From NCBI GenBank assembly GCA_041556275.1, contig JBFFIU010000001.1, positions 1 through 50,705 of the forward strand: a stretch of 50,705 nucleotides of DNA. The letters are read 5' to 3'. The first letter of the stretch is position 1; each line of letters starts with the position of its first letter. Positions 1-50,705 of this stretch are shown here, piece by piece. This DNA comes from Anaerolineales bacterium. GTDB lineage: Bacteria > Chloroflexota > Anaerolineae > Anaerolineales > UBA4823. The notes under the pieces were generated by a model, which saw nothing but the letters and a program-made list of their open reading frames with translations, did no database searches and was not told the DNA's origin. The translations under genes were made by a program, and so were the position numbers.

Positions 1-975
1 ATCGAGCAAAGGATGGCGAGCATTAAATAACCGGATAACGCTCCCCGGGTGTTGGCGTCCACCAGTGATCGACCGGTTTTTTCGGGGAATCTCAACCAGG
101 CTGGGTTCAATCGCCCCGAGCTCTTCCGCATACTTCGCTTTCGCCAGAGCCAGGTCGAGCTGCGCAATAATTTCAATCAGTTGATTTATCTCAGGGGCAA
201 AAGCGCCAACCCTCCCCGAAAGGTCTGCCAGGATGCGCCTTTCTTCATCCCGTTCAGAGAGCTGCAGCTCTCTGTACTGATTGTTCATCTCGACCACTGA
301 CAATGGTTCAACGAACAAGGTTGCCCCAGAGGCGGATTGGTCATGCACGACCGCTCGGATACGACCTTTGAATTCAGCCCTCAGCGGTAGGACGTACCGC
401 CCATCGCGCTGGGTGACGAGAGACTCTTGAAGGTATTGGGTGATTTTCGAATCGCTGACCATTCGCTGCATTTTTGTCAACAGACGGTCATGCACCACCC
501 GCAAATCCCTGCGGATGACAGCCAGTTTAGGAGAGGCAGAGTCGAGGATTTCTCCCCGATCGGAAATGGCGCGCGAGATGCCATCGATCAAACCAACCGG
601 GAGAGGCATTTGAGCTGCAATCTCAGCCAGCCTCGGATATTGGCCTTCCAGGCGCTCGAATGTTCGCATTAGATTACGCCCGGCGATCAAAGTTGATTTG
701 ATATCCAGGAGATCGAATGGCGTTAGCAATCCGGCATGGCTGGCCAGATCGATCTGCTGCCGGACATCGCGGGCACCACCAATCGTCAGGTCTGGGTGAG
801 AGATTAGCAGCTCCACGGCTTCGGTAGTCTCGGCCAAGAGACGCCTGGCCTCACTTAGATCAGAGGTGGGACGCAGTAGTTTAGCTTTTTCTGCTGTTGG
901 AGCGAATGCCGCGTAACCAGCGATACGCTCCAGGATCTTCGGATATTCGAGGGTCTGTAAAGTTTTTTCATCCAT
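1..975 (-). CDS. mutS2: Endonuclease MutS2, N-terminal 325 codons (3' end runs off the window start)
   Basis: Absent from the ORF track because there is no stop inside the window. My minus-strand translation from the ATG at 975-973 reads MDEKTLQTLEYPKILERIAGYAAFA... and ends ...GRQHPGSVIRLFNARHPLLD at position 1. It is open throughout, with a typical MutS2 N-terminus and ARHPLL motif. Confidence 0.8.
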   Translation of the reverse strand, partial: MDEKTLQTLEYPKILERIAGYAAFAPTAEKAKLLRPTSDLSEARRLLAETTEAVELLISHPDLTIGGARDVRQQIDLASHAGLLTPFDLLDIKSTLIAGRNLMRTFERLEGQYPRLAEIAAQMPLPVGLIDGISRAISDRGEILDSASPKLAVIRRDLRVVHDRLLTKMQRMVSDSKITQYLQESLVTQRDGRYVLPLRAEFKGRIRAVVHDQSASGATLFVEPLSVVEMNNQYRELQLSERDEERRILADLSGRVGAFAPEINQLIEIIAQLDLALAKAKYAEELGAIEPSLVEIPRKNRSITGGRQHPGSVIRLFNARHPLLD

Positions 976-1297
976 GATCGCCAAATATTATAATGCTCAT
1001 CTCACACATCTGTATACGGTCACAAATCCAAATCAGCAAACCGAACTCCCCAGAGAGTAAAAATCGGTCATAATCTCTTGGGCAAGTATTTAAAGAAACT
1101 ACTATCCAACGAGTAGTGGTCTGCAAGTCAACGCGAAGCCTCTCTAATCAAAAATACTCGTCTGCTGAAAGATCTAAGTCGCTTTGACATCCGTTTCGAT
1201 ATATAATTTTGGATGACGATATTGATCTAAAGACCTTAGCCGAATAAATCGAAATACCTTGATATCTTATGATCACCTCAAAACATAGGAGGCAGCA

Positions 1298-2170
1298 ATG
1301 CGAGACTTGACCGAACCGATCCTTGAACTGGTCCGATTAGCGGCGACAGACCTGCCAGCGGATGTCGAAGCTGGATTGAGCGCTGCAGTCGAGCGGGAGG
1401 AACCCGGCTCCGCTGCTCACGGGGCATTGGAAACCATCTTGAAGAATGTGGAGCTGGCTCGCCAGAATTCCACCCCGATCTGCCAGGATACAGGCACACC
1501 GATCTTTTACGTTCATTACCCGGAAGGCTGGAGCACGCTCCGATTACGGGAACAAATCCAGAATGCTGTGGCTGAGGCTACCAGACGGGCATATTTACGT
1601 CCCAATGCAGTCGATACCTTGAGCGGGGTGAACAGCGGCGACAATTTAGGGGACGAGCATTTTCCCACTATTCACTTCACTGAAGTCGAAGGCGAAACCT
1701 TGACATTCGACCTGATGTTAAAAGGGGGCGGGTGCGAGAATGTTGGCGCCCAATATTCGCTTCCCAATAATGACCTCGGTGCGGGAAGAGACCTGGCGGG
1801 TGTACGCAAAGTTGCACTGGACGCAGTTTATAAAGCCCAGGGAAAGGGCTGCGCTCCGGGCATCCTGGGCATCGCCGTCGGCGGTGACCGGGGATCATCG
1901 TACTCTGCCTCCAAAGAGGTGCTCTTGCGCCAGCTAGATGACTCAAACACGAACCCCGAATTGGACGAATTAGAAGACCGCCTTACCGAAGAAGCAAACC
2001 AGTTAGGCATCGGACCGATGGGATTTGGCGGGAAAACAACCGTACTGGGGACTAAAATCACCGGAATGCACCGCCTGCCAGCCAGTTATTTTGTCACTGT
2101 GACCTACATGTGCTGGGCATACCGCAGAAGGCAAATGAAGGTAAGCGGGGAAGAAATAACTTACCAATAA
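1298..2170 (+). CDS. Fe-S type hydro-lyase alpha subunit (class I fumarate hydratase / L(+)-tartrate dehydratase alpha)
   Basis: 290 aa with the ICQDTGTPIFYV motif and GGGCEN. A GGAGG RBS precedes the ATG, and the beta subunit gene follows. Confidence 0.85.
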   Translation: MRDLTEPILELVRLAATDLPADVEAGLSAAVEREEPGSAAHGALETILKNVELARQNSTPICQDTGTPIFYVHYPEGWSTLRLREQIQNAVAEATRRAYLRPNAVDTLSGVNSGDNLGDEHFPTIHFTEVEGETLTFDLMLKGGGCENVGAQYSLPNNDLGAGRDLAGVRKVALDAVYKAQGKGCAPGILGIAVGGDRGSSYSASKEVLLRQLDDSNTNPELDELEDRLTEEANQLGIGPMGFGGKTTVLGTKITGMHRLPASYFVTVTYMCWAYRRRQMKVSGEEITYQ

Positions 2171-2196
2171 AAAACAGGAGTCAATTGGAGGGCATT

Positions 2197-2820
2197 ATGC
2201 AAGAAATATCAATTCCGATCAGTGATGAGACCATCCGCTCTCTCAAAGTGGGAGATCCTGTTGCGCTTTCCGGAGTGATGGTCACCGGCAGGGATGCAGC
2301 TCACAAGTGGATGGTAGAAACATTTATCAAGCGTTCACGCCAGCCAAACGACGATGATTTGCGAGTCTACGATGCCATAAAACCATTATTGGCAGGTGGA
2401 GTGATCTACCACTGTGGTCCTGTCGTTGCCGGTCTTGAGACAAAGGAGTATCAATTCGTTGCTGCCGGTCCCACAACCAGTACACGCGAAGAACCATATC
2501 AGAGTGATGTCATGCACCACTTTGATATCAAAGGTGTGATCGGCAAAGGTGGCATGGGACCAAAAACCCTGGCTGCGTGCCAGGATGTCCCTGGAGTTTA
2601 TTTCCATGCTGTGGGAGGTGCGGCCTCATTGATCGCTCAATCTGTCGAAAAGGTATTGGGGGTGTACAAATACGAATTCGGTGTACCTGAAGCGATGTGG
2701 GTCATCCAGGTCAAGGATTTCCCCGCTGTGGTGACTATGGATTCCCATGATAGAAGTCTGCACGCCAAGATCGATGGCAGCTCTAGAGCGGAATTGGAAA
2801 AAATGCTGGCAGACACTTGA
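2197..2820 (+). CDS. Fe-S type hydro-lyase beta subunit (class I fumarate hydratase / tartrate dehydratase beta)
   Basis: MQEISIPISDETIRSLKVGDPVALSGVMVTGRDAAHKW..., GKGGMG. I chose the ATG at 2197 (GGAG upstream, after the alpha stop) over the track start at 2110, which overlaps the alpha subunit. Confidence 0.8.
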   Translation: MQEISIPISDETIRSLKVGDPVALSGVMVTGRDAAHKWMVETFIKRSRQPNDDDLRVYDAIKPLLAGGVIYHCGPVVAGLETKEYQFVAAGPTTSTREEPYQSDVMHHFDIKGVIGKGGMGPKTLAACQDVPGVYFHAVGGAASLIAQSVEKVLGVYKYEFGVPEAMWVIQVKDFPAVVTMDSHDRSLHAKIDGSSRAELEKMLADT

Positions 2821-2890
2821 CTCCCCCGGCGGCTACTGAGTAGATCCGCTAATTAAGAAAAAACACAGCCAAAGCTCAAAAGAATATGCA

Positions 2891-4162
2891 ATGACAGACA
2901 AGCGGCCACTGCTGACACCGCTCATGCGTTGGTTCATGTTTGCCATGGTGCTGGCAAACATCGCCGGATCCATGTATGGGATTTTACTCCCCATCTATCT
3001 TACGGAACTCGGCGCGAGCGTGGTCCAGGTTGGCTTGGTTTTCACCCTAACCTCCGTGGTGATCTTAATTTTACAGATCTTCGGTGGGTGGATATCCGAC
3101 TCAATCGGCCGCTTGCGGGCCATAGCCATCGGCAGTGTCGGCGGGGTGATCGGATTCGCCTTCATGCTGCTGGCCAATTCCTGGGAGACGATGTTGATCG
3201 CTATCTCCATCAGCCAGATTCCTTACGCCATGGTCGGACCCAGTTTTGGGGCATTTATCGCTGAGAACTCGTCAGTAGGTAACCGGGGCAGGGTGTATGG
3301 GATCACCGATACTATCTACCAGATCACTGGAGTGATCGGACCCCCATTGGGTGGGTATATTGCCAGTTTTTATGGATTTAAACCGATGCTCTTCGTGGCA
3401 GCTATTTTTTATACCCTTGCAGCAGGTCTGCGTATCTGGATGGCGACCACCATGCGATCACCGGAAGAACCTTCTCCGAAAAAACTAACTGTGGCCTCAT
3501 TTAAATCCAATATTGTTTTCATGATCGGTATGGTGCTCAGCGGCGGCATAGTCACCTGGATCTTCATCACTGACGGAGTGAGCGACATCGCTTTCCGCCT
3601 CTCCGAACAACTACAGCCGATATATCTCGAACAATTGGCTGGTATACCCATTATTCAAATTGGTTTCCTGGGCTCCATATTCTCTCTTTCAATGATGGTC
3701 ACACCCATCATTTCGGGACGCATATCCGATAAGTACGGGGAGCGTGTACCGATATCTCTAGGCTTCTTGATGATATTCTTCGCTTACATGGTTTTTATAC
3801 AGGTCAGCGATTTCATCGGCTTTGCCATCACCTGGGCGATTCTTGGGGTCAGTGTGGGATTATTGAGTCCTGCATACCAGTCGCTGGTCTCCAAAGTCGT
3901 TCCTCAAGAGAAGCTGGGCATTTTCACCGGCATGTTTCGCAGCAGTTTGGGGTTGATCTCTCTGCCGGCACCCTGGCTGGGTGCCCAGTTGTGGGAGCGG
4001 ATCAATCCACGGGTACCGTTTATCATCACTGCTATACTGGCTCTTATCAGTGTGATCCCGACCTGGTTCAAATTTAAACTCCCCAAGGATCAGGATCTTG
4101 TGGACGAAGAGACAAGCGATGATGTCCACTCCGCCCCTGAAGCCAGCAGTACAACCGATTGA
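2891..4162 (+). CDS. MFS transporter
   Basis: 423 aa, about 12 hydrophobic helices, MFS-like GxxSDxxGR loop (GGWISDSIGRLR). Confidence 0.75.
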   Translation: MTDKRPLLTPLMRWFMFAMVLANIAGSMYGILLPIYLTELGASVVQVGLVFTLTSVVILILQIFGGWISDSIGRLRAIAIGSVGGVIGFAFMLLANSWETMLIAISISQIPYAMVGPSFGAFIAENSSVGNRGRVYGITDTIYQITGVIGPPLGGYIASFYGFKPMLFVAAIFYTLAAGLRIWMATTMRSPEEPSPKKLTVASFKSNIVFMIGMVLSGGIVTWIFITDGVSDIAFRLSEQLQPIYLEQLAGIPIIQIGFLGSIFSLSMMVTPIISGRISDKYGERVPISLGFLMIFFAYMVFIQVSDFIGFAITWAILGVSVGLLSPAYQSLVSKVVPQEKLGIFTGMFRSSLGLISLPAPWLGAQLWERINPRVPFIITAILALISVIPTWFKFKLPKDQDLVDEETSDDVHSAPEASSTTD

Positions 4163-4353
4163 CTTCCCTAATTCACGTTGGCCTAACCAGGAATTCTAAG
4201 GATCACTTAATCCTGCAGCTTGCCAACTGGGATATATGAATGATATAAATGGCAAATTAATGCCTTACAATATGACATATTGTTAATTAAGGTCAATCCC
4301 CTTTAATAGTAATCAGATCCAGCTAAATATTAAGTGAAGAGAGGTTAATTAAA

Positions 4354-4896
4354 ATGAAGTTGATCTATAAAAGGAGTAACGGAGATATGGTGAGTGAGAT
4401 GCCTGTCGGGCAAAATCCGCTGACGGAAGCCACATCCCCTCTGCAAGCGAACACTCCAGCTCCCGAATTCTCACTAGAAAGTTCTACTGGAAGAACGATC
4501 ACGCTCAAGGAATACCGGGGACAACCGGTAATTCTGGCGTTTTACCCCGCTGATGGAACTCCTGTTTGCAGCGATCAACTTACGCTCTATAATGAAGTAT
4601 TGCCGCTGTTTGAAGATCATAATGCCCAATTATTAGGTATATCCGTGGATAGTGTGGCGTCTCACCAGGCTTTCAGCGCAGAGCGTAATTTAAGCTTCCC
4701 CCTCTTAGCCGACTTCGAGCCCAGGGGTGCGGTATCGAGCGCTTACGGAGTGTATGATTCAAAGTATGAAACCAGCAAACGGGCCTTGTTTGTCATAGAT
4801 TCATCTGGGGTGATCAGCTGGAGCTTTGTGTCACCATCCAATGTGAATCCTGGAGCGAACGGTATCTTGGAGGCCCTCGAAGCGCTGGATGAATGA
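4354..4896 (+). CDS. Peroxiredoxin (AhpC/TSA, Bcp/AhpE-like)
   Basis: PAPEFSLESSTGRTITLKEYRGQPVILAFYPADGTPVCSDQL carries the peroxidatic Cys context. The start could be an internal Met. Confidence 0.8.
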   Translation: MKLIYKRSNGDMVSEMPVGQNPLTEATSPLQANTPAPEFSLESSTGRTITLKEYRGQPVILAFYPADGTPVCSDQLTLYNEVLPLFEDHNAQLLGISVDSVASHQAFSAERNLSFPLLADFEPRGAVSSAYGVYDSKYETSKRALFVIDSSGVISWSFVSPSNVNPGANGILEALEALDE

Positions 4897-4910
4897 AAGG
4901 AGATTGATCT

Positions 4911-6770
4911 GTGGCAACTGGAAGTGAAGCAAAGTTGACTGTGCCGGTTGGAGAGCGCGATCATGTCTTGGGACCCGAAGATGCCCCAGTGACCCTGGTT
5001 GAGTATGGCGATCTCGAGTGTCCATATTGCCGCCAGGTCAACCCGGTCATCAAAGCGCTGCGCCGGCGATTAGGAGGGCGAGTACGCTATGTATTCCGCC
5101 ACTTCCCCATCCGTACCGCTCATACACATGCTGAACATGCCGCTGAGGCGACCGAAGCGGCAGGAGCCCAGGGTAAATTCTGGGAGATGCAGGAGTATCT
5201 GCTTGAGCACCAGGGGAAGCTTGAAGATTCAGATTTACTCCAATATGCTCGCGATCTAGATCTGGACATCGAACAATTTGAGAACGACTTGACAGAACAC
5301 ACCTACGCTGACCGGGTGCGGGAGGATTTTCTCAGTGGTGTTCGCAGCGGCGTCAATGGCACACCCACTTTCTTTATCAACGGGACCCGTTATGACGGCC
5401 CTTGGGATCTCGAATCGCTGATCGAAGCCGTTGAAAAACCGTTAGGCGCTCAAGTGCGCCTGCTTGCTCAGGAATTTGCCCGCATAGAAGCTTCCGGTGG
5501 TCTGGTGTTGCTGGCCTGTGCCATCGTAGCCCTCATATTGGCGAATTCTTCCTGGGCGGAATCCTACTTTCACTTTTGGGAAACCGATCTAAGTTTTGCA
5601 ATAGGCAACACCCATTTTTCATTGCCTCTGATAGAGTGGGTTAACGATGGCTTGATGGTGATCTTCTTCTTCGTGGTGGGTCTGGAGATCAAGCGACAGC
5701 TCACCACGGGAGAGCTGGCGACGCCGCGGCGAGCAGCTCTGCCGCTGGCCGCAGCACTTGGAGGTATGATAGCTCCAGCTGGACTTTACCTCGCCTTGAA
5801 TGCTGGCGGACCTGGTGAGCCAGGTTGGGGCATCCCAATGGCGACCGACATCGCTTTTACCCTGGGCATCCTGGCGCTGCTAGGTAGCCGAGCTCCGTTA
5901 TCATTGAAGGTGTTCTTCACCGCCTTGGCTATTGCTGATGACCTGGGGGCGGTATTGGTGATCGCCCTGTTCTATACCTCTGACGTGGCCTGGCTTTGGT
6001 TGCTCATTGCCGCGGTCACTTTTGCTGCCCTGATCGGGCTCAACCGGGCCAGGGTTTATGAGCCGTGGCCATATGCGGTTTTAGGTGTCGTTCTCTGGTT
6101 TGCCTTCCTCGAATCGGGTATCCACCCCACCATCGCTGGTGTATTATTGGCTACAACAATACCCACTCGCAACCCACCCAATACTGGTTCCTTGCTTGCG
6201 CAATGCGTCTCTGTGCTGGATGAATTCGAAGACCCAGCTTCCCGCCGAGCTACTCACAGCGATCGATATCAGGCTGCAGCCCAAACCCTGGAAGTCGTCG
6301 CAGATCGAATGCAATCACCCGCTCAACGTTTGGAACACTCACTCCTCCCTTGGTCCACATATCTGATCTTGCCAATATTCGCTCTGGCGAATGCAGGTGT
6401 GCAACTGCGATTCGACATGAGTCTCTTCGGACCGATCAGCATCGGCATCATGCTTGGCCTGGTGATCGGCAAACCGCTGGGTATCACCTTGCTCTCATGG
6501 CTGGCCATCAGGTTGGGGTTGGCTGAGCTGCCTCGCAATGTCGGCTGGCGCGAGTTGTTCAGCGCCAGCTGGCTGGCTGGAATCGGTTTCACCATGTCCC
6601 TGTTCATCGCCAATGCTGCTTTTTCGGATCCTGAACTACTGGATCAGGCCAAAATAGGCATCATTTTCGCCTCATTGGTGGCTGGCATCATTGGCTTTAT
6701 CCTGATGGCGACCGGCAGCTCGACTCATGAAGAAACCACGCACATGGAGTCGGCGCCGGCAATGGATTGA
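4911..6770 (+). CDS. nhaA: DsbA-like thioredoxin-fold domain fused to Na+/H+ antiporter NhaA
   Basis: GTG start 9 nt after AAGGAG. The N-terminal part has VTLVEYGDLECPYCRQ (CPYC) and GTPTFFINGTRY, typical of the DsbA family. The C-terminal roughly 400 aa is NhaA-like (VIFFFVVGLEIKRQL, PMATDIAFTLG). Confidence 0.85.
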   Translation: MATGSEAKLTVPVGERDHVLGPEDAPVTLVEYGDLECPYCRQVNPVIKALRRRLGGRVRYVFRHFPIRTAHTHAEHAAEATEAAGAQGKFWEMQEYLLEHQGKLEDSDLLQYARDLDLDIEQFENDLTEHTYADRVREDFLSGVRSGVNGTPTFFINGTRYDGPWDLESLIEAVEKPLGAQVRLLAQEFARIEASGGLVLLACAIVALILANSSWAESYFHFWETDLSFAIGNTHFSLPLIEWVNDGLMVIFFFVVGLEIKRQLTTGELATPRRAALPLAAALGGMIAPAGLYLALNAGGPGEPGWGIPMATDIAFTLGILALLGSRAPLSLKVFFTALAIADDLGAVLVIALFYTSDVAWLWLLIAAVTFAALIGLNRARVYEPWPYAVLGVVLWFAFLESGIHPTIAGVLLATTIPTRNPPNTGSLLAQCVSVLDEFEDPASRRATHSDRYQAAAQTLEVVADRMQSPAQRLEHSLLPWSTYLILPIFALANAGVQLRFDMSLFGPISIGIMLGLVIGKPLGITLLSWLAIRLGLAELPRNVGWRELFSASWLAGIGFTMSLFIANAAFSDPELLDQAKIGIIFASLVAGIIGFILMATGSSTHEETTHMESAPAMD

Positions 6771-6810
6771 AGACAGGTTCGTTGTCTTGGTACGCTTTGT
6801 GACCAAAATC

Positions 6811-6852
6811 AAAAAACAAGTTCTCTTTATGTTGAGAACTTGTTTTCTTTAT
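6811..6852. terminator. Bidirectional hairpin between convergent genes
   Basis: 11-bp stem AACAAGTTCTC (6815-6825) / GAGAACTTGTT (6834-6844), with an A-run on the left and a T-rich run on the right. Confidence 0.5.
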
Positions 6853-6911
6853 CCACAGATTGAATTGGAGATCACAATACCCCAGTAGAGATGCAAATTT
6901 CTATTGGACGG

Positions 6912-8276
6912 TTAATTAGATTCTCCTTCAGCAGTTTGTTCATGTGCTATTGGCAGCTCAATGATGAATTTAGCTCCCACACCAACTTTACTCTCTACAC
7001 GTATTCGTCCTCCCTGGCTTTCGACGAGTGACCTTGCGATAGCCAGACCCAACCCTGAACCCCCTTCCTCTCTTTGGCGAGATTTATCACCACGATAGAA
7101 GCGGTCAAACAGGAAGGGCAGATCCTGCTCAGGAATACCGGGACCGGTATCTTCGACGGCTATCCTCACTCCTTCAGGAATCTGTGTTCCAGATAAGGTG
7201 ATCCTGCCACCTTCAAGGGTGTAGCGCAGGGCATTATCCAGCAAGTTGACCAACACTTGAGTCATGCGATCCGCGTCGACCTTCACTTCAGGTAAACCCG
7301 GTGAGGTCTCGATCAGCAATGAGACACCTTTCGTATTTGCCTCTGATTTTCGCGCCGCCGCACTACGCTCTAACAACTCTAGAGGGGAGATTCTGCTTCG
7401 ATTGAGACGTAATTCACCGGCATCAGATAGTGAAAGGGTACGTAAATCGTCTACTAATCTGTTGAGCCGCTTGGTCTCGTCATAAATGATGTCAAACGTC
7501 TCTGGATCAGGCGGCAGCTGACCTTCGCTGAGCGCTTCTGAATGTCCCAGCACAACCGTCAGCGGTGTACGCAGCTCATGGGCGATATCGGCGGTCATTT
7601 GGCGGCGCAACTCCTGGGATTGCGCAAGGTCAGAACTCATTTGATTAAAGGAGGCCGCTAATTCTCCCAACTCATCCTGTGAACGAATGGGCACTTGCTG
7701 TTTCAAATCTCCCTTGGCGATGGCACGGCTGGCATCTGTTAATTCCCGCAGCGTGCGGGTCAAGGTGCGGGCCAAAACCACCCCCAGAATCAATGAGGCC
7801 AATACTGCCCCCACGGATGCAATGATCAGAGAATTGTACAAACGCGTAAACTGAGCCGAGAAAGGGGGGGCGCCCTGAAACCGATTTGGACCACGGAAAA
7901 TTATCCCGACCACCTGGTTATCAATCGTGATCGGGGTTCCATCTTCTCTCCACCGGTCCATGCCTTGAATCCTGGGGGCGGGGAAAACATCAGGATCAGG
8001 TACAATGATCTCCCCCTGCGCGTTGAAGATTACAAAGCCTCTGCCATATCTCTGGGAGAATGCCTGTCTGTTGGTTAATCTTCCAATTCCTTTCCAACTC
8101 CCATCTCTGCTGTAGTACTCAGATAATTCACTGATTAAAGCGTCATTATCTTGTGCTTCGAGCAGCTCTCTGAATTGATCCCCAGTGAATCGTGCTGCCA
8201 TGATCGCCACCAGCGCGATACCTACCAGACTGACCAGGGTAAAGGCGAGCACTAACTTGAGGGCCAGAGAGCGCAT
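6912..8276 (-). CDS. Sensor histidine kinase (HAMP-HisKA-HATPase)
   Basis: Two TM segments, H-box AHELRTPLT, G-boxes DTGPGI and GGSGLGLAIA. Its start overlaps the stop of the upstream response regulator by 1 nt. Confidence 0.85.
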   Translation of the reverse strand: MRSLALKLVLAFTLVSLVGIALVAIMAARFTGDQFRELLEAQDNDALISELSEYYSRDGSWKGIGRLTNRQAFSQRYGRGFVIFNAQGEIIVPDPDVFPAPRIQGMDRWREDGTPITIDNQVVGIIFRGPNRFQGAPPFSAQFTRLYNSLIIASVGAVLASLILGVVLARTLTRTLRELTDASRAIAKGDLKQQVPIRSQDELGELAASFNQMSSDLAQSQELRRQMTADIAHELRTPLTVVLGHSEALSEGQLPPDPETFDIIYDETKRLNRLVDDLRTLSLSDAGELRLNRSRISPLELLERSAAARKSEANTKGVSLLIETSPGLPEVKVDADRMTQVLVNLLDNALRYTLEGGRITLSGTQIPEGVRIAVEDTGPGIPEQDLPFLFDRFYRGDKSRQREEGGSGLGLAIARSLVESQGGRIRVESKVGVGAKFIIELPIAHEQTAEGESN

Positions 8277-8965
8277 TACTCTACCTTGGCCGTAAAACGA
8301 TAACCCACACCATAGACGGTCTCGATGTAGTGCGGATTATGGGGATCATCTTCGATCTTGGCGCGCAGATTCTTGATATGCACATCGATCGTGCGTTTAT
8401 ATCCAGCAAAGGCTGTGTCCTGAATCAGATCAAGCAATTCCAAACGGGTGAATGTGCGCCCGGGGGCAGAAATCAATGCCGCTAATAAATCGAATTCTGA
8501 AGGTGTCAAATCAATCACTGAATCATTGAGTGTGACCAGATGGCTATCGCGATCCAGGGTAATCCCATTAGCGCGCAGGATATCCATTTGCGGGGGGCCC
8601 TGCCCAGTGCGACGAAGCACAGCCCGGATGCGTGAGGTCAATTCACGCGGGCTGAACGGTTTGGTGACGTAGTCATCTGCCCCAAGTTCCAATCCGAGCA
8701 CCTTGTCATCCTCTTCCAGCTTGGCCGTCAACAAGATGATCGGCGTTTCGCGCTCTTTTCTATGCTGGCGCATGAATTCATAACCGTCCATCTCCGGCAT
8801 CATGATGTCCAGGACGATCAGGTCGGGCTTTTCGTGGCGGGCGACGTAGATCGCTTCGCGACCGTTCTGAGCGGTCGCCACGCGAAATCCCTGCTGCTCA
8901 AGGTAAGCCCTGAGCAAAGAGACGATCCTCTTTTCGTCGTCAACAACCATGATAGTTTTCGTCAT
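8276..8965 (-). CDS. OmpR-family response regulator
   Basis: MTKTIMVVDDE..., DLIVLDIMMPEMDG, and a winged-helix C-terminus (GVGYRF). I preferred the ATG at 8965 (GAGGTG RBS) to the GTG at 8971. Confidence 0.9.
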   Translation of the reverse strand: MTKTIMVVDDEKRIVSLLRAYLEQQGFRVATAQNGREAIYVARHEKPDLIVLDIMMPEMDGYEFMRQHRKERETPIILLTAKLEEDDKVLGLELGADDYVTKPFSPRELTSRIRAVLRRTGQGPPQMDILRANGITLDRDSHLVTLNDSVIDLTPSEFDLLAALISAPGRTFTRLELLDLIQDTAFAGYKRTIDVHIKNLRAKIEDDPHNPHYIETVYGVGYRFTAKVE

Positions 8966-9383
8966 GATCACCTCATGCAGATTTAAGAGACAAACTTGGA
9001 TATAAATCGCGAAGGAATTGTACCCTCAAATATTCACCTGATCTTGATTCCAGCAGTTCGATCAGCGGATCGATGAAGAAAACTGCAAACTTGTTTGCTA
9101 ACTTTTCCAAGTACTCTCTCAGTGATTTGTTTTCATCCAATTCACACTAAATATTTGTGCCATGATCACCTGTCGCACATCGGTAAAGAGATAGATAAGT
9201 GCTTTACAGATAAAGTATAGAAAATCAATATAAAGGTGCTGTTATTAAGTTGTGTAGAAATTGTGAAGATAAAAGGGGAGCTAATTCTCCCATGTATGTC
9301 GAAGCGGAGACAGGCTCATAGCCCATCCGACCATGCGGTAGTCCCGCGATTGTTGTGGGGGACGAGAATTCTCGATAATCAAC

Positions 9384-9806
9384 ATGAAAAAAATATATGA
9401 AATATTTACTATAATCATGGCATCAGCCCAAAACAAGAGTGTGGAGACAACTATGGAAAATCACCCAGTCATCAGCATACACGAATACGAGCTCAAACCC
9501 AGTGCGGAGGGTGCTCAATTCGAACGCGCTTTCAAAGAGGCTGAAGCGCGCGGGTTATTTGAGCTACCTGGTCTGCTTCAGTATCACTTCGTCAAGGGCA
9601 TTCGCGGGGCGCGCAAGTATAAATATGCTGTGATTTGGATCTACGAAAATAAAAAAGCCTGGGAGCAATTATGGGGACCGGTTGATCAACCAATCCCTAA
9701 GAGCAAGTATCCGGATAAGTGGCTGACCTGGGAAAACGAAGTCCTGGCCCCTTTTCTGAGGCAGGACCCGGATGCAATCAGCTTCACATCTTATCTTGTT
9801 CTTTGA
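9384..9806 (+). CDS. Hypothetical small protein, possibly an alpha+beta barrel (Dabb/ABM-like) fold
   Basis: ORF only. No motif I can name, and the start is uncertain (internal Mets at MASAQ and MENHP). Confidence 0.4.
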   Translation: MKKIYEIFTIIMASAQNKSVETTMENHPVISIHEYELKPSAEGAQFERAFKEAEARGLFELPGLLQYHFVKGIRGARKYKYAVIWIYENKKAWEQLWGPVDQPIPKSKYPDKWLTWENEVLAPFLRQDPDAISFTSYLVL

Positions 9807-9812
9807 CAATAG

Positions 9813-9850
9813 AAAACGCCTGCCAACATAAGGTTTAGCAGGCGCTTTAG
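9813..9850. terminator. Hairpin between convergent genes
   Basis: Stem CGCCTGC (9817-9823) / GCAGGCG (9838-9844), A-run before and CTTT after. Confidence 0.45.
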
Positions 9851-9883
9851 GTATGAAATCAGGCAATGGTAATAAACAACTGG

Positions 9884-10096
9884 TCAATCACTGGTAGTAT
9901 CGTCGATCCAATCAGCCAGGCACGAAGACTTGGGATCCCGAACGAAATCCGCTTGACATTCAGGAGTGCAGAAGAATACCCACTTTCCTTCAAATTCGGC
10001 ACGCGGTAAACCGGAGAAATATTTTTCCTCGGCTCCACAAGCCGTCCTCACGTCGCTGCCAAAAACCGGTAAAGGGATAGGTTCGCTCATGCTCAT
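9884..10096 (-). CDS. TRASH/YHS-like Cys-motif small protein, last gene of the ccm operon
   Basis: 70 aa with C-x22-C-x3-C (ACGAEEKYF...WVFFCTPECQADFVRDP), resembling the TRASH/YHS metal-binding pattern. ATGA overlap with the ccmD-like ORF. Confidence 0.45.
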   Translation of the reverse strand: MSMSEPIPLPVFGSDVRTACGAEEKYFSGLPRAEFEGKWVFFCTPECQADFVRDPKSSCLADWIDDTTSD

Positions 10097-10272
10097 TCTT
10101 CCTCGCTCTGGATTTCCTCAAGGACCTCCATATCCTTTTGAAGATTGCGCTGCCGGACCAACAGACTGAATAGATAGATCAACATCACTCCGAAAATGAT
10201 GATGTAGCCGGCGATCATGAAGTTGGTCGTATCGGCTGGACCTTCTTGAAAGTACTGTAAGAAATGCATCAT
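10093..10272 (-). CDS. ccmD: CcmD-like heme exporter small subunit (59 aa, below the ORF-track cutoff)
   Basis: My translation is MMHFLQYFQEGPADTTNFMIAGYIIIFGVMLIYLFSLLVRQRNLQKDMEVLEEIQSEEE. It has a single TM followed by a charged tail, an AGGAGAA RBS, and lies immediately after ccmC. Confidence 0.55.
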   Translation of the reverse strand: MMHFLQYFQEGPADTTNFMIAGYIIIFGVMLIYLFSLLVRQRNLQKDMEVLEEIQSEEE

Positions 10273-10282
10273 GTTCTCCTTT

Positions 10283-10993
10283 TTACTGGATCGTCTTCAA
10301 GCGTAATTGTTCAACTTCGTCCGCTTGCCGACCAAGCCGGATGCGATGCCAGAGCAGATCGATAAACACAAATGTGAAAGTTAGCAGACTGAACATGAAA
10401 GTCTGCAGCATCAAGGGGGTCATATCGAAAGCCCCCGTGACACTTGGATCTCCACCAGCAATTACGATCGGGTGAATGGTGCGGAACAGCCTGGCTGAGA
10501 AATAGGTCAACGGCACGCTCAAAGAGCCAATGATGGCGTAGACAGCCCCGAAGCGCGCTCTGCGATCTGGATCCTCGATCCCCTGGCGCAGCAGCAGATA
10601 TGCAATATAAATCAGCAGCATGACCGTGGCCGTGGTCAAGCGAGGATCCCAGGTCCACCAGGTATTCCAGATTGGACGGGCCCAGATTGCACCGGTGACA
10701 ATGTTGATGAAAATAAACACGATGCCGATCTCAACAGCTGCCAGACCAATAATATCCCATTTACGATCCTTTCTGATCAGGTAGATGATGCCAGCCACGG
10801 CAGCACCGATAAAACCGAGCATCCCCACCCAACCAGCAGCGACGTGGAAGTAAAAGACCCGCTGGACATCCCCCATCACGGCTTCTTGCGGCGCATAGAA
10901 GAAGACCATGTACGTCGCCACGAGCAGTAAGATCACCGTGACGACATCTAGAACGGTAAGTAAACGAGGTTTCGATTCCATGTTTAACTCCAT
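10283..10993 (-). CDS. ccmC: Heme exporter protein CcmC
   Basis: Trp-rich WWD motif (WARPIWNTWWTWDPRLTT) and 6 TM segments. Confidence 0.9.
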   Translation of the reverse strand: MELNMESKPRLLTVLDVVTVILLLVATYMVFFYAPQEAVMGDVQRVFYFHVAAGWVGMLGFIGAAVAGIIYLIRKDRKWDIIGLAAVEIGIVFIFINIVTGAIWARPIWNTWWTWDPRLTTATVMLLIYIAYLLLRQGIEDPDRRARFGAVYAIIGSLSVPLTYFSARLFRTIHPIVIAGGDPSVTGAFDMTPLMLQTFMFSLLTFTFVFIDLLWHRIRLGRQADEVEQLRLKTIQ

Positions 10994-11094
10994 TTTAGTC
11001 TGTCATTGTCTATCCCGCGCTCTTTGCGGGGCTGAGGCGAAGTAAAACGAAGCCAAAGCATCCCTGAGACCACAGCCAAGCAAATAGCTATAGG

Positions 11095-11127
11095 GATTCT
11101 TCACTCGCTTCACTCGTTCAGAATGAC
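11095..11127. repeat. Short intergenic repeat motif (...CTTCACTCGTTCAGAATGACA)
   Basis: Lies in the 185-bp ccmB-ccmC gap. A related copy, GCTTCGCTTTGTTCAGCATGACA, is at 41664-41686. Confidence 0.3.
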
Positions 11128-11178
11128 AATTTCTGATTGATTTCACCAATAAAATGAATAATTCACACATCGGATAAA

Positions 11179-11916
11179 CTACTCTTCAACCACATAATCA
11201 AAAACCATAAAAGCGACTGCGGAGAAAATTATATCGTAAGCGATGAGCAGGTTCAGCCAGGGACGGATCTCGTCTATCGGGATCCCATCCAGAAATCCCG
11301 TGCTGGCTTTGACCGCAGCCAGGATGACCGGCAGGACAACTGGGAAAAGCAGTATCGGTAGGAGGATGTCACGAGTGCGCGCCTGGACCGCCATTGCCGC
11401 CAGCAGGGTCCCCACAGCTACATAACCGATCGAGCCCAACAAGATCACCACCAGCAGCCCCGGGTTGAAAAGGTTGACATTGTACAACAGGCTGTAAATC
11501 GGCAAGACAATGATTTCTACCATCATCATGAAGATCAGGTTGCCCAACGCTTTGCCAAAGTAGATGGCACTCCGGTCGACGGGCGCCAGCAGCAATCCAT
11601 CCATGCACCCCCGGTCTTTCTCGACGGCCATCGAGCGGTTGAGGCCCAACGTGCCTGCGAAAACAAAGATCACCCACAGCACGCCAGCGGTGATTGTGCT
11701 CTCCCGACGAGTGGCGGGGTCCAGGTCGAGAGCGAAATTAAAAATCAAGATCACCAGTAGGGCAAACACCAGCATCGCCGAGATCAGCTCCCGACTGCGC
11801 AATTCTGCCGAGAGGTCCTTCCATACCACAGCCCCCATGGCGCGCAGGAAGCCAGCTGCCTTACCCCTGGTGGAACTCTCTTCTCTCAAAGTCACGTAAG
11901 ACGATTCTTGTGCCAT
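11179..11916 (-). CDS. ccmB: Heme exporter permease CcmB
   Basis: 245 aa polytopic membrane protein placed directly after the ABC ATPase in the ccm operon. CcmB-like N-terminus (VVWKDLSAELRSRE). Confidence 0.85.
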   Translation of the reverse strand: MAQESSYVTLREESSTRGKAAGFLRAMGAVVWKDLSAELRSRELISAMLVFALLVILIFNFALDLDPATRRESTITAGVLWVIFVFAGTLGLNRSMAVEKDRGCMDGLLLAPVDRSAIYFGKALGNLIFMMMVEIIVLPIYSLLYNVNLFNPGLLVVILLGSIGYVAVGTLLAAMAVQARTRDILLPILLFPVVLPVILAAVKASTGFLDGIPIDEIRPWLNLLIAYDIIFSAVAFMVFDYVVEE

Positions 11917-11918
11917 GC

Positions 11919-12620
11919 TTAGGCTTCTTGAATCCCTTGTTTGTAGAACGCTAACAGATCATTTGGATCGATATCCTCGCGCCGGACTGAGGCAGCTATC
12001 ACCCCTTTTGAGAGGATATCAAATCGGGAAGCCAGATCCCCTGCTCGAGACAGGTCATGAGAGGTCATGACCACCGTCCTGCCGAGTGCCGCCACTTCCT
12101 TAAGAACCGCGTCCAGCATCGCACTGGCATCCTGATCTAACCCAGTGTGGGGCTCATCAAACAGCATGACATCTGGATCGTGCAAAACGGCTCGGCCGAT
12201 CGCCAGACGCTGTCCCATGCCGCGCGAGAAGGTACGCACCAGGTCGCGCCGGCGAGGGGTCAGCCCAACCAGATCCAAGACCTCGGCCACCCTGTTTTTT
12301 AAATCGAGGACGCCATACATCCGCCCATAAAAACGCAAATTCTCTTCTGCGGTCAGGTCGCCATATAATAATGGCAGGTGAGAGACAACACCCAACCGTC
12401 TGCGTACTGCAGCAGCCTGGTCAGGAAGACGGTAACCAGCAATGCTCACTTCTCCCAGCGAGGGTCGCGAGAGAGAGGCCAGGATGCGCAGAAAAGTAGT
12501 CTTGCCGGCTCCATTCGGGCCAAGTAGGGCGACGAAATCCCCCTGCTCAACGTGGAAATCTAACCCACGCAGAACTGTCTTCAGACCGAAACGTTTTACC
12601 AGCTTGCGAACATCAATCAT
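11919..12620 (-). CDS. ccmA: Heme exporter ATP-binding protein CcmA
   Basis: Walker A GPNGAGKTT, signature FSRGMGQRLAIGRA, Walker B MLFDEP. The call also rests on its position upstream of ccmB. Confidence 0.8.
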   Translation of the reverse strand: MIDVRKLVKRFGLKTVLRGLDFHVEQGDFVALLGPNGAGKTTFLRILASLSRPSLGEVSIAGYRLPDQAAAVRRRLGVVSHLPLLYGDLTAEENLRFYGRMYGVLDLKNRVAEVLDLVGLTPRRRDLVRTFSRGMGQRLAIGRAVLHDPDVMLFDEPHTGLDQDASAMLDAVLKEVAALGRTVVMTSHDLSRAGDLASRFDILSKGVIAASVRREDIDPNDLLAFYKQGIQEA

Positions 12621-12641
12621 TGCTTTTAAGCGAGGGTGCTT

Positions 12642-12662
12642 GGGAGCTGGGGCGCTGGGGAG
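12642..12662. repeat. Left arm of the imperfect inverted repeat flanking the four-helix-bundle gene
   Basis: GGGAGCTGGGGCGCTGGGGAG matches the reverse complement of 13143-13163 (GGAAGCTGGGGAGTAGGGGAG) at 17 of 21 positions. Confidence 0.4.
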
Positions 12663-12710
12663 AAATAAGAACAGGTCATGAACATCAATAAATCCTATAA
12701 TTATCTATTA

Positions 12711-13100
12711 TTAATTTTCTCTGCCAGGTAAGATCCAAGGTGTGGGTTTGGTAATCATATTGACCAGTTTGCCTATAACATGATCGTAAGTTGTTTTCAG
12801 TTCATCCATAATCTCCCTTGGGAGATATTCACATTCATAAGCAAAATCGAGCCAGGTTTGGGTTTCAGCAGCTTCTGCCTCCGCATCAGATAATCTATTG
12901 ATGATGACGGACTCATATCTTCTCTTTCGCCATCCTTCCGCGAAGTTGGCACATACAGAACGAGATGAACGGCGGATCTGATCTGTGAGTGAATAAGTCT
13001 TTTCTTTCGGGAATCGCTTCGAAATCTCGAATATGCGCATTGCAGATTCAAACGCCATCTTATATACATCCAATTCATCGTGGCTTTGAATTCTACTCAT
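12711..13100 (-). CDS. Four-helix-bundle protein (23S rRNA intervening-sequence protein / Avd-like family)
   Basis: LDVYKMAFESAMRIFEISKRFPKEKTYSLTDQIRRSSRSVCANFAEGWRKR is the characteristic family signature. Confidence 0.85.
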   Translation of the reverse strand: MSRIQSHDELDVYKMAFESAMRIFEISKRFPKEKTYSLTDQIRRSSRSVCANFAEGWRKRRYESVIINRLSDAEAEAAETQTWLDFAYECEYLPREIMDELKTTYDHVIGKLVNMITKPTPWILPGREN

Positions 13101-13142
13101 GCTTTTTACTCCATTTATTACACTCTATACCGATCACCCTCG

Positions 13143-13163
13143 CTCCCCTACTCCCCAGCTTCC
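13143..13163. repeat. Right arm of the inverted repeat flanking the four-helix-bundle gene
   Basis: See 12642-12662. It overlaps the last codons and the stop of the 670-aa upstream gene. Confidence 0.4.
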
Positions 13164-15160
13164 TGGCTCCCCTGCTCCCTGTCTCTCTGACCCCCTGGCT
13201 CCTCAGTTGCCTCGCTACCCATCAACTCCTTGATTCTGGCTTTAAGCTCGGAGCGACGTTTTTGGTATGCCTCCTGCGGTAACTTACCGGCCTTATACTG
13301 ATCATCCAGGGCAAGGATGGCATCAAAGAGCATATCCAAATCATCGCCATTCTCTCCAGCGGGATATTCACCATCAGCGTCGTATTCACGCTCTTCCGGT
13401 CTTTCTTTGCGTGAACGGGTATAGAGCCAGACACCAGCCACGATGAGGACGACGCCAAATGCCACCAGGCCAACCACGAGGCTCGAATTTGAACCAATGG
13501 CCAACCCTAATCCCCCTCGTGGGCGCCCAGAAATATCAATTGCCAGATCGGTTCCCGCCTCGAGTCGTCCGCTGGAATACAAATGGTAGGGGATTCCCTG
13601 CACATCGCGAGTGCCCATATCACGCAGCTGGTCACCACTGACTCTAAGCCCATCTTCCGGAAGCAAAACAACCACCGCATCAACTGGGACATCAAGAGGC
13701 CGGATGAAATCCAGCTTGCTTTTGTAGGGCACATCATAGGAATATACAACCTGGTGTTGACCCATTCCAGGTCGAATCACTGCCACATCTCCAAATCCAT
13801 TTTGGGTTTGAATGTATCGCTCTCCGACGACACCATCCTCGAATTGCAAGTTGGTGGCGCCCTGCGGTAAATTAAAGGACAACACGGGTTTTCCGTTTTC
13901 GGGAGCCACCACGATCTCATTTCCAGGATTAGAAATGATGTACATCTCGACCACTCTCAATATATCGGGCTCGAGATAACTAAATAAAAGGTGCAGGCGA
14001 TCGACGGATAATATGGAGGTGTCGGTGGTCGTTTCAAAGTAAGGGATCACCAGGGCCAGATTGGATGTGTTTTCATCAACCACGGAGATATCGGAGCTAT
14101 AGCCCATTTCTTGATAGTTTACAGTGGCGAGAAAAGTACGTCCCGGAGGCATCTCCACGTTTTCGAATATGAATTCTCCTTCGGGGCCTGCGTCAATCTC
14201 TGCGAAGAAAGTTTGCTGCATCTGATCGAATCCATGCAGTGACACTGTGAGGTTCGACGGGATATCACCTCCAGAGGCGCTGACCACTTGCCCCTCAACC
14301 ACTCCCATACCAGAGGCTTCTTCTGTCGCCAGAGGAGTACTAGGCGTTTGGGTATTTGATGACCCTGTTGGCGGCTCAGGAGTACCCTGGCTAGAGATAC
14401 CCGCAACTGGTGAAAGGAATGTTTGAGAACGCAAATAAGCAGTTAAAGCCCAACGCTCCTCTGGGGACAATTGCTCACCAAAGGCAGGCATCGTCGGTTC
14501 ATCTCCATCACTGATCACCTGAAAGAGCTGTTCATCTGTGATGTTAGCCATATATTCCTGATCGATGAGGTTTGATGGATTAGCGGAAAGATCCGCTGCT
14601 TCAGGTCCGTCCCCTATGCCACCCTCCCCATGACAAGGGGCACAGTTGATTTGATAAACCTCTTCACCCAGGGTTACTGTCTCAGGGTTATTGCTCAGGC
14701 TGAAAAGGTAAGCGGTCACATCCCAACGCTGCCGGTCAGTGAGACTATTAAATGGGGGCATCCGTCGTTCTATATTGCCATTAGTGATAATTGCATACCA
14801 ATCGGCTGGTGATGAAGAGCGAGCCAAATCTACAGTTCCTATTGCCGGCGGAGGAAAAGGCAATTCATCGGCCATTTCTCCATTTCCCAATCCATCGACA
14901 CCATGGCAGGGAGCGCATTTCTCGGCATAAATTTGCGCTCCAGCAGATGGGTCAGGATGAACCATCGGGTAAAGGGGCCCCTCAGGAAGGGGTTGTGAAG
15001 GTTCTATAACCGGCACTTCAGCACCAGGTGGAGGAGTGATATCCTCAGCTAAAGAAAATGAACATGCCGATAAGAACAAGAGGCCAGAAAAGGTGAGGAT
15101 CAGGGTATATACAGCAGAATTCCGAAAACAGATTTTGAGCAGAGCTCGGTTGTCATTCAT
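13148..15160 (-). CDS. Diheme cytochrome c lipoprotein with a large beta-rich periplasmic domain, a C-terminal TM helix and a CcmI-like cytoplasmic tail
   Basis: Lipobox FLSAC. Two class I heme motifs (CAPCHGVDGLGNG, CAPCHGEGGIGDG). TM helix LVVGLVAFGVVLIVAGVWLY. The tail LALDDQYKAGKLPQEAYQKRRSELKARIKEL resembles the CcmI N-terminal-domain motif. Confidence 0.7.
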   Translation of the reverse strand: MNDNRALLKICFRNSAVYTLILTFSGLLFLSACSFSLAEDITPPPGAEVPVIEPSQPLPEGPLYPMVHPDPSAGAQIYAEKCAPCHGVDGLGNGEMADELPFPPPAIGTVDLARSSSPADWYAIITNGNIERRMPPFNSLTDRQRWDVTAYLFSLSNNPETVTLGEEVYQINCAPCHGEGGIGDGPEAADLSANPSNLIDQEYMANITDEQLFQVISDGDEPTMPAFGEQLSPEERWALTAYLRSQTFLSPVAGISSQGTPEPPTGSSNTQTPSTPLATEEASGMGVVEGQVVSASGGDIPSNLTVSLHGFDQMQQTFFAEIDAGPEGEFIFENVEMPPGRTFLATVNYQEMGYSSDISVVDENTSNLALVIPYFETTTDTSILSVDRLHLLFSYLEPDILRVVEMYIISNPGNEIVVAPENGKPVLSFNLPQGATNLQFEDGVVGERYIQTQNGFGDVAVIRPGMGQHQVVYSYDVPYKSKLDFIRPLDVPVDAVVVLLPEDGLRVSGDQLRDMGTRDVQGIPYHLYSSGRLEAGTDLAIDISGRPRGGLGLAIGSNSSLVVGLVAFGVVLIVAGVWLYTRSRKERPEEREYDADGEYPAGENGDDLDMLFDAILALDDQYKAGKLPQEAYQKRRSELKARIKELMGSEATEEPGGQRDREQGSQEAGE

Positions 15161-15201
15161 ATGCAGTACTTCACCGATAAGGAGATTTTCACGCTATCCC
15201 G

Positions 15202-15750
15202 CTAGACAAGGGGCTTACCACAACTGGGACAGAAACTATCCGAGGATTGGACCGGGCGACCACATTGGGGACAAAACCCAGCAGATTTATCCTGGCGAGA
15301 ACGCCGCCGGGCAGCCAGCTGGATTTCTACTTCGTCATCCGCCTGTATGGCTACCTGGGTTCCCCCAGCTGCACCAACACCAACAACTTGATTCGAAACT
15401 GCACGGCGTTCGGCAATTGCTGCCTCGACCCGTTCATCCAAATCGTTGTTTGGGGTGACCGCGCCATATTCATCCAATTGGCGCAAGACATCGGCTCCCC
15501 GTTGAAGCAGGAGACTTCGTTGAGCAGGATACTCATCCTCAGGGATCTTCCCCAAGGCATGATCAAAATCCAGCTCTTGTAGGGCGTTCAGCACGCGATC
15601 CTGTTCTGCCAGCAATGTGGACACCTCATGTTCCGTCTGGTCATCCTCATGAGCATTACCGGGAGCATCCCGATCAAAAAGTGGACGGGCGATGAATAAC
15701 CCAATCAAAATTAATAAGGCCAGCAAAAAAAGAATTGAGCCAATATCCAT
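15202..15750 (-). CDS. Membrane-anchored CcmI-N-terminal-like protein with a C-terminal zinc ribbon
   Basis: N-terminal TM helix, then LLAEQDRVLNALQELDFDHALGKIPEDEYPAQRSLLLQRGADVLRQL (CcmI-type L-x-EL-x-D-x3-G-x-I pattern). The C-terminus is FCPQCGRPVQSSDSFCPSCG. Confidence 0.5.
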   Translation of the reverse strand: MDIGSILFLLALLILIGLFIARPLFDRDAPGNAHEDDQTEHEVSTLLAEQDRVLNALQELDFDHALGKIPEDEYPAQRSLLLQRGADVLRQLDEYGAVTPNNDLDERVEAAIAERRAVSNQVVGVGAAGGTQVAIQADDEVEIQLAARRRSRQDKSAGFCPQCGRPVQSSDSFCPSCGKPLV

Positions 15751-15792
15751 GACGGTTTAATGCGCTTTCACTTTCATTTTGAAAATCCCGGG

Positions 15793-16401
15793 TTATGAAT
15801 CAAGCAGGGGATCGATCATTCCCTGGATCTCATTCAGGGAGACAAAGGGCGAGATTTTAAATGCGGCCAGTTTTCCATCTTTGCCGATGATATACGTCTC
15901 AGGTACACCGCGAATGCGATAAGCCTGAGAGATTTGCGTACGCAGATCGGGGCCATTGGGGTAGGTTATATCGAACTTCTCCAGATATGCCATCGCTTCC
16001 GTTTCAGTATCGACGTAATCCACACCCAGGAAGACGACGTCACCACGCGGCTCGTACATACGCCAGGCTGTTTCCAGTTCAGCAGCCTCCTCTTCGCATG
16101 GTTTACACCATGAAGCCCAAAAATTTACCACCACTACCTTGCCATCGAGATCCTTTAAGCTGATCTGATCACCATCAAAGGTAGTAAGGGTGAAATTCGG
16201 AGCGGTTTGACCGACTGATACAGGACCTTCCTGTGTTCTCAGCAAGCCAACAGCCAATAGCGTCAAAAGGCCGAATACAGCGATCCAGGCGACCAAGGCT
16301 CCAATGGAGAGATTCAATCCAAATGCGTTGACTCGCCCTGTTTTCTTGGTCGATTCAGGGGCGGATTCCGTATTTAAGGGGGTGGGATGAGTTTCAGTCA
16401 T
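15793..16401 (-). CDS. ccmG: Thiol:disulfide oxidoreductase CcmG/DsbE (TlpA/ResA family)
   Basis: TM anchor plus VVVNFWASWCKPCEEE (CxxC thioredoxin fold). Confidence 0.85.
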   Translation of the reverse strand: MTETHPTPLNTESAPESTKKTGRVNAFGLNLSIGALVAWIAVFGLLTLLAVGLLRTQEGPVSVGQTAPNFTLTTFDGDQISLKDLDGKVVVVNFWASWCKPCEEEAAELETAWRMYEPRGDVVFLGVDYVDTETEAMAYLEKFDITYPNGPDLRTQISQAYRIRGVPETYIIGKDGKLAAFKISPFVSLNEIQGMIDPLLDS

Positions 16402-16436
16402 ACTCAGATTCTATGCTCCTAGGATGCGACCAAAAG

Positions 16437-16934
16437 CTAACGCCGGCGCAGTTCTTCCTCGATGCGAGCCACATATTCATCCTGGGTTTCACTCTCAGGA
16501 AGATCTTGTACCGGACTAGATGGAGAGGATTTCCTCCACGAGCGCATGGCTCGATATAGGACATAACCTCCAGCGATGAATACCAGCGGAGGGATCACAT
16601 ACACCAGCCAGTTTAAGCCGCGAGCCGGAGGCGAGGCTAAGACTCGGTCTCCATACTGGTTGACGAAATAAGTCTTGATCTCATCTTCCGTCCAACCTTG
16701 AGAGATTTTCTCTCCGATCAAAGCCCGCCATTGAGCGCAAGCTTGAGTTGGGCACACATCCAGGGGGATATTCTCGCAAACTGGGCAGTAGAGCTGTTTG
16801 GCGATCTCATTGATCTGGTCATCGGTTGGTTCGGAAGGAGCCGCCTCCTGGGCCTGCACTGCACCAAACGGCAGGAAAGAAAAAATCAATCCGAGGATCA
16901 AAAAAGCCAAGGCAAACGTCTTATTCTTGCCCAT
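16437..16934 (-). CDS. ccmH: Cytochrome c biogenesis protein CcmH (NrfF-like)
   Basis: Signal peptide, LYCPVCENIPLDVC (CxxC), YFVNQYGDRVLASPP, and a C-terminal TM helix. Confidence 0.85.
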   Translation of the reverse strand: MGKNKTFALAFLILGLIFSFLPFGAVQAQEAAPSEPTDDQINEIAKQLYCPVCENIPLDVCPTQACAQWRALIGEKISQGWTEDEIKTYFVNQYGDRVLASPPARGLNWLVYVIPPLVFIAGGYVLYRAMRSWRKSSPSSPVQDLPESETQDEYVARIEEELRRR

Positions 16935-19018
16935 TATGCCTTTGCCGCCACGTAGCCAGTTTGTTTTGCAGACATGCGGACCGACTCGGGATCGCGGTCA
17001 GGCCAGGCCGCAACCAGCGTCCCAATGATAAACACGAATCCACCCAACCAGAGCCAATTAACCAGGGGATTGTGGTAGATCTTAAAGGTAGCTCCAGCGG
17101 TTGATATCGGTTGCCAATCCACCAGCAGGACGTAAAAATCATCCTCCCATGTACTCCGCACGCCCGGAATGGTCATGGGTTGCTGTGATTCGTAATAATA
17201 ATCACGGCGTGGGTAAAGTTCTCCAACAAATTGCCCGTTTTTATCGACGGAGACCACCGCCCGTGCGACATTGCGACCATCATCCGTATCAAATGCAGCC
17301 AGCGAATTGAAGGTGAGCGTGTAATCACCCAGGGCGATCGTCTCGCCTTGCGGGATAGTCCCCTGGGTCTCTGACTGGAAGATCTCGATTCCGATAATCC
17401 CGATCGCCATCAGAACTACGCCCAGATGGATGATATAGCCACCGTATCTACGGCGATTGCGTCCTGCCAGACGCCATAATGCAACTGGAAAGCTTTCACC
17501 TGAGCGGCGATGCCGAGCCCGGGCACCACGCCAGAATTCGTAAAGTGTGACTGCAGCCACGAAACTGCACAGCCAGAATCCCAATAAGGCTGCCGGGTTG
17601 CGGGTGCCGCTGACAATAACAACTGCCACCACCACCAGAGAGGCGATGAAAGGTTTCCAGACCGCTCGTCCCAGTGTTTTAGCTGAAGAAAAGCGCCAGG
17701 CCGCCAAAGGCGCAACGCCCATTAGAAGCAGCAGGCCAGCGAATAAAGGGGCGGTCGCCCGTTCGTAGAACGGCGGACCAACGGTGACTTTTTGCCCGGT
17801 GAAGACCTCTGAGATCAGCGGGAAAATCACGCCCCAGAAACAGACGACAAGAATGCCCATGAACAACAGGTTGTTGAGCAGAAACAGTGCTTCTCGCGAT
17901 AAAAGCGAAGTCATTTGCGTTTCCGCCTTGAGATCGTTCCAGCGTTTGAGCAGCAGCGAGAGGGATACAACAAAAGTAAGACCCATGAAGGCGAAGAAAA
18001 CCGGCCCAATTGCACTCTGGGCGAATGCATGCACGGAGGAAAGCACACCAGAACGAGTGAGGAAGGTGCCGAAGATCACCAGCTCATAGGTCAGGATGAT
18101 CAGGATCATATTCCAATGTTTCAACATGCCCCGTTTCTCCTGGATCATGACCGAATGCAGCAAAGCTGTTCCAGTTAACCAGGGCATAAAAGCAGCGATC
18201 TCCACCGGATCCCAGCCCCAATAACCACCCCAACCGAGGACATCATAGGCCCACCGACCCCCAAGTATCAGACCAAGCGAGAGGAACAACCAAGCAACCA
18301 GCGTCCAGCGGCGGGTGATGCGGATCCAGCGGTCATCAGTCCGGCCAGTGACCAGCGCGGCGATGGCAAAAGCATAAGGGATCACAAAAGAAACAAATCC
18401 CAGGTAAAGCATAGGCGGATGGATGATCATCCCTGGATGGCGCAGGAGCGGATTCAATCCGCTTCCATCAGCAGGTTTGAACAATACCGAGCCAGCTGGC
18501 TGCAGCATGGAAGTCGTAATTTCCCCAGCAGGAGTCTGCCAGATACGGACGAAGGGATTTTCGATAAAAACACTCAACCCGAGGAAAAAAGCCAGCGTGA
18601 CGAGGGAAACGATGATCACCCAGGGTAAGAATTCCTGATCACGCTTCCACTTGCGCAGGGTTACCGCCGAAGCAAAAGCAGCCAGCAGCCAGGACCAAAA
18701 GACGAGCGATCCCGGTTGCCCTCCCCACAATGCGGTGACCTTCAGGTAAAAGGGCATGCTGTTGCTGGTGACCGTGGCTACATAATTAACTTCATAGGCA
18801 TTGGAAACCAGGAGATAAATAATGCATAAAGCCGATACTGTTACTAAGGGAAAAGTCAGCAGCATAGCATTGCGCGCGCTGGCAACCCAGGTATGCTCTC
18901 CTCTGCGAGCGCCGTAGTAGGCAGCACCAATGCCGTAAAGAGAGATCAAAAAAGTGATAACGAGTGCCCCATATCCAATATTAGCAACCATAAAAGGCTT
19001 CACCTCTGTTACATGCAA
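16934..19018 (-). CDS. ccmF: Cytochrome c heme lyase subunit CcmF
   Basis: 694 aa polytopic protein with the WWD motif WGGYWGWDPVE. Confidence 0.95.
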   Translation of the reverse strand: MHVTEVKPFMVANIGYGALVITFLISLYGIGAAYYGARRGEHTWVASARNAMLLTFPLVTVSALCIIYLLVSNAYEVNYVATVTSNSMPFYLKVTALWGGQPGSLVFWSWLLAAFASAVTLRKWKRDQEFLPWVIIVSLVTLAFFLGLSVFIENPFVRIWQTPAGEITTSMLQPAGSVLFKPADGSGLNPLLRHPGMIIHPPMLYLGFVSFVIPYAFAIAALVTGRTDDRWIRITRRWTLVAWLFLSLGLILGGRWAYDVLGWGGYWGWDPVEIAAFMPWLTGTALLHSVMIQEKRGMLKHWNMILIILTYELVIFGTFLTRSGVLSSVHAFAQSAIGPVFFAFMGLTFVVSLSLLLKRWNDLKAETQMTSLLSREALFLLNNLLFMGILVVCFWGVIFPLISEVFTGQKVTVGPPFYERATAPLFAGLLLLMGVAPLAAWRFSSAKTLGRAVWKPFIASLVVVAVVIVSGTRNPAALLGFWLCSFVAAVTLYEFWRGARARHRRSGESFPVALWRLAGRNRRRYGGYIIHLGVVLMAIGIIGIEIFQSETQGTIPQGETIALGDYTLTFNSLAAFDTDDGRNVARAVVSVDKNGQFVGELYPRRDYYYESQQPMTIPGVRSTWEDDFYVLLVDWQPISTAGATFKIYHNPLVNWLWLGGFVFIIGTLVAAWPDRDPESVRMSAKQTGYVAAKA

Positions 19019-19089
19019 TGCGTGAAACGCATTATCAATTGCATTTCACGCATCAGTAGATCAATCAAAAACGAAACCCTGACAATACA

Positions 19090-19602
19090 CTAACCCTCAG
19101 ACTGCCCTGGAACCGCTTCTTCATATTTCGTAGGACATTTAAGCAATAACTCATCGGCATAGAACACGCCATCATCACCGAGCTCGCCGGTCATAATGGC
19201 TTGCGCTTCGTGTCGTAAAAGATCGGGTTTAACCCCAACATAAACTACTTGCATTTTAGTCCTGTCCGGATCAAGGACCGCGGCATGCAGGACTTCTGCC
19301 AGACCACCCTGGGCTTCGATATCTTTATTATCCCCAGGCACATGGGCTACTGTGAACTTCAATGTCAACGTTTGGGGATCATACTCTACTGAGTCACCGA
19401 TAACAGCTCCTGAAACACGCACATCCCGCCCAATGTCACCAGCTTCCCGGGAAGCCAATTCGTCAACGGTGAGGAAATACTGCGCGCTGGCTTGCGTCGA
19501 AGTCACGATGAGGTATACAATCGCTGCGACGATCAACAGTCCACCCACAATGAATTTGGCGCGGCCGCCAGTTTTTACTTGAGATGAAACGGGTTGTTCC
19601 AT
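19090..19602 (-). CDS. ccmE: Heme chaperone CcmE, Cys-type (CxxxY) variant
   Basis: TM anchor, OB-fold-like body (YFLTVDEL..., VRVSGAV), and a C-terminal LLLKCPTKYEE where canonical CcmE has LAKHDENY. I preferred the ATG at 19602 (GGAGGAG RBS) to the TTG at 19623. Confidence 0.85.
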   Translation of the reverse strand: MEQPVSSQVKTGGRAKFIVGGLLIVAAIVYLIVTSTQASAQYFLTVDELASREAGDIGRDVRVSGAVIGDSVEYDPQTLTLKFTVAHVPGDNKDIEAQGGLAEVLHAAVLDPDRTKMQVVYVGVKPDLLRHEAQAIMTGELGDDGVFYADELLLKCPTKYEEAVPGQSEG

Positions 19603-19720
19603 ATATTGCTCCTCCGTCACCAACTTTTATCGTATTGTCCTGTTACAACTCTTAATTCTGTCACACCTAGATTAAAGCAACCTGAGAGAATACCAAATTA
19701 AGCATGAGAGTGCGATTAAT

Positions 19721-20410
19721 TTAATCCAAATCGATCAAGCCGGTCCGAATGGCGAACTTGACCAATTCGGTTGATGAGTGCAGATTCAGCTTGTGCATGA
19801 TCCGTTCGCGATGCCTGGCAACTGTCTTGGGGCTGATTCCCAGCAGTTCGCCGATCTCAGCATTTGTATTTCCCTCAGCAACCGCCTCAAGCACCTGCAG
19901 CTCCCGTTGGCTGAGCACATCCAAACCTCTGCCTCTTTCCTCTGTTCCACCAATCTGGCGCCCTTCCAGCGGAGCCTGGATTAACAAGCGGCGGTAATCT
20001 TCCAACAACCAGCGTGCCAGTGCTGGTTGTAAATAAACATTTCCTGAGGCAACGCAGCGGATGGCAGTCACTAATTCCTCGGCGGCGACCTGTTTGGTAA
20101 CATACCCTGAGGCACCTGCGGAGAGCATTTCGAAGAGATACTGCTTATCCTCATGCACTGTAAGCGCCAAAATATAGCAGTCTGGATCGATCTCCTTTAA
20201 CCGCTTGGTTGCTTCCAAGCCATCCATCTCGGGCATGGTGATATCCATCACCACCAAGTCTGGGTTGGATTCTTGGGCGCGTTCGATCGCCTCACTGCCG
20301 CTGCTGGCTTCAGCCACCACCTGAATCCCCTCTTGGGTATCGAGGAATGATTTCAATCCAGTGCGTACAATATCGTGATCGTCAACTAACATTAACCGGA
20401 TGGTGCTCAT
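19721..20410 (-). CDS. NarL/LuxR-family response regulator
   Basis: MSTIRLMLVDDHDIVRTGL, DLVVMDITMPEMDG, and a LuxR HTH (LSQRELQVLEAVAEGNTNAEIGELLGISPKTV). The track start at 20584 is an in-frame extension running through the kinase gene. Confidence 0.9.
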   Translation of the reverse strand: MSTIRLMLVDDHDIVRTGLKSFLDTQEGIQVVAEASSGSEAIERAQESNPDLVVMDITMPEMDGLEATKRLKEIDPDCYILALTVHEDKQYLFEMLSAGASGYVTKQVAAEELVTAIRCVASGNVYLQPALARWLLEDYRRLLIQAPLEGRQIGGTEERGRGLDVLSQRELQVLEAVAEGNTNAEIGELLGISPKTVARHRERIMHKLNLHSSTELVKFAIRTGLIDLD

Positions 20411-21893
20411 CTGGCTTCTCCTCGACTGCGCTGATGCTGAATTCGTTAATCGGCACGATGACTTCCACGATCGTTCCGCCTCCTGCGGGGTTGGAGATAT
20501 GCAGCTGCCCCGAGACGGATTCGGCTCGTTCGCGCATGCCCTCCAGTCCCCAACCACGCTCGGGGGAAGCAGCCATCGTGGCATCCATGCCTACTCCCTT
20601 GTCACTTACTTCTAAAACTACATCTTCAACGTTAAACCATAATTTCACTTTCGCTTGATCGCACTGAGCATGGCGGGCGACGTTGGTGAGCGCCTCCTGG
20701 GCGACGCGGAAGATAACCGTTTCGATCAAAGGATCTAACCGCCTGCGCTGACCTTCAACCTGCAAAGCCACCTGCAGACCAGTACGCTTCTGCTCTTCTT
20801 CTCCCAGATACTGCAGGGCGGGGACCAATCCCAAATCATCTAATTGAGCTGGGCGCAGATCGTGCACCAAACGGTAGATACCTTGAGACATATCACGGGT
20901 CATGGTTTGCAGCTCGTCAAGCAGATCTTTTATGCGCGGCTGCATGGGGGCTAAATTTTTTAACGTTGCCAAATTCAAGCTGAGCGCGGTCAAGAATTGA
21001 GCTGTTTCATCATGCAGTTCACGTGCGATGCGCCCACGCTCCTCTTCCTGGGCGATGACCGTGTGGCGCAACAATTCTCGGCGCAAAGCTTCCCGCTCCT
21101 CCAGGTCGCGCTGCACCTGTTGGAGAGCTGCAAGCCGTTCCTGCTGGGCCGCTTGCAGCTGCTCCTCTCGCTCGCGATCGACGATCTGGATAGCCTGGAT
21201 CAGGTTCACAGTCACCAGTGCGGCCATGCTTGCCCGTACCAATTGAACAGGGAATCCAGCAATATTAAGGAACACTGTTGAATTGATGATATTCGCTGGG
21301 TACAAGTCGATCGGTCCCACAAAAACCTGTGTTAATCCATACAATGCGAAACCCACAGCAGCCCACCTGAAGCGACGGGCGAGTTTACCGCGTCCTTCGC
21401 GATCAACCTGCTGGGCACGCTTACGCAGACCTAGGCCAGCCAGGATCCCCCCAGGCACGGCCAGGGTATAACGGGCCAGGGTATCAGAGGGTTTGAGCAA
21501 CAAATCGGGCCGTTGATTGGTGACCACGATCAACAAAATCGCATAAACGATCATAATGCCGATCAAGATCGCCAATGGGACTCTTGCTCCCTTCTCTGGC
21601 CCGACAAGCATTAACAAACCAAAATAAACCAGGGGTACGAAAGAGATCACCAGCAATGCATAACGTATCCAGTCTAAGTATTCCGGAAAAGGAACACCCA
21701 GCCAGACTCCTTGCAGGAGCAGGATCTCGATCCATTCGTGCATACCATGCAGCAGACCAAACACCGCCAGCGGTTGCAGCACGCGCCGTTCTGCCAGTCT
21801 CGGAGCACGTGTCGTCTCCAGGAATAAGGCGATCCCCATTGAGAAGAAAGCCAATCCATAGATGAAGAATATTAAAACGATGTCCCACTGCAT
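20382..21893 (-). CDS. Membrane-embedded sensor histidine kinase (HisKA_3/NarX-type)
   Basis: About 6-7 N-terminal TM helices, a coiled coil, H-box RIARELHDETAQ, and an HATPase region (VSDKGVGM). Overlaps the response regulator start by 29 nt. Confidence 0.85.
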   Translation of the reverse strand: MQWDIVLIFFIYGLAFFSMGIALFLETTRAPRLAERRVLQPLAVFGLLHGMHEWIEILLLQGVWLGVPFPEYLDWIRYALLVISFVPLVYFGLLMLVGPEKGARVPLAILIGIMIVYAILLIVVTNQRPDLLLKPSDTLARYTLAVPGGILAGLGLRKRAQQVDREGRGKLARRFRWAAVGFALYGLTQVFVGPIDLYPANIINSTVFLNIAGFPVQLVRASMAALVTVNLIQAIQIVDREREEQLQAAQQERLAALQQVQRDLEEREALRRELLRHTVIAQEEERGRIARELHDETAQFLTALSLNLATLKNLAPMQPRIKDLLDELQTMTRDMSQGIYRLVHDLRPAQLDDLGLVPALQYLGEEEQKRTGLQVALQVEGQRRRLDPLIETVIFRVAQEALTNVARHAQCDQAKVKLWFNVEDVVLEVSDKGVGMDATMAASPERGWGLEGMRERAESVSGQLHISNPAGGGTIVEVIVPINEFSISAVEEKPDEHHPVNVS

Positions 21894-21974
21894 GAGGCGA
21901 TCCTTTCACCATCTGCTACAAGTTTTATTAACAGCTATTGTACAGCAAACGAATAAAACTATTGCTATCTTCAA

Positions 21975-21990
21975 TGTGACATTTGTCACA
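21975..21990. promoter_or_regulatory. Perfect CRP/FNR-family-type palindrome TGTGA-N6-TCACA
   Basis: TGTGACATTTGTCACA lies in the divergent intergenic region, about 185 nt upstream of the octaheme gene ATG and about 89 nt from the kinase ATG. Confidence 0.45.
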
Positions 21991-22167
21991 TAACCAGCGT
22001 TACTTATTCACTCATCTGGGATTTACAATTAGGGTAAAATAACTACGCAAAATTACACAACTCATATGTTAAATCTCCCTCTAAAATCGTCTGTAGATAC
22101 ACAAAATCAAATGACAGCACTCAGGTTCCTTCTGTTGGCTAACACCTACTAAATTTGAGATGAGACT

Positions 22168-23427
22168 ATGATGAAAACCTTGAAATTTGTTTTGATGATT
22201 GGCAGCTTGTTGATCATAATCGCTGCACTGGCAGCTTGCGGAGGGCAAGATGGTCCGCAAGGGCCTGCAGGTCCCGTTGGTCCACCTGGTCCAGATGGTC
22301 CGCATGGCCCTACCGGACCCGAAGGTCCGGTAGGGCCAGCTGGTGCTGAGGGGGAGACTGGCACTGGTGTGACAGGGGCTGAGTATGTAGGCAGCGCTAC
22401 ATGCGGCGGTTGCCACAAGGATACTTACGATACCTTTATTCAATCCGGTCACCCCTGGAAATTGAACCCTGTGATCGACGGACAGCCTCCAGATTACCCT
22501 TTTACAGGTTTACCTGAATTACCAGAGGGTTACACCTGGGATGATATTTCTTACGTGATTGGCGGATACAACTGGAAAGCCCGCTTCATTGACCAGGATG
22601 GCTACATCATCACAGACGAACCTGGCGCTTCAGGCAATGAAGAGTATCTCAACCAGTACAATTTCGCTAACCCGATCGTGGGCACCGAAGCCGGTTGGGT
22701 GACCTACCACTCAGGTGAATTAGAGAAGCCTTATGACTGCGGCGCATGCCATACGACCGGTTACAGCCCCAACGGCAACCAGGACGACCTGCCGGGCCTG
22801 GTCGGGACCTGGGCTGAACCTGGCATCATGTGCGAGGAATGCCACGGTCCGGGAGGCATGCACGTTAAAAACCCGCAGGGTGTTCAAATGACCATCGACC
22901 GAGATGCGGAGCAGTGCGGCAAATGCCATAGCCGCGAGGAGATCGAATCGGTCAATGCCAGCGGTGGCTTTATCCGTCACCACGAACAATATGAGGAGCT
23001 CTTCCAGGGTAAGCACATCGCCCTGGACTGCGTGATCTGCCACGATCCTCATCAAGGCGTCGTGCAGCTGCGCCAGGCAGGCATTCAGACCACGCGCACA
23101 CAGTGCGAGAACTGCCATCTTGATGAAGCGCAATTTCAGAACTCGCTAATCCATCCTGCTGCAACGGAGTGCATCGACTGCCACATGCCGCGCATCGTCC
23201 TGTCTGCGGTAGGTGACCCGGAGAAATTTACTGGCGACATCCGCACCCACCTGATGCGCATCAACCCCACCCAGATCGAGCAGTTTACCGAGGATGGCAG
23301 TGCCTCCCTTTCAGAGATCGGGCTGAATTTCGCCTGCCGGCACTGTCATGGCGTGACTGCCTCGGAAAAGAGTGACGAAGAATTGATCGAAAATGCAACT
23401 GATTACCACACGCCAACGGAGGAGTAA
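22168..23427 (+). CDS. Octaheme cytochrome c lipoprotein with an N-terminal collagen-like Gly-X-Y stalk
   Basis: Signal peptide and lipobox LAAC. 13 uninterrupted GXY triplets. 8 CXXCH motifs (CGGCH, CGACH, CEECH, CGKCH, CVICH, CENCH, CIDCH, CRHCH). Confidence 0.85.
22243..22359 (+). repeat. Collagen-like triplet repeat (13 x Gly-X-Y), coding
   Basis: [39 protein letters not shown]. Confidence 0.85.
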
Positions 23428-23460
23428 TCGCAACAAAAAGACTGCTTTCCAGTAATATCC

Positions 23461-23489
23461 AAACGGGCTGGGGCAGACCTGGCCCGTTT
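23461..23489 (+). terminator. Intercistronic hairpin (weak terminator or RNA-processing site)
   Basis: AAACGGGC (23461-23468) / GCCCGTTT (23482-23489). No clear U-run follows. Confidence 0.3.
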
Positions 23490-23536
23490 CACTCTAATTA
23501 ATAATTAATGGTGAAAATCGCAATTGGAGATAGTAA

Positions 23537-25246
23537 ATGAAAAGGTTCTGGCAAAGAATAAGGAATACTTTTAAGAATTTCTTCTTTCCTCCACCTGGTT
23601 CTCCTCGCTGGGCGCGAGTATTACCTTATGCTGTTCTGGGTATCTTAACTTTGATCGTGTTGACCGGGGCAGTTTTCGGCTGGGAATACACCAATTCCCC
23701 CCAATTCTGCGGCACAGCTTGCCACACCATGCCACCCGAATTCACAAGTTATCTGATCTCCCCCCATGCCCGCGTTGACTGCGTCGACTGCCATATCGGT
23801 AAGGGCTTTCTCGCCACGCGTGTCTCCCGCAAGGCTGGCGATCTCCGCCACATCGTCGCCACCACCTTCAACACCTACGAGTTTCCCATCCGGGCTCACC
23901 AGCTGCAGCCCGCCCGGGAGACCTGCGAGAAATGCCATTTCCCAGAGAAGTTCTCCGATGACAGTTTGCGTGAGATCAAGCAATTTAGTTCGGATAAAGA
24001 TAATACACCCCTGTCAACATTTTTAGTGCTCAAGACGGGCGGGGGCAGCAAACGCCAGGGGTTGGGGCGCGGCATCCACTGGCATATCGAGAATAAAATC
24101 GAGTACCTGCCCATCGATCCCGAAGAACAGGTGATCCCCTACGTGCTGGTGCATGAAGATGACGGCACGATCACGGAGTACGTGGACGTCGCATTTGATC
24201 TTGATCCCAACGATATCGATCCGGATGACCTGGTGGAGATGGACTGCATCACCTGCCACAACCGCATCACCCACCTGGTGAAGACACCAGAAGCGACGGT
24301 TGATGAGATGCTCAACCGCGGCATCATCGATCCGGAAATCCCCGATATCCGCCGCCAGGCGGTCGAAGCCTACAGCCAGATCTATGAAACCACTGAAATT
24401 GGCCTGGAAGGCATTGCCGGTATCGCCAGTTATTACCAGACATACTACCCTGAATATTACGCTGAAAACCAGGAAAAGGTCGCTGATGCCATCCTTGCCC
24501 TGCAGGATGCCTACGGCCAAAGCGTTTTCCCCGAGCAGAATTCCGACTGGACCACCCATCCCAATAACATTGGACATCAGGATTCTCCTGGATGCTTCCG
24601 CTGCCACGGCGGCACACATTTGAACGCCGAAGGGGAAGCTATTCGCCTGGAGTGCAACCTGTGCCACTCCATCCCGGTTGTCGCCGGTCCGGGTGATTTT
24701 GTATCCGAGATCGAGATCAGCCGCGGGCCGGAGCCCGACTCGCACAAGAATCCAAATTGGATCAGCATGCACCGGGATGTCTTTGACCCGACCTGCTCCA
24801 ACTGCCACACAATCGATAATCCTGGTGGGACGGACAATAGTTCCTTCTGCTCGAATACCGCCTGCCACGGCAGTGTCTATGAGTACGCCGGTTTCGATGC
24901 TCCAGGCCTGCGGGCGATATTGCGCGAACAACTTCCCCCTGAACCAACACCGATTCCACTGGCCGAGGGTGAAGCGATCACCTATCAAACCAGGATTGGT
25001 CCTATGTTCGAAAGCAAGTGCGGGGCATGTCACAGTGAGTCGAACAGCCTGGCAGGATTGGATCTGACAAACTATGAGGGCGCTTTGGAAGGCGGAGAGA
25101 GCGGCGCGGTGATACTCGCCGGTGACCCTGAAAACAGCCGATTGATCATCATTCAAAACAGTGACGAACCCCATTTCGCCCAACTCACAACTGAGGAATT
25201 GGACTTGGTCGTGGATTGGATCGCCAACGGAGCAGCGGAGAATTAA
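23537..25246 (+). CDS. Membrane-anchored NapC/NirT/NrfH-like multiheme cytochrome c (up to 9 hemes) with a C-terminal PSCyt1-like heme domain
   Basis: N-terminal TM helix (VLPYAVLGILTLIVLTGAVFGW). 7 CXXCH (CVDCH, CEKCH, CITCH, CFRCH, CNLCH, CSNCH, CGACH), plus CGTACH (CX3CH) and CSNTACH (CX4CH). Confidence 0.8.
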   Translation: MKRFWQRIRNTFKNFFFPPPGSPRWARVLPYAVLGILTLIVLTGAVFGWEYTNSPQFCGTACHTMPPEFTSYLISPHARVDCVDCHIGKGFLATRVSRKAGDLRHIVATTFNTYEFPIRAHQLQPARETCEKCHFPEKFSDDSLREIKQFSSDKDNTPLSTFLVLKTGGGSKRQGLGRGIHWHIENKIEYLPIDPEEQVIPYVLVHEDDGTITEYVDVAFDLDPNDIDPDDLVEMDCITCHNRITHLVKTPEATVDEMLNRGIIDPEIPDIRRQAVEAYSQIYETTEIGLEGIAGIASYYQTYYPEYYAENQEKVADAILALQDAYGQSVFPEQNSDWTTHPNNIGHQDSPGCFRCHGGTHLNAEGEAIRLECNLCHSIPVVAGPGDFVSEIEISRGPEPDSHKNPNWISMHRDVFDPTCSNCHTIDNPGGTDNSSFCSNTACHGSVYEYAGFDAPGLRAILREQLPPEPTPIPLAEGEAITYQTRIGPMFESKCGACHSESNSLAGLDLTNYEGALEGGESGAVILAGDPENSRLIIIQNSDEPHFAQLTTEELDLVVDWIANGAAEN

Positions 25247-25358
25247 CACGAAAATTTACCAAACTTAAAATTAAAACTATAAATTTGAATATCATTGGCA
25301 ACAAAATAGATTTTTAGCGGTAGTATCATAAGTTGGTAAGCACTAAAAGGAGGCAAGT

Positions 25359-25841
25359 ATGGAAGATAAAGAGCAGCTGAGCCGGCGGAATTTCTTAGCC
25401 ATCGCCACCGGAGCGATCGGGGGATTGATCGGCGTTGTCCTGGCGATTCCTGCAGTGGCTTACGTTGTCGGCCCCGCTTTACAGCGGACAAGAGCAGAGA
25501 ATTGGATCAGGCTCGGACCAACCTCGAAAGTCGAGCTCGGAACTCCCACTCTCTTCAAGGCCGTTGTTGAAAGCCAAACCGGGTGGATCCTGTCCGAGGA
25601 AGAACTCGCAGTTTATGTCCTCACAGAAGACGGGCGTGATTATATCGCTCTATCGAATATCTGCACTCACCTAGGCTGCCGGGTGCGTTGGATTACCGAT
25701 CAAGGTCAATACTTTTGCCCCTGCCACAACGCGGCCTTTGACAAAACTGGTCTGGTTGTATCTGGTCCTCCACCCGAACCTCTTGATCGCTATGAGACAA
25801 AGGTTGAGGATGATCAGTTGTATATCTTGTTGGGAGGTTGA
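25359..25841 (+). CDS. Rieske 2Fe-2S protein with a Tat signal
   Basis: RRNFLAIATGA, CTHLGCRV and CPCHNAAF boxes, AAGGAGG RBS. Confidence 0.9.
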   Translation: MEDKEQLSRRNFLAIATGAIGGLIGVVLAIPAVAYVVGPALQRTRAENWIRLGPTSKVELGTPTLFKAVVESQTGWILSEEELAVYVLTEDGRDYIALSNICTHLGCRVRWITDQGQYFCPCHNAAFDKTGLVVSGPPPEPLDRYETKVEDDQLYILLGG

Positions 25842-25842
25842 A

Positions 25843-26502
25843 ATGAGTGCGAGTTTGGGAAACTGGCTCGATGAACGCATCGGTTGGCGGAAGGTGTGGG
25901 ACGCCATATTCTTGCGTAAGATCCCCAAAGTAAATTGGTTCTATACCCTGGGCAGCGCCACGCTATTCATGGCCGCTTTACAGGGCATTACCGGGATCCT
26001 GCTGACGATCTACTATGTGCCCACACCAGATCACGCATACGACAGCGTGCAGTTTATCACCACCCAGGTGCCGGGCGGGTGGTTTGTGCGCGGCATCCAC
26101 CACTGGGGAGCCAGCGCGATGGTGCTGTTGACCGTCCTGCACATGGTACGTGTCATTATGTACGGTGCATACAAGTACCCCCGCGAGGTGACCTGGTTCA
26201 CCGGCGTGGGATTATTGCTCGTGGTGATGGGCTTTGGTTTCACCGGTTATCTCTTACCTTGGGACCAGAAAGCATATTGGGCAACTGTTGTCGGCACCCG
26301 CATCGCCGGAGTCGCGCCGCTGATCGGGGATCCGATCTTACGAATCATGCGCGGTGGTGAAGATTTATCAGCCGTCACCCTAGCGCGCTTCTTCGGCACC
26401 CATGTCTGGGTCCTGCCAACGATACTGCTGCTGCTGCTTGGGATCCACATGTACCTCGTCATCCGGCTTGGCATCAGCGCTGTTCCTCGCAGGGAGGATT
26501 AG
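25843..26502 (+). CDS. Cytochrome b, N-terminal (b6-like, 4-TM) subunit
   Basis: MSASLGNWLDERIGWRKVW..., WFYTLGSATLF, RGIHHWGASAMV..LH. The ATG at 25843 is 1 nt after the Rieske stop. The track start at 25738 overlaps the Rieske gene. Confidence 0.9.
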   Translation: MSASLGNWLDERIGWRKVWDAIFLRKIPKVNWFYTLGSATLFMAALQGITGILLTIYYVPTPDHAYDSVQFITTQVPGGWFVRGIHHWGASAMVLLTVLHMVRVIMYGAYKYPREVTWFTGVGLLLVVMGFGFTGYLLPWDQKAYWATVVGTRIAGVAPLIGDPILRIMRGGEDLSAVTLARFFGTHVWVLPTILLLLLGIHMYLVIRLGISAVPRRED

Positions 26503-26505
26503 GAT

Positions 26506-28623
26506 ATGGACGAAAAAGAGCGACAAGAATATCTGGAGCAGTATAAAAAAGAGAAGGAAAAGGGCGTTCCCTTTTTCCCGGACATCCTTTTCAAAGATGC
26601 GGTCATCTCCCTGGTGATCTTCATCATCCTGGTGGCTTTAGCCTATTTTATCGGCGCGCCGTTAGAACCACGGGCGGATCCAGCTGATACCACCTACACT
26701 CCCCGACCTGAATGGTACTTCTTGTTCCTATTCCAACTGCTGAAGTACTTCCCGGGAGCATTGGAAGTAGTTGGTGTTTTTATCATCCCGTCAGTAGCAG
26801 TCATCTTATTGATCGCCTTACCCCTGATCGACCGTTCTCCCAAGCGGCATTTCCTACGCAGGCCAGTGATCTTGGTAGCAACGATCCTGAGTGTTATTGG
26901 CGTTCTTTTTCTTACCATTCAATCGAATCGAGAGATACCCCCACCCCTGGAAATCGTCGGGGGCGACCAAACCGCCGTCTTGTATACAGAAAATTGTGCA
27001 CCCTGTCATGGCCCGTCGATGGCTGTCCCAGCAGGTGTCAATTTGCATGACATCATTGCTCAAGGCCAGCATGAGGACATGCCCGGCTGGAGCGGTGATC
27101 TCACTACGGATGAGATCGATGCCCTGGCAGGTTTTATTATCTCTCCAGCGGGAAGCCAGCTCTTCACCGACAATTGCAGCGAATGCCATGAGGTTACTGA
27201 GCTGGTTGCCAGCAACCCGCTCGTCTTGAGAGAATCCATCCAGCGCGGATTGGAATTTGAACCTCATGCGGAGCTGGAAATCCCCGATTGGAGCGAAACG
27301 ATCAGCCAGGAGAACCAGACCAAGCTGCTCAACTTCCTGGTGGCACCGGATGGTCAACGTCTCTTCGCCACCAACTGTGCCCCGTGTCATGGTCAGTCCG
27401 TTGCAGTAGCCGGGGGCGAGGAGCAGTTATTGGAGATCATCAGCCAGGGTGGATTGCACCTGGAAATGCCGCCCTGGAGGGACATGTTGAGCGATAGCGA
27501 TTTGGATCTCCTGGCCAGATATGTTACCGACCCCGCAAGTGTACCTGAAGGCGCGCAGACTTTTGAAAACAACTGTTCTGGCTGCCATGCGAATCGCATT
27601 CCCTCCGCTGGAGATGTTGAGACCGCCCGGCAGATCATCGCTGAAGGTGGCGGACACGAAACTATGCCCGTCTGGGGTGAGGTGCTCACTCCTGAGCAAC
27701 TGGACGCCTTAGTCACTTTCACTCTCGCTGCCGCAGAAGGCACCTCCGTGGAGATCGGTCAAGAAATCTACACGCAAAATTGTGTGCCTTGTCATGGCGA
27801 ATTCGGAGAAGGCGGCCCCAACCCCTCTCGCGCTGGAGATATCATCTTCCCTATCAGCACCGAGGAATACCTGAAAACAAGAGATGACTTCACCGTGCGC
27901 TCAATCATTGCTCAAGGTCAGCCGAATTTCGGCATGTCGCCTTTCGGCAGTAGCTTTGGTGGACCTTTGCAGGACGAAGAAATTGATGCCGTTGTAGCTT
28001 TCATCCGGTCCTGGGAAGCCAATCCGCCGGTGGAATTGCCTCCAGAAATCGTTGTTGCCGTGGAGGATACACTGGCACTGGACACGAAAGATATCTATGA
28101 CCAGCTGTGCTCACAATGCCATGGTTTAAATGGAGAAGGTGGTATTGGACCATCATTTATGGACTCCGAATTTCATGACAACATAACCGACAACCAACTT
28201 TTCGAAGCTATAAATGTTGGACATGAGGCAACCTCAATGATCGGTTGGGGTGATGTTCTAAGTGTTGATCAGATCCAGCAAATGGTCCTGCTTATTCGCC
28301 AATTTAGATCTTCACCGGTTGCAGGTCAACCAACAACTGCGGAAGTATCCTTTTCCGAAGATGTGATGCCTATCTTCGAGGCTGATTGTATTGCTTGCCA
28401 CGGAAATTTTGGGGGCTGGGATGCCAGCAGCTATACCAGTGTGTTAGGCACAGGTAACAACGCTCCAGTGGTCATACCCGGTGATCCAGAGAACAGTCTT
28501 CTCGCTCAAAAGATGACCGACACTCAATCTATTGGACAGATAATGCCTCCAGCCGGATTATTGCCTGATGATGAAGTACAAGTTGTCCTGGATTGGATCG
28601 CAGCAGGTGCACCTGATAATTAA
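26506..28623 (+). CDS. Cytochrome b subunit IV-like domain fused to seven c-type heme domains
   Basis: The N-terminus has PRPEWYFLFLFQLLKYFP (the subunit IV / cyt b C-terminal signature) and 3 TM helices. It is followed by CAPCH, CSECH, CAPCH, CSGCH, CVPCH, CSQCH and CIACH, each in a class-I-like context. Confidence 0.85.
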   Translation: MDEKERQEYLEQYKKEKEKGVPFFPDILFKDAVISLVIFIILVALAYFIGAPLEPRADPADTTYTPRPEWYFLFLFQLLKYFPGALEVVGVFIIPSVAVILLIALPLIDRSPKRHFLRRPVILVATILSVIGVLFLTIQSNREIPPPLEIVGGDQTAVLYTENCAPCHGPSMAVPAGVNLHDIIAQGQHEDMPGWSGDLTTDEIDALAGFIISPAGSQLFTDNCSECHEVTELVASNPLVLRESIQRGLEFEPHAELEIPDWSETISQENQTKLLNFLVAPDGQRLFATNCAPCHGQSVAVAGGEEQLLEIISQGGLHLEMPPWRDMLSDSDLDLLARYVTDPASVPEGAQTFENNCSGCHANRIPSAGDVETARQIIAEGGGHETMPVWGEVLTPEQLDALVTFTLAAAEGTSVEIGQEIYTQNCVPCHGEFGEGGPNPSRAGDIIFPISTEEYLKTRDDFTVRSIIAQGQPNFGMSPFGSSFGGPLQDEEIDAVVAFIRSWEANPPVELPPEIVVAVEDTLALDTKDIYDQLCSQCHGLNGEGGIGPSFMDSEFHDNITDNQLFEAINVGHEATSMIGWGDVLSVDQIQQMVLLIRQFRSSPVAGQPTTAEVSFSEDVMPIFEADCIACHGNFGGWDASSYTSVLGTGNNAPVVIPGDPENSLLAQKMTDTQSIGQIMPPAGLLPDDEVQVVLDWIAAGAPDN

Positions 28624-28707
28624 ATCTCATAAGAATCCATCGTCAACAGAGACGTGATTGATTATTGGTAATGAGGAAATTTCAAGCGATTTAACATACG
28701 AGTAGCT

Positions 28708-30213
28708 GTGGATTCAAAACGACGTTCTCGGTATTGGCCGATCAATGCCAATCTGCGCGCCAAGGTCACCCTTGGTGTGGTCGTGCCTTTGATCTTGATC
28801 CTTGGCATATTTACCGTAATCGAAGCCTCTCGTCACCGAGAGACCGAACTTTCCAACCTTTCTATACTTGCATCGCAATCCGGTATGGTGATCGAAAGTT
28901 CATTGCGAAACGCAATGTTGCAATCCGATTTCTCTGAAGTTCAAAGGATATTGGATGCGGTCGGTGATGCGGGGGAATTCCGTGTCGTATACTTAATGGA
29001 CAGCGATGGAAAAATAATCTTTGCACCGCATGGTGAGGGTGTTGGCGAGCGGTTAGACAACAAACACCCAACCTGCCAAGCGTGCCATAAGTTGCTGCCT
29101 GATGAGAGACCAAGCAGTGTCGTGGTGACAGATGATGATCAGCGCGTCTTTCGGAGCATGTATCCCATAAGAAATGCACCGGAATGCATGACCTGTCACG
29201 ATCCGGATAAACCGATTATCGGTTTGTTGCTCACCGATATCCCTATTACAAAGGTGGAATCAGCTTTAACAGCAGACTTACGCGAGAATCTGCTGTGGTG
29301 GGTCGGAACGATTTTAGCAACAGTTTTCGTTGTTAATGTTGCCATGAGCAACATTGTTATTAACCGCCTGCAAAAATTAGCCCAGGCTTTGGCGGGCTTT
29401 GGGCAAGACCAATTGAGTCTCCGGCTCCCCGCTGAAGAACCCGATGAAATCGGTCAGCTTTCAGAAGCCTTCAACAATATGAGCCAGCGCATTGAGGTTG
29501 AAGTGGCAGAAAACCGAGCCCTCTCCGATCACCTTTATCTGCAAAGCAAACAGCGTGGTGAACTGCTTAATCATTTGATCACAGCCCAGGAGGATGAGCG
29601 CAAACGTGTGGCTCGCGAACTCCACGATGATCTTGGCCAGGCGTTGGGGGCATTGGCCTTGCAAGCGGAAGCGACTGAAAAACTCATCACCTCCGATCCA
29701 GAACGTGCGATCTACCAATTGAACCTGATTCGAGAGCTGATCACCGAAACAACAGAACGGATGTATGAACTTATATTAGCATTGCGCCCCTCAACACTCG
29801 ACGATCTGGGCTTAGTCGTAGCTCTACAATCCCATGCTGATAGATTTCTATCCGGCAGCGGCATTGCCTTTGAATTAAATGCTGATGGCTTGTCCGATCG
29901 CCTCACGCCCGAATTGGAGACCGCCCTATACCGGATCTACCAGGAAGCCCTGAACAACGTCAGGCGACATTCCGGTGCGAACAGGGTATCCATCACCCTG
30001 ACAATGAACCACGGCTTTCTCGAAAGCGAGATACAGGATGATGGCCGCGGTTTTGATCCTCAGGTGTTAGACTCCAATGGAGACAGCCCGCATGGATTGG
30101 GATTATTGGGTATGAAGGAGCGCGTCAATCAGGCTTGCGGGAATATCGAGATCATCTCTCAACCAGGCATCGGCACACGCATCCATCTGCGTTTCCCAAT
30201 TAATGGAGGTTGA
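28708..30213 (+). CDS. Sensor histidine kinase (HAMP-HisKA_3-HATPase) with two CXXCH motifs in its periplasmic domain
   Basis: TM1 is at about residues 20-38 and TM2 at about 195-217. Between them are HPTCQACHK (nt 29074-29088) and APECMTCHD (nt 29185-29199). H-box RVARELHDDLGQ. GTG start. Confidence 0.8.
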   Translation: MDSKRRSRYWPINANLRAKVTLGVVVPLILILGIFTVIEASRHRETELSNLSILASQSGMVIESSLRNAMLQSDFSEVQRILDAVGDAGEFRVVYLMDSDGKIIFAPHGEGVGERLDNKHPTCQACHKLLPDERPSSVVVTDDDQRVFRSMYPIRNAPECMTCHDPDKPIIGLLLTDIPITKVESALTADLRENLLWWVGTILATVFVVNVAMSNIVINRLQKLAQALAGFGQDQLSLRLPAEEPDEIGQLSEAFNNMSQRIEVEVAENRALSDHLYLQSKQRGELLNHLITAQEDERKRVARELHDDLGQALGALALQAEATEKLITSDPERAIYQLNLIRELITETTERMYELILALRPSTLDDLGLVVALQSHADRFLSGSGIAFELNADGLSDRLTPELETALYRIYQEALNNVRRHSGANRVSITLTMNHGFLESEIQDDGRGFDPQVLDSNGDSPHGLGLLGMKERVNQACGNIEIISQPGIGTRIHLRFPINGG

Positions 30214-30866
30214 TCCTGGCTGATCCAATTCGCGTCCTCATCGCCGATGATCATACAATTGTTCGTTCAGGCGTTCGCCTGCTGCTGGAAGCCGAAGCTG
30301 ATATTGAGGTAGTTGGTGAGGCACTTGATGGTCGCGAGGCATTAAAACTGGCAAAATCACTCCAACCGGATGTAGTATTAATGGATATCACCATGCCAGT
30401 GATGGATGGGCTGGAGGCAACCAAACAGCTCAAAACGCGCTTCCCGCATATCAATGTCCTGGTTTTGACCATGCACCGATCAGACGAATATTTCTTCGAA
30501 ATGCTCAAAGCAGGAGCCTCCGGATACATCCTTAAAGGCGCCAAGACAAACGAACTTATCAATGCAGTCCGGGTTGTCCATCAAGGGGAGGTATTTCTTT
30601 ATCCCACGATGACTCAAAAACTGGTCCAAGGTTATCTTCAGTTAGCAGATTGGGAGAATGAGAGTGAACCTTCTCTGAGCCCGCGAGAAAAGGAGATCTT
30701 TCGATTGTTGGCAGAGGGTTACAGTAATAAAGAGATCGCCGAAAAGCTGGTCATTAGCCCCAGCACTGTTCACTCTCATCGTGGCAATTTAATGGACAAG
30801 CTTGGGCTGAGCAATCGCCGTGAATTAATTCAATACGCTAGGAAGCGTGGTTTGATCCAGAATTAG
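30210..30866 (+). CDS. NarL/LuxR-family response regulator
   Basis: IRVLIADDHTIVRSG, DVVLMDITMPVMDG, LuxR HTH (LSPREKEIFRLLAEGYSNKEIAEKLVISPSTV). The TTG start overlaps the kinase stop (TTGA). Confidence 0.9.
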   Translation: MILADPIRVLIADDHTIVRSGVRLLLEAEADIEVVGEALDGREALKLAKSLQPDVVLMDITMPVMDGLEATKQLKTRFPHINVLVLTMHRSDEYFFEMLKAGASGYILKGAKTNELINAVRVVHQGEVFLYPTMTQKLVQGYLQLADWENESEPSLSPREKEIFRLLAEGYSNKEIAEKLVISPSTVHSHRGNLMDKLGLSNRRELIQYARKRGLIQN

Positions 30867-30905
30867 CGTATACAATAACCTATCATTGCCAATTCCTTCA
30901 AAAAA

Positions 30906-30932
30906 ACGCCAAACAGATTGGCGTCTTTTTTA
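30906..30932 (+). terminator. Rho-independent terminator
   Basis: ACGCCAA (30906-30912) / TTGGCGT (30918-30924), followed by CTTTTTTATT. Confidence 0.6.
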
Positions 30933-31014
30933 TTAAATTTGGCAATTTCAGTGATGTACAAACGCGTAATTTTTCACTAATATTCCCTTAAGGATTTATT
31001 AGGTTCTTGGAGGC

Positions 31015-31353
31015 GTGTTGGCTACCCACCGGGTGTACGTGATTTGGACCAACCCCCTGTTTCACGACTCATTGCTTCAATTATTGGCTCACACTGATAT
31101 CAAATGGGTCGGTGCAGCCTCGGATTTCACCATTGCAGTTGAAGAGATATCTCGCCTTCACCCGGACACAATTCTTATCGAAGAACAGGATGGTGAGACG
31201 ACCACAACTACTTTTATGGAAATCGTGGATAAGTTTCAATGGAATTTGCGCGTGGTAGGGGTCAGTCTCAGTGACAATCAATTGAGTGTCTACCAACACG
31301 CGCAACAGACGGTGGGGCAACCAGAGGATCTGATTCGCTTGATTATTGAATGA
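31015..31353 (+). CDS. Hypothetical protein, possibly a degenerate (pseudo-)receiver domain
   Basis: 112 aa with a GTG start. The alternating beta/alpha pattern resembles CheY-like receivers, but the acidic pocket is missing (VYVIWTNPLF for xDDxx, TILIEEQDG for the phospho-Asp strand). Confidence 0.35.
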   Translation: MLATHRVYVIWTNPLFHDSLLQLLAHTDIKWVGAASDFTIAVEEISRLHPDTILIEEQDGETTTTTFMEIVDKFQWNLRVVGVSLSDNQLSVYQHAQQTVGQPEDLIRLIIE

Positions 31354-31489
31354 TAGACCTCAGAATGTTCCTCCGAATAATAATAGTTCAATGTCCAATT
31401 TAATTATGCCGAGGAGGTTCACTATGTAAACTAACAAATAAAATACGATGGATTGGGGTTACCGAATGATTGATTTGAGGAGGTGCAGC

Positions 31490-32824
31490 ATGCTTCGTAA
31501 ATTCACTTTTATAACAATGCTTATTTTTGCTACACTGCTGTTAGCGGCTTGTGCTGGTGATCAAGGTCCCGAGGGGCCTGAGGGACCACCAGGACCCGCA
31601 GGTCCAGCTGGAGCTCAAGGCCCAGAAGGTTCACCAGGAACCGAGTTGACTGAAGATCAACTTGCGGCACTGGAAACTGCAGGCAATTTGGCTGGCATTC
31701 AGTTTCCGACTTTAGATGAGGTGCGTAGAGGTTGTCCGGCCTGCCATGTACTGGTAGATGAGGAAACTGGACAATATACACTTCCATATGAGGCTCACGA
31801 AAGGGCTGAAGCTCGTGGAGAAGAACATCCGGAGACTGCTCCAGATGGAACCTCGCTCGCAGCAACAGAGGAAGTTAATGTCACAACTTGCTTGCAATGT
31901 CACGCAGCCGGCACCGGTGATCGGGCTGGAAAAGGGGTCATTGCCCCACTGGCATTGCGTGATATCGTCCATCCTGCACACATGTACAGCCAGTGGTTTA
32001 AACTTCACTACGGCGGTAACTGCTTCACTTGCCACAATGTAGATGGTGAAGGCAATTGGGAATTGCTTACCGAAAAAGTTGAAGTGAATGAGAAAGGCGT
32101 CCCTGACCCGGATGCAGTGCCGATCCCGGGCGCCATTGCGATTGGTGGAGCACCATCATTATCAGGTTCAGTGGCCGCTGGCGGGAGATTGTACGACAAA
32201 TGGTGGAAAGAAGTTGGAGTAGACGAACCCAGTACGGACCAACCCTTGTGGGCTTCTCAAACCACCAACACCCGCAGTGGTGGCGACACCTGGCGTTGCA
32301 AAGAATGTCACGGGTGGGATTACAAGGGTGCCGACGGCGCTTATGGTTCTGGTTCCCACTTCACTGGTTTCCCTGGTGTGTTTGATGTCCAATCAGAATC
32401 CTTTGACACGATCGTAGCTTTTATTGATGGAAGCGCTAATTCGGATCACGACTTTTCAGCAATGGGTGATGAGGCTATCAATGACCTGGCGGCTTTTCTT
32501 TCTACTGGTCTTGCCGACTACGCACCCCTAATAAATGCCGAGACGAAAGCAGCCAACGGTGGCGACACCGCAAATGGCGAGTCTCTCTATGCTGCTTGTT
32601 CTGCTTGCCATGGAGAAGATGGGCGCTTGATCAATTTCGGAGATGACGACGATCCAACATACGTTGGTACTGTCGCCTTAGATAACCCTTGGGAGTTTCT
32701 GCATAAGGTACGCGCTGGTCAGCCTGGTACTGCTATGCCAGCCTCCCTTGATGCGAACTGGAGTATGGATGACTTGCTAGACCTGTTAGCTTTCTCCCAG
32801 ACTCTACCAACCGAGGTACCTTAA
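31490..32824 (+). CDS. Pentaheme cytochrome c lipoprotein with an N-terminal collagen-like Gly-X-Y stalk
   Basis: The ATG at 31490 follows a GAGGAGG RBS. Lipobox LAAC, 10 GXY triplets, and CPACH, CLQCH, CFTCH, CKECH, CSACH. Confidence 0.8.
   Translation: MLRKFTFITMLIFATLLLAACAGDQGPEGPEGPPGPAGPAGAQGPEGSPGTELTEDQLAALETAGNLAGIQFPTLDEVRRGCPACHVLVDEETGQYTLPYEAHERAEARGEEHPETAPDGTSLAATEEVNVTTCLQCHAAGTGDRAGKGVIAPLALRDIVHPAHMYSQWFKLHYGGNCFTCHNVDGEGNWELLTEKVEVNEKGVPDPDAVPIPGAIAIGGAPSLSGSVAAGGRLYDKWWKEVGVDEPSTDQPLWASQTTNTRSGGDTWRCKECHGWDYKGADGAYGSGSHFTGFPGVFDVQSESFDTIVAFIDGSANSDHDFSAMGDEAINDLAAFLSTGLADYAPLINAETKAANGGDTANGESLYAACSACHGEDGRLINFGDDDDPTYVGTVALDNPWEFLHKVRAGQPGTAMPASLDANWSMDDLLDLLAFSQTLPTEVP
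31556..31645 (+). repeat. Collagen-like triplet repeat (10 x Gly-X-Y), coding
   Basis: GDQGPEGPEGPPGPAGPAGAQGPEGSPGTE. Confidence 0.8.
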
Positions 32825-32847
32825 CTATAGAACGAGAATACAGGCTG

Positions 32848-32877
32848 AAGGGCTGGAGGGAAAACCTTCCAGCCCTT
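32848..32877 (+). terminator. Hairpin between the pentaheme gene and actA (terminator or attenuator)
   Basis: AAGGGCTGGAGG / CCTTCCAGCCCTT with one bulge. There is no strong U-run. Confidence 0.35.
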
Positions 32878-32908
32878 ATGGAAAATCTTTCTTACCTTCA
32901 AAAGTAAA

Positions 32909-33424
32909 ATGAACCGTCTCTGGTTGATCGTAATTTTTATCTTGATCGTAACGGGTGTCATCGTTGGGGTGATTCTCACCCGAAATCAGGTTTATGCAGC
33001 TCCCGAACAACCGATTGCATACAGCCATGAAGTCCATGTCCAGGCAGGCATCCAATGCCTTTACTGCCATCCTAGCGCGCTACAGTCGCCCATAGCAGGT
33101 ATTCCATCCGTGCAGAAATGCATGGGCTGTCACAATGTAATTCAAACAGAAAGCCCAGAAATACAGCAGGTTAGCAGCTACTATGAGAGTGGGCAGCCAA
33201 TTCCTTGGGAGAGGATCAACAGACAACCGGATTTTATCTATTTTAGTCATCAACCTCATCTTGGTGCGGGACTTAATTGTGAAACCTGCCACGGTGATGT
33301 TGGTCAAATGGATGTAACTCAACAAACCGTGAAGATGGATATGGGTTGGTGTCTGGATTGCCATTTACAACAACCTGAAGAAAAAGTAGGTCGTCTCGCT
33401 GACTGCCTTACTTGCCACAAGTGA
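32909..33424 (+). CDS. actA: Alternative Complex III subunit ActA (pentaheme cytochrome c)
   Basis: N-terminal TM helix. CLYCH, CMGCH, CETCH, CLDCH, CLTCH. Lies directly upstream of the actB-like genes. Confidence 0.85.
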   Translation: MNRLWLIVIFILIVTGVIVGVILTRNQVYAAPEQPIAYSHEVHVQAGIQCLYCHPSALQSPIAGIPSVQKCMGCHNVIQTESPEIQQVSSYYESGQPIPWERINRQPDFIYFSHQPHLGAGLNCETCHGDVGQMDVTQQTVKMDMGWCLDCHLQQPEEKVGRLADCLTCHK

Positions 33425-33431
33425 TAATGAA

Positions 33432-35645
33432 ATGACAAAGAAGATTTCCCGACGTGATTTCTTGAAGATTAGCGGCGGAGCTGCAGTAGTTACCGGCGCC
33501 GCTCATGGCGCTCGAAACCTCATAATTGAGCCATACGTGAATCCTCCTGAAGAAGATTTGCCAGGTAAGGCTACCTGGTATGCCAGCACATGCCGCCAAT
33601 GTCCCGCAGGATGCGGAATCATTGTGCGGGTGATCAATGGAAGGGCCAAGAAAATTGAAGGTAATCCTCTGCACCCCCTCAATCAGGGAAAGCTGTGCGC
33701 CCGTGGGCAAGCTGGGCTCCAGGCACTTTATAACCCTGACCGGCTTAAAAATGCAGTCATTCAGACCGGAGGGCGCGGGTCTCTGATGTTCGAACCGTTA
33801 TATTGGTCGGAAGCATTGGATATCTTTACTGAAAAGCTCAACAGCCTGAGTGATCCAAGTCGAGTTGCATTTTTAGGCGGGTTGATGCCCTCGCATTTAT
33901 TTGCGTTGAGTACACGTTTGCTTAATGCATTGGGGGCGCAAGTCCCCATAATCTACGATCTGCACGCGGCACTTGAGGGTCGCAGATCTATGGTTCAACT
34001 CTCGGAAGATTTATTTGGCGCTCCTGAGTTACCCGTTTACGATCTAGCTAATGCCGAGGTTGTCTTCTCGTTTGGCGCAAATTTTCTAGAAACTTGGATG
34101 TCTCCCGTCTCCCAAACCTTTGCATTTGGAACTATGCGTCAAGGTCAATTCGGGGGTCGTGGATTTCTTGTCCAATTCGAACCGCGCCTATCAGCGACAG
34201 GCGCTTCTGCTGACGAATGGATTCCGCTAAAGCCGGGGGCCGAGGGTTACGTCGCTTTAGCGCTTGGCCGTATTATCGTCGAAGAGCGTTTAGGTAATAT
34301 CGGCAGTCATCGCCCTTATGCTGGAATGTATCAGAATATCGATGTGCGTGAGATGGCCAATGCCAGCCAAGTCCCGTTCGAAGATCTCAACCGATTAGCT
34401 CGCATTTTTGCCGATGCGGATCAGGCTATTGCTATTCCAGGTGGTGGGGTGGCCGGACAATACAATGGGCAGGCGAGTATGCTGGCAATTCAAGCTCTCA
34501 ATTTACTCGTCGCTCAAATCGGAAGGGTGGGAGGTGTCTTCTTATCGCAACCTGGTCCCACTGCTGCATTTCGCCAGAATCCAAAAACAGCCTCATTTGA
34601 ACAGGTTATGGACTTAGTGGAACGCATGAAATCCGGTGACATCGACCTTCTGTTGATCTATGGCACGAATCCAGTATTTGAAATGCCTGCCTCAGCAGGA
34701 TTCGCGGATGCTATCGCACGCGTACCATACGTCATCTCTTTCAGTCCATTTGTCGATGAGACTGCTGTCCGCTCTGACCTGATTTTGCCTGACCATTCTT
34801 ATCTGGAGTCTTGGGGCTACGAAGTACCAGCACCAGGAGCTGGGAAACCGATAGTATCCAGTCAACAACCAGTCGTACGACCAATTTACGACACGCGTTC
34901 GACCGGAGAGGTCTTCCTGGAGCTTGCTGACCGTTTGGGTGGCGAAGTGGCAGCTGCCCTGCCTTGGATAGATGAGATGGCTTTCATGCAAGAGCTAGCG
35001 GTGGAATTGCATGGCTCCAGCCTAGGAGCGTACGATGCCAAGACCCAAAGTAGTTTCTGGGCTCTCTGGCGACAATATGGTGGGTGGTGGACCGAAAAGG
35101 AAATCCCGCGCGAGCCTGAACTCACCACAATCGTCCAAGAGGCTTTACCGGTTTCTGAGCCTGTCTTTGATGGTGAAGAGGAGACATTCCCATATCACCT
35201 TCATCCATATCCATCAATTGTGCTCTCAGATGGACGGGGCGCAAACCAACCCTGGTTGCAGGGAGCGCCAGATCCAATGACCACTGCCAGTTGGGGAACT
35301 TGGGTGGAATTAAATCCTGAGACTGCCAGATCGTTAGGTGTACACGATAATGATATTGTGCGTGTGATCTCTCCAAATGGTGAATTGGAAGCTCCCGTTG
35401 TCATTTATCCTGGAATTCGACCTGATGTTATAGCTATCCCTGTTGGGCAAGGGCACAGTCAATGTGGTCGTTTTGCCCAACGAAGGGGAAGCAATCCAAT
35501 CGCTTTGTTATCTCCACTAACTGACCCAGACACTGGTTCGCTTGCATGGGGGGCTACTCGGGTGAAGATCGAGCCGACTGGGCATAAAAAAATCCTGCCA
35601 AGACATGAGAGTCTGGCTGGGGAAGGACGAGAATCTATTGGCTAA
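33432..35645 (+). CDS. actB: ACIII subunit ActB1 (molybdopterin-oxidoreductase-like domain, Tat signal)
   Basis: RRDFLKISGGAAVVTGA. N-terminal Cys cluster CRQCPAGCG...CARG. Size and context are as in the PsrA/ActB family. Confidence 0.85.
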   Translation: MTKKISRRDFLKISGGAAVVTGAAHGARNLIIEPYVNPPEEDLPGKATWYASTCRQCPAGCGIIVRVINGRAKKIEGNPLHPLNQGKLCARGQAGLQALYNPDRLKNAVIQTGGRGSLMFEPLYWSEALDIFTEKLNSLSDPSRVAFLGGLMPSHLFALSTRLLNALGAQVPIIYDLHAALEGRRSMVQLSEDLFGAPELPVYDLANAEVVFSFGANFLETWMSPVSQTFAFGTMRQGQFGGRGFLVQFEPRLSATGASADEWIPLKPGAEGYVALALGRIIVEERLGNIGSHRPYAGMYQNIDVREMANASQVPFEDLNRLARIFADADQAIAIPGGGVAGQYNGQASMLAIQALNLLVAQIGRVGGVFLSQPGPTAAFRQNPKTASFEQVMDLVERMKSGDIDLLLIYGTNPVFEMPASAGFADAIARVPYVISFSPFVDETAVRSDLILPDHSYLESWGYEVPAPGAGKPIVSSQQPVVRPIYDTRSTGEVFLELADRLGGEVAAALPWIDEMAFMQELAVELHGSSLGAYDAKTQSSFWALWRQYGGWWTEKEIPREPELTTIVQEALPVSEPVFDGEEETFPYHLHPYPSIVLSDGRGANQPWLQGAPDPMTTASWGTWVELNPETARSLGVHDNDIVRVISPNGELEAPVVIYPGIRPDVIAIPVGQGHSQCGRFAQRRGSNPIALLSPLTDPDTGSLAWGATRVKIEPTGHKKILPRHESLAGEGRESIG

Positions 35646-36342
35646 CACAGAACCCCGGTGGGCCATGATCGTGGATCTTGACCGCTGTACGGGATGCCAG
35701 GCATGTGTAATCGCCTGCCAGGCGGAAAACAACGTACCCACGGTTGGCGAGTCTGAAACAGAAAAAGGGCGCTGGTTACATTGGATCCATATTGAACGTT
35801 ATTGGGAAGGCGAATACCCAAATATTAAGGCACGCTTTATGCCGGTCATGTGCCAGCAATGCAGTGAGGCTCCTTGCGAACCAGTCTGCCCAGTGTTTGC
35901 TACCTATCATACGCCGGAAGGTTTAAACGCCCAAATCTACAACCGCTGCATTGGCACCCGCTTCTGCGGCAGTGCTTGCCCATACAAAGTGCGTACTTAC
36001 AATTGGTTTCGCCCCGAATTCCCGGAGCCATTGAACGAGCAGCTCAACCCAGATGTGACCATCCGCTCTCGAGGTCTGATAGAGAAGTGCACATTTTGTA
36101 TTCAGCGCATTCGAAGAATTGAAATCGAGGCTCATGCCCAGGGACGAGAACCGGCTGATGGCGAGATTCAACCCGCCTGCGTGCAAACCTGTCCACCTGG
36201 TGCGTTGGTTTTTGGTGACTTGAATGATCCAAACAGTCGGGTGAGCCAATTGGAGACGAGCCATCGATCCTTCAAACTCCTGGGAGAGCTGGGCACCAGC
36301 CCAGGGGTGATCTACCTAAAAGGAGGCGAAACGAATGTCTGA
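35605..36342 (+). CDS. actB: ACIII subunit ActB2 (4Fe-4S ferredoxin-type, PsrB/NrfC-like)
   Basis: RWAMIVDLDRCTGCQACVIACQAENN, CQQCSEAPCEPVCP, CIGTRFCGSACPYKV. The start is uncertain: ATG 35605 overlaps actB1 by 41 nt, and the alternative is ATG 35665. Confidence 0.8.
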   Translation: MRVWLGKDENLLANTEPRWAMIVDLDRCTGCQACVIACQAENNVPTVGESETEKGRWLHWIHIERYWEGEYPNIKARFMPVMCQQCSEAPCEPVCPVFATYHTPEGLNAQIYNRCIGTRFCGSACPYKVRTYNWFRPEFPEPLNEQLNPDVTIRSRGLIEKCTFCIQRIRRIEIEAHAQGREPADGEIQPACVQTCPPGALVFGDLNDPNSRVSQLETSHRSFKLLGELGTSPGVIYLKGGETNV

Positions 36343-37756
36343 ATCAGAGGTGCTGGCATACCCTGAGGAGAGCGGCGCTGCAGAATTCGAAGATCGCCTA
36401 CTCCTCTCCGAACGTACGAGTTCAGAAATTAATCAAGCCGTGCTTGAACCAATGTTTCGATCAAGCTGGCGATTTTGGTTGCTGGTAGCATTTCTAAGCG
36501 TATTAGTCTTATGGGGACTTTTTGCCTGGGGATACCTAATTTATTGGGGCATGGGGACGGCGGGCATCAATCGACCAGTCTACTGGGGGTTTTTCATCGC
36601 CACCTTCGTTTTTTGGGTCGGTATCAGCCATGCAGGGACGATGATCTCCGCGGTATTGCGCTTATTGAAAGCAGATTGGCGGCGACCAATTACGCGAGGT
36701 GCAGAAGCAATGACTGCATTTGCGCTGATGATGGCTGGATTATTTCCCTTTATCCATCTCGGGAGAGTATGGAAGTTTTATTGGATGATTCCTTATCCCA
36801 ACAACCGCTTTATGTGGCCAAATTTCCAATCGCCTCTAATGTGGGATATGGTTGCCATCTTTACCTATTTCATCGGTTCTACCCTTTATCTCTACCTGGC
36901 TCTGATCCCGGACCTTGCGATGGCGCGCGACCACACCAGCAGATGGCGCCAGAAATTGTATCGGATATTATCTCTTGGCTGGCGCGGCACGGAGGCAGAG
37001 TGGCATAAACTCCATCGTGCCTTAAGCATCTTTTCAATTGCCATCATCCCGATCTTCTTATCTGTGCACTCGATCGTCTCCTGGGATTTTGCAGTAACGA
37101 TTCAACCCCGCTGGCACAGCACGATATTCGCTCCCTATTTTGTGGTTGGCGCCATCTATTCCGGATTGGCAGCCTTAGCCTGTATCCTGGTTATTGTGCG
37201 CAAGGGAATGCAACTGCAGGAATTCCTGCGTGCAGAGCACTTCGACGCTTTGGGGAAATTAGTTTTGGTGGCAGGTATGGCCTGGACTTACTTCTGGTTC
37301 GCAGGGTTTATTGTTGAATGGTATGGCAATGAACCAGTGATTAGAGAATTAATCCATGAGGAGGTTTTCGGAGATCTGGCCCCACTTTTCTATCTACAAA
37401 TGTCTGCGAACTTGATCCCGATTGTGCTGCTTGTTTTCAAGAAGGTCCGTGTTACACCCTGGCTCTTGCTTCTCACAACGTTATTAGTGAATGTTGGTAT
37501 GTTTACTGAGCGTGTATTAATCGTTGTTGGTAGTTTGCAGCGCAACTTCATGCCTTTCAATTGGGGCGACTATAGCCCAACCTGGGTAGAAGTGAGCATT
37601 GTCGTGATGACTTTCGCTGGGTTTGCGCTTCTATATACAATATTTTCCCGTGTCTTCCCATACGTACCAGTATGGGAGATCAAGGAGGGGCGCCTGCGCT
37701 ATACGGTGCGCCGTATCGGTCGTTTGTTGGTGCCAACTGCCGCCGAGATCGAATAG
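36335..37756 (+). CDS. actC: ACIII subunit ActC (NrfD/PsrC-like quinol-interacting membrane subunit)
   Basis: 473 aa with about 10 TM helices, placed after the Fe-S subunit. Confidence 0.85.
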   Translation: MSESEVLAYPEESGAAEFEDRLLLSERTSSEINQAVLEPMFRSSWRFWLLVAFLSVLVLWGLFAWGYLIYWGMGTAGINRPVYWGFFIATFVFWVGISHAGTMISAVLRLLKADWRRPITRGAEAMTAFALMMAGLFPFIHLGRVWKFYWMIPYPNNRFMWPNFQSPLMWDMVAIFTYFIGSTLYLYLALIPDLAMARDHTSRWRQKLYRILSLGWRGTEAEWHKLHRALSIFSIAIIPIFLSVHSIVSWDFAVTIQPRWHSTIFAPYFVVGAIYSGLAALACILVIVRKGMQLQEFLRAEHFDALGKLVLVAGMAWTYFWFAGFIVEWYGNEPVIRELIHEEVFGDLAPLFYLQMSANLIPIVLLVFKKVRVTPWLLLLTTLLVNVGMFTERVLIVVGSLQRNFMPFNWGDYSPTWVEVSIVVMTFAGFALLYTIFSRVFPYVPVWEIKEGRLRYTVRRIGRLLVPTAAEIE

Positions 37757-37882
37757 CTCTGCTGGCAAAGCCTGATTGTTGGAAATGTAAATAAATACTT
37801 TATTTCTACATCACCATATTCGATGGGCTCAAAAGTCCAACAAGGGAAGTTGCTTTGCGGAAATTAAACGAATACAATTGAT

Positions 37883-38410
37883 ATGAACAATCAAATGATC
37901 ACTCTGATCGCTCTATTTGATGAGAGCATTGACACTGCCAAGGCTGTAGATGAACTTCACAGCATAGGTATTTCAGAAGAGAAGATGGTCGTCATGACGG
38001 ATGTACCCTACCCAGAACGGGCATTGGGAAGGACCCGGGAGTGGCTGACCTTACCCTATATCGTGGTCGCCGGAGCAGTTTTGGGACTGCTAATTGGCTT
38101 GTTTTTATCTGCCATCACTCCCCACCTCTATCGTCTGGATGTGGGCGGTCACCCTCCGGTTGGCTTTCCACCAGCAGCTGTGATCACATTCGTCTTTACG
38201 ATGATGGCGATCATTGTCTCTACTTTCCTCGGTGTTCTTTGGGAAATGGACTTCCCCCGCTTTGGTCCAGCCCCCTATCACAAAGCAGTCACCGATGGCA
38301 AACTCGGGGTGCTCTTAGAATTCCCTTCTGAATTGCAGGAAAAAGTTAATACCGTCCTTAAGGCCAATAAGGCTGACTACATCGGGGAACCGGAGATGAT
38401 TTCGCTATGA
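37883..38410 (+). CDS. actD: ACIII subunit ActD (DUF3341-like)
   Basis: 175 aa. A soluble N-terminal domain (LIALFDESIDTAKAVDEL) followed by 2 TM helices. Called mainly from its position in the cluster. Confidence 0.7.
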   Translation: MNNQMITLIALFDESIDTAKAVDELHSIGISEEKMVVMTDVPYPERALGRTREWLTLPYIVVAGAVLGLLIGLFLSAITPHLYRLDVGGHPPVGFPPAAVITFVFTMMAIIVSTFLGVLWEMDFPRFGPAPYHKAVTDGKLGVLLEFPSELQEKVNTVLKANKADYIGEPEMISL

Positions 38411-38913
38411 ACCCTCGTTTGCAGCGTGGATTACTCATCATTGCGATTATCCTCACGCCGTTCATCATTGGCCTCTTTTTCACCTTCGAAATTTTGAAAA
38501 TCCCGTATACCACAGACATGCAAAATCAGATTTCGATAAACTACCAAGAGAGTCCCCGCATATTGCCACCCGATGGAGCAGTGCCAGTACAAGGTCTGGC
38601 GGTAATCCCCGATGAATTTCCAGTTAATCCCATTTCAATGGATGAGGTCTCTTTGCAGCGGGGCAAAGTCCTTTTTGATCTACATTGTCTGGTTTGTCAT
38701 GGAGAAAATGGCCACGGAGACGGACCACTGGCGCATCACTTCACGCGCACGCCAGAAAACCTGACCAGCTCGCAAATAACCGCCGAATTTGATGGTGCCG
38801 TCTATTTGACCATCCGAAATGGTTTTGGTCAGATGCCAGCTTTATATGAAAACCTAACGCCCCACGAAACCTGGGATGTGGTGAATTACCTTCACACGCT
38901 ACCGGTGAGGTGA
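38407..38913 (+). CDS. actE: ACIII subunit ActE (monoheme cytochrome c)
   Basis: N-terminal TM helix, CLVCHGENGHGDG, ATGA overlap with actD. Confidence 0.7.
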   Translation: MNPRLQRGLLIIAIILTPFIIGLFFTFEILKIPYTTDMQNQISINYQESPRILPPDGAVPVQGLAVIPDEFPVNPISMDEVSLQRGKVLFDLHCLVCHGENGHGDGPLAHHFTRTPENLTSSQITAEFDGAVYLTIRNGFGQMPALYENLTPHETWDVVNYLHTLPVR

Positions 38914-38922
38914 TGAGAAAAT

Positions 38923-39969
38923 ATGATAAACAAATATTTAAAATTTACCCCCATCATTATTTTGATTTTGACCGCCTGTACTGCGCCGCAAAGTCTCCCT
39001 TCGGGTCCTACACCGATCCCAACTCTGGTACCCGCGACTGAACCCAGCAGCCCTCTGACTGAAACAGCAGTACCGTCATTCCCGATCCAGAGCTACCCTG
39101 CGCGGCTGCCTTCAGCCGAGTTGGGTCAGCCACTTTACCAGACTCACTGTGCCAGCTGCCATGGTGAGGATGGCAATGGAGTGGTTCCTGGCGCACGCAA
39201 TTTTGGCGACCTGGATTATATGCGAGGCGAAACCCCGGCTTCCTTCTATACTGCGGTCACTGAAGGTCGCGGTGAAATGCAAGGATTTCTCGACACATTG
39301 ACCTCGGACGAGCTCTGGGACGTGGTATTTTACGTCTGGCGATTTTCCACCGATGCTGAAAAACTTGCACTTGGACAGCATCTTTATGATGATAATTGCG
39401 TGGCTTGCCACGGGGAAGATGGTACTGGTGAAGTTCTGGGTGCTGCCGATTTCTCTGACCTGCGGGTTGTCGATGACCAGGCTCCTCGAGATTTCTACTT
39501 GGTCACCACACAAGGTAAAGGCTCAATGCCAGCCTGGCAGGGTCGGCTCTCACAGGATGAACGCTGGGCGGTGATCGACTATGTACGCACTTTCTCTTAT
39601 GACCCATCCCTACCAGGGGAGGCTGCTGCTCAAACTCCACCGACCGCCACTCCTCAGGAAATTGTTTGTGATCCAAAATATCTGACCCAAACCAATCCTT
39701 TTGATTGGGATGATTCAGCTGCTATTTCAGCTGGTGAGGTGATTTACAGTCAATCTTGTGCCATGTGTCATGGTGTTGATGGCTCTGGCGGGATTCCAGG
39801 CGCTCCTGATTACACAGATTCCGCAGTTGCAGATGATTTGCGTGCCAATAGTAGTGAAAAACTTTGTATTGTTGCAGATGGCAAAGAATCAATGCCTGGT
39901 TGGAAAGAGACACTCACCGATGAGCAAATGTGGGAGCTTTTAACTTATCTTTACTCATTCCGAAAATAA
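38923..39969 (+). CDS. Triheme (three class-I domains) cytochrome c lipoprotein
   Basis: Lipobox LTAC. CASCHGEDGNG, CVACHGEDGTG, CAMCHGVDGSG. Confidence 0.8.
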   Translation: MINKYLKFTPIIILILTACTAPQSLPSGPTPIPTLVPATEPSSPLTETAVPSFPIQSYPARLPSAELGQPLYQTHCASCHGEDGNGVVPGARNFGDLDYMRGETPASFYTAVTEGRGEMQGFLDTLTSDELWDVVFYVWRFSTDAEKLALGQHLYDDNCVACHGEDGTGEVLGAADFSDLRVVDDQAPRDFYLVTTQGKGSMPAWQGRLSQDERWAVIDYVRTFSYDPSLPGEAAAQTPPTATPQEIVCDPKYLTQTNPFDWDDSAAISAGEVIYSQSCAMCHGVDGSGGIPGAPDYTDSAVADDLRANSSEKLCIVADGKESMPGWKETLTDEQMWELLTYLYSFRK

Positions 39970-40094
39970 ATAAACAAAACCTGAGAGCCGACTCTATTGT
40001 AAAGAATCGTACTTGGTTTGACCGATCAGGTTTTTAATATATAATTCTATTCATATAAAAGTTAATAGAGAAATACTTTTGTCACCCATCCGAA

Positions 40095-40110
40095 GGTGAC
40101 ATTTGCCACT
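40095..40110. promoter_or_regulatory. Second copy of the CRP/FNR-like operator
   Basis: GGTGACATTTGCCACT matches the site at 21975-21990 at 13 of 16 positions, including the identical core GTGACATTTG. It is about 211 nt upstream of the hexaheme gene ATG. An additional TGTCAC half-site is at 40080-40085. Confidence 0.35.
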
Positions 40111-40313
40111 AATGTAGCGCTCATAATTGGGGTATAAATCCTATGGAAAACTACCCTAATTAAACTTGGCATGTAGAGAATTCTGCCAGGTGTTGTCTGG
40201 TATCATCAAGGGAAAGAAACCAGAAAGGAGGTTGCCTATCAGCAAATAGAAGAAAGATCGCCACACAAATATCATCGTCGTAAGTGTATCCGGATACACT
40301 CAAGGAGAATGTT

Positions 40314-41378
40314 ATGAAATATAAACACTTAATTATTGGGCTCCTCTTGCTGGTCACTGCCCTGGCTCTGGCAGCCTGTGCTAGTCAAGAAGGCCCTCCC
40401 GGACCTGAAGGTCCCCAAGGGCCCCCTGGTCCCGCTGGTCCTGAAGGCCCCCCTGGTCCCGAAGGACCCTCGGGCGAGGCCGGCGCGGCTGGGGCGGCCG
40501 CGGAGATGGGCGAGCTATCCTGCGCGGAGTGCCACACCGACGGCACGGAGCTCACCGGGCGGGCGACCGCCTGGGGTGATTCTGTGCATGGCATGGGTGA
40601 AGCCTATGTGCGTGGAACCAGTGCCAGCTGCGCTGGTTGCCACTCCGGTGGGGGCTTCAGCGCCAGGGTTGCCGCAGGTGTGGCCCCGGATGAGGTCGAG
40701 GAAGGGGATCCAAACCCAACTCGCCAGGACTGCCGGGCTTGCCATCAGATCCATGTCACCTACACAGGTGAAGATTGGGCCTTAGAGACCACCGACCCGG
40801 TGGATTTCTACGCTTTCGAAGGCGTGACCTACGATGGCGGCGAGGGCAACCTGTGCGCCAACTGCCACCAGCCTCGACGTGGGATCGCTGAACCAGACGC
40901 CGATGGCAATATTGAAGTCACCAGCACGCACTGGGGACCTCACCACGGTGGACAGGGTTCCATGTTGATGGGCGTAGCTGGCTCGCCTGACGTCGAAGGC
41001 AATCCCAGCTCACACGCCACTATGGTGGAAGGCACCTGCGTGACTTGCCACATGGGAGAGGAGTATAATCACTCCTTCGAACCCGCGGTGGAGCGCTGCC
41101 AGGAATGCCACTCTGGCATGGAAAGCTTCGATGATACCGGCTTGCAGACCGAGGTCCAGGAGAAGCTGGATCAACTGGAAGTGGAGCTGGTCGCCAGAGG
41201 TTGGCTCGATGAAGAGGGCCATCCAGCGGTAACGTTTGTCCCCGCTCCGGAAGCTTACGCCCTCTGGAACTGGATCTACATCGCTCATGAGGACGGCAGC
41301 CTGGGTGTTCACAACCCGGCCTACACCAGGGACTTGCTTGACGCCTCACTGGAAACATTAGGACTAGGTGGGGAGTAA
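40314..41378 (+). CDS. Hexaheme cytochrome c lipoprotein with an N-terminal collagen-like Gly-X-Y stalk
   Basis: The ATG at 40314 follows AAGGAGAA. Lipobox LAAC, 12 GXY triplets, and CAECH, CAGCH, CRACH, CANCH, CVTCH, CQECH. Confidence 0.8.
   Translation: MKYKHLIIGLLLLVTALALAACASQEGPPGPEGPQGPPGPAGPEGPPGPEGPSGEAGAAGAAAEMGELSCAECHTDGTELTGRATAWGDSVHGMGEAYVRGTSASCAGCHSGGGFSARVAAGVAPDEVEEGDPNPTRQDCRACHQIHVTYTGEDWALETTDPVDFYAFEGVTYDGGEGNLCANCHQPRRGIAEPDADGNIEVTSTHWGPHHGGQGSMLMGVAGSPDVEGNPSSHATMVEGTCVTCHMGEEYNHSFEPAVERCQECHSGMESFDDTGLQTEVQEKLDQLEVELVARGWLDEEGHPAVTFVPAPEAYALWNWIYIAHEDGSLGVHNPAYTRDLLDASLETLGLGGE
40392..40499 (+). repeat. Collagen-like triplet repeat (12 x Gly-X-Y), coding
   Basis: GPPGPEGPQGPPGPAGPEGPPGPEGPSGEAGAAGAA. 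Confidence 0.8.
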
Positions 41379-41530
41379 AAGAGGCAGGAGATACTGGTTG
41401 ATTTGCTAACCGGAAATCATGCAAAGCCTCTTTTGCGACAGCAAAGTTGATATCGGTGGTGATGTCTCCGGTATAACCAGACCGGCAGCAACACAGTAAC
41501 CAACATCACTATCATCACCCACTGTATCAA

Positions 41531-41569
41531 AAACCGGGCACTGTTACCAGTGCCCGGTTTTCATTCTTA
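41531..41569 (+). terminator. Rho-independent terminator
   Basis: AACCGGGCACTG (41532-41543) / CAGTGCCCGGTT (41548-41559), loop TTAC, followed by TTCATTCTT. Confidence 0.6.
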
Positions 41570-41772
41570 ACAAAGTCAATCAAACAAAAATCTAAAAGCC
41601 TTGATCAAAACCATTATTTTTTTTCTATCCAACTGAGCTGCGAAGATTTTCTAATGAGCAGAGGCTTCGCTTTGTTCAGCATGACAAATTATGCTTTTGG
41701 GATAAACTCTTAGGGGGATCGGGAAAATGACTAAATACCACCAGAATTTAAACATTAGGACACAAATATAAG

Positions 41773-42732
41773 TTACTCAGTCCTGAGACGGGAGCCGCAG
41801 GAACGACAGAATCGATCTCCTGCACCAGCTCGCTTGCCACATTGGTGGCAGTAGATCGCCTCTTGCGTGAATGCAGCAGCCGTCTCCTGGCGGGGAGCTC
41901 TTCGACGGCGGCGTGCTTTCGCAGGGGATTCCTGCTGGCCTGAACGCCAGTACCAGTACCCACCTCCGCCGATCAGGACCAGGCCCAGAAACACCAAAAG
42001 CCAGATCCACCACTGACCCAGGTTCAACATACCCACACTCCTAGGGGTGAGCGTCGCGCTGGGCTGTATTTGTAAACTTTGGATGCTCAAGGCATCCGAG
42101 TCTTTTTGATAGCTTAAATTAAGTTCAAAAGGTATGCCAGCCTGCAAAGCACCAACCTCGATCAGGTTATATGTAAAACCATCACTCCCTTGGATAATCC
42201 GCCCAACGGCCGGGGTCACGATCACATTTGAGGCCCCGATGGGATGCTGGATCTGCGCAATAAGAGAGTTCACTGCCAGATCGCCAGGCCACTCGTACAT
42301 AAATGTTCGCTGCGCACCTTCCTTCACCAATCTGGGATCGTAATACTCAAACTGGATAGAGGGGGTGGTGGCGATAAAAGAGACATCAATCCAATCCCCC
42401 ATCACCTGTATGTCATAGACCACATCAGCCACCGAGCTCGGATCAAGTCCAACTGCCACTGCCGAAGGCTTACCAGCTTCAACAGGGATGCGGAAGGTGA
42501 CCTCGGCCGGCAAAGTAATCTGGGGCGAAAGGACAGCTTTGTAAATAACCAGCACGCCTGGATCGTCATATTCCGGCCAAAGGTCTATTGTCAATGTATC
42601 CAGACTGGGAGATTCTTGAGCTTTAACCGCAGGAACCAACCACAATATGGATATGAACAGGAACAGGGTAATTCTCTTGAGCAATCGATGGTCTCCAACC
42701 TTGAATTGTTCTACGGTTGTAAATCTTACCAT
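41773..42732 (-). CDS. Membrane protein with a beta-rich exported domain, one TM helix and a cytoplasmic zinc ribbon
   Basis: Signal peptide (LFLFISILWLVPAVKAQ), TM helix WWIWLLVFLGLVLIGGGGYWYW, an Arg-rich stretch, then YCHQCGKRAGAGDRFCRSCG. Confidence 0.5.
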   Translation of the reverse strand: MVRFTTVEQFKVGDHRLLKRITLFLFISILWLVPAVKAQESPSLDTLTIDLWPEYDDPGVLVIYKAVLSPQITLPAEVTFRIPVEAGKPSAVAVGLDPSSVADVVYDIQVMGDWIDVSFIATTPSIQFEYYDPRLVKEGAQRTFMYEWPGDLAVNSLIAQIQHPIGASNVIVTPAVGRIIQGSDGFTYNLIEVGALQAGIPFELNLSYQKDSDALSIQSLQIQPSATLTPRSVGMLNLGQWWIWLLVFLGLVLIGGGGYWYWRSGQQESPAKARRRRRAPRQETAAAFTQEAIYCHQCGKRAGAGDRFCRSCGSRLRTE

Positions 42733-42816
42733 GCCTTAGGCCATCTTTTGCCAGTTCTGGCTTTTGATTGGAAAACTTTAATTGTCCTTTCAGGTTTACC
42801 CCCAAGATCATTTTCG

Positions 42817-43629
42817 TCAACCAATGGCAGACTTTAATTGCCGGGCGATGTCACCGAATTCAGCGCTATAGCGCATGCCTTCATCCCTGGGTCGCGGCAG
42901 CTCCACGGGTAGATCTAAACGGATCTGTCCTGGACGTGGGCTGAGCACCAACACCCGGTCTGACAGAAACACTGCTTCGGGTATGGCATGAGTCACCATG
43001 ATCACGGTCTTGCGATGAGTCTGCCAGATGCGCAAGAGTTCATCTCCCATCCGTTCGCGGGTGAGCGCATCCAGGGCGCCAAATGGTTCATCCAGCAGTA
43101 GAATGCGCGGGTCGTGAACCAGGGCGCGGGCGATCGCTACCCGCTGTTCCATCCCTCCGGACAAGTCTCTGGGCAGTGAACCCTCAAAACCTTCCAACCC
43201 AACCAAGCCCACCAGTTCCTGCGCCCGCTGGCGCGCCATGCTGGTTGGTATTTGCTGTAATTCCAATGGTAATGTAATATTCTCCAATACTGTCCTCCAG
43301 GGCATCAGATTCGCCTTCTGAAAGACAAAGCCAATCTCTCGCCGGGGGCCAAATAGTTTCTCCCCATCGTAAAAAACTTCTCCCCTTGTTGGAGACAACA
43401 AACCAGCCAACACCCGCAGCAGAGTGCTCTTACCGCTCCCAGAGGGACCCAAAATACAAACAAATTCTTCAGCCTGCACTGAAAAAGAGATCTGCTCCAA
43501 CACATCCAGGCCCACCTCCCCATCTGGAAATATCAGGCTCACATCTCGAACACTCAAGGTCGACCCTTCACCCAGAGGCTGTTGAAGGGGCTCGAATTTG
43601 GTCTTGATCCGATCACTCGACAAATTCAT
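42817..43629 (-). CDS. ABC transporter ATP-binding protein (NitT/TauT family)
   Basis: Walker A GPSGSGKST, signature LSGGMEQRVAIARAL, Walker B LLLDEPFGALD. Confidence 0.9.
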   Translation of the reverse strand: MNLSSDRIKTKFEPLQQPLGEGSTLSVRDVSLIFPDGEVGLDVLEQISFSVQAEEFVCILGPSGSGKSTLLRVLAGLLSPTRGEVFYDGEKLFGPRREIGFVFQKANLMPWRTVLENITLPLELQQIPTSMARQRAQELVGLVGLEGFEGSLPRDLSGGMEQRVAIARALVHDPRILLLDEPFGALDALTRERMGDELLRIWQTHRKTVIMVTHAIPEAVFLSDRVLVLSPRPGQIRLDLPVELPRPRDEGMRYSAEFGDIARQLKSAIG

Positions 43630-44629
43630 TTGTATATGCCTGGTCTATGTTTAGCGGCTGGGACAGCAATCCCATATCCAGCAGGATGGATTGCATGTTC
43701 TCCCAAGCAGCAGCATTTGAATACCCTAATCTATCTGTCTCCCAGAATCGAAGCGAGGCGGTTAAGACCTCTCTCTGGACAGACTGGTCAGCCTGGTCAA
43801 GATTCTCCACATATTTCTTGCTGATCTCAAAGGCCTCGTCCGGGTTGTCGAGCGTATCTGCCAGCCCGCGCAAACTGGCCTCCACCAATCGCCTCACCAG
43901 GTCTGGATTTTCGCTGATCGTCTTCTCGTTGGAGATGAGACCATTGGAGGCGAGCTGCACGTAATCCGCTACCTGGATCAGATCTATTTCATAGCCCAGT
44001 GCACCCAGCTGGATCGGCTCATTATTGGCGTATATCACCACAGCCTGATCCTGGTCTGTCGCCAGCGCCTCCACCTGGTTGAAACCGATCGAGTCGAGGA
44101 TGACATCATCCTCCCCTAGTCCAGCTTCGTTGAGCAGGGCGCGCAATCCAATGTAGTTGGCTCCGAACAACCCTGGCAGCCCAATGCGCTTGCCAGCCAG
44201 GTCCTGCGGGGTTTGCATACCTTGCTCTGATTTGGCGACTACACCTACTGGATACTCCTGCCACCAAGCCATGATATAAACGATTGGCAGATCTTGTGCC
44301 CGGGCTAACAGGACCTGTTCGCCGGAGACCAGGGCGAATTGCAAATCATCAGACCCGACCAGCGTCACGCCATCGGTTTCTAAACTGTAATCGAATTCAA
44401 CCTCAATACCATTCTCACGAAAATAGCCTTTATCAACCGCTACATAAAATGGCGCGTACTGCACATTGGGGATGAAACCCATCGATAAACGAATATTGTC
44501 TAATTCCTGTGTAGCAATGGGTTGTGTGCGGTCTTGTTCGATCTGAGCATCAGCACAAGCGGTGATAATCGCCGCTATCCCACAAATCAGGATGAGAATA
44601 CGCCAGTGAAACATGTTTGTATGCTCCAT
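43613..44629 (-). CDS. ABC substrate-binding lipoprotein (NMT1/THI5-like, SsuA/ThiY-type)
   Basis: Lipobox ITAC. LSMGFIPNVQYAPFYVAVDKGYFRENGIEVEF is typical of this SBP family. Confidence 0.8.
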   Translation of the reverse strand: MEHTNMFHWRILILICGIAAIITACADAQIEQDRTQPIATQELDNIRLSMGFIPNVQYAPFYVAVDKGYFRENGIEVEFDYSLETDGVTLVGSDDLQFALVSGEQVLLARAQDLPIVYIMAWWQEYPVGVVAKSEQGMQTPQDLAGKRIGLPGLFGANYIGLRALLNEAGLGEDDVILDSIGFNQVEALATDQDQAVVIYANNEPIQLGALGYEIDLIQVADYVQLASNGLISNEKTISENPDLVRRLVEASLRGLADTLDNPDEAFEISKKYVENLDQADQSVQREVLTASLRFWETDRLGYSNAAAWENMQSILLDMGLLSQPLNIDQAYTNEFVE

Positions 44630-44707
44630 TAATCCTTCACGAAGATTTCCTGGTGTTCAACTCTCACAGAAGGACCACATCAAGATGAGCGATTCATTGT
44701 CCAATTA

Positions 44708-45523
44708 TTAACCAGAACTGTCTGGGCGCTGCTGCCAGGATAGCAAGCGCAATTCAATCAGGACCACCAAGCCATACAGGGTCAAAGCCATACCAACCAG
44801 GGTGAAGATGGCCACAAACACCAGCGCTGTGTCGAACTGCCCACGACCGATGTTGATCAGAAAACCAAGGCCGCGGTCAGCTCCCACGAACTCGCCAACC
44901 ACAGCTCCAATGACAGCCAGCGTAGCCCCGATTCTCAACCCGCCCAGGAATACAGGTAAAGCGGCAGGGACCTCCAGGTATTTGAACGTCTGCCAGCGTG
45001 AGGCCTGCAGCGAGCGCATCAAGTTCCGCAGCTCGTCAGGCACAGAGCGTAAGCCAACAATAGTATTGATCAGCACCGGGAAGAAAACGATCAGGGCACA
45101 GATCATCACCTTGGAAAGCAAACCAGGACCAAACCAAATCACTAACAAAGGCGCAATTGCCACGATGGGAATGGATTGGCTGGCGACGATATAGGGCGCT
45201 AAAAAGCGTTCGAAGGTTTGCGATTTCGCCAGCAGATATCCCAGTGTAGTTGCCGCGCTGACTCCCAGAGCCAATCCTGCCAGAACCTCGCTTAAAGTAA
45301 CCCCGATATGATACAGCAAGCGTCCTTCCAGCAAAGCAATGAGGAAGCGTTTCCAAACTAAAGCAGGAGCAGGCAGCATGTAAGCCGGGTATCCCCCCAG
45401 CTGTGCAATAAGGTGCCAGATCAGCAGCGCTAGAGCGATTGAAAATGGCACCAGATAATATCCACGCCGCTGTAAGAGACGACTCGAACCAAGGGCAACT
45501 TTTCGCGTATCTATCAAATCCAT
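44708..45523 (-). CDS. ABC transporter permease (NitT/TauT family)
   Basis: 271 aa with 6 TM helices and an EAA-like loop (LMRSLQASRWQTFKYLEVPAALP). Confidence 0.85.
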   Translation of the reverse strand: MDLIDTRKVALGSSRLLQRRGYYLVPFSIALALLIWHLIAQLGGYPAYMLPAPALVWKRFLIALLEGRLLYHIGVTLSEVLAGLALGVSAATTLGYLLAKSQTFERFLAPYIVASQSIPIVAIAPLLVIWFGPGLLSKVMICALIVFFPVLINTIVGLRSVPDELRNLMRSLQASRWQTFKYLEVPAALPVFLGGLRIGATLAVIGAVVGEFVGADRGLGFLINIGRGQFDTALVFVAIFTLVGMALTLYGLVVLIELRLLSWQQRPDSSG

Positions 45524-45598
45524 GTCAGGTTTTCCTAGGCATAGAAATGCCCCGAATAAATCGGGGCAGGGGAAATGAAACAGGTCGGGGAGGTCGCC

Positions 45599-45634
45599 TC
45601 AAAATAAAACCCGAAAACTAAATCGTTTTCGGGG
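45599..45634 (-). terminator. Leader attenuator (intrinsic terminator inside the 5' UTR of the ABC operon)
   Basis: The minus-strand RNA reads CCCGAAAAC-GAUUUA-GUUUUCGGG followed by UUUUAUUUU. Confidence 0.55.
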
Positions 45635-45654
45635 CACGCAAGATAACAACCACG

Positions 45655-45845
45655 CCCAATCAGGCGAGTTTCATGAAACCTTCTTCCATCCGGACTTTAC
45701 CGTCGGCCCCGGAGTTTCACCGGATCATGCTTTAGCGCAGCTCTCACCAGTTTTCCTGAAGAGTTGCACCCAGCTCGTGGGCTTTACCACCGGTCGGGAA
45801 TTACGTGACAAATGGTTTTGTCAGTTCACCCTGCCCCGAAGGTCT
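45655..45845 (-). promoter_or_regulatory. Riboswitch-like structured leader. Best guess is a cobalamin-class aptamer, unverified.
   Basis: The minus-strand RNA contains ...GAUCCGGUGAAACUCCGGGGCCGACGGUAAAGUCCGGAUGGAAGAAGG.... The GGUGAAAxUCC ... ACGGU ... AAGUCCGGA (B12-box-like) order resembles my recollection of short cobalamin riboswitches. An attenuator and competing pairings lie downstream. Confidence 0.4.
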
Positions 45846-45862
45846 GATATTTTATTAGCATA

Positions 45863-45891
45863 ATTATATCTCGATGCATACAAAAAATCAA
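45863..45891 (-). promoter_or_regulatory. Sigma-70-type promoter for the ABC-operon leader
   Basis: On the minus strand, TTGATT (45891-45886), a 17-nt spacer, then TATAAT (45868-45863). Confidence 0.4.
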
Positions 45892-45961
45892 TCAAAGTAG
45901 AAGGTAGAGAAAAGGGAAACGCCGAATAAGCCAGTATTTTTACCTAAACAGCAAATCAAAT

Positions 45962-46255
45962 TCAGCCGAATAAGAGATAGATAATCAACAGTATCAGAGC
46001 AGGAATGCCGAGACCAATCGCTAAATTGAGCCAGTGATTGTCACTGCGGGTCAAGGCAGCCCCGGCACGCATGAAACCGCCGAGACTGGTCAACACCCCT
46101 CCAATGACCGCGCTCCACAGCACCACCGAGAACAGACTGAATCTCTCTTGCAAAGCTGGGAAAAGCATCACTAAAGCCCACCCTACTGCTGCGCCTCCAA
46201 ATATCCCAACCCACTGCCGCCCCCATTTTTTATTATCCTGGTTTGAAGATCCCAC
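45962..46255 (-). CDS. Small hypothetical membrane protein (3 predicted TM helices)
   Basis: 97 aa with a GTG start. Hydrophobic segments WVGIFGGAAVGWALVMLFPAL, LFSVVLWSAVIGGVLTSLGGF, WLNLAIGLGIPALILLIIYLLF. Confidence 0.45.
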   Translation of the reverse strand: MGSSNQDNKKWGRQWVGIFGGAAVGWALVMLFPALQERFSLFSVVLWSAVIGGVLTSLGGFMRAGAALTRSDNHWLNLAIGLGIPALILLIIYLLFG

Positions 46256-46469
46256 GATTACAAACCTTATTGATCGATTAATTCTGAATTAGACTGGAGA
46301 TATCCCATTGACATCCAAATCGATTCATGTGATACTTGCCATCACAATGGTGGAAGAACCACCCCTCCTTGCTATCCCACCGACAAGGAGGTGATGCCGA
46401 TGATTGATAGTACCAAACCTAGCGCTGCGGCATCCCTCCTCCTTCGTGGATAAGGAAGCCGCAGCGCGC

Positions 46470-46500
46470 CAGGAAGCCATCAAAATTTGATGGCTTCCTG
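46470..46500. terminator. 15-bp perfect inverted repeat just 3' of hbd
   Basis: CAGGAAGCCATCAAA / TTTGATGGCTTCCTG. A T-rich tail is present only on the plus strand (TGTGTTTAAT). Confidence 0.4.
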
Positions 46501-46505
46501 TGTGT

Positions 46506-47351
46506 TTAATAAACATAGAATCCTCGACCGGTCTTGCGACCCAAGTACCCGGCGTCTACCATTTTACGCAGCAGAGGCGCCGGGCGATACTTATCTTCCC
46601 CGAGATCGCGGTGTAGCACCTCCATCACGAAGAGAACGACATCCAGGCCAATCAGATCGCACAAGGTCAGCGGACCCATCGGATGGTTCATGCCCAATCT
46701 CATCACACTATCGATCGCTTCTGGTTCCCCAACGCCCTCTTGCAGTGCGAAAATGGCCTCATTGATCATGGGACATAAGATCCGGTTGGAGATAAATCCC
46801 GGAGAGTCTTTGGCTTCTACCGGTTCCTTACCCATTTGCCGGGCGAGCTCGATTGCAGTGGTTGTGGTTTCATCTGAAGTTCCCAATCCGCGGATGATCT
46901 CAACCAATCGCATAAGTGGCACCGGGTTGAAAAAGTGCATCCCGACCACTTTGTCAGGTCTGCTTGTCATCCCGCCGATCTTGGTCAAGCTGATCGAAGA
47001 GGTATTGGAAGCCAGGATCACCTCTGGGCGCGCCAGCTCATCCAGGTCGGAGAAGATCTTGTGCTTCAGTTCAGGGTTTTCTGTGGCAGCTTCAATAACG
47101 TAATCCGCTTGCGGGACGGAATCCAGGCTGCCAGTCATGGCGATCTGATTGGCAGCTGATTTTCTTTCCTCACTGATCAGGTCTTTACTGGCCAGTTTTT
47201 CGACAGACTTAGAAATCGTAGTCCGGGCACGTTCGAGTTGCTCGGGCAGGACATCCATCAAAGTGACCTGGAAGCCTGAAACCGCGGCTGTCTGCGCAAT
47301 GCCATTGCCCATCGTCCCTGCCCCGACCACGAATATGTGCTCTATCTCCAT
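46506..47351 (-). CDS. hbd: 3-hydroxybutyryl-CoA dehydrogenase
   Basis: [21 protein letters not shown]-binding fold, [21 protein letters not shown]. Confidence 0.9.
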
Positions 47352-47362
47352 AAAAGACCTCC

Positions 47363-48571
47363 CTAGCCCTCTATTTCAATCGCCATCGCCACAGCTTCAG
47401 CGCCGCCCAGACAAAGAGCAGCGATACCACGCTTTAATCCCCGATCGCGCAAGGCAAATATTAAAGTAACCAGAATACGTGCACCACTGGCCCCGATCGG
47501 ATGCCCTAAGGCGATTCCACCCCCATTAACATTGACTTTACTCCAATCCCAGCCCTGCTCTGAAAGAGCCGCGCCATTGGCGAGCACCTGGGCCGCAAAA
47601 GCTTCATTCAGTTCGATCAGATCAACTTCGGCTAATGACCAGCCAACTTTCTTCAGCAAACCAGGGATGGCATGTGAAGGTGCATCAAAAAGATATTTAG
47701 GTTGCACAGCGGCCTGATGATAACCAATGATCCGTGCCATGGGTTTTATCCCTGACCGGTTTGCTTTATCGTTACTGGCTACAACTACTGCGGCAGCCCC
47801 ATCATTCAATCCAGGTGCGTTGCCCGCGGTCACTTTACCATCCTTCTGGAAGACGGGCTTGAGATTCGCGAGTGCCTCGATTGAAGTATCTCTACGAGGT
47901 GTCTCATCGGTGTCAAATATGGACACTTTACCCTTGCGACCATCTACCTCCACCGGCACGATCTCGTCTTTAAACTTACCGGCGTCAATTGCGGCGATTG
48001 CTTTATGATGGCTGGCTAAAGCCAATTCATCCATCGCTTGGCGAGAGACTTCATACTCCTCGGCAATGAACTCAGCCGCATCACCCATACCCCAATCCTC
48101 AAATGGATCCCAGAGCCCATCGAGCAGAAGAGCATCGGTCAATTCTCCATGTCCATAACGCAGTTCTCCACTGCGATTGGCAATAAGGTAAGGCGCACGG
48201 CTCATATTCTCCATTCCGCCTGCCAGGTACAATTCACCATCGCCAGCTTTCACAGATTGAGCTGCCAACATTACCGTTTTTAATCCCGATCCACAAACTT
48301 TATTAATAGTGGTTGCGCCCACAGTTTCAGGTAAGCCACTGAAAATTGCAGCCTGGCGCGCTGGATTCTGGCCGAGGCCGGCTGAAACCACATTGCCCAT
48401 AAAGACTTCATCTATCTCAGCCGCATCCTTTATCCCTGCCCGCTCGACAGCAGCTTTAAGGACAGTCGCGCCCAGCCGGGGGGCGGGGATACCCTTCAGA
48501 GTCCCGAGAAAGCGACCTGTTGGCGTACGAGCAGCGCTGAGAATAACCGGTGTATGATCATTTGACGCCAT
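47363..48571 (-). CDS. Acetyl-CoA C-acetyltransferase (thiolase II)
   Basis: [12 protein letters not shown] (active-site Cys), [28 protein letters not shown]. Confidence 0.9.
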
Positions 48572-48635
48572 TCTTGAACCTCCTTGAAGGTCTAATTCGA
48601 TAAGTCTAACGCTGTTATAGAGAGGAAGGACATAC

Positions 48636-49130
48636 TCACTTGGGATATACCTTTTGCCAGGATTTCAGCAAGCGGAGATAGGTATCTTCGAGGGTTTCTG
48701 GGAGCACGCGTGTACTTCCAAGTGTAGACATGAAATTCGTATCACCTGTCCAACGCGGTACAACATGCAGATGCACATGTTCTATGATTCCAGCTCCCGC
48801 CGCCTCACCGACGTTTACACCTATATTGAAGCCTTGGGCGTTGTATTCCTTACTCAGCAGGGACATCAGCTGCGTGGCCAGCTCCATCATCTCCGACCGC
48901 TCGATCGGCTGCAACCCCTCCAGTGAGGCTTCGTGAGTGTAAGGCACCACCATTAAATGTCCGCTGGTGTAAGGGTAGCGATTAAGAATCACAAATGCCT
49001 GCTGGCCACGATGAAGGATCAAATTATCTGGACCATCAGGCATACCCTGGGCTTCGCAGAACACGCATCCTTCTTCTTCTTTTTGCCTTTGAATGTATGC
49101 CATGCGCCAGGGAGACCAAATATATTTCAT
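48636..49130 (-). CDS. HIT-family nucleotide hydrolase/transferase
   Basis: MKYIWSPWRMAYI..., histidine triad HVHLHVVPRW. I preferred the ATG at 49130 to the upstream track start at 49172. Confidence 0.8.
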   Translation of the reverse strand: MKYIWSPWRMAYIQRQKEEEGCVFCEAQGMPDGPDNLILHRGQQAFVILNRYPYTSGHLMVVPYTHEASLEGLQPIERSEMMELATQLMSLLSKEYNAQGFNIGVNVGEAAGAGIIEHVHLHVVPRWTGDTNFMSTLGSTRVLPETLEDTYLRLLKSWQKVYPK

Positions 49131-49303
49131 TGGTTGATGAGTTAATCTTCGCTGAGCGAGATCGGACCCCACAAGGGGATATGCAACTATTATTGTAGCA
49201 GAAAACCCACCCTCAAGGAATAGTTGACAACCCCCAAGCGAGCGGGTATCCTCCTAATTGAAATCCCGATCCTTATCACAATTGAAATGGATGATTATTC
49301 CAG

Positions 49304-50542
49304 ATGACGCAAATTCCGTTGTTTCAAATCCCAACCTGGTCAGTAACTGAACTGACGCGCTACCTGCGTGATCTTTTGGAGAGCGACGAGAATCTACAGG
49401 ATTTGTGGGTGGAAGGAGAAGTGTCCAACCTTTCGCAGCCTTCTTCGGGTCACTTGTACTTTACGATAAAGGATAGCAGTTCCGCTTTGCGCTGCGTGAT
49501 GTGGCGCAACGCAGTCACTCGACAGGCTTTTCTGCCCCGTGATGGCGATGCCATCGAAGTTCATGGGAACATCAGCCTGTACGAAGCCAGCGGGTATTAT
49601 CAACTTTACGCCGACTTGATCCGACCAGCAGGTGAAGGAGCTCTTTATCAGGAATTCCTGCGCTTAAAGGCTCAGCTGGAAAGCGAGGGGCTATTTGACC
49701 CACTGCGCAAGAAACCTATACCACCCTGGCCACGGATTATCGGGATCGTCACATCACCTACCGGAGCCGCATTGAGGGACATGCTCAGGACAATTAAGCG
49801 CCGTTACCCACCAGTCGAGATTATCCTTGCGCCAACGGCAGTTCAGGGTGAGGAAGCCCCTGCTGGCATCCTGACCGCAATTGAATCCTTGAACCGGTTG
49901 GTAAAGCCAGATGTGATCTTGCTCGCCCGCGGAGGCGGCTCGATCGAAGATTTACGCGCCTTCAATGACGAAAGCGTAGCGCGCGCCATCGTAGACTCAC
50001 AAGCCCCCGTGATCACGGGAGTCGGACACGAAACCGATTTCACCATCGCGGATTTCGCTGCTGACCTGCGTGCAGCCACACCGACCGCAGCCGCAGAACT
50101 CGCTACACCGGATCAGGCGGATTTACGCCAGGCCTTGTCCGCCTTGAGCGCGGATAATCTGCGGGCGATGCAGCTCCTTCTTCAAACCCGGCGCACAGAA
50201 CTGGAGAGGTCTCACAGCCTCCTTTTATCCCGCTCCCCCCTGGGGCGTGTGCGCAGGGATCGCCAGCGCCTGGATGAATTGAACCTTCGGGGGAGTATTG
50301 CATTGATGCACACATTGGAGATCGATCGCGCCAGACTCGCCGGTCTGGATCTGCGCCTTAGAGCTCTTAATCCCCAGGCTATCCTGGAACGAGGTTTCTC
50401 TATCGTTACTCATTTGGATGGGAGAATTGTGCGCTCCGTTCAGCAGGTTCAGCCTGAAGATGACCTGCAAGTGCGGGTCAGCGATGGCGAATTCGGTGCG
50501 CGGGTGCAGGACCCTGGAAGCGCTGAGAGGGACAAGCCATGA
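49304..50542 (+). CDS. xseA: Exodeoxyribonuclease VII large subunit
   Basis: WVEGEVSNLSQPSSGHLYFTIKDSSSALRCVMWR (OB-fold N-terminus), GIVTSPTGAALRD, ARGGGSIEDL. Confidence 0.9.
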   Translation: MTQIPLFQIPTWSVTELTRYLRDLLESDENLQDLWVEGEVSNLSQPSSGHLYFTIKDSSSALRCVMWRNAVTRQAFLPRDGDAIEVHGNISLYEASGYYQLYADLIRPAGEGALYQEFLRLKAQLESEGLFDPLRKKPIPPWPRIIGIVTSPTGAALRDMLRTIKRRYPPVEIILAPTAVQGEEAPAGILTAIESLNRLVKPDVILLARGGGSIEDLRAFNDESVARAIVDSQAPVITGVGHETDFTIADFAADLRAATPTAAAELATPDQADLRQALSALSADNLRAMQLLLQTRRTELERSHSLLLSRSPLGRVRRDRQRLDELNLRGSIALMHTLEIDRARLAGLDLRLRALNPQAILERGFSIVTHLDGRIVRSVQQVQPEDDLQVRVSDGEFGARVQDPGSAERDKP

Positions 50543-50705
50543 ACTACCCAAAGAATGAGCTGATCGAATGTGCATATTGTAGTGTGAAATCACCAACCAG
50601 CGAGATCGAATGTCCTGCCTGCGGTGCACCTTTGGAAGAAGGCCCCCTGACCAGTGAATTCAGAGAAAATTCACTTGAAGAATTGATCGAAAACTCCAAT
50701 CAAAC
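50539..50705 (+). CDS. Partial ORF, a zinc-ribbon protein in the position where xseB is expected (3' end off window)
   Basis: The ATG overlaps the xseA stop (ATGA). Translation MNYPKNELIECAYCSVKSPTSEIECPACGAPLEEGPLTSEFRENSLEELIENSNQ... is open to the window end. Confidence 0.35.
   Translation, partial: MNYPKNELIECAYCSVKSPTSEIECPACGAPLEEGPLTSEFRENSLEELIENSNQ

Follow-up and report, generated by a model that had tools for sequence, protein, structure and literature searches.

Three plus-strand genes of the window (here, the whole analysed stretch of 50,705 nucleotides) encoded multiheme cytochrome c lipoproteins with a collagen-like stalk. ORF1 (22168-23427; 419 aa), characterised by translation, homology and Foldseek, was an octaheme protein. 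It opened with a signal peptide and an L-A-A-C24 lipobox (22168-22239), the cysteine of which was kept by 90 % or more of the 116 sequences in the alignment. The first-pass annotation had placed 13 Gly-X-Y triplets at 22243-22359, after LAAC-G, and eight CXXCH motifs further on; translation confirmed both and extended the run by a fourteenth triplet, GTG, ending at 22368. The heme domain (22369-23424) displayed an OcwA/MccA-like fold according to phmmer and Foldseek. ORF1 contained 17 cysteines, of which one belonged to the lipobox and 16 to the heme-binding CXXCH motifs.

The same module had been claimed to recur at 31490 and 40314 in front of five and six CXXCH, and this was also borne out by translation. 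ORF2 (31490-32824; 444 aa) was a pentaheme protein, in whose head a triheme portion on the N-terminal side preceded two C-terminal class-I c domains similar to TsdA. Its longest reading frame started at 31448, and the ATG at 31490 was preceded, 6 nt upstream, by a GGAGG Shine-Dalgarno sequence. From this ATG the product read MLRKF...LLLAAC(21)-A (L-A-A-C at residues 18-21), followed by a tract of ten triplets (31556-31645); a conserved segment of 29 residues separated the tract from the first CXXCH. ORF3 (40314-41378; 354 aa; translation and Foldseek) was a hexaheme protein. Its ATG at 40314 had a GGAG Shine-Dalgarno 8 nt upstream and its product read ...LALAAC(22)-ASQE (L-A-A-C at residues 19-22), followed by 12 triplets (40392-40499). 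The lipobox cysteine was invariant among aligned ORF3 homologues. In all three proteins L-A-A-C came after a K/R-containing N-region and a hydrophobic core, which is the signal pattern of bacterial lipoproteins; lgt and lspA were absent from the window. A six-frame scan of the window revealed no other genuine Gly-X-Y run of five triplets or more, matches on the minus strand being antisense shadows of the three tracts.

The stalked genes were adjoined by genes of electron transport and cytochrome c maturation, in an arrangement that was syntenic. Directly downstream of ORF1 lay a membrane multiheme cytochrome of the NrfH/NapC type (23537-25246, plus strand; Pfam PF03264, TIGR03153 NrfH), likely the quinol-side electron donor to ORF1. 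An NrfH-type gene was found 0.1-3.2 kb downstream of ORF1 homologues in ~28 of 60 eligible loci. It was followed by a bc-type complex (25359-28623, plus strand; translations and synteny) consisting of a Rieske protein, a cytochrome b and a product that joins the C-terminal portion of cytochrome b to several c-type domains. ORF2 and ORF3 flanked an Alternative Complex III block (32909-39969, plus strand; Pfam NrfD and ActD) with ActA, a split ActB, ActC, ActD, ActE and a triheme c lipoprotein (38923-39969), the linker of which was Pro-rich and not of the Gly-X-Y type. Upstream of ORF1, the minus strand carried a system I cytochrome c maturation cluster (10283-19623; ORF translations) reading CcmC, B, A and, further on, H, G, F, E; CcmE and CcmF were syntenic upstream of ORF1 homologues. 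The three stalked cytochrome genes occurred together in a conserved cluster, both in the window and at three other loci (L002, L004 and L006). Outer-membrane proteins are missing from Anaerolineae genomes (PMC6013643).

A homology search gathered 3113 ORF1 homologues, and a search with the ORF1 family profile gave 27198 hits to the head family at E up to 0.001. ORF1-family relatives were present in 287 species-level genomes, mostly Anaerolineae; the association with cytochromes was widespread and not confined to one genome. Among lipobox-bearing homologues, an uninterrupted run was displayed by 115 out of 117 members of the ORF1 family (9-21 triplets), by all 73 of the ORF2 family (8-18 triplets) and by all 102 of the ORF3 family (8-23 triplets). 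The triplet register, which the first-pass annotation had made a test of its proposal, was not shifted in any of ~290 orthologues from three unrelated heme-domain families, and lengths differed by whole triplets only. The sole interruption seen was a single Gly-to-Ala replacement that left the register intact. In ~90 % of the homologues the tract began one residue past the lipobox cysteine. An alignment of ORF1 homologues showed the tract glycines G32 to G47 to be invariant and G26, G29, G50, G53 and G56 to be at least 90 % conserved; a core, GPAGPPGPEGPQGPPG, was kept in this family beyond the Gly positions alone. Stalk length was family-specific within one genome: ORF1-type proteins had 13-15 triplets, ORF2-type proteins 10 and ORF3-type proteins 9-14.

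At the DNA level, the three tracts of the window were only 62-66 % identical in register, with a third-codon-position identity of 0.29-0.48, in agreement with the earlier statement that they differ in DNA sequence. Tandem Repeats Finder detected weak 9-nt and 27-nt periodicities only. Across 74 species-level orthologous tracts, the identity of Gly codons was 1.00, 1.00 and 0.26 at positions 1, 2 and 3, all four Gly codons being present; for all tract codons pooled, the values were 0.72, 0.77 and 0.28. Since the first two positions of the Gly codons are fixed while the third varies, selection acts on the protein and not on a DNA repeat. The triplet module is thus under protein-level selection, as was suspected at first reading.

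The module was also searched for regardless of the head, by means of a DNA pattern for A-C-A-G-xx-(GPx)4 applied to metagenomes, a pattern which favours some lipobox and tract sequences. In this survey, 85 of the 100 complete ORFs were CXXCH proteins, among which 60 had six hemes, 16 had eight and 4 had five; non-cytochrome heads carried the module less often. Seven-heme relatives displayed a Gly-X-Y tract preceded by a transmembrane-helix anchor, a position that fits a juxtamembrane stalk. Distant relatives of the ORF1 head had far longer, KGD-rich tracts of 27-41 triplets; the longest (P0366) ran for 41 triplets without a break and contained seven KGD motifs. KGD and KGE sequences form interchain salt bridges and are a known stabiliser of the triple helix (PMC7824840). 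The linkers of TsdA-like four-heme paralogues were non-periodic and rich in Pro, Thr and Glu.

The Pfam collagen profile (PF01391) scored 24.9, 21.6 and 26.1 bits on ORF1, ORF2 and ORF3, against a gathering score of 27.2 and with a model of 60 residues that exceeds the tract length; most homologues carried a precomputed match to this profile. In NCBIfam and PDB searches, the tract matched SclA, SclB, Lcl and BclA. Position X was occupied by Pro in 61-73 % of the triplets of orthologue tracts, and position Y chiefly by Ala, Glu, Gln and Pro. Across bacterial collagens Pro at X amounts to ~19 % (PMC8968730), and Pro in this position stabilises the triple helix (PMC7824840). The tracts were short (24-42 residues, 30-42 in the window proteins); those of the window were net acidic and contained neither Lys nor Arg and no stabilising Lys-Gly-Asp/Glu pairs. 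They probably lack hydroxyproline. In bacterial collagen devoid of hydroxyproline, stability grows with length up to ~150 residues (PMC7824840); because of this dependence, an isolated helix of the size of the tract could be marginal unless anchors or heads help. No adjacent trimerisation domain such as the V domain of Scl was recognised in the window proteins. Trimers might be nucleated by the lipid anchors, by the heme heads with their MccA-like fold or by the 29-residue segment of ORF2 following the tract. AF2 monomer models of ORF1 and ORF3 were uninformative on the stalk (tract pLDDT 30-45), the heads reaching a pLDDT of 71-74.

The ORF1 head matched OcwA (6i5b) with a phmmer E-value of 3e-17, and ORF1 residues 69-261 aligned to an extra beta-sheet domain of OcwA, which is common to MccA and OcwA (PMC6703420). 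Foldseek retrieved MccA, OcwA and the S-layer cytochrome OmhA for this head, each with a probability of 1.0 and a TM-score of 0.43-0.46, MccA being the best match (E=1.5e-9). For the ORF3 head, the top match was OcwA (3.4e-5, probability 1.0). The AF2 model of ORF3 showed long C-terminal helices (277-294, 311-327 and 335-348), to be compared with the C-terminal three-helix bundle of OcwA, whereas that of ORF1 showed short helices only. On the basis of these matches, and with models of moderate confidence, both heads are assigned to the OcwA/MccA class of the NrfA/OTR/MccA/OcwA superfamily.

OcwA from the Gram-positive Thermincola potens (PDB 6I5B) and OmhA from Carboxydothermus ferrireducens (6QVM) are both cell-surface multiheme cytochromes of monoderm hosts, and their heme domain is related to that of ORF1 (for OcwA also to that of ORF3). 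OcwA has been proposed to act as a terminal reductase beyond the cytoplasmic membrane (PMC6703420), and OmhA is assigned to the S-layer by the title of its 6QVM entry. OcwA has nine hemes and its C-terminal bundle, occurs as monomer or dimer and has no described collagen-like stalk; ORF1, in contrast, has eight hemes, is shorter and would be lipid-anchored via its Gly-X-Y tract. The octaheme sulfite reductase MccA of Wolinella succinogenes (4RKM/4RKN) has eight hemes, as ORF1. MccA is reportedly a homotrimer, a state that would suit a three-chain stalk; it is, however, soluble, periplasmic and stalkless, and its TM-score to the ORF1 head is only ~0.46. A trimeric head is not guaranteed, because OcwA purifies as monomer or dimer and NrfA-type enzymes are dimers. 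The signatures of the class are the CXXCK heme of NrfA and the CX15CH heme and Cu-binding Cys of MccA (PMC6703420 and, in part, general knowledge). Inspection of the ORF1 and ORF3 sequences revealed no CXXCK; ORF1 also differs from MccA in having no CX15CH and no spare Cys for a copper site, all its cysteines being accounted for. A heme with open coordination as in OcwA may be present in both.

The general plan, in which a linker connects a membrane anchor with a c-type heme domain, is that of Rhodobacter cytochrome cy and of the lipoprotein c-type cytochromes of Gram-positives and heliobacteria. Tethered carriers of the cytochrome cy type are monomers with flexible, non-periodic linkers and shuttle electrons between membrane complexes. 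The same plan, with linkers rich in Pro and Thr, is seen in the triheme c lipoprotein of the window and in the TsdA-like paralogues; ORF1, ORF2 and ORF3 share it but differ by a strictly Gly-X-Y periodic linker, and such strict collagen periodicity would imply a rigid three-chain rod. The proposed design is in principle that of class A scavenger receptors and MARCO, collectins, C1q, collagen XIII and ColQ-tailed acetylcholinesterase, in which a short collagen helix trimerises the globular heads and projects them from an anchor in membrane or matrix. These eukaryotic proteins have hydroxyproline, transmembrane or matrix anchors and ligand-binding or hydrolytic heads; homology to the proteins described here is limited to the repeat, and the present heads would carry electrons. 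The 29-residue segment of ORF2 sits where collectins have their 'neck'. Among bacteria, Scl1 and Scl2 of Streptococcus pyogenes and BclA of Bacillus anthracis likewise combine an uninterrupted, hydroxyproline-independent Gly-X-Y stalk with a globular head into a 'lollipop' (PMC8968730). They differ in being attached by a C-terminal LPXTG motif or within the exosporium, and in bearing adhesin heads on tracts that are mostly far longer and rich in Thr or charged residues; the stalked cytochromes have 8-23 triplets and a multiheme redox head, and their lipid would be N-terminal, directly before the tract. As presumed in the first-pass annotation, no description of collagen-stalked cytochromes was found in full-text searches of the openly accessible literature.

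Taken together, the probable explanation, put forward with a fair degree of confidence, is a stalk in the form of a collagen triple helix which is fixed to the membrane by lipid, joins the protein into trimers and keeps its multiheme head at a distance from the membrane. The first-pass annotation had likewise proposed a trimerising and/or spacing stalk, of roughly 9-11 nm, that may reach across a wall, S-layer or sheath as part of an electron conduit. The proteins would be exported, and the lipidated N-terminal Cys of each would hold it on the outside of the cytoplasmic membrane. The 10-14 Gly-X-Y triplets, mostly Gly-Pro-Y, would start 1-5 residues past this anchor, and the lipids would concentrate three chains on the membrane so that a collagen triple helix could wind. 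The resulting stiff acidic rod would measure about 8.6-12 nm (0.86 nm per triplet) and would carry three heads at a set distance above the membrane, each assembly comprising 15-24 hemes. The product would probably be a rigid three-chain rod with heme clusters ~8-12 nm off the membrane. In a monoderm cell, such heads may receive electrons from the neighbouring quinol-oxidising membrane modules (NrfH-type cytochrome, Rieske/cytochrome b complex, Alternative Complex III) and may then deliver them from one complex to another, or to outside acceptors that lie within the wall or past it. A triple helix would be recognised by a CD maximum near 220 nm, a cooperative melt and protease resistance (PMC8968730).

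The best surviving alternative is a monomeric spacer, in which the tract is an extended polyproline-II-like or disordered tether that gives reach, with no trimer involved. The tracts are indeed short and Pro-rich, AF2 shows no structure there, their length varies from 8 to 23 triplets among orthologues, the closest solved head (OcwA) is monomeric or dimeric, and tethering by linkers is common in the clade. A single chain, however, has no need of Gly at every third residue, yet no register break occurred in ~290 orthologues from three families, and the Gly codons are absolutely constrained at the protein level while their synonymous sites are saturated. Paralogues of the same organisms use non-periodic Pro/Thr/Glu linkers, so that a plain spacer can do without Gly-X-Y, and the long variants with 27-41 KGD-rich triplets also argue against a lone chain. 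The monomeric spacer is accordingly held to be unlikely, albeit to be taken seriously. A generic lipoprotein linker was discarded, as the other lipoproteins of the window and the paralogues display non-periodic linkers or none.

If three chains do associate, they could in principle be those of ORF1, ORF2 and ORF3, as the A, B and C chains of C1q do, which would unite the 8-, 5- and 6-heme heads in one 19-heme complex. The conserved clustering of the three genes in the window and at the three other loci is in line with such a heterotrimer, as are the LAAC lipobox and the Gly-Pro-Y chemistry common to all three. The unequal, family-specific stalk lengths (13-15, 10 and 9-14 triplets) nevertheless argue for separate homotrimers and disfavour an obligate mixed trimer. 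The tracts also offer no charge complementarity, being all acidic and devoid of Lys and Arg, and the six-, eight- and five-heme proteins are unequally abundant in metagenomes (60, 16 and 4, with the bias of the pattern). A heterotrimer seems quite improbable.

Little probability is likewise given to the tract being mainly a binding or attachment motif, helical or not, that docks the cytochrome to a further collagen-like protein or to the wall, S-layer or sheath, or that acts as an adhesin like Scl1 and Scl2. The bacterial collagen-like proteins known so far serve as adhesins on the surface or as fibres of the exosporium (PMC8968730), and the ORF1 family conserves GPAGPPGPEGPQGPPG at more than its glycines, which would suit a binding function. 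The tract, however, lies at the membrane anchor beneath the head, which is a poor site for an adhesin; its sequence differs among the three families; and the gene neighbourhood held no candidate partner.

A trimeric, lipid-anchored stalk would have consequences beyond this locus. How multiheme cytochromes are positioned relative to membrane and wall in bacteria without an outer membrane is an unsettled question of the field, with structures only for OcwA and OmhA; a rigid spacer whose length is set by the gene, in steps of 0.86 nm, would be a simple and testable answer. It would concern at least three cytochrome families in Anaerolineae, which are common in sediments, digesters and bioelectrochemical systems. 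It would also extend bacterial collagen-like domains, known from adhesins and spore fibres, to energy metabolism, and provide a compact natural model of a short, hydroxyproline-free, membrane-nucleated triple helix.

A more ambitious version is put forward tentatively and is regarded as doubtful: the stalks, tuned in length per family, may form a wall-crossing electron conduit of monoderm Anaerolineae, made of homotrimeric 'lollipops' with 15-24 hemes. Close orthologues would then have stalks of about 7-20 nm, and those of the distant relatives would reach ~35 nm at most. Such a conduit would be a third route to extracellular electron transfer beside porin-cytochrome complexes and cytochrome nanowires, would help to account for the electroactivity of a lineage abundant in sediments, digesters and on anodes, and would make collagen triple helices structural parts of a respiratory chain.

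The weakest alternative, that the Gly-X-Y region is untranslated or stems from a repeat or assembly error, draws on the JGI gene call for ORF3 (290 aa, with a start downstream of the tract) and can be set aside with near certainty, because that short product lacks the export signal that a c-type cytochrome needs, Shine-Dalgarno and ATG are present at the long starts of ORF2 and ORF3 (GGAG and ATG 40314 ruling out the downstream ORF3 start), signal peptide, lipobox and tract are kept in frame across hundreds of species with a coding-type codon-position signature, and this signature together with the DNA divergence of the three tracts rules out a repeat or assembly artefact. An exact-sequence look-up retrieved no record for ORF1, and a look-up via P0121 led to the source metagenomes and to the shortened JGI call. 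Comparable truncations affected ~18 of 120 ORF3-family database entries, which likewise begin after the tract. Gene callers thus often place the start past the tract, and export signal and stalk are hidden in such annotations.

Three multiheme c-type cytochrome lipoproteins of the window, designated ORF1, ORF2 and ORF3, displayed a run of collagen-type Gly-X-Y (GXY) triplets between lipobox and heme domain (head). ORF1 (22168-23427, plus strand, 419 aa) comprised a lipoprotein signal peptide with L-A-A-C24, one Gly, 13 unbroken triplets (nt 22243-22359), a 14th triplet, GTG, which lengthened the run to 22368, and eight CXXCH motifs; its only cysteines were that of the lipobox and the 16 binding heme. 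ORF2 (start 31490, plus strand, GGAGG 6 nt upstream) displayed lipobox C21, 10 triplets (31556-31645) and five CXXCH. ORF3 (start 40314, plus strand, GGAG 8 nt upstream) displayed lipobox C22, 12 triplets (40392-40499) and six CXXCH. Translation bore out the first-pass annotation, which had reported the 13 triplets and eight CXXCH of ORF1 and the recurrence of the signal peptide, LAAC and GXY module at 31490 and 40314 with five and six CXXCH; as a sequence observation it was right in all details that could be checked. A six-frame scan revealed no further genuine GXY runs of at least five triplets in the 50.7-kb window, where minus-strand matches were antisense shadows of these three tracts. 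Aligned in register, the tracts were 62-66 % identical at the DNA level and 29-48 % at third codon positions, and Tandem Repeats Finder detected weak periodicity only; they are thus neither recent duplicates nor assembly artefacts, in line with the initial proposal. Owing to their shortness relative to the Pfam Collagen model, all three tracts scored 21.6-26.1 bits against it, just below the threshold of 27.2.

The triplet register was strictly conserved. Family ORF1 comprised 3113 homologues, and among the best 120 (63-86 % identical) 115 of 117 lipobox-bearing proteins displayed 9-21 unbroken triplets, most frequently 12-14. Tracts of 8-23 triplets were found in all 102 lipobox-bearing members of family ORF3 and of 8-18 triplets in all 73 five-heme orthologues of ORF2. 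No register shift was encountered among these ~290 proteins, the sole interruption being a Gly-to-Ala substitution that kept the register, and in ~90 % of them the tract started one residue past the lipobox Cys, the predicted lipidation site. In 74 orthologous tracts from species-representative genomes, Gly codons were 100 % identical at positions 1 and 2 and 26 % identical, essentially random, at position 3, with all four Gly codons in use; over all codons, identities were 0.72, 0.77 and 0.28 at positions 1, 2 and 3. Such a pattern marks tracts that diverged long ago, to saturation, while Gly at each third residue stayed strictly constrained in the protein, in agreement with the selection at protein level initially suspected. 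Nor was the association confined to one genome: 287 species-level genomes encoded ORF1 relatives, and almost all of them bore the label Anaerolineales, Anaerolineae, Promineifilaceae or Caldilineae; a few Spirochaetota or Methanosarcinales labels probably reflect mis-binning.

Related lipoproteins provided a control. TsdA-like four-heme paralogues of the C-terminal half of ORF2 are also lipoproteins, with non-periodic, Pro/Thr/Glu-rich linkers (34 examples); within the window, the linker of a triheme c lipoprotein (38923-39969) was Pro-rich and non-GXY, and a solute-binding lipoprotein (43613-44629) displayed none. These organisms thus do not use GXY where a plain tether suffices. In five seven-heme relatives of ORF2 (P0325, P0338, P0342, P0343 and P0348; 657-665 aa) an N-terminal transmembrane helix replaced the lipobox and was directly followed by 9-11 triplets.

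A head-blind DNA pattern, Ala-Cys-Ala-Gly-x-x-(Gly-Pro-x)4, biased to this lipobox and to Gly-Pro-x, gave at least 123 matches on metagenome contigs. Among the matches listed, 85 of the 100 ORFs complete at their 3' end contained CXXCH (60 six-heme, 16 eight-heme, four five-heme and one ten-heme, the remainder displaying one to three motifs). The 15 CXXCH-free ORFs included a recurrent small family and a few spurious frames, besides single instances of a metallo-beta-lactamase-fold protein and of a 1107-aa protein. Lipobox and GXY tract therefore form a portable stalk module, overwhelmingly but not exclusively carried by multiheme cytochromes. The recurrent small lipoprotein (contigs L081, L093, L122, L133, L140, L150 and L180) consisted of a lipobox, 8-17 triplets and an unannotated C-terminal domain of ~86 residues ending in ...GWRYY(V/I/L)xAMW, with two conserved Cys and no Pfam match, which may be a small trimeric head. 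Other heads, on contigs L120 (336-), L102 (769-), L194 and L091, were the metallo-beta-lactamase-fold domain (PF13483), the 1107-aa repetitive protein, a C-terminal transmembrane helix and a Thr/Gly-rich repeat domain with a 43-triplet tract.

A profile of family ORF1, searched against 1.84 billion representative proteins, retrieved 27198 relatives with E of 0.001 or less, 380 of them with E of 1e-30 or less. Of the best 150 of these 27198, 28 displayed at least six triplets; in the others, the N-terminus was an ordinary signal peptide or a different domain, or the head was duplicated in tandem. Some of these distant relatives of the ORF1 head carried long stalks, such as P0382 with 27 triplets and P0366 with 41 unbroken triplets and seven Lys-Gly-Asp motifs. 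As KGD and KGE form interchain salt bridges stabilising the triple helix (PMC7824840), such stalks argue for a true collagen-like domain in this family. Several further distant relatives (among P0396, P0412, P0420, P0426, P0434 and P0492) displayed after the GXY run a Cys-bracketed acidic motif, C-W-D-L-(D/N)-x-(D/N)-G...D-C, which resembles calcium-binding DxDxDG loops and could be a disulfide or calcium knot stapling the helix end. Tandem-duplicated versions of the ORF1 head (P0032, P0035, P0068, P0361-P0363) displayed 15-16 hemes in about 715-750 aa, with a maximum of 32 hemes in 1398 aa; these proteins lacked a GXY tract.

Residues 69-261 of ORF1 matched OcwA of Thermincola potens (PDB 6I5B) by sequence (E=3e-17). 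OcwA is a nonaheme terminal reductase found on this Gram-positive organism's surface, belongs to the NrfA/MccA structural class and was purified as a monomer/dimer mixture (PMC6703420). With the AF2 model of ORF1 (pLDDT 70.7), Foldseek retrieved MccA (octaheme sulfite reductase), OcwA and OmhA (S-layer undecaheme cytochrome), each at probability 1.0 and TM about 0.45; for ORF3 (pLDDT 73.8), OcwA was the best and only significant match. ORF2 was composed of a triheme N-terminal part and two class-I c-type domains, of the type annotated by JGI as thiosulfate dehydrogenase. The ORF1 protein sequence differed from NrfA in lacking its CXXCK motif and from MccA in lacking spare cysteines for a copper site, so no known enzymatic specificity can be assigned to ORF1; it is safer to infer a role in electron transfer or a broad reductase activity like that of OcwA.

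The best-supported reading of the three tracts is that of triple-helical stalks, in which three lipid-anchored chains would wind together from the membrane surface upward and carry three multiheme heads atop each stalk; for these proteins we infer lipidation, helix formation and stoichiometry as well as the direction in which electrons flow. A monomeric semi-rigid tether, the main rival, may apply instead but leaves the absolute Gly periodicity unexplained, and we know of no single-chain linker requiring Gly at every third residue. Triple helix packing does, Gly being buried on the helix axis (PMC7824840). Tract composition fits a triple-helical stalk, with Pro at 61-73 % of X positions (compared with about 19 % for bacterial collagens as a whole, PMC8968730), Ala, Glu, Gln or Pro at most Y positions and almost no basic residues; an anionic membrane surface would presumably repel such an acidic rod. 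Taking 0.86 nm per triplet (PMC7824840), the stalk of ORF1 would measure about 11-12 nm, that of ORF2 8.6 nm and that of ORF3 10.3 nm, with 7-20 nm predicted for close orthologues. Weighing against the triple-helical reading, the window tracts are short and presumably hydroxyproline-free; bacterial collagen without hydroxyproline gains stability as it lengthens, up to about 150 residues, and Scl2 melts near 36 °C (PMC7824840, PMC8968730). Stable helices would therefore need the aid of membrane anchors or heads. No trimerisation domain was recognised in ORF1, ORF2 or ORF3, and the AF2 monomer models of ORF1 and ORF3 were silent on the stalk. Unlike the three-chain cytochromes proposed here, OcwA is not a trimer; MccA is one. 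If the stalks are triple-helical, separate homotrimers, each of its own height, are favoured over a heterotrimer mixing the three chains, since triplet numbers were family-specific and unequal within one genome (ORF1-type 13-15, ORF2-type 10, ORF3-type 9-14).

Each component was known already, collagen-like stalks from bacteria on the one hand and multiheme cytochromes that are tethered or lie on the cell surface on the other. That respiratory proteins combine the two in a conserved design appears undescribed, as first supposed: the full-text literature searched offered nothing relevant on collagen-like or Gly-X-Y stalks on multiheme cytochromes or in Chloroflexi/Anaerolineae, and the word 'cytochrome' is absent from a 2022 review of prokaryotic collagen-like proteins. 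Database relatives were named 'hypothetical protein', 'c-type cytochrome' or 'multiheme c-type cytochrome'. The module was concealed because gene callers often begin ORF3-type genes beyond the tract; ~18 of 120 family ORF3 entries lacked the N-terminus in the manner of the JGI call for ORF3 (P0121). This 290-aa call begins at an internal Met, leaving ~536 nt labelled 'intergenic' (window 39970-40313 plus 40314-40505; L201-L203), although Shine-Dalgarno site, signal peptide, lipobox and GXY tract all lie within this stretch.

The window constitutes a respiratory island. Its genes for system I cytochrome c maturation (Ccm) are followed, in this order, by a histidine kinase/response regulator pair that is divergent, ORF1, a membrane multiheme cytochrome of NrfH/NapC type, a Rieske protein, cytochrome b and the C-terminal part of a cytochrome b with several c domains fused to it, another kinase/regulator pair, ORF2, Alternative Complex III (ACIII) with a split ActB, a triheme c lipoprotein and ORF3. 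The complete order was also found in three homologous loci (L002, L004 and L006), and more distant ORF1 homologues kept the upstream two-component pair in about 30 loci. An NrfH-like gene lay 0.1-3.2 kb downstream of ORF1 homologues in ~28 of 60 eligible loci, sometimes separated from them by genes for another multiheme protein and for a membrane cytochrome of b type; this synteny ties ORF1 to quinol-oxidising membrane modules. In more distant loci such as L032 (3052-5372), the inserted genes encoded a membrane multiheme cytochrome of 388 aa and a b-type membrane cytochrome that ends in a PSCyt1 tail. Genes for bc complexes and ACIII are present in published Anaerolineae genomes and those for outer-membrane proteins are absent (PMC6013643), which agrees with a monoderm envelope.

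Within the window, the cytochrome b C-terminal part (26506-28623) was fused to five or six class-I c-type domains and a PSCyt1 (planctomycete cytochrome C) domain, and the NrfH-like protein (23537-25246, 569 aa) also ended in PSCyt1; together they are an unusually heme-rich bc-type module. The ActB gene was divided into two ORFs (33432-36342), a molybdopterin-like and an FeS part, overlapping at 35605-35645. An NhaA-type Na+/H+ antiporter (4911-6770, 619 aa) displayed a fused N-terminal DsbA/thioredoxin-like domain. Two minus-strand membrane proteins, one within the Ccm cluster (15202-15750) and one just past ORF3 (41773-42732), each ended in CxxC...CxxC zinc-ribbon motifs; the former adjoined a diheme c lipoprotein of 670 aa that carries a transmembrane helix at its C-terminus (13148-15160).

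Follow-up and report, generated by a model that had tools for sequence, protein, structure and literature searches.

Five neighbouring genes of an Anaerolineales genome (g1 to g5; Table 1), which together encode 24 heme c motifs and two different quinol-interacting modules, are no one-off: they recur commonly in Anaerolineales genomes and are strongly conserved there, and they form a modular cluster rather than a fixed five-gene operon. We tentatively read this cluster as a modular menaquinol-oxidising electron-output island, in which two separable quinol oxidases may feed stalked lipoproteins. In the window (the whole 50,705-nucleotide stretch that was analysed, from contig JBFFIU010000001.1) five co-directional plus-strand open reading frames were confirmed, and checks against Pfam, NCBIfam and PDB bore out all the identities proposed in a first-pass annotation, namely an octaheme lipoprotein, a NapC/NrfH-like protein, a Tat-Rieske protein, cytochrome b6 and subunit IV fused to seven c-heme domains. 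Its figure of about 24 c-hemes was also right, as we counted 8, 9 and 7 motifs in g1, g2 and g5, respectively (22 of them canonical), and the contrast it drew with complexes bearing one or two c-hemes stands. The gaps g1–g2 and g2–g3 are 109 and 112 nt, and the last three genes are indeed only 1 and 3 nt apart. The seven CxxCH motifs and the PEWY motif of g5 are invariant in 116 homologues, and 116 of the 118 full-length homologues of g2 share its heme-motif pattern, which far exceeds chance occurrence.

Table 1 Positions in the window of the cluster genes, their terminal domains and neighbouring elements
Feature	Position	Strand	Basis
Divergent two-component system between ccm genes and g1	19721..21893	-	Upstream; multi-TM HisKA_3 kinase 20382-21893, LuxR-type regulator 19721-20410
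g1, octaheme c-type lipoprotein with collagen-like stalk, accessory	22168..23427	+	419 aa, CxxCH motifs, lipobox, Pfam, PDB
GC-rich hairpin, 10 bp, between g1 and g2	23462..23488	+	Fold z-score, 9-locus conservation
-10-like box AATAAT	23500..23505	+	~30 nt 5′ of g2 start; TATAAT in relatives
g2, membrane-anchored nonaheme cytochrome c	23537..25246	+	569 aa, heme motifs, TM helix, PDB matches
PSCyt1 monoheme domain of g2	24974-25243		
g3, Tat-exported Rieske [2Fe-2S] protein	25359..25841	+	160 aa, SRRNFL Tat motif, CTHLGC...CPCH
g4, b6-type four-helix di-heme cytochrome b	25843..26502	+	219 aa, Pfam, NCBIfam, PDB
g5, subunit IV with seven tandem class-I cytochrome c domains	26506..28623	+	705 aa, motifs, TM helices
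PSCyt1 domain (c7) of g5	28345-28620		
NarL/LuxR-type two-component system, 3′ of g5	28708..30866	+	Pfam; recurrent cluster neighbour; kinase 28708-30213, regulator 30210-30866

The idea of two different quinol-interacting modules held up. The first, encoded by g3, g4 and g5, is a full Rieske/cytochrome b6/subunit IV core. g3 matches Pfam Rieske and UCR_Fe-S_N and the NCBIfam models for b6f and bc1 Rieske proteins. Its box II reads CPCH-N-A-A-F (N-[GA]-x-F in the family, a single one of 52 members having Tyr in place of the Phe). Because box II lacks Ser and Tyr hydrogen-bond donors, which a published rule relates to Rieske potential (PMC12954380), g3 is, judging from its sequence, of the low-potential, menaquinol type. 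The ATG start of g4 at 25843 is preceded by a GGGAGG site, and the protein has four heme-ligand His residues and four TM helices. It matches Pfam Cytochrome_B (E 6.5e-50), scores 225 bits with the NCBIfam cytochrome b6 model and 213 bits with that for ExtP, and finds its best PDB matches in cyanobacterial and plant b6 (E 3e-52). In the alignment a Thr occupies the position of b6 Cys35, that is, the heme ci-binding Cys is missing. g5 starts with three TM helices, with PEWY at residue 68, and continues with four compact duplicated domains (c1–c4), two CcoP-like domains (c5 and c6) and a PSCyt1 domain (c7). Six of these domains have an invariant Met as sixth ligand, and domain 2 has I, V or L at that place (116 sequences). 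The 24 hemes had been taken for one long c-heme chain; the hemes of g5, however, sit in tandem class-I monoheme domains, mostly His/Met, and are not a packed low-potential wire, and such domains would indicate relatively high potentials. In a 50%-identity library, the number of CxxCH motifs in subunit IV–cytochrome c fusions ranges from 1 to 8, and additional PSCyt1 repeats on G/S/T/P linkers occur in a variant with 10 hemes. This range of sizes fits an extensible arm on the QcrC design.

The second module is g2. Its single N-terminal TM helix (residues 28-46) lies in an NrfH/NapC-like part (residues ~24-149), which matches NrfH (PDB 2j7a) with E 1.8e-9 as a single sequence and 4.6e-10 as a profile. 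After this part come an insert devoid of heme motifs, a c3-like tetraheme region and, at the C-terminus, a PSCyt1 domain. Seven CxxCH motifs, one CGTACH (CxxxCH) and one CSNTACH (CxxxxCH) make up the conserved 7+1+1 pattern, heme 1 having the motif CxxxCHxM. All nine motifs and M65, R98, K99, D102 and H105 are invariant in family alignments A1 and A3, and the positions of NrfH K82 and D89 are taken by invariant basic and His residues. The C-terminal domain resembles a heme domain from FoxE, an Fe(II) oxidase (5mab, E 7e-7). This match would agree with electron uptake from Fe(II), a cathode or a partner cell, with the Rieske/b complex reversed for part of the flow, as would the His/Met hemes of g5, which are suited to a high-potential donor, and the electron transfer of the Chloroflexi isolate Ardenticatena, which is cathodic as well as anodic (PMC5808234). 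However, the similarity to FoxE is that of a generic class-I fold, no autotrophy or Fe-oxidation context is present within the window, and reversing a menaquinone-linked complex is costly, so that we hold uptake to be very improbable.

The relatives reveal how the genes are combined. g2 lies upstream in every g5-centred relative that has readable upstream DNA, and the octaheme gene is kept in the close clade; neither gene is thus generally absent from the vicinity of Rieske/b. Of 63 informative metagenome loci, 43 have the Rieske gene directly after g2, many of them with a spacer as small as 17-38 nt. This invariable order and short spacing would suit g2 as a stoichiometric subunit of a Rieske/b6 supercomplex comprising two quinol sites and a network of 16 c-hemes, where Qo electrons might split between a high-potential g5 arm and a low-potential g2 arm. 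g2 and g5 are also conserved to an equal degree, c7 of g5 and the C-terminus of g2 are paralogous PSCyt1 domains (~33% identity, E 1e-16) with a His of g2 near the position of the g5 Met, and the anammox complexes and Geobacter Ext offer precedents for added multiheme subunits (PMC12954380, PMC5877670). Such a supercomplex is nevertheless unlikely. g2 occurs without Rieske/b genes in at least 12 of the 63 loci, which goes against an obligatory combination; in 12 of them it adjoins a decaheme lipoprotein on a contig from which the Rieske/b genes are missing, suggesting that g2 is autonomous. A two-component system can also intervene between g2 and the Rieske gene (P0065 context and L085), and the AlphaFold2 model of g2 is unusable (models of g1 and g2 had pLDDT 56-58, too poor for heme packing or contacts).

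Nor was the single five-gene operon of the first-pass annotation supported. g1 is an accessory member of the cluster: of 57 informative loci, 25 have it somewhere upstream of g2, 18 of them as its immediate neighbour, and more than half lack it. The hairpin after g1 (z = -3.0, single-sequence fold) is kept in nine related loci, where its loop varies and three pairs show compensatory changes, and is probably a terminator of g1 or a stabiliser of its mRNA end. The box downstream of it is nearly unchanged as a TATAAT-like element in the 9-locus alignment, with variable flanks; no -35 element was identified, and we infer only a candidate element of a g2 promoter.

g1 has a lipobox (LAAC, Cys24), eight CxxCH motifs and 13-14 GXY triplets, and matches Pfam Collagen as well as multiheme families. 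Across its family, a lipobox is found in 113 of 120 members, eight hemes in 115 of 116, and GXY runs of 9-21 triplets. By sequence the head is related to OcwA (PDB 6i5b, E 3e-17 with the single sequence and 6.8e-21 with the family profile), MccA (4rkm) and NrfA, with a further match to 6qvm; similarity to OcwA is good in the c554-like N-terminal half and weak in the C-terminal half. g1 could be an enzyme, because OcwA-family proteins, OcwA itself included, also reduce nitrite and hydroxylamine (PMC6703420). As a member of the OcwA/MccA/octaheme nitrite reductase/NrfA superfamily lying directly 5′ of a gene with an NrfH-like N-terminus in those 18 loci, g1 might form with g2 an NrfHA-like reductase of a soluble substrate such as nitrite, hydroxylamine or a sulfur oxyanion, fed with quinol independently of the Rieske complex. 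We consider this distinctly unlikely, as we found neither CxxCK nor any other recognisable catalytic-heme signature in g1, the likeness to OcwA is good in one half only, most loci have g2 without g1, and a rigid 11-nm stalk is ill-suited to partner docking on a membrane-bound NrfH.

Stalked or linker-borne multiheme lipoproteins lie beside the core in most loci, and relatives also bear CbcL-like pairs of a 9-heme cytochrome c and an FdnI-like di-heme cytochrome b. As the latter ends in a PSCyt1 domain just as g2 and g5 do, this domain suggests a shared output adaptor. The two-component system directly 3′ of g5 recurs in ten loci (L001, L003, L011, L016, L017, L034, L069, L088, L090 and L092), and its kinase has two CxxCH motifs (residues 123 and 160) in an outward-facing sensor. 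On the other side, the order ccmF-ccmE-RR-HK-(g1)-g2 is found in many loci. The window as a whole gathers ccm, ACIII and cytochrome genes into an island, and, as a point against an output island, the adjacency may stem from a clustering of cytochrome genes around the ccm genes.

An electron-output or extracellular role is plausible, and extracellular output is somewhat supported by the homology of g1 to the Thermincola cell-surface reductase OcwA and by the stalks. The host cell is probably monoderm; a Gram-negative envelope has been reported absent in Anaerolineales, and multiheme cytochromes abundant (PMC7399161). Also in favour of output, Ardenticatena transfers electrons extracellularly by means of surface cytochromes (PMC5808234). 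In the output island that we infer, the Rieske/b6/subunit IV complex, of Firmicutes QcrABC design, would oxidise quinol at the PEWY Qo site and send one electron, by way of the low-potential Rieske cluster, into the first cytochrome c domain of g5, just past the last subunit IV helix, and then through six more tethered class-I heme domains (five with the conserved Met, domain 2 without) to the terminal PSCyt1. The second electron would cross through hemes bL and bH, so that energy conservation by a Q cycle is expected of this branch, whose acceptor would have to lie above roughly +0.1 V. g2 would oxidise quinol in the membrane-anchored NrfH/NapC manner, without charge separation; its electrons would pass some eight hemes, probably bis-His, before reaching the PSCyt1 domain of the same protein. 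Either module would hand over to tethered multiheme lipoproteins such as g1, whose OcwA-like head may stand ~11 nm from the membrane on the predicted collagen-like stalk, and which would take charge across the wall, or past it, to acceptors that are distant or insoluble. The choice between the branches would fall to the two-component systems on either flank, one of which has a heme-c sensor.

It should be noted that His/Met class-I hemes would be poor donors to Fe(III) oxides and that the Rieske branch may simply feed oxidases. Indeed, g3–g5 might be an ordinary menaquinol:cytochrome c oxidoreductase serving membrane terminal oxidases or N-oxide reductases, with g1 and g2 as functionally unrelated neighbours; the heptaheme arm would then stand in for soluble cytochrome c, which is not retainable without a periplasm. 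We judge this somewhat unlikely. It accords with the class-I His/Met domains and QcrC design of g5, the occurrence of g2 without Rieske/b, the hairpin and -10-like box after g1 and the gene content of the window. The Chloroflexi bc complex has also been counted as aerobic respiration (PMC5826079), and Anaerolineae MAGs, scored with 2/3 complex III subunits, encode and transcribe cytochrome c oxidases (PMC11748557). However, each g5-type core with readable upstream DNA is preceded by g2, often at very short distance, the two share a paralogous terminal domain, and seven to ten heme domains far exceed what is needed to reach an oxidase, for which no gene was found in the window or the flanks examined.

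We found no description of this architecture in the literature; multiheme Rieske/b precedents are Geobacter ExtKLMNOPQS, the anammox complexes and Firmicutes QcrC. Firmicutes QcrABC (Bacillus b6c), a menaquinol complex of monoderms, consists of a low-potential Rieske protein, a four-helix b6 and a subunit IV with a C-terminal class-I cytochrome c. g3-g4-g5 has the same gene order and subunit IV–c fusion, but with seven heme c domains rather than one (some relatives reach 8 to 10), without the heme ci Cys present in Firmicutes b6, and with an NrfH-like nonaheme gene always upstream of the core. Geobacter ImcH, CbcL and CbcBA are alternative inner-membrane quinol:cytochrome modules whose use is set by the redox potential of the acceptor. 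Here the likeness is a functional analogy only, across a different phylum and envelope, and no Rieske-based member of that set is known. Geobacter ExtKLMNOPQS (GSU2937-2930), a further precedent that the first-pass annotation did not mention, likewise encodes a Rieske protein (ExtO), b6-like ExtP and subunit IV-like ExtQ together with 12-, 10-, 5- and 4-heme cytochromes, its function being uncharacterised (PMC5877670). g4 and g5 nevertheless score under the ExtP (290) and ExtQ (150) cut-offs, and the Geobacter cluster, in a diderm context with porin-like ExtI, has its multiheme proteins separate from subunit IV and no NrfH-type partner. The anammox precedent cited at first is upheld: Kuste4569-4574 and Kustd1480-1485 join a four-helix b6-like b and a subunit IV-like protein to hexa- or octaheme c, which replaces cytochrome f (PMC12954380). 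Those complexes, however, have NAD(P) oxidoreductase subunits, whereas no flavoprotein is found here, a five-helix rather than three-helix subunit IV, and Rieske potentials of +303 and +335 mV with a Ser donor in both, in contrast to the low-potential signature of g3. With NrfH, NapC, NirT and CymA, g2 shares a single N-terminal helix, and its first three heme motifs line up with those of Desulfovibrio NrfH, His-x-Met after motif 1 included. It differs in length and heme number (569 aa and nine hemes versus about 160-200 aa and four), in the CxxxCH of heme 1, in the 100-residue non-heme insert, c3-like part and PSCyt1 domain that follow, and in scoring 62 bits against an NrfH cut-off of 134. 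Finally, g1 has eight hemes to the nine of Thermincola potens OcwA (PDB 6I5B) and is a lipoprotein on a collagen-like GXY stalk, which OcwA lacks, but its head shows homology across the c554-like tetraheme plus beta-sheet region (E 7e-21), and both are multiheme proteins of monoderm hosts in the NrfA/MccA lineage (PMC6703420).

The first-pass annotation had described a row of five genes (g1-g5) as an unusual Rieske/cytochrome b operon with about 24 c hemes. Pfam, NCBIfam and PDB sequence searches confirmed the identities of all five ORFs, and we consider the assignment of the parts near certain. The total of 24 heme motifs was also correct and the motifs are real: all seven in g5 are invariant in 116 homologues, and the nine of g2 (seven CxxCH plus CGTACH and CSNTACH) are kept in this pattern in 116 of 118 full-length homologues. 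The genes are separated by 109, 112, 1 and 3 nt. An upstream TTG was rejected as the start of g4 in favour of an ATG preceded by a GGGAGG site. The coordinates of these genes, and of other features discussed here, are collected in the table.

Coordinates of g1-g5 and of other features of the window and of related loci (L002, L012 and so on)
Feature	Position	Description
g1, octaheme lipoprotein	22168-23427	419 aa; signal peptide ending in lipobox LAAC; 13-14 unbroken GXY triplets; head with eight CxxCH
g2, NrfH-like nonaheme cytochrome c	23537-25246	569 aa; single N-terminal helix (residues 28-46); nine heme c motifs
g3, Rieske protein	25359-25841	Tat motif SRRNFL
g4, cytochrome b6	ATG at 25843, preceded by the GGGAGG site	219 aa; four helices
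g5, subunit IV fused to cytochrome c domains	26506-28623	705 aa; three helices with PEWY, then seven CxxCH
Hairpin between g1 and g2	23462-23488	10 bp, GC-rich
Conserved stretch just 5' of the Rieske start	25325-25358	Consensus, also in relatives, AAGTTGGTAAACGCC-AAAGGAGG
Histidine kinase	28708-30213	HAMP and HisKA_3; two CxxCH (residues 123 and 160) in outward-facing Cache-like sensor domain
Second collagen-stalked lipoprotein	31448-32824	Five CxxCH
Alternative complex III (ACIII) operon	32909-39969	Pentaheme ActA, ActB, ActC, ActD, ActE, then lipoprotein with three class-I cytochrome c domains
Third collagen-stalked lipoprotein	40284-41378	Six CxxCH
System I cytochrome c maturation cluster	10283-19623 (- strand)	ccmA/B/C-like, thiol-disulfide oxidoreductase, ccmH, ccmF, ccmE
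NhaA-type Na+/H+ antiporter	4911-6770	Fused N-terminal DsbA/thioredoxin-like domain; adjoining peroxiredoxin gene
FdnI/HydC-like di-heme cytochrome b, paired with a 9-heme cytochrome c	L002:5861-7057	Outside the window; equivalents in about 25 related loci
g2 homologue with in-frame TAG	L002:7108-8808	TAG where relatives have Arg (IPYV*V)
Decaheme lipoprotein	L012:12535-14733	About 725-760 aa; CPxCP Cys/Pro-rich linker; also in L021, L024, L027, L032, L047, L066, L074, L087 and others

We analysed the Rieske/b6/subunit IV core for residues that set its cofactors. The cluster ligands of g3 are CTHLGC ... CPCH (Pfam Rieske, E = 4.5e-12), and in 51 of 52 family members box II is CPCH-N-[GA]-x-F, which has neither the Ser nor the Tyr responsible for the higher potential of ubiquinol- and plastoquinol-type Rieske proteins (rule summarised in PMC12954380). 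g4 aligns end to end with the b6 of solved b6f complexes (E = 3e-52) and has the four conserved His for hemes bL and bH (HHWGASAMVLLTVLH and THVWVLPTILLLLLGIH). At the position of b6 YCLGG it reads YTLGS, with Thr replacing the Cys that binds heme ci in b6f (Cys35 of b6, CxGG; PMC5600118). In g5, PEWY (residues 68-71) is invariant in 116 homologues, and the first c domain begins about 25 residues past the last subunit IV helix. Domains c1-c4 are compact tandem duplicates (c1 and c3 are 46% identical), c5 and c6 are bigger and CcoP-like, and c7 is a PSCyt1 ('Planctomycete cytochrome C') domain. The sixth-ligand position carries an invariant Met in six of the domains, and always I, V or L in domain 2. 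These residues point to a low-potential, menaquinol-type Rieske centre that would feed a chain of comparatively high-potential His/Met hemes.

The length of the heme chain varies among relatives. Subunit IV-cytochrome c fusions in a 50%-identity library carry from 1 to 8 CxxCH, heme counts below seven being insecure because many short representatives may be contig fragments, and the relative P0065 (1056 aa) carries ten, with three additional PSCyt1 repeats set on Gly/Ser/Thr/Pro linkers. The shorter and longer variants bear only 'Chloroflexi/Anaerolineae bacterium' labels. The arm thus acts like a chain of domains that can be lengthened.

The picture that we put forward, at somewhat short of even confidence, is one of two quinol-oxidising modules serving electron output. 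In the first (g3-g5), menaquinol would be oxidised at the Qo site; one electron would travel from the Rieske cluster through the arm, entering at c1 and ending at c7, and the second would take the path via bL and bH. This module would conserve energy and would need an acceptor above the Rieske potential. The strongest rival is an ordinary complex III, in which the arm replaces a soluble cytochrome c and feeds oxidases, g1 and g2 being mere neighbours. It is favoured by the His/Met ligation of the g5 hemes, the treatment of Chloroflexi bc complexes as aerobic in the literature (PMC5826079) and the transcription of cox genes in Anaerolineae MAGs (PMC11748557); we hold it to be somewhat unlikely.

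The second module of the electron-output picture is g2. Its residues 24-149 align with the Desulfovibrio quinol dehydrogenase NrfH (2j7a, E = 1.8e-9) over the helix, the first three heme motifs and the His-x-Met that follows motif 1; heme 1 is CGTACHTM (CxxxCHxM), as against the NrfH-type signature CxxCHxM. R98/K99 align with K82 of the NrfH quinol site, and D89 has its counterpart in H105, close to D102; R98, K99, D102 and H105 are all invariant in 64 homologues. The match to Pfam PF03264 (36.6 bits, cut-off 24.1) is limited to profile positions 13-100 of 174. A fourth heme motif follows only past an insert of about 100 residues (LKTGGG...GIHWH), and after it come a helical non-heme domain, a c3-like tetraheme stretch and a C-terminal PSCyt1 domain. 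By sequence, the front end of g2 resembles the NrfH/NapC type. The whole protein was rejected as an NrfH equivalog (NCBIfam NrfH, 62 bits versus a cut-off of 134). The AlphaFold2 model of g2, built from a 64-sequence alignment, had a pLDDT of 56.3 and a pTM of 0.29, with heme-binding regions below 50 and the helical non-heme domain folded with confidence. g2 would oxidise menaquinol in the fashion of NrfH, without charge separation, and deliver electrons to hemes that are probably bis-His and suited to lower-potential acceptors.

Both quinol-oxidising modules terminate in the same kind of domain. The C-terminal PSCyt1 of g2 is closest to c7 of g5 (33-35% identity, E = 1e-16), nearer than to other g5 domains, and the FdnI-like cytochrome b of relatives also ends in PSCyt1, 42% identical to the g2 C-terminus (E = 8e-21). 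As three unrelated kinds of quinol-linked membrane protein have the same terminal monoheme domain, the most plausible explanation of PSCyt1 is that it serves all three as an output or docking adaptor. g5 retains an MPP motif (Met680); in g2 and the b-type protein a His lies no more than two residues from this position, a difference that hints at a higher-potential version in g5 and a lower-potential one in g2. From PSCyt1, electrons of both modules would pass to tethered multiheme lipoproteins, such as g1, held off the membrane.

The head of g1 belongs to the OcwA/MccA/NrfA lineage. Its family profile matched OcwA (PDB 6i5b, E = 6.8e-21), a terminal reductase on the cell surface of the monoderm Thermincola potens, and further matched the S-layer cytochrome 6qvm (E = 3.5e-8), MccA (E = 1.6e-7) and octaheme nitrite reductases (E = 1.6e-4). 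This kinship, beside the NrfH-like front of g2, bears on another reading, namely that g1 and g2 act together in an NrfHA-like enzyme role, which we consider highly unlikely. Within the g1 family the GXY run comprises 9-21 triplets (116 homologues), eight hemes are found in 115 of 116 members and a lipobox in 113 of 120; the Pfam Collagen score of g1, 24.9 bits, lies slightly under the 27.2 cut-off. With the rise of 0.286 nm per residue of the collagen triple helix, the 39 GXY residues of g1 would span about 11 nm if such a helix forms. AlphaFold2 modelled g1 at a pLDDT of 57.6, with heme-binding regions below 50.

The window holds three collagen-stalked multiheme lipoproteins, each with a lipobox followed by 10-14 GXY triplets, so placed that one stands beside each quinol-oxidising module: by the g2/Rieske complex (g1), upstream of ACIII and downstream of ACIII. 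The pairing of 'collagen-like' with 'multiheme cytochrome' was not found in the open-access literature searched. Three homologous proteins (P0422, P0425 and P0458; 15-16 hemes, about 715-724 aa) are 48-53% identical to g1 and lack the collagen-like stalk; judging by length and number of hemes, each may consist of two tandem g1-like heads. Ardenticatena ARMA_0580, a 74-kDa, seven-heme membrane cytochrome, was rejected as a g5 orthologue, having 430 aa and one helix, and might be a g1-like protein.

We compared gene order across related loci. A g5 scan of genome contigs gave 5 loci, and wider synteny came from homologue-encoding contigs and a g2-centred metagenome scan. Of the five-gene block proposed in the first-pass annotation, the g2-Rieske part stood: g2 lies upstream of the Rieske gene in every g5-centred locus with readable upstream DNA (L001, L002, L004, L005, L006-L009, L011, L012 and the P0065 contigs, the last with a two-component system in between). 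The place of g1 in the block did not hold generally, as g1 is immediately upstream of g2 in only 18 of 57 informative loci and farther upstream in 7. The g2-centred scan returned 80 loci, 63 of them with at least 700 nt downstream. The Rieske gene directly follows g2 in 43 of these 63, with a gap of 17-285 nt (<40 nt in 11); a kinase/regulator pair intervenes in one, and seven have other arrangements. In the remaining 12, g2 adjoins a decaheme lipoprotein of about 730 aa whose linker is Cys/Pro-rich, and up to 8 kb of contig showed no Rieske/b genes. These counts reveal a modular island, in which the Rieske/b6/c7 trio has to date always been accompanied by g2, g2 can be alone, and g1 is accessory. 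Many loci also have one or two CbcL-like pairs upstream (a 9-heme cytochrome c and an FdnI/HydC-like di-heme b membrane protein), and many have the decaheme lipoprotein or another collagen-stalked cytochrome downstream. The decaheme lipoprotein often neighbours g2 with or without Rieske genes; it gave weak family matches only, and no PDB sequence homologue at E <= 0.01. The TAG in the L002 homologue of g2 reflects either an assembly error or a pseudogene.

The intergenic DNA was informative on transcription units. The hairpin between g1 and g2 is kept in nine related loci, where its loop varies and three of its base pairs show compensatory changes; a TATAAT-like box that hardly varies comes next. 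This suggests that g1 is separately terminated or stabilised and that g2 has its own promoter. Both elements were detected by comparative alignment alone; in a generic promoter/terminator scan of 21800-28800, counts did not exceed those from shuffled sequence. Little of the g2-g3 spacer is conserved apart from about 35 nt before the Rieske start, a possible translational or regulatory leader. In other lineages the spacer is as short as 17-38 nt. The pattern speaks for g2-g5 being co-transcribed. A promoter-like match within the spacer is common to one relative only.

A true g2-g3-g4-g5 supercomplex appears to us very doubtful. Unlikely, too, is the fuller proposal that such a supercomplex is the main quinol-to-exterior outlet of Anaerolineales filaments, joining a Q-cycle Rieske/b6 core and an NrfH-type entry whose His/Met (g5) and bis-His (g2) arms end in paralogous PSCyt1 adaptors that dock wall-spanning collagen-stalked multiheme lipoproteins. 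If true, it would be an undescribed route of extracellular electron transfer in monoderms, with arms that are possibly potential-dependent or bifurcating. For the two-module picture itself we infer which way electrons flow, the redox potentials, the contacts between the proteins and the terminal acceptor. That the system serves electron uptake is extremely improbable.

Neighbouring NarL-type two-component systems are candidate switches between the two branches. The histidine kinase downstream of g5 is conserved beside the cluster in several relatives, and homologues with two CxxCH follow g5 in loci L011 and L003; because the two motifs lie in an outward-facing domain, the kinase is probably a heme c redox sensor. 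The order ccmF-ccmE-regulator-kinase-(g1)-g2 is repeated in many relatives. The ccm cluster of the window also holds a 670-aa diheme class-I cytochrome, with a big extra region weakly like an anammox S-layer protein. No terminal oxidase gene is adjacent to the ACIII operon.

The window sequence is identical to a second Chloroflexota MAG contig (JBFFON010000002.1, GCA_041562795.1), and the same arrangement occurs in the complete Chloroflexota genome CP070764.1, with 79% identity in g5. g1, g2 and g5 each have thousands of database relatives. Among the best 120 matches of each, nearly all are >63% identical and length is near constant, with identity floors of 48% (g1), 64% (g2) and 54% (g5), and the relatives with names are Anaerolineales or Chloroflexota. 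With relatives so numerous, so similar and so steady in length, these sequences constitute an abundant, strongly conserved family and not a curiosity of a single genome. Public annotation of these proteins is generic ('mono/diheme cytochrome c family protein' or 'NapC/NirT family cytochrome c'). In a study based on KEGG, Anaerolineae MAGs were credited with two of three complex III subunits (PMC11748557), as expected if the c subunit goes unrecognised, and the 2017 follow-up to Dibrova et al. 2013 on bc-complex evolution makes no mention of Chloroflexi or multiheme fusions.

The two-module picture offers a concrete, testable model: a conserved Rieske/b6 complex carrying its own heptaheme arm, a near-constant NrfH-like nonaheme partner and frequent stalked lipoproteins. 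It would account for electrons leaving the membrane in a cell without a periplasm, and for how the cell might choose between an energy-conserving and a low-potential branch. Anaerolineales rank with the most abundant bacteria of sediments, wetlands, aquifers and wastewater sludge, and to our knowledge their respiration is poorly known. Three elements appear reusable for structural study, namely the extensible class-I heme arm, the PSCyt1 'end' domain and the collagen-like stalks of cytochromes.

The fusion of subunit IV to cytochrome c is known in Firmicutes, whose QcrABC shares with g3-g5 the order Rieske-b6-subunit IV/c, the split of b6 from subunit IV and a class-I cytochrome c as the fused partner. 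QcrC, however, has one c heme where g5 has seven CxxCH, and QcrB has heme ci, for which g4 lacks the Cys. The missing ci Cys also separates g4 from cytochrome b6f proper, as does the absence of a PetA-like (cytochrome f) gene here. In the open-access literature searched we found no description of a heptaheme class-I arm on subunit IV, a constant NrfH-like nonaheme neighbour of Rieske/b6, a shared PSCyt1 end domain or collagen-stalked OcwA-like lipoproteins. Set against the NapC/NirT/NrfH family, g2 has three motifs in register with 2j7a. The anammox precedent invoked in the first-pass annotation is upheld, multiheme partners of Rieske/b cores being known from these bacteria; their complexes differ in having an NAD(P) oxidoreductase/FeS subunit and a five-helix subunit IV (PMC12954380), whereas g5 has three helices and no flavoprotein or FeS gene lies in or adjoining the cluster. 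Geobacter ExtKLMNOPQS likewise joins a Rieske/b core to multiheme partners (PMC5877670); g4 and g5 were rejected as equivalogs of ExtP (213 versus a cut-off of 290 bits) and ExtQ (24 versus 150). The architecture is mechanistically suggestive, conserved and abundant, and it has clear precedents.

Follow-up and report, generated by a model that had tools for sequence, protein, structure and literature searches.

Rieske/cytochrome b complexes are life's main energy-conserving quinol oxidases, and their c-type third subunit has been repeatedly replaced in evolution. The locus described here lies in a stretch of 50,705 nucleotides from an Anaerolineales contig, the whole of which is referred to below as the window. 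It raises the question of what such a complex would do with a third subunit that joins a membrane module to seven haem motifs in a single chain. The gene in question, here called SUIV7, is an open reading frame whose translation runs from an ATG at 26506 to a TAA at 28623. A ribosome-binding site, AGGGAGGA, stands upstream, and the start codon is 4 nt past the stop of the cytochrome b6 gene. SUIV7 is the final, translationally coupled gene after a Tat-exported Rieske protein and then a b6-type cytochrome b; the Rieske stop overlaps both the ribosome-binding site and the start of b6. The genes concerned are these.

22168..23427, + strand: octahaem lipoprotein with collagen-like Gly-X-Y repeats (Pfam c7/c3/MtrC-like and Collagen; eight CXXCH)
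23537..25246, + strand: membrane-anchored NrfH/NapC-like cytochrome carrying nine haem motifs and ending in a PSCyt1 domain (Pfam/NCBIfam NrfH and PSCyt1)
25359..25841, + strand: Tat-exported Rieske protein, 160 residues (PF00355, Tat-signal family)
25843..26502, + strand: cytochrome b6, 219 residues, four helices (PF00033, E 9.5e-50)
26506..28623, + strand: SUIV7, whole gene, 705 residues (open reading frame, seven CXXCH, PF00032, PF13442 and PF07635)
28708..30866, + strand: histidine kinase (HisKA_3) and LuxR-type response regulator, directly 3' of SUIV7 (Pfam)

The subunit IV module and its haem domains

SUIV7 was divided into the following parts.

26506..26952, + strand: subunit IV module, residues 1-149 (hydropathy, PF00032, alignment to solved chains)
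26953..27741, + strand: D1-D4 cassette, residues 150-412 (internal alignment; absent in di- and trihaem relatives)
27742..28050, + strand: D5, residues 413-515, CXXCH at 426 and M477 (homology to the first domain of di- and trihaem relatives)
28051..28335, + strand: D6, residues 516-610, CXXCH at 535 and M578 (PF13442, 35.2 bits)
28336..28620, + strand: D7, PSCyt1-type, residues 611-705, CXXCH at 628 and M680 (PF07635, 28.2 bits)

The original prediction placed a subunit IV signature and three transmembrane helices in the first 130 or so residues, and the analysis bears this out. Residues 68-80 read PEWYFLFLFQLLK, with PEWY at 68-71 between TM1 and TM2, and the helices are located by hydropathy at 32-50 (TM1), 88-106 (TM2) and 120-138 (TM3). 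PF00032 (Cytochrom_B_C) matches residues 57-152 (E 1.8e-11, 44.6 bits vs a cut-off of 20.7), and residues 20-153 align with the C-terminal third of solved cytochromes b and with b6f subunit IV/PetD chains. The module has a mean identity of 76% and zero length variation among 59 homologs, and it is bridged into D1 by a proline-rich linker (141-155) in which Pro145 and Pro147 are invariant. By analogy with the b6f and bc1 structures, a three-helix topology with the PEWY loop outside would place the haem domains of SUIV7 on the outer side of the membrane.

The seven CXXCH motifs start at residues 164, 224, 291, 357, 426, 535 and 628, giving spacings of 60, 67, 66, 69, 109 and 93. The predicted count of seven was correct, with the spacing slightly tighter (60-109) than the expected 70-110, and the NCAPCHG context given as an example is present at D1 and D3. 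Every one of the 14 cysteines of SUIV7 lies inside a CXXCH motif, whereas its own composition would give 0.006 such motifs by chance, and all 14 cysteines and the seven CXXCH histidines are invariant among SUIV7 homologs. D1, D3, D4, D5 and D6 match the full PF13442 model with 35-44 bits, each above the gathering score, and D7 passes the PSCyt1 model (PF07635, cut-off 22). D2 matches only the haem-attachment half of PF13442 (model positions 5-31, 17.9 bits vs a cut-off of 27).

Candidate sixth ligands are invariant in all seven domains (M192, H254, M321, M387, M477, M578 and M680; 59-115 homologs), and an alignment of D1-D5 from 80 species shows no variation in the first five of these either. 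D2 has Ile at the axial Met position, and His254 is its only invariant candidate ligand. The earlier concern that some motifs might lack a distal ligand was therefore not realised, the one departure being a His in place of Met in D2. Seven covalently bound haems, ligated in this way, are what these residues and the Ccm genes of the window indirectly suggest.

Class I cytochrome c domains show one haem edge, and they usually pair rather than chain. The 'wire' cytochromes (c3/c7, NrfH and MtrC-type) are built differently, with a CXXCH every 20-40 residues or so and bis-His ligation, whereas SUIV7 has one per 60-109 residues in single-haem class I domains. A classical c3/c7-type multihaem wire was considered for SUIV7 and rejected on this haem spacing and on the HMM scores: matches to Cytochrome_C7, Paired_CXXCH and MtrC-domain models are all below their cut-offs and contain no qualifying stretch.

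The haem domains fall into distinct groups. D1-D4 are four short class I domains (about 60-67 residues) which are most alike among themselves (local scores of 61-123 in the internal alignment) and have HxxMPxW motifs supplying M192, M321 and M387, D2 having H254 instead. The length of this cassette is fixed, including its linkers of 5-9 residues, and the stretch FLVAPDGQR is conserved. D5 is the best conserved haem domain (mean identity 79%), followed by D1 (77%). No length variation is found across D1-D5 in 59 sequences, and 80 species add only three extra alignment columns. By contrast, the proline-rich D5-D6 linker varies in length (21-26 residues, low pLDDT), and the D6-D7 linker ranges from 12 to 43 residues with 34% identity. 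The AlphaFold2 model of full-length SUIV7 is poor (pLDDT 66.7, pTM 0.35), with pLDDT < 50 at 514-523 and 603-611, whereas D1-D5 alone gives pLDDT 80.4 and pTM 0.61 with no segment below 50. From the linker lengths and these models, D1-D5 is predicted to be one rigid unit, with D6 and D7 on flexible tethers. Foldseek searches of the PDB with the whole protein and with the five-domain core gave no match at E <= 1e-3 (best query-normalised TM-scores 0.13 and 0.24, respectively), the matches being only to single class I domains and dihaem subunits.

A modular series of fusions

Conservation was assessed in the 120 nearest protein clusters at 90% identity. All of these retain the seven sites: 118 have exactly seven motifs, placed identically, and the remaining two carry 8 and 10. 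The full length of SUIV7 is conserved in the 120 clusters and in 80 species loci. Relatives are encoded in 169 species genomes, the best 80 of which are all Anaerolineae metagenome-assembled genomes. Among 401 sampled genomes of the Anaerolineae class no more than 9 carry the SUIV7 gene, so that it is an accessory respiratory branch and not a core one.

A count of CXXCH across QcrC-like fusions had been suggested at the outset, and it yields a series in Chloroflexota of 2, 3, 6, 7, 8 and 10 haems that is widespread in metagenomes. The dihaem members, which include a paralog in this genome (on contig C180) and the relatives P0142, P0144 and P0150, consist of subunit IV, a D5-like domain and a D7-like PSCyt1 domain. 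The trihaem P0138 has subunit IV, D5, D6 and D7, and the six-haem P0128 and P0136 are missing D6; all three are complete in the alignment. In one 8-haem form there is an extra class I domain beside D6, and the PSCyt1 domain is repeated two or four times in the 8- and 10-haem variants, with low-complexity linkers in between, the extra haems of these variants all lying distally. Five further sequences, whose 1-6 motifs coincide in position with those of SUIV7 (P0121, P0123, P0124, P0129 and P0131), were considered as natural intermediates and for the most part rejected: they end or cease to align mid-domain, on short contigs, and most resemble heptahaem genes that have been truncated or frameshifted.

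The first domain of the dihaem paralog and of P0142, P0144, P0150 and P0138 aligns to D5 with local scores of 189-358. The heptahaem form thus differs from the dihaem form by the D1-D4 cassette, added between TM3 and D5, and by D6. A tree of subunit IV puts the heptahaem clade in among the dihaem fusions. JGI labels the dihaem relatives 'menaquinol-cytochrome c reductase cytochrome b/c subunit', its name for QcrC; together with the gene order, a subunit IV-cytochrome c fusion after Rieske and b6, this fits the precedent of Bacillus QcrC proposed originally. Heptahaem SUIV7 had also been described as a large expansion, and its seven domains are confirmed; it is not a one-off, being one state of a modular series of 2-10 haems. 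Judged by sequence, it is a variant, itself conserved, of the QcrC-type fusion, and what is new here is the modularity, the D1-D4 cassette and the heads of varying copy number.

The literature searched nowhere describes a subunit IV fusion with seven haems. Dibrova et al. 2017 (PMC5600118) mention neither Chloroflexi nor multihaem fusions. Ardenticatena has a seven-haem signal-peptide protein, ARMA_580, reportedly most similar to a Desulfosporosinus hypothetical protein (PMC5808234), and that description states no link to a bc complex.

This anatomy bears on the geometry of the array. A linear seven-haem wire starting from D1 had been envisaged, whereas the comparison suggests that D1-D4 were inserted before D5, with D6 and D7 on variable linkers. 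An in-line arrangement would put D1 in the c1/f-like position by the Rieske head and continue as a seven-step chain from D1 to D7, up to about 15-20 nm long. D1 is suitably placed, about 25 residues past TM3, with its CXXCH at 164 compared with about 171 for the first domain of di- and trihaem relatives, and both its high conservation and the invariant prolines of the TM3-D1 linker would be expected of such a role. Nevertheless we consider this arrangement unlikely. By homology it is D5 that corresponds to the Rieske-proximal domain in relatives with two or three haems; D5 is also the best conserved, and a simpler evolutionary route would be for the D5 interface to be kept and the inserted cassette looped out. 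The compact D1-D5 unit predicted by AlphaFold2 is compatible with both a rod and a horseshoe.

The operon and the proposed electron path

Neighbours were counted over 81 loci, namely the 80 species loci and this window. The order Rieske, b6, SUIV7 is kept in practically every one of the 80 species loci with enough flank, and the NrfH-like gene adjoins the complex in most of them. Lipoproteins with 6 to 10 haems are consistently abundant in SUIV7 neighbourhoods. The octahaem lipoprotein gene opens the cluster in this window and is kept in nearest relatives only, and its product is a likely downstream partner of the SUIV7 complex. A homologous kinase/regulator pair adjoins the operon in about 47-49 of the 81 loci, with a median of two CXXCH motifs in the kinase cluster. 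The genes of a Ccm system I lie in the same window as SUIV7.

Ser and Tyr in the second cluster-binding box raise the potential of bc1/b6f Rieske proteins. The boxes of the Rieske protein here are CTHLGC and CPCHNAAF, the latter without that Ser and Tyr, and because these potential-raising residues are missing the sequence points to a menaquinol-type chain. Rieske potential classes of this kind are in use in PMC4122944. The b6 protein has haem ligands at H86/H100 (H-x13-H) and H187/H202 (H-x14-H), as read from its sequence. Against NCBIfam it scores 225 bits with the cytochrome b6 model and 213 bits with ExtP, in each case under the cut-off. Haem ci was considered for this b6 and rejected: CxGG is absent, and the corresponding position reads YTLGS.

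On balance, we favour the proposal that SUIV7 supplies the cytochrome c subunit to a Q-cycle complex of b6 type, which oxidises menaquinol and delivers electrons to multihaem partners through tethered domains. The subunit IV helices and cytochrome b6 would build the Qo site, with its PEWY loop. Past TM3 the chain would leave on the outer side of the membrane, the positive one, and there the Ccm system of the window would attach the seven haems. Menaquinol would be oxidised at the Qo site, one electron passing through the b haems to Qi, so that energy is conserved by the Q cycle, and the other reaching the haem array by way of the low-potential Rieske cluster. The most likely point of entry would be D5, the homolog of the sole membrane-proximal haem domain in the dihaem relatives, although D1 could equally be the acceptor, because its distance from TM3 matches that of the ancestral D5-like domain. 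D1-D4 would form a rigid four-haem cassette between TM3 and D5, making one fixed five-domain body with D5, and D6 and D7 would be mobile heads passing electrons to partners outside the membrane, namely the NrfH-like nonahaem protein and those multihaem cytochromes, stalked or lipid-anchored, whose genes lie nearby. That electrons could travel so far through five to seven class I domains is put forward as a proposal only. The fusion probably gives the Rieske/b complex its own electron outlet to cytochromes beyond the membrane.

The cassette might instead serve as a reservoir, D1-D4 being a dead-end arm without a partner of its own that stores up to four electrons and buffers Qo when acceptors fluctuate. 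It is inserted beside an already complete D5-(D6)-D7 path, and the Met-less D2, with its invariant His254, would differ in potential, which would be useful for staged storage. We regard this as very improbable, given that the strictly conserved cassette linkers and many conserved surface positions (80 species) suggest a defined geometry and perhaps interfaces, and that four haems are few beside the dozens in neighbouring cytochromes.

The outward flow favoured here could also run the other way. The array would then take electrons from Fe(II), a cathode or a reduced cytochrome and pass them through the Rieske protein to menaquinone, spending proton-motive force, as the bc1 complex encoded by the petI operon of Acidithiobacillus ferrooxidans does when it runs uphill. 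The His/Met signature of six of the seven haems is usually of high potential and suits donors at the level of Fe(II), and the four separate Rieske/cytochrome b loci in this genome leave room for one that is specialised in another direction. Both cathodic and anodic current have been reported for a cultured Chloroflexota relative, Ardenticatena (PMC5808234). However, no Cyc2-like or other known iron oxidase is among the recurrent neighbours, and the low-potential type of Rieske box fits ordinary menaquinol oxidation. Reverse operation is accordingly given a low probability.

The potentials of His/Met haems usually lie too high for them to reduce ferric oxides, and the one haem-copper oxidase and the NrfA encoded in this genome (contigs C9 and C302) could be the real electron sinks. 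A more direct form of this idea, which we think doubtful, is that the haem domains replace a soluble cytochrome c and dock on the haem-copper oxidase, NrfA or a neighbouring ACIII-type complex, in the manner of dihaem QcrC within the bcc-aa3 supercomplexes of actinobacteria. D5-D6 do show weak alignments to CcoP and to dihaem QcrC from the solved supercomplexes of mycobacteria and corynebacteria, and Chloroflexota are regarded as monoderm (PMC5808234, PMC7399161), with no periplasm to hold a soluble carrier. Both enzymes are, however, unlinked to the SUIV7 operon and absent from the recurrent neighbours in 80 loci, where multihaem cytochromes are found instead. The dihaem paralog on C180 adjoins succinate dehydrogenase and looks like the housekeeping complex, and actinobacteria manage the same job with two haems.

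Delivery to multihaem partners, the reading preferred here, draws attention to D7. This genome has four PSCyt1 domains, all of them C-terminal tails of membrane redox proteins, and D7 is paralogous to the other three, on the dihaem subunit IV protein, the NrfH-like nonahaem protein and a cytochrome b561-type protein (C19). The gene for the last of these adjoins the operon in 35 of 81 loci. One can speculate, though it is some way from being probable, that these make up a plug-and-socket system in monoderm Anaerolineae, in which unrelated membrane quinol oxidoreductases with the same tethered PSCyt1 head feed common multihaem cytochromes; the SUIV7 complex would be the energy-conserving entry to extracellular electron transfer, and the Met-less D2 haem a potential step or a ligand-sensitive gate. 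The members would be the Rieske/b6 complex, the dihaem paralog, the NrfH-like nonahaem protein and the cytochrome b561-type protein, with stalked or lipid-anchored acceptors.

The known quinol dehydrogenases of extracellular electron transfer (CymA and NrfH-type) conserve no energy. If electrons from SUIV7 do reach extracytoplasmic multihaem cytochromes, a Q cycle would be coupled to extracellular or surface acceptors in single-membrane bacteria, which bears on the respiration of the abundant Anaerolineae of sediment, soil and wastewater. The SUIV7 family represents an extreme and well-conserved solution to the replacement of the third subunit, in which a membrane subunit carries a five-haem body, predicted to be fixed, and two haem heads on tethers. 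The natural series of 2, 3, 6, 7, 8 and 10 haems allows a test of the limit to which class I domains can be chained, and the soluble 550-residue fragment (residues 150-705), with its seven predicted haems, is a target for structural work.

Comparison with known complexes

Anammox Kuenenia has complexes (kuste4569-4574 and kustd1480-1485) in which b6 and a subunit-IV-like protein occur with a hexa- or octahaem cytochrome c that replaces cytochrome f (PMC12954380). These have separate multihaem subunits, a five-helix subunit IV, an NAD(P) oxidoreductase and an HAO-like enzyme, none of which is present here. The Geobacter cluster GSU2930-2937 (ExtO/P/Q-type) combines Rieske/cytochrome b with cytochromes of 2, 10, 12 and 5 haems and has been proposed to be a quinol oxidase for extracellular electron transfer (PMC2825233). 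It resembles the SUIV7 locus in having a Rieske/b core amid multihaem cytochrome genes, and the ExtP match to the b6 of the window is accompanied by a weak ExtQ match to subunit IV, again below the cut-off. However, the Geobacter cytochromes are separate and c3/c7-type, in a diderm organism, with no subunit IV fusion or class I array.

The actinobacterial dihaem QcrC (PDB 6hwh, 6adq, 7rh5 and 7q21) is similar in being a tandem class I relay from Rieske to acceptor without a soluble carrier. D5-D6 align to both of its domains, weakly (E about 1e-5 to 1e-3), and the bc1_QcrC_actin model (NF050122) matches two stretches in D5-D6 with 80.8 bits vs a cut-off of 200. The titles of the PDB entries refer to open/closed mobility of the cytochrome c domain. 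The actinobacterial protein is a separate, self-anchored polypeptide with two haems, whereas SUIV7 is fused and has seven motifs.

Kao and Hunte 2014 (PMC4122944) described 'PEWY-cyt c / PDWY-cyt c' clades, in which cytochrome b is joined to a class I cytochrome c, and an Ignavibacterium cytochrome b fused to a trihaem c7. SUIV7 is like these clades in joining a cytochrome b part to c-type haem domains. Such fusions occur in diverse phyla with several Rieske/b complexes per genome, and the genome studied here has four. The same paper (PMC4122944) mentions no six-to-ten-haem array, no split Chloroflexota form with subunit IV and no PSCyt1 tail, all of which are found in the SUIV7 family.

The last comparison is with the menaquinol:cytochrome c reductase QcrABC of Bacillus, the b6c complex. 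The sole NCBIfam subunit IV model matched by SUIV7 is TIGR01156 (31.9 bits vs a cut-off of 127), no Bacillus QcrC model being among the matches, and SUIV7 reaches no NCBIfam equivalog cut-off. Bacillus QcrB binds haem ci at a site defined by CxGG (PMC4122944), and in this the b6 partner of SUIV7 differs, being without that site. The two systems nevertheless share the order Rieske, b6 and fusion, a menaquinol-type chain as judged here from the Rieske box, and a three-helix subunit IV with a PEWY-type loop followed by a c-type cytochrome, predicted here to lie on the outer face. Where Bacillus QcrC has one haem domain, SUIV7 has seven, of three kinds: the D1-D4 repeat, D5/D6 and PSCyt1.

The subunit IV fusion and its operon

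The gene for SUIV7, a subunit IV module fused to seven c-type haem domains (D1-D7 from the N-terminus), stands at the end of a Rieske/cytochrome b operon. The genes in and around the operon are these.

Operon and neighbouring genes (window positions)
22168-23427, further upstream: octahaem lipoprotein with a collagen-like stretch
23537-25246, further upstream: NrfH/NapC-like membrane cytochrome, nine haem motifs, PSCyt1 tail
25359-25841, upstream of b6: Tat-signal Rieske protein, boxes CTHLGC and CPCHNAAF
From ATG 25843 (the real start, behind GGAGG and overlapping the Rieske stop): cytochrome b6, four helices, 219 aa
26506-28623 (+): SUIV7, ATG start, 705 residues
Downstream of SUIV7: HisKA_3 kinase and LuxR-type regulator

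The SUIV7 ATG has AGGGAGGA upstream and starts 4 bases past the stop of the preceding gene. The gene had been predicted to encode subunit IV with three transmembrane helices and seven CXXCH domains, and reading frame, hydropathy, Pfam match and motif count all agree with this. Hydropathy places the helices at residues 32-50, 88-106 and 120-138; residues 68-80 are PEWYFLFLFQLLK; the Pfam C-terminal cytochrome b/PetD model covers residues 57-152, exceeding its cut-off; and residues 20-153 align to the final third of mitochondrial and bacterial cytochromes b of solved structure, and to b6f subunit IV chains. The seven CXXCH motifs (at 164, 224, 291, 357, 426, 535 and 628) compare with 0.006 expected by chance from the protein's own composition, and hold all 14 of its cysteines. 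The complex has a Rieske/cytochrome b core of the b6 type, and seven haem-binding domains in a modular arrangement are attached to its subunit IV on the outer side.

Each domain was scanned singly with the PF13442 (class I) and PF07635 (PSCyt1) models. The class-I-like context claimed for all seven stands for D1, D3, D4, D5 and D6, each matching the whole PF13442 model above the gathering score, and for D7, which matches PSCyt1 above the cut-off, but not for D2, whose PF13442 match is limited to the haem-attachment half and lies below the cut-off. On the distal ligands, which had been raised as a check, the sequence offers a plausible candidate at all seven sites, that of D2 being His254 and not a Met. 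Alignments of 59 to 115 family members show no substitution at the candidates M192, M321, M387, M477, M578 and M680, and the D1-D5 alignment of 80 species shows none at the first four. D1, D3 and D4 have an HxxMPxW motif in common, and its D2 counterpart, H254-AELE-I-P-D-W, has Ile at the Met position and a two-residue insertion; His254 is kept without exception, including in the remoter six- and eight-haem forms. The D2 haem is therefore probably not His/Met-ligated, and may be bis-His or have an open sixth position.

The b6 haem ligands have H-x13-H and H-x14-H spacings, and the b6 sequence contains no CxGG site for haem ci. In bc1 and b6f enzymes the potential is raised by a Ser and a Tyr in Rieske box II. 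Box II here lacks both, which points to a low-potential complex of the menaquinol type. Such potential classes are employed in Kao and Hunte (PMC4122944).

The window also contains Ccm system I and an ACIII-like operon, and two further proteins are encoded in the ccm region.

13148-15160 (-), in the ccm cluster: 670-aa protein anchored at its N-terminus, with two class I haem domains (CAPCH in both), a large domain without Pfam match, a C-terminal transmembrane helix and a charged tail
15202-15750 (-): 182-aa zinc-ribbon protein

Small membrane proteins with a terminal zinc-ribbon recur near cytochrome gene clusters at 18 loci (cluster 10; L007, L016-L018, L023, L029). The kinases adjoining the operon, at 28708-30213 (+) in the window and at related loci, fall into a single cluster whose proteins have a median of two CXXCH motifs, which would fit a haem-c-containing sensor domain.

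A modular series of fusions

Each haem domain of the related fusions was aligned locally against D1-D7.

Subunit IV (SUIV) fusions by haem number (P numbers: homologues from the sequence search)
Dihaem: paralogue on contig C180, P0142, P0144, P0150; SUIV + D5-like + D7-like
Trihaem: P0138; SUIV + D5 + D6 + D7
Hexahaem: P0136, P0128; SUIV + D1-D4 + D5 + D7
Heptahaem: SUIV7 of the window; SUIV + D1-D4 + D5 + D6 + D7
Eight haems: P0130; heptahaem layout with an extra class I domain ahead of D7
Eight and ten haems: P0081 and P0065; two and four PSCyt1 copies, with Gly/Ser/Thr/Pro-rich linkers between

The survey of QcrC-like fusions by CXXCH count, proposed with the original prediction, bears out a many-haem fusion, the heptahaem protein being one form in a series of 2, 3, 6, 7, 8 and 10 haems. 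D1-D4 have the highest mutual similarity (local alignment scores 61-123). In fusions with two or three haems the D5-like CXXCH is found near residue 171, as far from TM3 as the D1 motif of SUIV7 (164), and the subunit IV tree shows the heptahaem proteins as a clade nested within dihaem ones. By this series, similarity, position and tree, the specific innovation is a cassette of about 260 residues, containing the four short haem domains D1-D4, which was inserted behind TM3 and ahead of the ancestral membrane-proximal domain.

Haem-rich extensions arose elsewhere too, outside the SUIV7 series.

Other haem-rich extensions
P0201: subunit IV with seven CXXCH motifs, spaced unlike SUIV7
P0195, P0173: four CXXCH motifs; labelled Anaerolineae or Chloroflexota
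P0224: 680 aa, long unsplit cytochrome b; six C-terminal CXXCH motifs
P0233: 810 aa, long unsplit cytochrome b; 17 C-terminal CXXCH motifs

The P0233 motifs come in tightly spaced pairs, a c3/c7-like wire on cytochrome b that differs from the class I array of SUIV7.

Besides the window's, the genome holds three Rieske/cytochrome b loci (on contigs C180, C10 and C194) and an unlinked Rieske gene on C431, whose product is 66% identical to the window's Rieske. The dihaem fusion of C180 adjoins succinate dehydrogenase (sdh) genes; another locus has a separate 136-aa subunit IV, with the Rieske gene last, and in the remaining one two dihaem cytochromes follow a long cytochrome b of 530 aa.

Domain linkers and a proposed electron path

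Among 59 homologues, the stretch that begins with subunit IV and closes with D5 varies in length by at most one residue, 5-9 residue linkers included, and FLVAPDGQR is conserved; aligning D1-D5 across 80 species takes only 369 columns for 366 residues. The D5-D6 linker of the same 59 has 21-26 residues and the D6-D7 linker 12-43, with 34% identity. AlphaFold2 gives full-length SUIV7 a pLDDT of 66.7 and a pTM of 0.35, with pLDDT below 50 exactly at the TM3-D1, D5-D6 and D6-D7 linkers. For D1-D5 alone it gives 80.4 and 0.61, with no segment below 50, and the last helix of D4 continues straight into the first of D5. Foldseek found likeness to c6/c552/cL/ActE-type class I cytochromes for single domains and to dihaem QcrC or CcoP for domain pairs; among solved structures it found nothing resembling the whole of SUIV7 or the five-domain D1-D5 body.

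With moderate confidence, we favour a picture in which menaquinol would be oxidised at Qo in a Q cycle, and the Rieske centre would pass electrons to the haem array, most likely at D5, since D5 is the homologue of the sole proximal domain in simpler relatives and the best conserved. A strict in-line wire from D1 to D7 seems unlikely, and the idea that D1-D4 act as a capacitor is hardly credible. In the favoured picture, D1-D4 together with D5 would form a fixed body, while D6 and D7 would be mobile heads reducing the co-encoded multihaem cytochromes. A haem-copper oxidase and NrfA are encoded in the same genome, on other contigs, and a direct bridge to either is quite improbable. Reverse operation of the complex, for electron uptake, we likewise regard as very unlikely.

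Distribution, neighbours and known systems

A word-indexed search listed 120 SUIV7-related clusters at 54-89% identity, all covered at full length except two partial ones (P0066, P0067). The seven motifs are at the same positions in 118 of those listed; one has 8 motifs and one 10. Their source names are merely 'c-type cytochrome' or 'mono/diheme cytochrome c family protein'. With one genome scanned per species, relatives turned up in 169 species, and the best 80 all belong to Chloroflexota MAGs (Anaerolineales, Thermoflexales, Promineifilaceae, Bellilinea and Ca. Desulfolinea). The family is genuine and conserved, and its range is limited to part of the Anaerolineae; abundant in databases and unstudied, it is a good structural target. 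In an even sample of the class, 9 of 401 genomes, from four families, have a match at E <= 1e-60 (one family with an eight-haem form of 820-830 aa), and the SUIV7 complex is therefore an accessory respiratory branch.

The Rieske-b6-SUIV7 order is kept throughout the loci of the best 80 species, and at most of these loci the NrfH-like gene adjoins the operon, as a rule on its upstream side and in two cases downstream. Neighbourhood clustering led to the idea of a shared PSCyt1 tail, which was then tested on the window's own genome. Each of the four PSCyt1 domains in that genome ends a membrane redox protein as a C-terminal tail; the four proteins are SUIV7, the C180 dihaem subunit IV, the NrfH-like nonahaem cytochrome and a protein of cytochrome b561 type (Ni_hydr_CYTB) on contig C19. 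Of 81 loci (the window and 80 species loci), about 35 have the b561-PSCyt1 gene next to the Rieske/b6 operon; in the window's own genome it lies on another contig.

C19:1630-4033 (+): nine-haem NapC-like cytochrome gene, then the b561-type gene with C-terminal PSCyt1

This pair is also found upstream of the operon in loci L007, L023, L032, L034, L052, L073 and L079. A ten-haem lipoprotein of about 730 aa occurs in 33 loci, usually directly after the SUIV7 gene, and collagen-stalked six-haem lipoproteins are neighbours in 21; NrfD/FeS/eight-haem sets also recur. The ten-haem lipoprotein has ten CXXCH motifs and an internal two-fold repeat of c7/c3 type (for example in L016-L020, L023, L056, L073, L077, L079). 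The window has no such gene, and has the collagen-stalked octahaem upstream of the operon instead.

SUIV7 is a variant of the known subunit IV-cytochrome c design. Its six-to-ten-haem family, the D1-D4 cassette and the shared PSCyt1 tail are new as far as searched, since neither the literature searches nor the full-text look-ups gave a description of them. Kao and Hunte (PMC4122944) describe one trihaem c7 fusion, and clades in which cytochrome b carries a fused 'class I cyt c domain'. In Geobacter and in anammox bacteria the Rieske/b core is accompanied by separate multihaem cytochromes, whereas in SUIV7 the haem domains are fused. The dihaem QcrC of Actinobacteria is a separate protein, and SUIV7 scores 80.8 of the required 200 bits against its curated model. 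Unlike Bacillus QcrC, SUIV7 has more than a single haem, and its partner b6 has no haem-ci site; the common principle of a subunit IV fused to cytochrome c nevertheless makes the Bacillus protein, as originally proposed, its precedent.

Follow-up and report, generated by a model that had tools for sequence, protein, structure and literature searches.

We analysed a 50,705-nucleotide stretch of Anaerolineales DNA (the window), in which the gene for a pentaheme cytochrome lies between a two-component system and the genes of Alternative Complex III (ACIII). The parts of the cytochrome gene, its upstream neighbours and the stem-loop behind it are as follows.

28708..30213, + strand: sensor histidine kinase (HAMP, HisKA_3 and HATPase_c by Pfam), first gene of the conserved unit
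30210..30866, + strand: NarL/LuxR-type response regulator (Response_reg and GerE), paired with the kinase and conserved in position
31015..31353, + strand: p112 (112 aa), orphan receiver-like protein encoded after the regulator and ahead of the cytochrome gene
31477..31483, + strand: Shine-Dalgarno sequence GAGGAGG, 6 nt ahead of the ATG at 31490 (read directly from the sequence)
31490-32824, + strand: pentaheme cytochrome gene (444 aa)
31490..31552, + strand: Sec/lipoprotein signal peptide and lipobox LAAC (LLAAC), with Cys21 (31550-31552) as the predicted lipid-modified first mature residue
31556..31645, + strand: collagen-like stalk (Gly-X-Y)10, residues 23-52 (sequence reading)
31646..31696, + strand: short conserved helix ('neck') LTEDQLAALETAGNLAG, residues 53-69 (alignment and AlphaFold2)
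31697..32155, + strand: triheme module, residues 70-222, CXXCH at nt 31733-31747, 31889-31903 and 32021-32035
32156..32821, + strand: diheme module, residues 223-444, CXXCH at nt 32297-32311 and 32597-32611
32848..32877, + strand: stem-loop (13-bp stem) that separates the cytochrome gene from actA (start 32909)

A further ATG upstream, at 31448, was offered as an alternative start in the ORF listing. The start at 31490 is preferred because it follows a Shine-Dalgarno sequence, because 'M-x-R/K-K' at the equivalent position is the N-terminus of every orthologue, and because independent gene calls on four contigs chose it as well. Contigs of this population were seen in ERZ23498493, ERZ23880187 and SRR22923164. 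A scan of the sequence showed that Met is absent from residue 10 up to residue 165, and therefore a start downstream of the Gly-X-Y (GXY) tract is not available; the tract lies inside the true ORF, as had been proposed. The earlier note had raised a true start past the tract purely as an a priori possibility. Both this and a reading of the tract as non-coding DNA or as a low-complexity repeat can practically be dismissed, given the start site evidence, the retention of signal peptide, lipobox and GXY in every orthologue, the absence of a tandem DNA repeat at the tract, and the requirement for a signal peptide because the heme domains need export.

The gene product had been described as a pentaheme cytochrome of the lipoprotein type that bears a collagen-like tract, and this description holds: a lipobox and five CXXCH are present and the tract is kept in 74/74 complete orthologues. 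Cys21 is invariant among 49 aligned orthologues, as are all five heme motifs (CPACH at residues 82-86, CLQCH at 134-138, CFTCH at 178-182, CKECH at 270-274 and CSACH at 370-374). The cytochrome contains 11 Cys in total, one in the lipobox and ten that bind heme. Its N-terminus fits the bacterial lipoprotein pattern [LVI][ASTVI][GAS]C with an invariant Cys, and lipidation is predicted. With five CXXCH, a signal peptide and a Ccm system I cluster available in the same window (10283-19623), the protein is an exported c-type multiheme cytochrome. The lipid-modified Cys is followed by the GXY tract, the short helix, the triheme module and the diheme module, in that order; judged from its sequence, the cytochrome is a fusion of two separable modules, a point that the earlier note had overlooked.

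The collagen-like stalk

The ten GXY triplets reported at nt 31556-31645 proved to be uninterrupted and placed exactly as claimed (GDQ GPE GPE GPP GPA GPA GAQ GPE GSP GTE). At ~10% Gly, we calculate the chance of ten Gly at strict 3-residue spacing to be ~1e-10 per start position. In the 74 complete orthologues, all from Anaerolineales MAGs, the tract is an unbroken run of 8-18 triplets that begins at Cys+2 and varies in length by whole triplets only, with Pro at X in 61% of triplets and Gln, Ala or Glu at Y. All four GGN forms of the Gly codon are interchangeable across these orthologues, and because the Gly codons vary synonymously the periodicity must be maintained at the protein level. A DNA-level tandem repeat was rejected as the origin of the tract, with none detected in the window, the tract included, by Tandem Repeats Finder. 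Pure (GPA)n arrays are present in Bellilinea-like relatives. Judged as a collagen-like protein, the cytochrome has the uninterrupted repeat, but its match to Pfam Collagen (PF01391; E = 1.9e-4, 21.6 bits) falls under the gathering cut-off of 27.2 bits, because the tract is short and covers about half of the 60-position model. The weak NCBIfam and Pfam matches include SclB and Lcl besides Collagen.

Within the neck that follows the stalk, L53, Q57 and L67 are invariant and L61 and A64 nearly invariant (49 aligned orthologues). Read as a coiled coil, positions 53, 57, 61, 64 and 67 form an amphipathic stripe without a clean heptad pattern. A comparable helix is also found behind the GXY stalks of unrelated diheme proteins. 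AlphaFold2 predicted helix 55-69 at low confidence. The full-length monomer model was poor (mean pLDDT 56): block-mean pLDDT over residues 21-50 was 63, 52 and 44, residues 38-52 were below 50, and values <50 were obtained for the C-terminal part of the stalk and the whole triheme module.

Its repeat pattern suggests that the GXY tract is a rigid, probably trimerising spacer. A spacer role also fits the other linkers, and the wall-anchor and beta-sandwich domains, on which paralogues and triheme-module relatives carry their hemes. Such a spacer would fix the height of the heme domains over the membrane; the standard collagen rise of 0.286 nm per residue would make the stalk ~8.6 nm long here and 7-15 nm long among the orthologues. 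Gly at every third residue suggests a trimeric triple helix, in which three chains would be wound together, possibly nucleated by the following helix, and the outcome would be a 15-heme 'bouquet'.

It is also possible, if somewhat doubtful, that the tract is an extended, monomeric linker of the polyproline-II type, which would do the same job as the Pro/Thr-rich linkers of paralogues and form neither triple helix nor trimer. Paralogous diheme-module lipoproteins place Pro/Thr/Glu-rich linkers at the same position, the diheme-only paralogues having either such a linker, of similar length, behind the lipobox or a C-terminal linker and TM helix, and triheme-module relatives use many interchangeable spacers. 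The tract has only 10 triplets, which in the absence of Hyp (bacteria are not known to hydroxylate proline) would be barely enough for a triple helix on its own, Pro/Thr linkers do the tethering in paralogues, and the sub-threshold Pfam Collagen score noted above agrees with a plain linker. However, a plain linker gives no reason for an unbroken Gly register in 74/74 orthologues with whole-triplet length changes, nor for a periodicity that stays while the Gly codons drift synonymously. Moreover, Pro at X with Gln, Glu or Ala at Y is the typical composition of bacterial collagen-like proteins, and the conserved helix stands behind the tract in two unrelated cytochrome families, like the trimerising neck of collectins. 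We retain the rigid, probably trimerising spacer as the preferred reading of the tract.

Stalks of this kind occur on three cytochromes of the window, with eight (22168), five (31490) and six hemes (40314). The heme part of the present protein had been thought unlike those of the 22168 and 40314 proteins, and BLASTP bore this out (best E 0.20, 0.25 and 0.03). Close paralogy with the GXY-stalked cytochromes 22168 and 40284/40314 is rejected at the BLASTP level, and a recent duplication is ruled out because BLASTP finds no significant similarity among the heme parts. All three have weak matches to the same Pfam families (c7/MtrC-like), and they are conceivably remote kin through generic c7/MtrC-like heme packing. 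Across ~900 kb of fetched loci, an N-terminal run of six or more GXY triplets was found in 34 real ORFs, all of which (34/34) have two hemes or more, and in 0/37 heme-free lipoproteins (Fisher p = 1.3e-7, in a biased sample). The substrate-binding lipoprotein of the window (43613-44629) has an ordinary linker. Exclusivity of the stalk to the triheme module was rejected, as diheme-module proteins and 6-, 8- and 10-heme proteins are also stalked; among them are single diheme-module proteins with 8-21 triplets (L044, L063, L064, L078 and L085).

Gene neighbourhood and ACIII

The genes behind the stem-loop, with their assignments, are as follows.

32909..39969, + strand: ACIII genes and an extra cytochrome (Pfam, heme counts)
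32909-33424, + strand: actA, pentaheme, minimal (171 aa)
33432-35645, + strand: actB1 (Pfam)
35605-36342, + strand: actB2 (Pfam)
36335-37756, + strand: actC (Pfam)
37883-38410, + strand: actD (Pfam)
38407-38913, + strand: actE (Pfam)
38923-39969, + strand: triheme class-I lipoprotein gene behind actE (Pfam, heme count)

This ACIII has no ActF, and Pfam detected no terminal oxidase or reductase within the window. On the upstream side, the heme-sensor kinase, the NarL-type regulator, p112 and the cytochrome gene form the tightest conserved unit; the synteny holds at 65-86% identity, in flanks that are not the same from genome to genome. The kinase, which has a Cache-like extracytoplasmic domain with two CXXCH (residues 123 and 160), lies upstream of every full-length orthologue having enough upstream sequence. 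The position of p112 is kept in all orthologous loci, and its similarity to receivers is weak (PDB NarL receiver, E 0.019; Pfam Response_reg, E 0.11).

Downstream neighbours were compared among 11 distinct genomes with an orthologue. ACIII follows in 8/11, a Rieske/cytochrome b complex in 2/11 (the Bellilinea-like L015 and L017) and neither in 1/11. The actA gene is directly 3' of the orthologue in 7/11, the eighth genome having a degraded cytochrome gene in between. In the one genome with neither ACIII nor Rieske/cytochrome b (L012, CP070785.1), rpsG/fusA/tuf lie behind the orthologue. In dozens of genomes, stand-alone and tandem diheme-module proteins adjoin ACIII, Rieske/cytochrome b or other complexes of the ActB/ActC type. 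The earlier note had linked the cytochrome to ACIII as a possible redox partner or co-transcribed gene, and by gene position this link holds in the eight genomes where ACIII follows but does not extend to the other three. Because only the upstream neighbours never change, the gene neighbourhood makes the cytochrome look less like a dedicated partner of ACIII than like one that would serve quinol:cytochrome c oxidoreductases at large. It may in fact work with a bc-type complex, with both complexes or with neither.

As previously observed, the hairpin at 32848-32877 separates the cytochrome gene from actA. A 91-nt spacer stretch folds with -29.6 kcal/mol (z = -4.66), and the position of the hairpin is kept, with different sequences, in four other genomes (L005, L008, L010 and L009). 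A canonical intrinsic terminator was rejected: the consensus scan did not call one, the T-run being absent. Only 31 nt lie between the hairpin and the actA start, which leaves too little room for a separate actA promoter; this gap would favour read-through past the hairpin into actA.

That close arrangement also bears on whether the cytochrome is a stoichiometric structural extra subunit of ACIII and not a separate, mobile carrier; such a subunit would compensate for the missing ActF or extend the ActA/ActE heme wire. The orthologue is directly 5' of actA in most of the genomes compared, here with an 84-nt spacer and no promoter room past the hairpin, and the minimal ActA, the missing ActF and the additional triheme gene would be in keeping with such a subunit. 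Nevertheless, we consider it unlikely. Orthologues adjoin Rieske/cytochrome b in L015 and L017 and neither complex in L012, so that co-occurrence with act genes is not obligate, and both modules are found as separate genes in other genomes. Homology to ActA to ActH was not found: Pfam and NCBIfam gave no Act family match, ActA-E orthologues in the fetched loci are ORFs separate from the cytochrome orthologues (BLASTP), and no named subunit (ActA to ActH) is known to resemble the cytochrome, beyond a local cytochrome-c-type match to ActA of the solved ACIII 6btm (E 0.004, PDB profile search). Moreover, a long rigid stalk would make more sense on a carrier that has to reach out than on a subunit docked in a complex. 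The reading of the cytochrome as a more general partner of quinol:cytochrome c oxidoreductases is preferred.

The two heme modules

The triheme module is rare, with 93 representative clusters in a library of 1.84 billion proteins. Alignment shows conserved His at 103, 113, 161, 164 and 173 as candidate distal heme ligands, and the module is probably bis-His ligated. Its Cytochrome_C7 and MtrC-domain matches are weak and all under the Pfam cut-offs, with Mtrc-MtrF_II-IV_dom scoring 24.3 bits against a cut-off of 30, and a profile search of the PDB found no solved relative (best E 0.13). Stand-alone stalked triheme proteins occur in L015, L017, L037, L047, L049 and L050. Relatives display the module on TM+GXY, on SLH wall-anchor domains (Pfam SLH, E from 7e-18 to 1e-11), on Big_7/DUF11 beta-sandwich domains, or on Pro/Thr or acidic linkers.

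The diheme module is widespread (at least 576 genomic stretches), many homologues carrying 1-3 copies per protein, and in the present protein reads 'GGRLYDKWW...WRCKECHGWDY...CSACH...PGTAMP'. Met416 (in PGTAMP) is invariant and probably serves heme 5 as its sixth ligand, a class-I His/Met signature. At heme 4, Met325 is not conserved, whilst His290 is nearly invariant and His320 invariant; this heme is probably without a Met ligand. For the whole protein, about four low-potential bis-His hemes and one His/Met heme of higher potential would be expected. The module matches Pfam Cytochrome_CBB3 (3.8e-13), and a profile search of the PDB ranked CcoP/cytochrome cy first (2.2e-10), followed by QcrC (1e-7) and, over 25 residues, TsdA (3e-3). 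Its structural model was acceptable (pLDDT 77.6, pTM 0.78), with the heme-4 region below 50. Taken with the anchor and linker, a CXXCH domain with Met416 as putative sixth ligand marks the protein as a predicted tethered class-I carrier.

Many homologues are named 'thiosulfate dehydrogenase' by JGI, and TsdA structures are nominally top in Foldseek (E 0.02, TM ~0.25). We consider it very unlikely that the cytochrome is such a TsdA-like enzyme. The Foldseek matches are not significant, nothing in the PDB falling below E = 0.02 for the predicted models; single-sequence phmmer did not find TsdA in the PDB, and its profile match is far behind those of CcoP/cy and QcrC and confined to 25 residues around one CXXCH. 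The catalytic heme of TsdA is His/Cys ligated. In the cytochrome the only Cys are those of the lipobox and the ten that bind heme, and because this Cys ligand is missing the assignment to the TsdA family is refuted. With neither a Cys ligand nor a significant sequence or fold match, the TsdA identity is rejected, which corrects an annotation spread over the large diheme-module family.

Proposed role and relation to known systems

Our best reading, to which we give a probability of roughly 60%, is that of a membrane-tethered c-type cytochrome which relays electrons outside the cytoplasmic membrane and serves quinol:cytochrome c oxidoreductases, with the GXY tract as its spacer. Chloroflexota are generally regarded as single-membrane bacteria, as is assumed for the present organism, and the lipid anchor would be explained because a soluble cytochrome would be lost from a single-membrane cell. 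Electrons would enter the five-heme chain from the periplasmic hemes of ACIII or of a bc-type complex and would be handed on either to a terminal reductase or oxidase or to further cytochromes of the envelope. Expression would probably be set by the adjacent heme-based two-component system.

A more far-reaching and distinctly tentative proposal, which we hold to be rather improbable, is that collagen-type triple helices trimerise multiheme cytochromes into rigid, lipid-anchored 'redox bouquets' of ~7-15 nm. These would bridge quinol oxidoreductases (ACIII or bc-type) to cytochromes of the wall or S-layer (e.g. the SLH-anchored triheme relatives). At least four families of unrelated heme domains would appear to have taken up this design, each on its own: those of the 22168, 31490 and 40314 proteins and of the single diheme-module proteins of other Chloroflexota. 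If true, this would be an unrecognised structural route for respiratory electrons across the single-membrane Chloroflexota envelope, with possible traffic to or from extracellular acceptors or donors.

The nearest known systems to the tethered carrier are Rhodobacter cytochrome cy, Bacillus CccB (c551) and the domains of CcoP and QcrC, with which it shares an N-terminal anchor, a long linker and a class-I CXXCH/Met domain. Its C-terminal module is related in sequence to those of cytochrome cy, CcoP and QcrC (E values above), and, like the cytochrome cy and CccB types of carrier, it is linked to quinol:cytochrome c oxidoreductases, here by genomic association. However, it has five hemes where those proteins have one or two, and an extra, rare triheme module without a solved relative. 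Unlike carriers of the cytochrome cy type, it has a strict GXY repeat in place of an Ala/Pro-rich flexible arm, and its heme 4 is probably without a Met ligand. Auracyanins are membrane-tethered electron acceptors of ACIII in Chloroflexus. They are alike as tethered periplasmic redox proteins with a long linker serving ACIII in Chloroflexota (for the cytochrome, a proposed role), but are blue-copper proteins without a collagen-like repeat, and no sequence relationship is expected.

The stalk itself resembles those of Scl1/Scl2 of Streptococcus, BclA of Bacillus, Lcl of Legionella and, among eukaryotic assemblies, collectins, C1q and the ColQ tail of acetylcholinesterase in its uninterrupted Gly-X-Y, where X is Pro and Y polar or charged, and in its position between an anchoring end and globular heads; the short helix beside the repeat resembles the collectin neck. 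Those proteins have roughly 20 to about 80 triplets, whereas there are only 10 here, and the triple helix of the present stalk is a putative one. Moreover, the heads are heme domains in place of adhesins or lectins, and the anchor is a lipoprotein Cys in place of LPXTG or secretion.

Thermincola OcwA and the S-layer cytochrome of Carboxydothermus ferrireducens are multiheme cytochromes of the wall or surface that serve extracellular electron transfer in single-membrane bacteria. Likewise the present protein is a multiheme c-type cytochrome beyond the membrane in an organism assumed to have no outer membrane; its triheme-module relatives carry SLH, and there is weak similarity to MtrC domain II/IV. 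In contrast, it has no significant sequence or fold match to these proteins, its anchor is a lipid in the membrane and not the wall, and it is linked to ACIII/bc complexes and not to known metal-reduction gene sets.

Tethered cytochromes are the standard way to keep electron carriers in bacteria without a closed periplasm, and how far a tethered carrier reaches has been given little attention. Here a collagen-like rod between lipid anchor and hemes is lineage-wide, strictly conserved, and recurs on several unrelated cytochromes; a search of the full-text literature (collagen or Gly-X-Y with cytochrome or multiheme) found no description of a collagen-stalked cytochrome. Until now bacterial collagens have been known chiefly as adhesins and as fibres of spores or phages. 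Should the rod prove to be a true triple helix, a respiratory role would be added to them and obligate trimeric heme assemblies would be implied. Anaerolineae have many multiheme cytochromes, and extracellular electron transfer is suspected in them (bioRxiv 10.1101/2021.08.23.457424). A real triple helix would give a concrete model for how Anaerolineae may connect their ACIII or bc complexes with the exterior of the cell.

The N-terminus and the GXY tract

The five-heme cytochrome under study is encoded by an ORF of 444 codons (window 31490-32824, +), the longest version of which would begin at ATG 31448. The start was taken as 31490, because a GAGGAGG Shine-Dalgarno sequence lies 6 nt 5′ of this ATG (31477-31483), the corresponding position is the start in all homologues, and four public contigs encoding the identical protein have independent gene calls that begin here. 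The window matches contig JBFFON010000002.1 of NCBI assembly GCA_041562795.1. A start downstream of the GXY tract, which the earlier note had considered, is not possible as Met is absent from residues 10-165. A basic stretch and hydrophobic core are followed by the lipobox L-A-A-C, whose cysteine is Cys21 (nt 31550-31552). One Ala later begins the (Gly-X-Y)10 tract (nt 31556-31645, +; GDQ-GPE-GPE-GPP-GPA-GPA-GAQ-GPE-GSP-GTE), which is unbroken and exactly as first read from the sequence. A motif scan places five CXXCH at residues 82, 134, 178, 270 and 370, bearing out the description as a pentaheme lipoprotein; the ten Cys of these motifs and the one of the lipobox are the only cysteines.

The homology search returned more than 2,000 homologues, of which the best 120 were inspected; close relatives carry names of Anaerolineales or Chloroflexota MAGs. 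The sequences sharing the target's first heme motif include 74 that are N-terminally complete, taken here as orthologues. An unbroken GXY run fills the entire segment from lipobox Cys to helix in all of them (74/74), almost always beginning at Cys+2. The runs comprise 8-18 triplets (mode 9-10) and stalk length therefore varies by whole triplets only. Pro takes the X position in 61% of triplets, and Y is mostly Gln, Ala or Glu. No tandem repeat was found at the DNA level of the tract, and GGA, GGT, GGC and GGG are in about equal use for Gly in the orthologues; thus the constraint acts on the protein. Regular Gly spacing of three residues is not required of a plain flexible linker; this is our main argument for a collagen geometry, which the tract may well adopt. 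Pfam Collagen matches the target at E 1.9e-4, scoring under the gathering cut-off because the tract spans only half of the model; the repeat is the feature of collagen-like proteins that its sequence shows. Long antisense 'shadow' ORFs overlie GXY-coding DNA in the window (31530-31865 (-), 22081-22452 (-) and similar) and in several other loci, and should not be annotated as genes.

All three GXY tracts in the window are on multiheme lipoproteins. The class-I-type cytochrome lipoproteins at 13148-15160 and 38923-39969 have Pro-rich linkers, and the substrate-binding lipoprotein at 43613-44629 a short ordinary one. Across ~900 kb of fetched loci, a sample biased towards cytochrome loci, all 34 genuine ORFs with N-terminal runs of at least 6 triplets encode at least 2 hemes (34/34; counts include 2, 3, 5, 6, 8 and 10), and no heme-free lipoprotein has such a run (0/37; Fisher p = 1.3e-7). 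No publication connecting collagen-like repeats with cytochromes came up in full-text literature searches.

Lipoproteins with a single diheme module and 8-21 GXY triplets also occur in other Chloroflexota, Dehalococcoidia MAGs included (L044 5722-6690, L063 3051-3971, L064 5161-6045, L078 5818-6687, L085 1333-2325). Their stalks always run into a short helix of type 'PSEAQLKALISEQLRG', a second, independent stalk-plus-neck combination. In Bellilinea-like genomes the stalks are pure (Gly-Pro-Ala)5-8 (L015 5875-8172, L017 3375-5679, L037 6001-6687), and copy number is unequal between the adjoining full-length gene and triheme-only paralogue, suggesting that stalk length evolves via triplet-repeat slippage.

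Two heme modules

The target is a fusion of two modules: a neck helix with a triheme domain (residues 53-222) and a diheme domain (223-444). The short conserved helix LTEDQLAALETAGNLAG precedes the triheme module, in which the orthologue alignment shows five conserved His beyond the heme motifs, suggesting bis-His ligation. Pfam matches are sub-threshold only (Cytochrome_C7, MtrC domain II/IV) and no solved relative was found (best E 0.13). An exhaustive phmmer search recovered just 93 clusters among 1.84 billion representative proteins, with highly diverse N-terminal presentation.

Presentation of the triheme module among its relatives
Lipobox or TM helix with GXY stalk
S-layer-homology domains (Pfam SLH E from 7e-18 to 1e-11, five proteins checked)
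Big_7 or DUF11 beta-sandwich domains
Pro/Thr-rich or acidic linkers
C-terminal TM anchors
Fusion to a sulfite-oxidase-type molybdenum domain (one case, the distant relative P0204; Oxidored_molyb E 3.6e-24)

The last fusion suggests that the module can serve as an enzyme's electron outlet. Stand-alone lipobox-GXY-helix-triheme proteins (~216-228 aa) adjoin the full-length gene in Bellilinea-like genomes.

The diheme module bears the signature 'GGRLYDKWW ... WRCKECHGWDY ... CxxCH ... PGTxMP' and is present in one to three copies in many homologues, usually behind a lipobox and Pro/Thr-rich linker, sometimes ahead of a C-terminal linker and TM helix. It is encoded in at least 576 genomic stretches, most from Chloroflexota and some from Acidimicrobiia, Rokubacteria-type and Methylomirabilis MAGs. 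Its profile matches the solved structures of CcoP/cytochrome cy (E 2.2e-10) and actinobacterial QcrC (E 1e-7). Heme 5 has an invariant class-I Met ligand (Met416), and only His residues are conserved candidate ligands for heme 4.

Many homologues carry the JGI label 'thiosulfate dehydrogenase' (TsdA). The catalytic heme of TsdA is defined by a Cys ligand, which the target lacks; the profile match reaches only E 3e-3 over 25 residues, and Foldseek with two AlphaFold2 models (pLDDT 56 and 77.6) gave a best E of 0.02 and TM ~0.25. The target is thus not TsdA, nor is it an Act subunit or an MtrC-family protein.

Gene neighbourhood

The target lies between a two-component system and the act genes of Alternative Complex III (ACIII), a quinol:cytochrome c oxidoreductase.

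Genes around the target (window coordinates)
From 22168, +: GXY-stalked 8-heme lipoprotein cytochrome, first of a second respiratory module (22168-28623)
Within 22168-28623, +: NapC/NirT-like 7-heme protein, next after the 8-heme gene
Within 22168-28623, +: Rieske protein, cytochrome b, and cytochrome b C-terminal subunit fused to seven CXXCH
28708-30213, +: sensor histidine kinase, two CXXCH (residues 123, 160) in a Cache-like extracytoplasmic domain (sCache_3_2 E 6e-5, Tll0287-like E 4e-3)
Between the kinase and p112 genes, +: NarL-type regulator
31015-31353, +: p112, 112 aa, faint receiver similarity (PDB NarL receiver E 0.019, Pfam Response_reg E 0.11)
32909-39969, +: actA-B1-B2-C-D-E and, after actE, an extra triheme class-I lipoprotein gene (Pro/Thr-rich linker)
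40284-41378, +: GXY-stalked 6-heme cytochrome, 12 triplets, last in gene order

The kinase probably senses redox state or a gas through heme c. In this ACIII variant the pentaheme ActA is minimal (171 aa), there is one NrfD-like subunit, and ActB is split into two overlapping ORFs (33432-35645, 35605-36342); ActF is not present in this gene set. In the closed genome CP070764.1 (L005) the 6-heme cytochrome occurs as two tandem paralogues (18835-19926, 20382-21350), each GXY-stalked. Elsewhere in the window, a cytochrome c maturation system I cluster (10283-19623, -; CcmA/B/C, CcmE/F/H, thioredoxin-like) is interrupted by genes for a 23S rRNA intervening-sequence protein (12711-13100) and the 670-aa diheme lipoprotein with Pro-rich linker (13148-15160), and 4911-6770 (+) encodes an NhaA-type Na+/H+ antiporter with a fused N-terminal DsbA/thioredoxin-like domain.

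Synteny was compared in 11 distinct genomes, with orthologues 65-86% identical and flanks that differ outside the conserved cluster. Wherever upstream sequence exists, kinase, regulator and p112 directly precede the orthologue, p112 always between regulator and cytochrome. The placement ahead of ACIII given in the earlier note recurs in eight of the 11 genomes: actA follows at once in seven, and in L009 comes after a frameshifted or fragmented GXY-stalked cytochrome gene (11692-12762), kin of the window's 6-heme protein and either pseudogenised or misassembled. It does not extend to L015 and L017, where a stalked triheme gene and Rieske/cytochrome b follow, or to L012 (closed genome CP070785.1), where rpsG-fusA-tuf follows. 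Moreover, in dozens of loci a protein consisting of diheme modules alone adjoins ACIII, Rieske/cytochrome b or another complex of ActB/ActC-like type. The consistent theme is of a putative partner of quinol:cytochrome c oxidoreductases, not of ACIII alone.

The target-actA spacer is 84 nt and contains the hairpin noted earlier (32848-32877; 13-bp stem, z = -4.66). In four orthologous spacers the same place is taken by a strong hairpin of different sequence, and the structure is therefore conserved. A terminator scan did not call it as an intrinsic terminator, and a T-run is absent. Only 31 nt separate its end from actA, too few for a separate promoter, from which we infer read-through into actA; the hairpin may act as an attenuator or as a stabiliser of the transcript 3′ end.

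A proposed tethered electron carrier

ACIII and a wealth of multiheme cytochromes are already known in Anaerolineae (bioRxiv 10.1101/2021.08.23.457424). The target, a five-heme cytochrome with export signal and lipobox, has a conserved collagen-type tract. It joins an envelope-displayed triheme module to a CcoP/QcrC-like diheme module, and its gene neighbourhood ties it to a probably heme-sensing two-component system and to quinol oxidoreductases. Complex III-type enzymes are served by tethered carriers such as cytochrome cy, Bacillus c551 and auracyanin; the sequence hallmarks of such carriers are found in the target, which, judged from its sequence, would work alike. As a tethered electron carrier its five-heme chain would link ACIII or a bc-type complex to downstream acceptors. 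The GXY tract would be a rigid spacer, of ~8.6 nm if triple-helical (standard collagen rise per residue), and probably trimerises the protein. That trimeric collagen-stalked heme bouquets bridge membrane and wall for electron export is a rather doubtful extension. The spacers of the relatives vary between SLH, Ig-like, Pro/Thr and GXY types, which shows that the common requirement is distance from the membrane.
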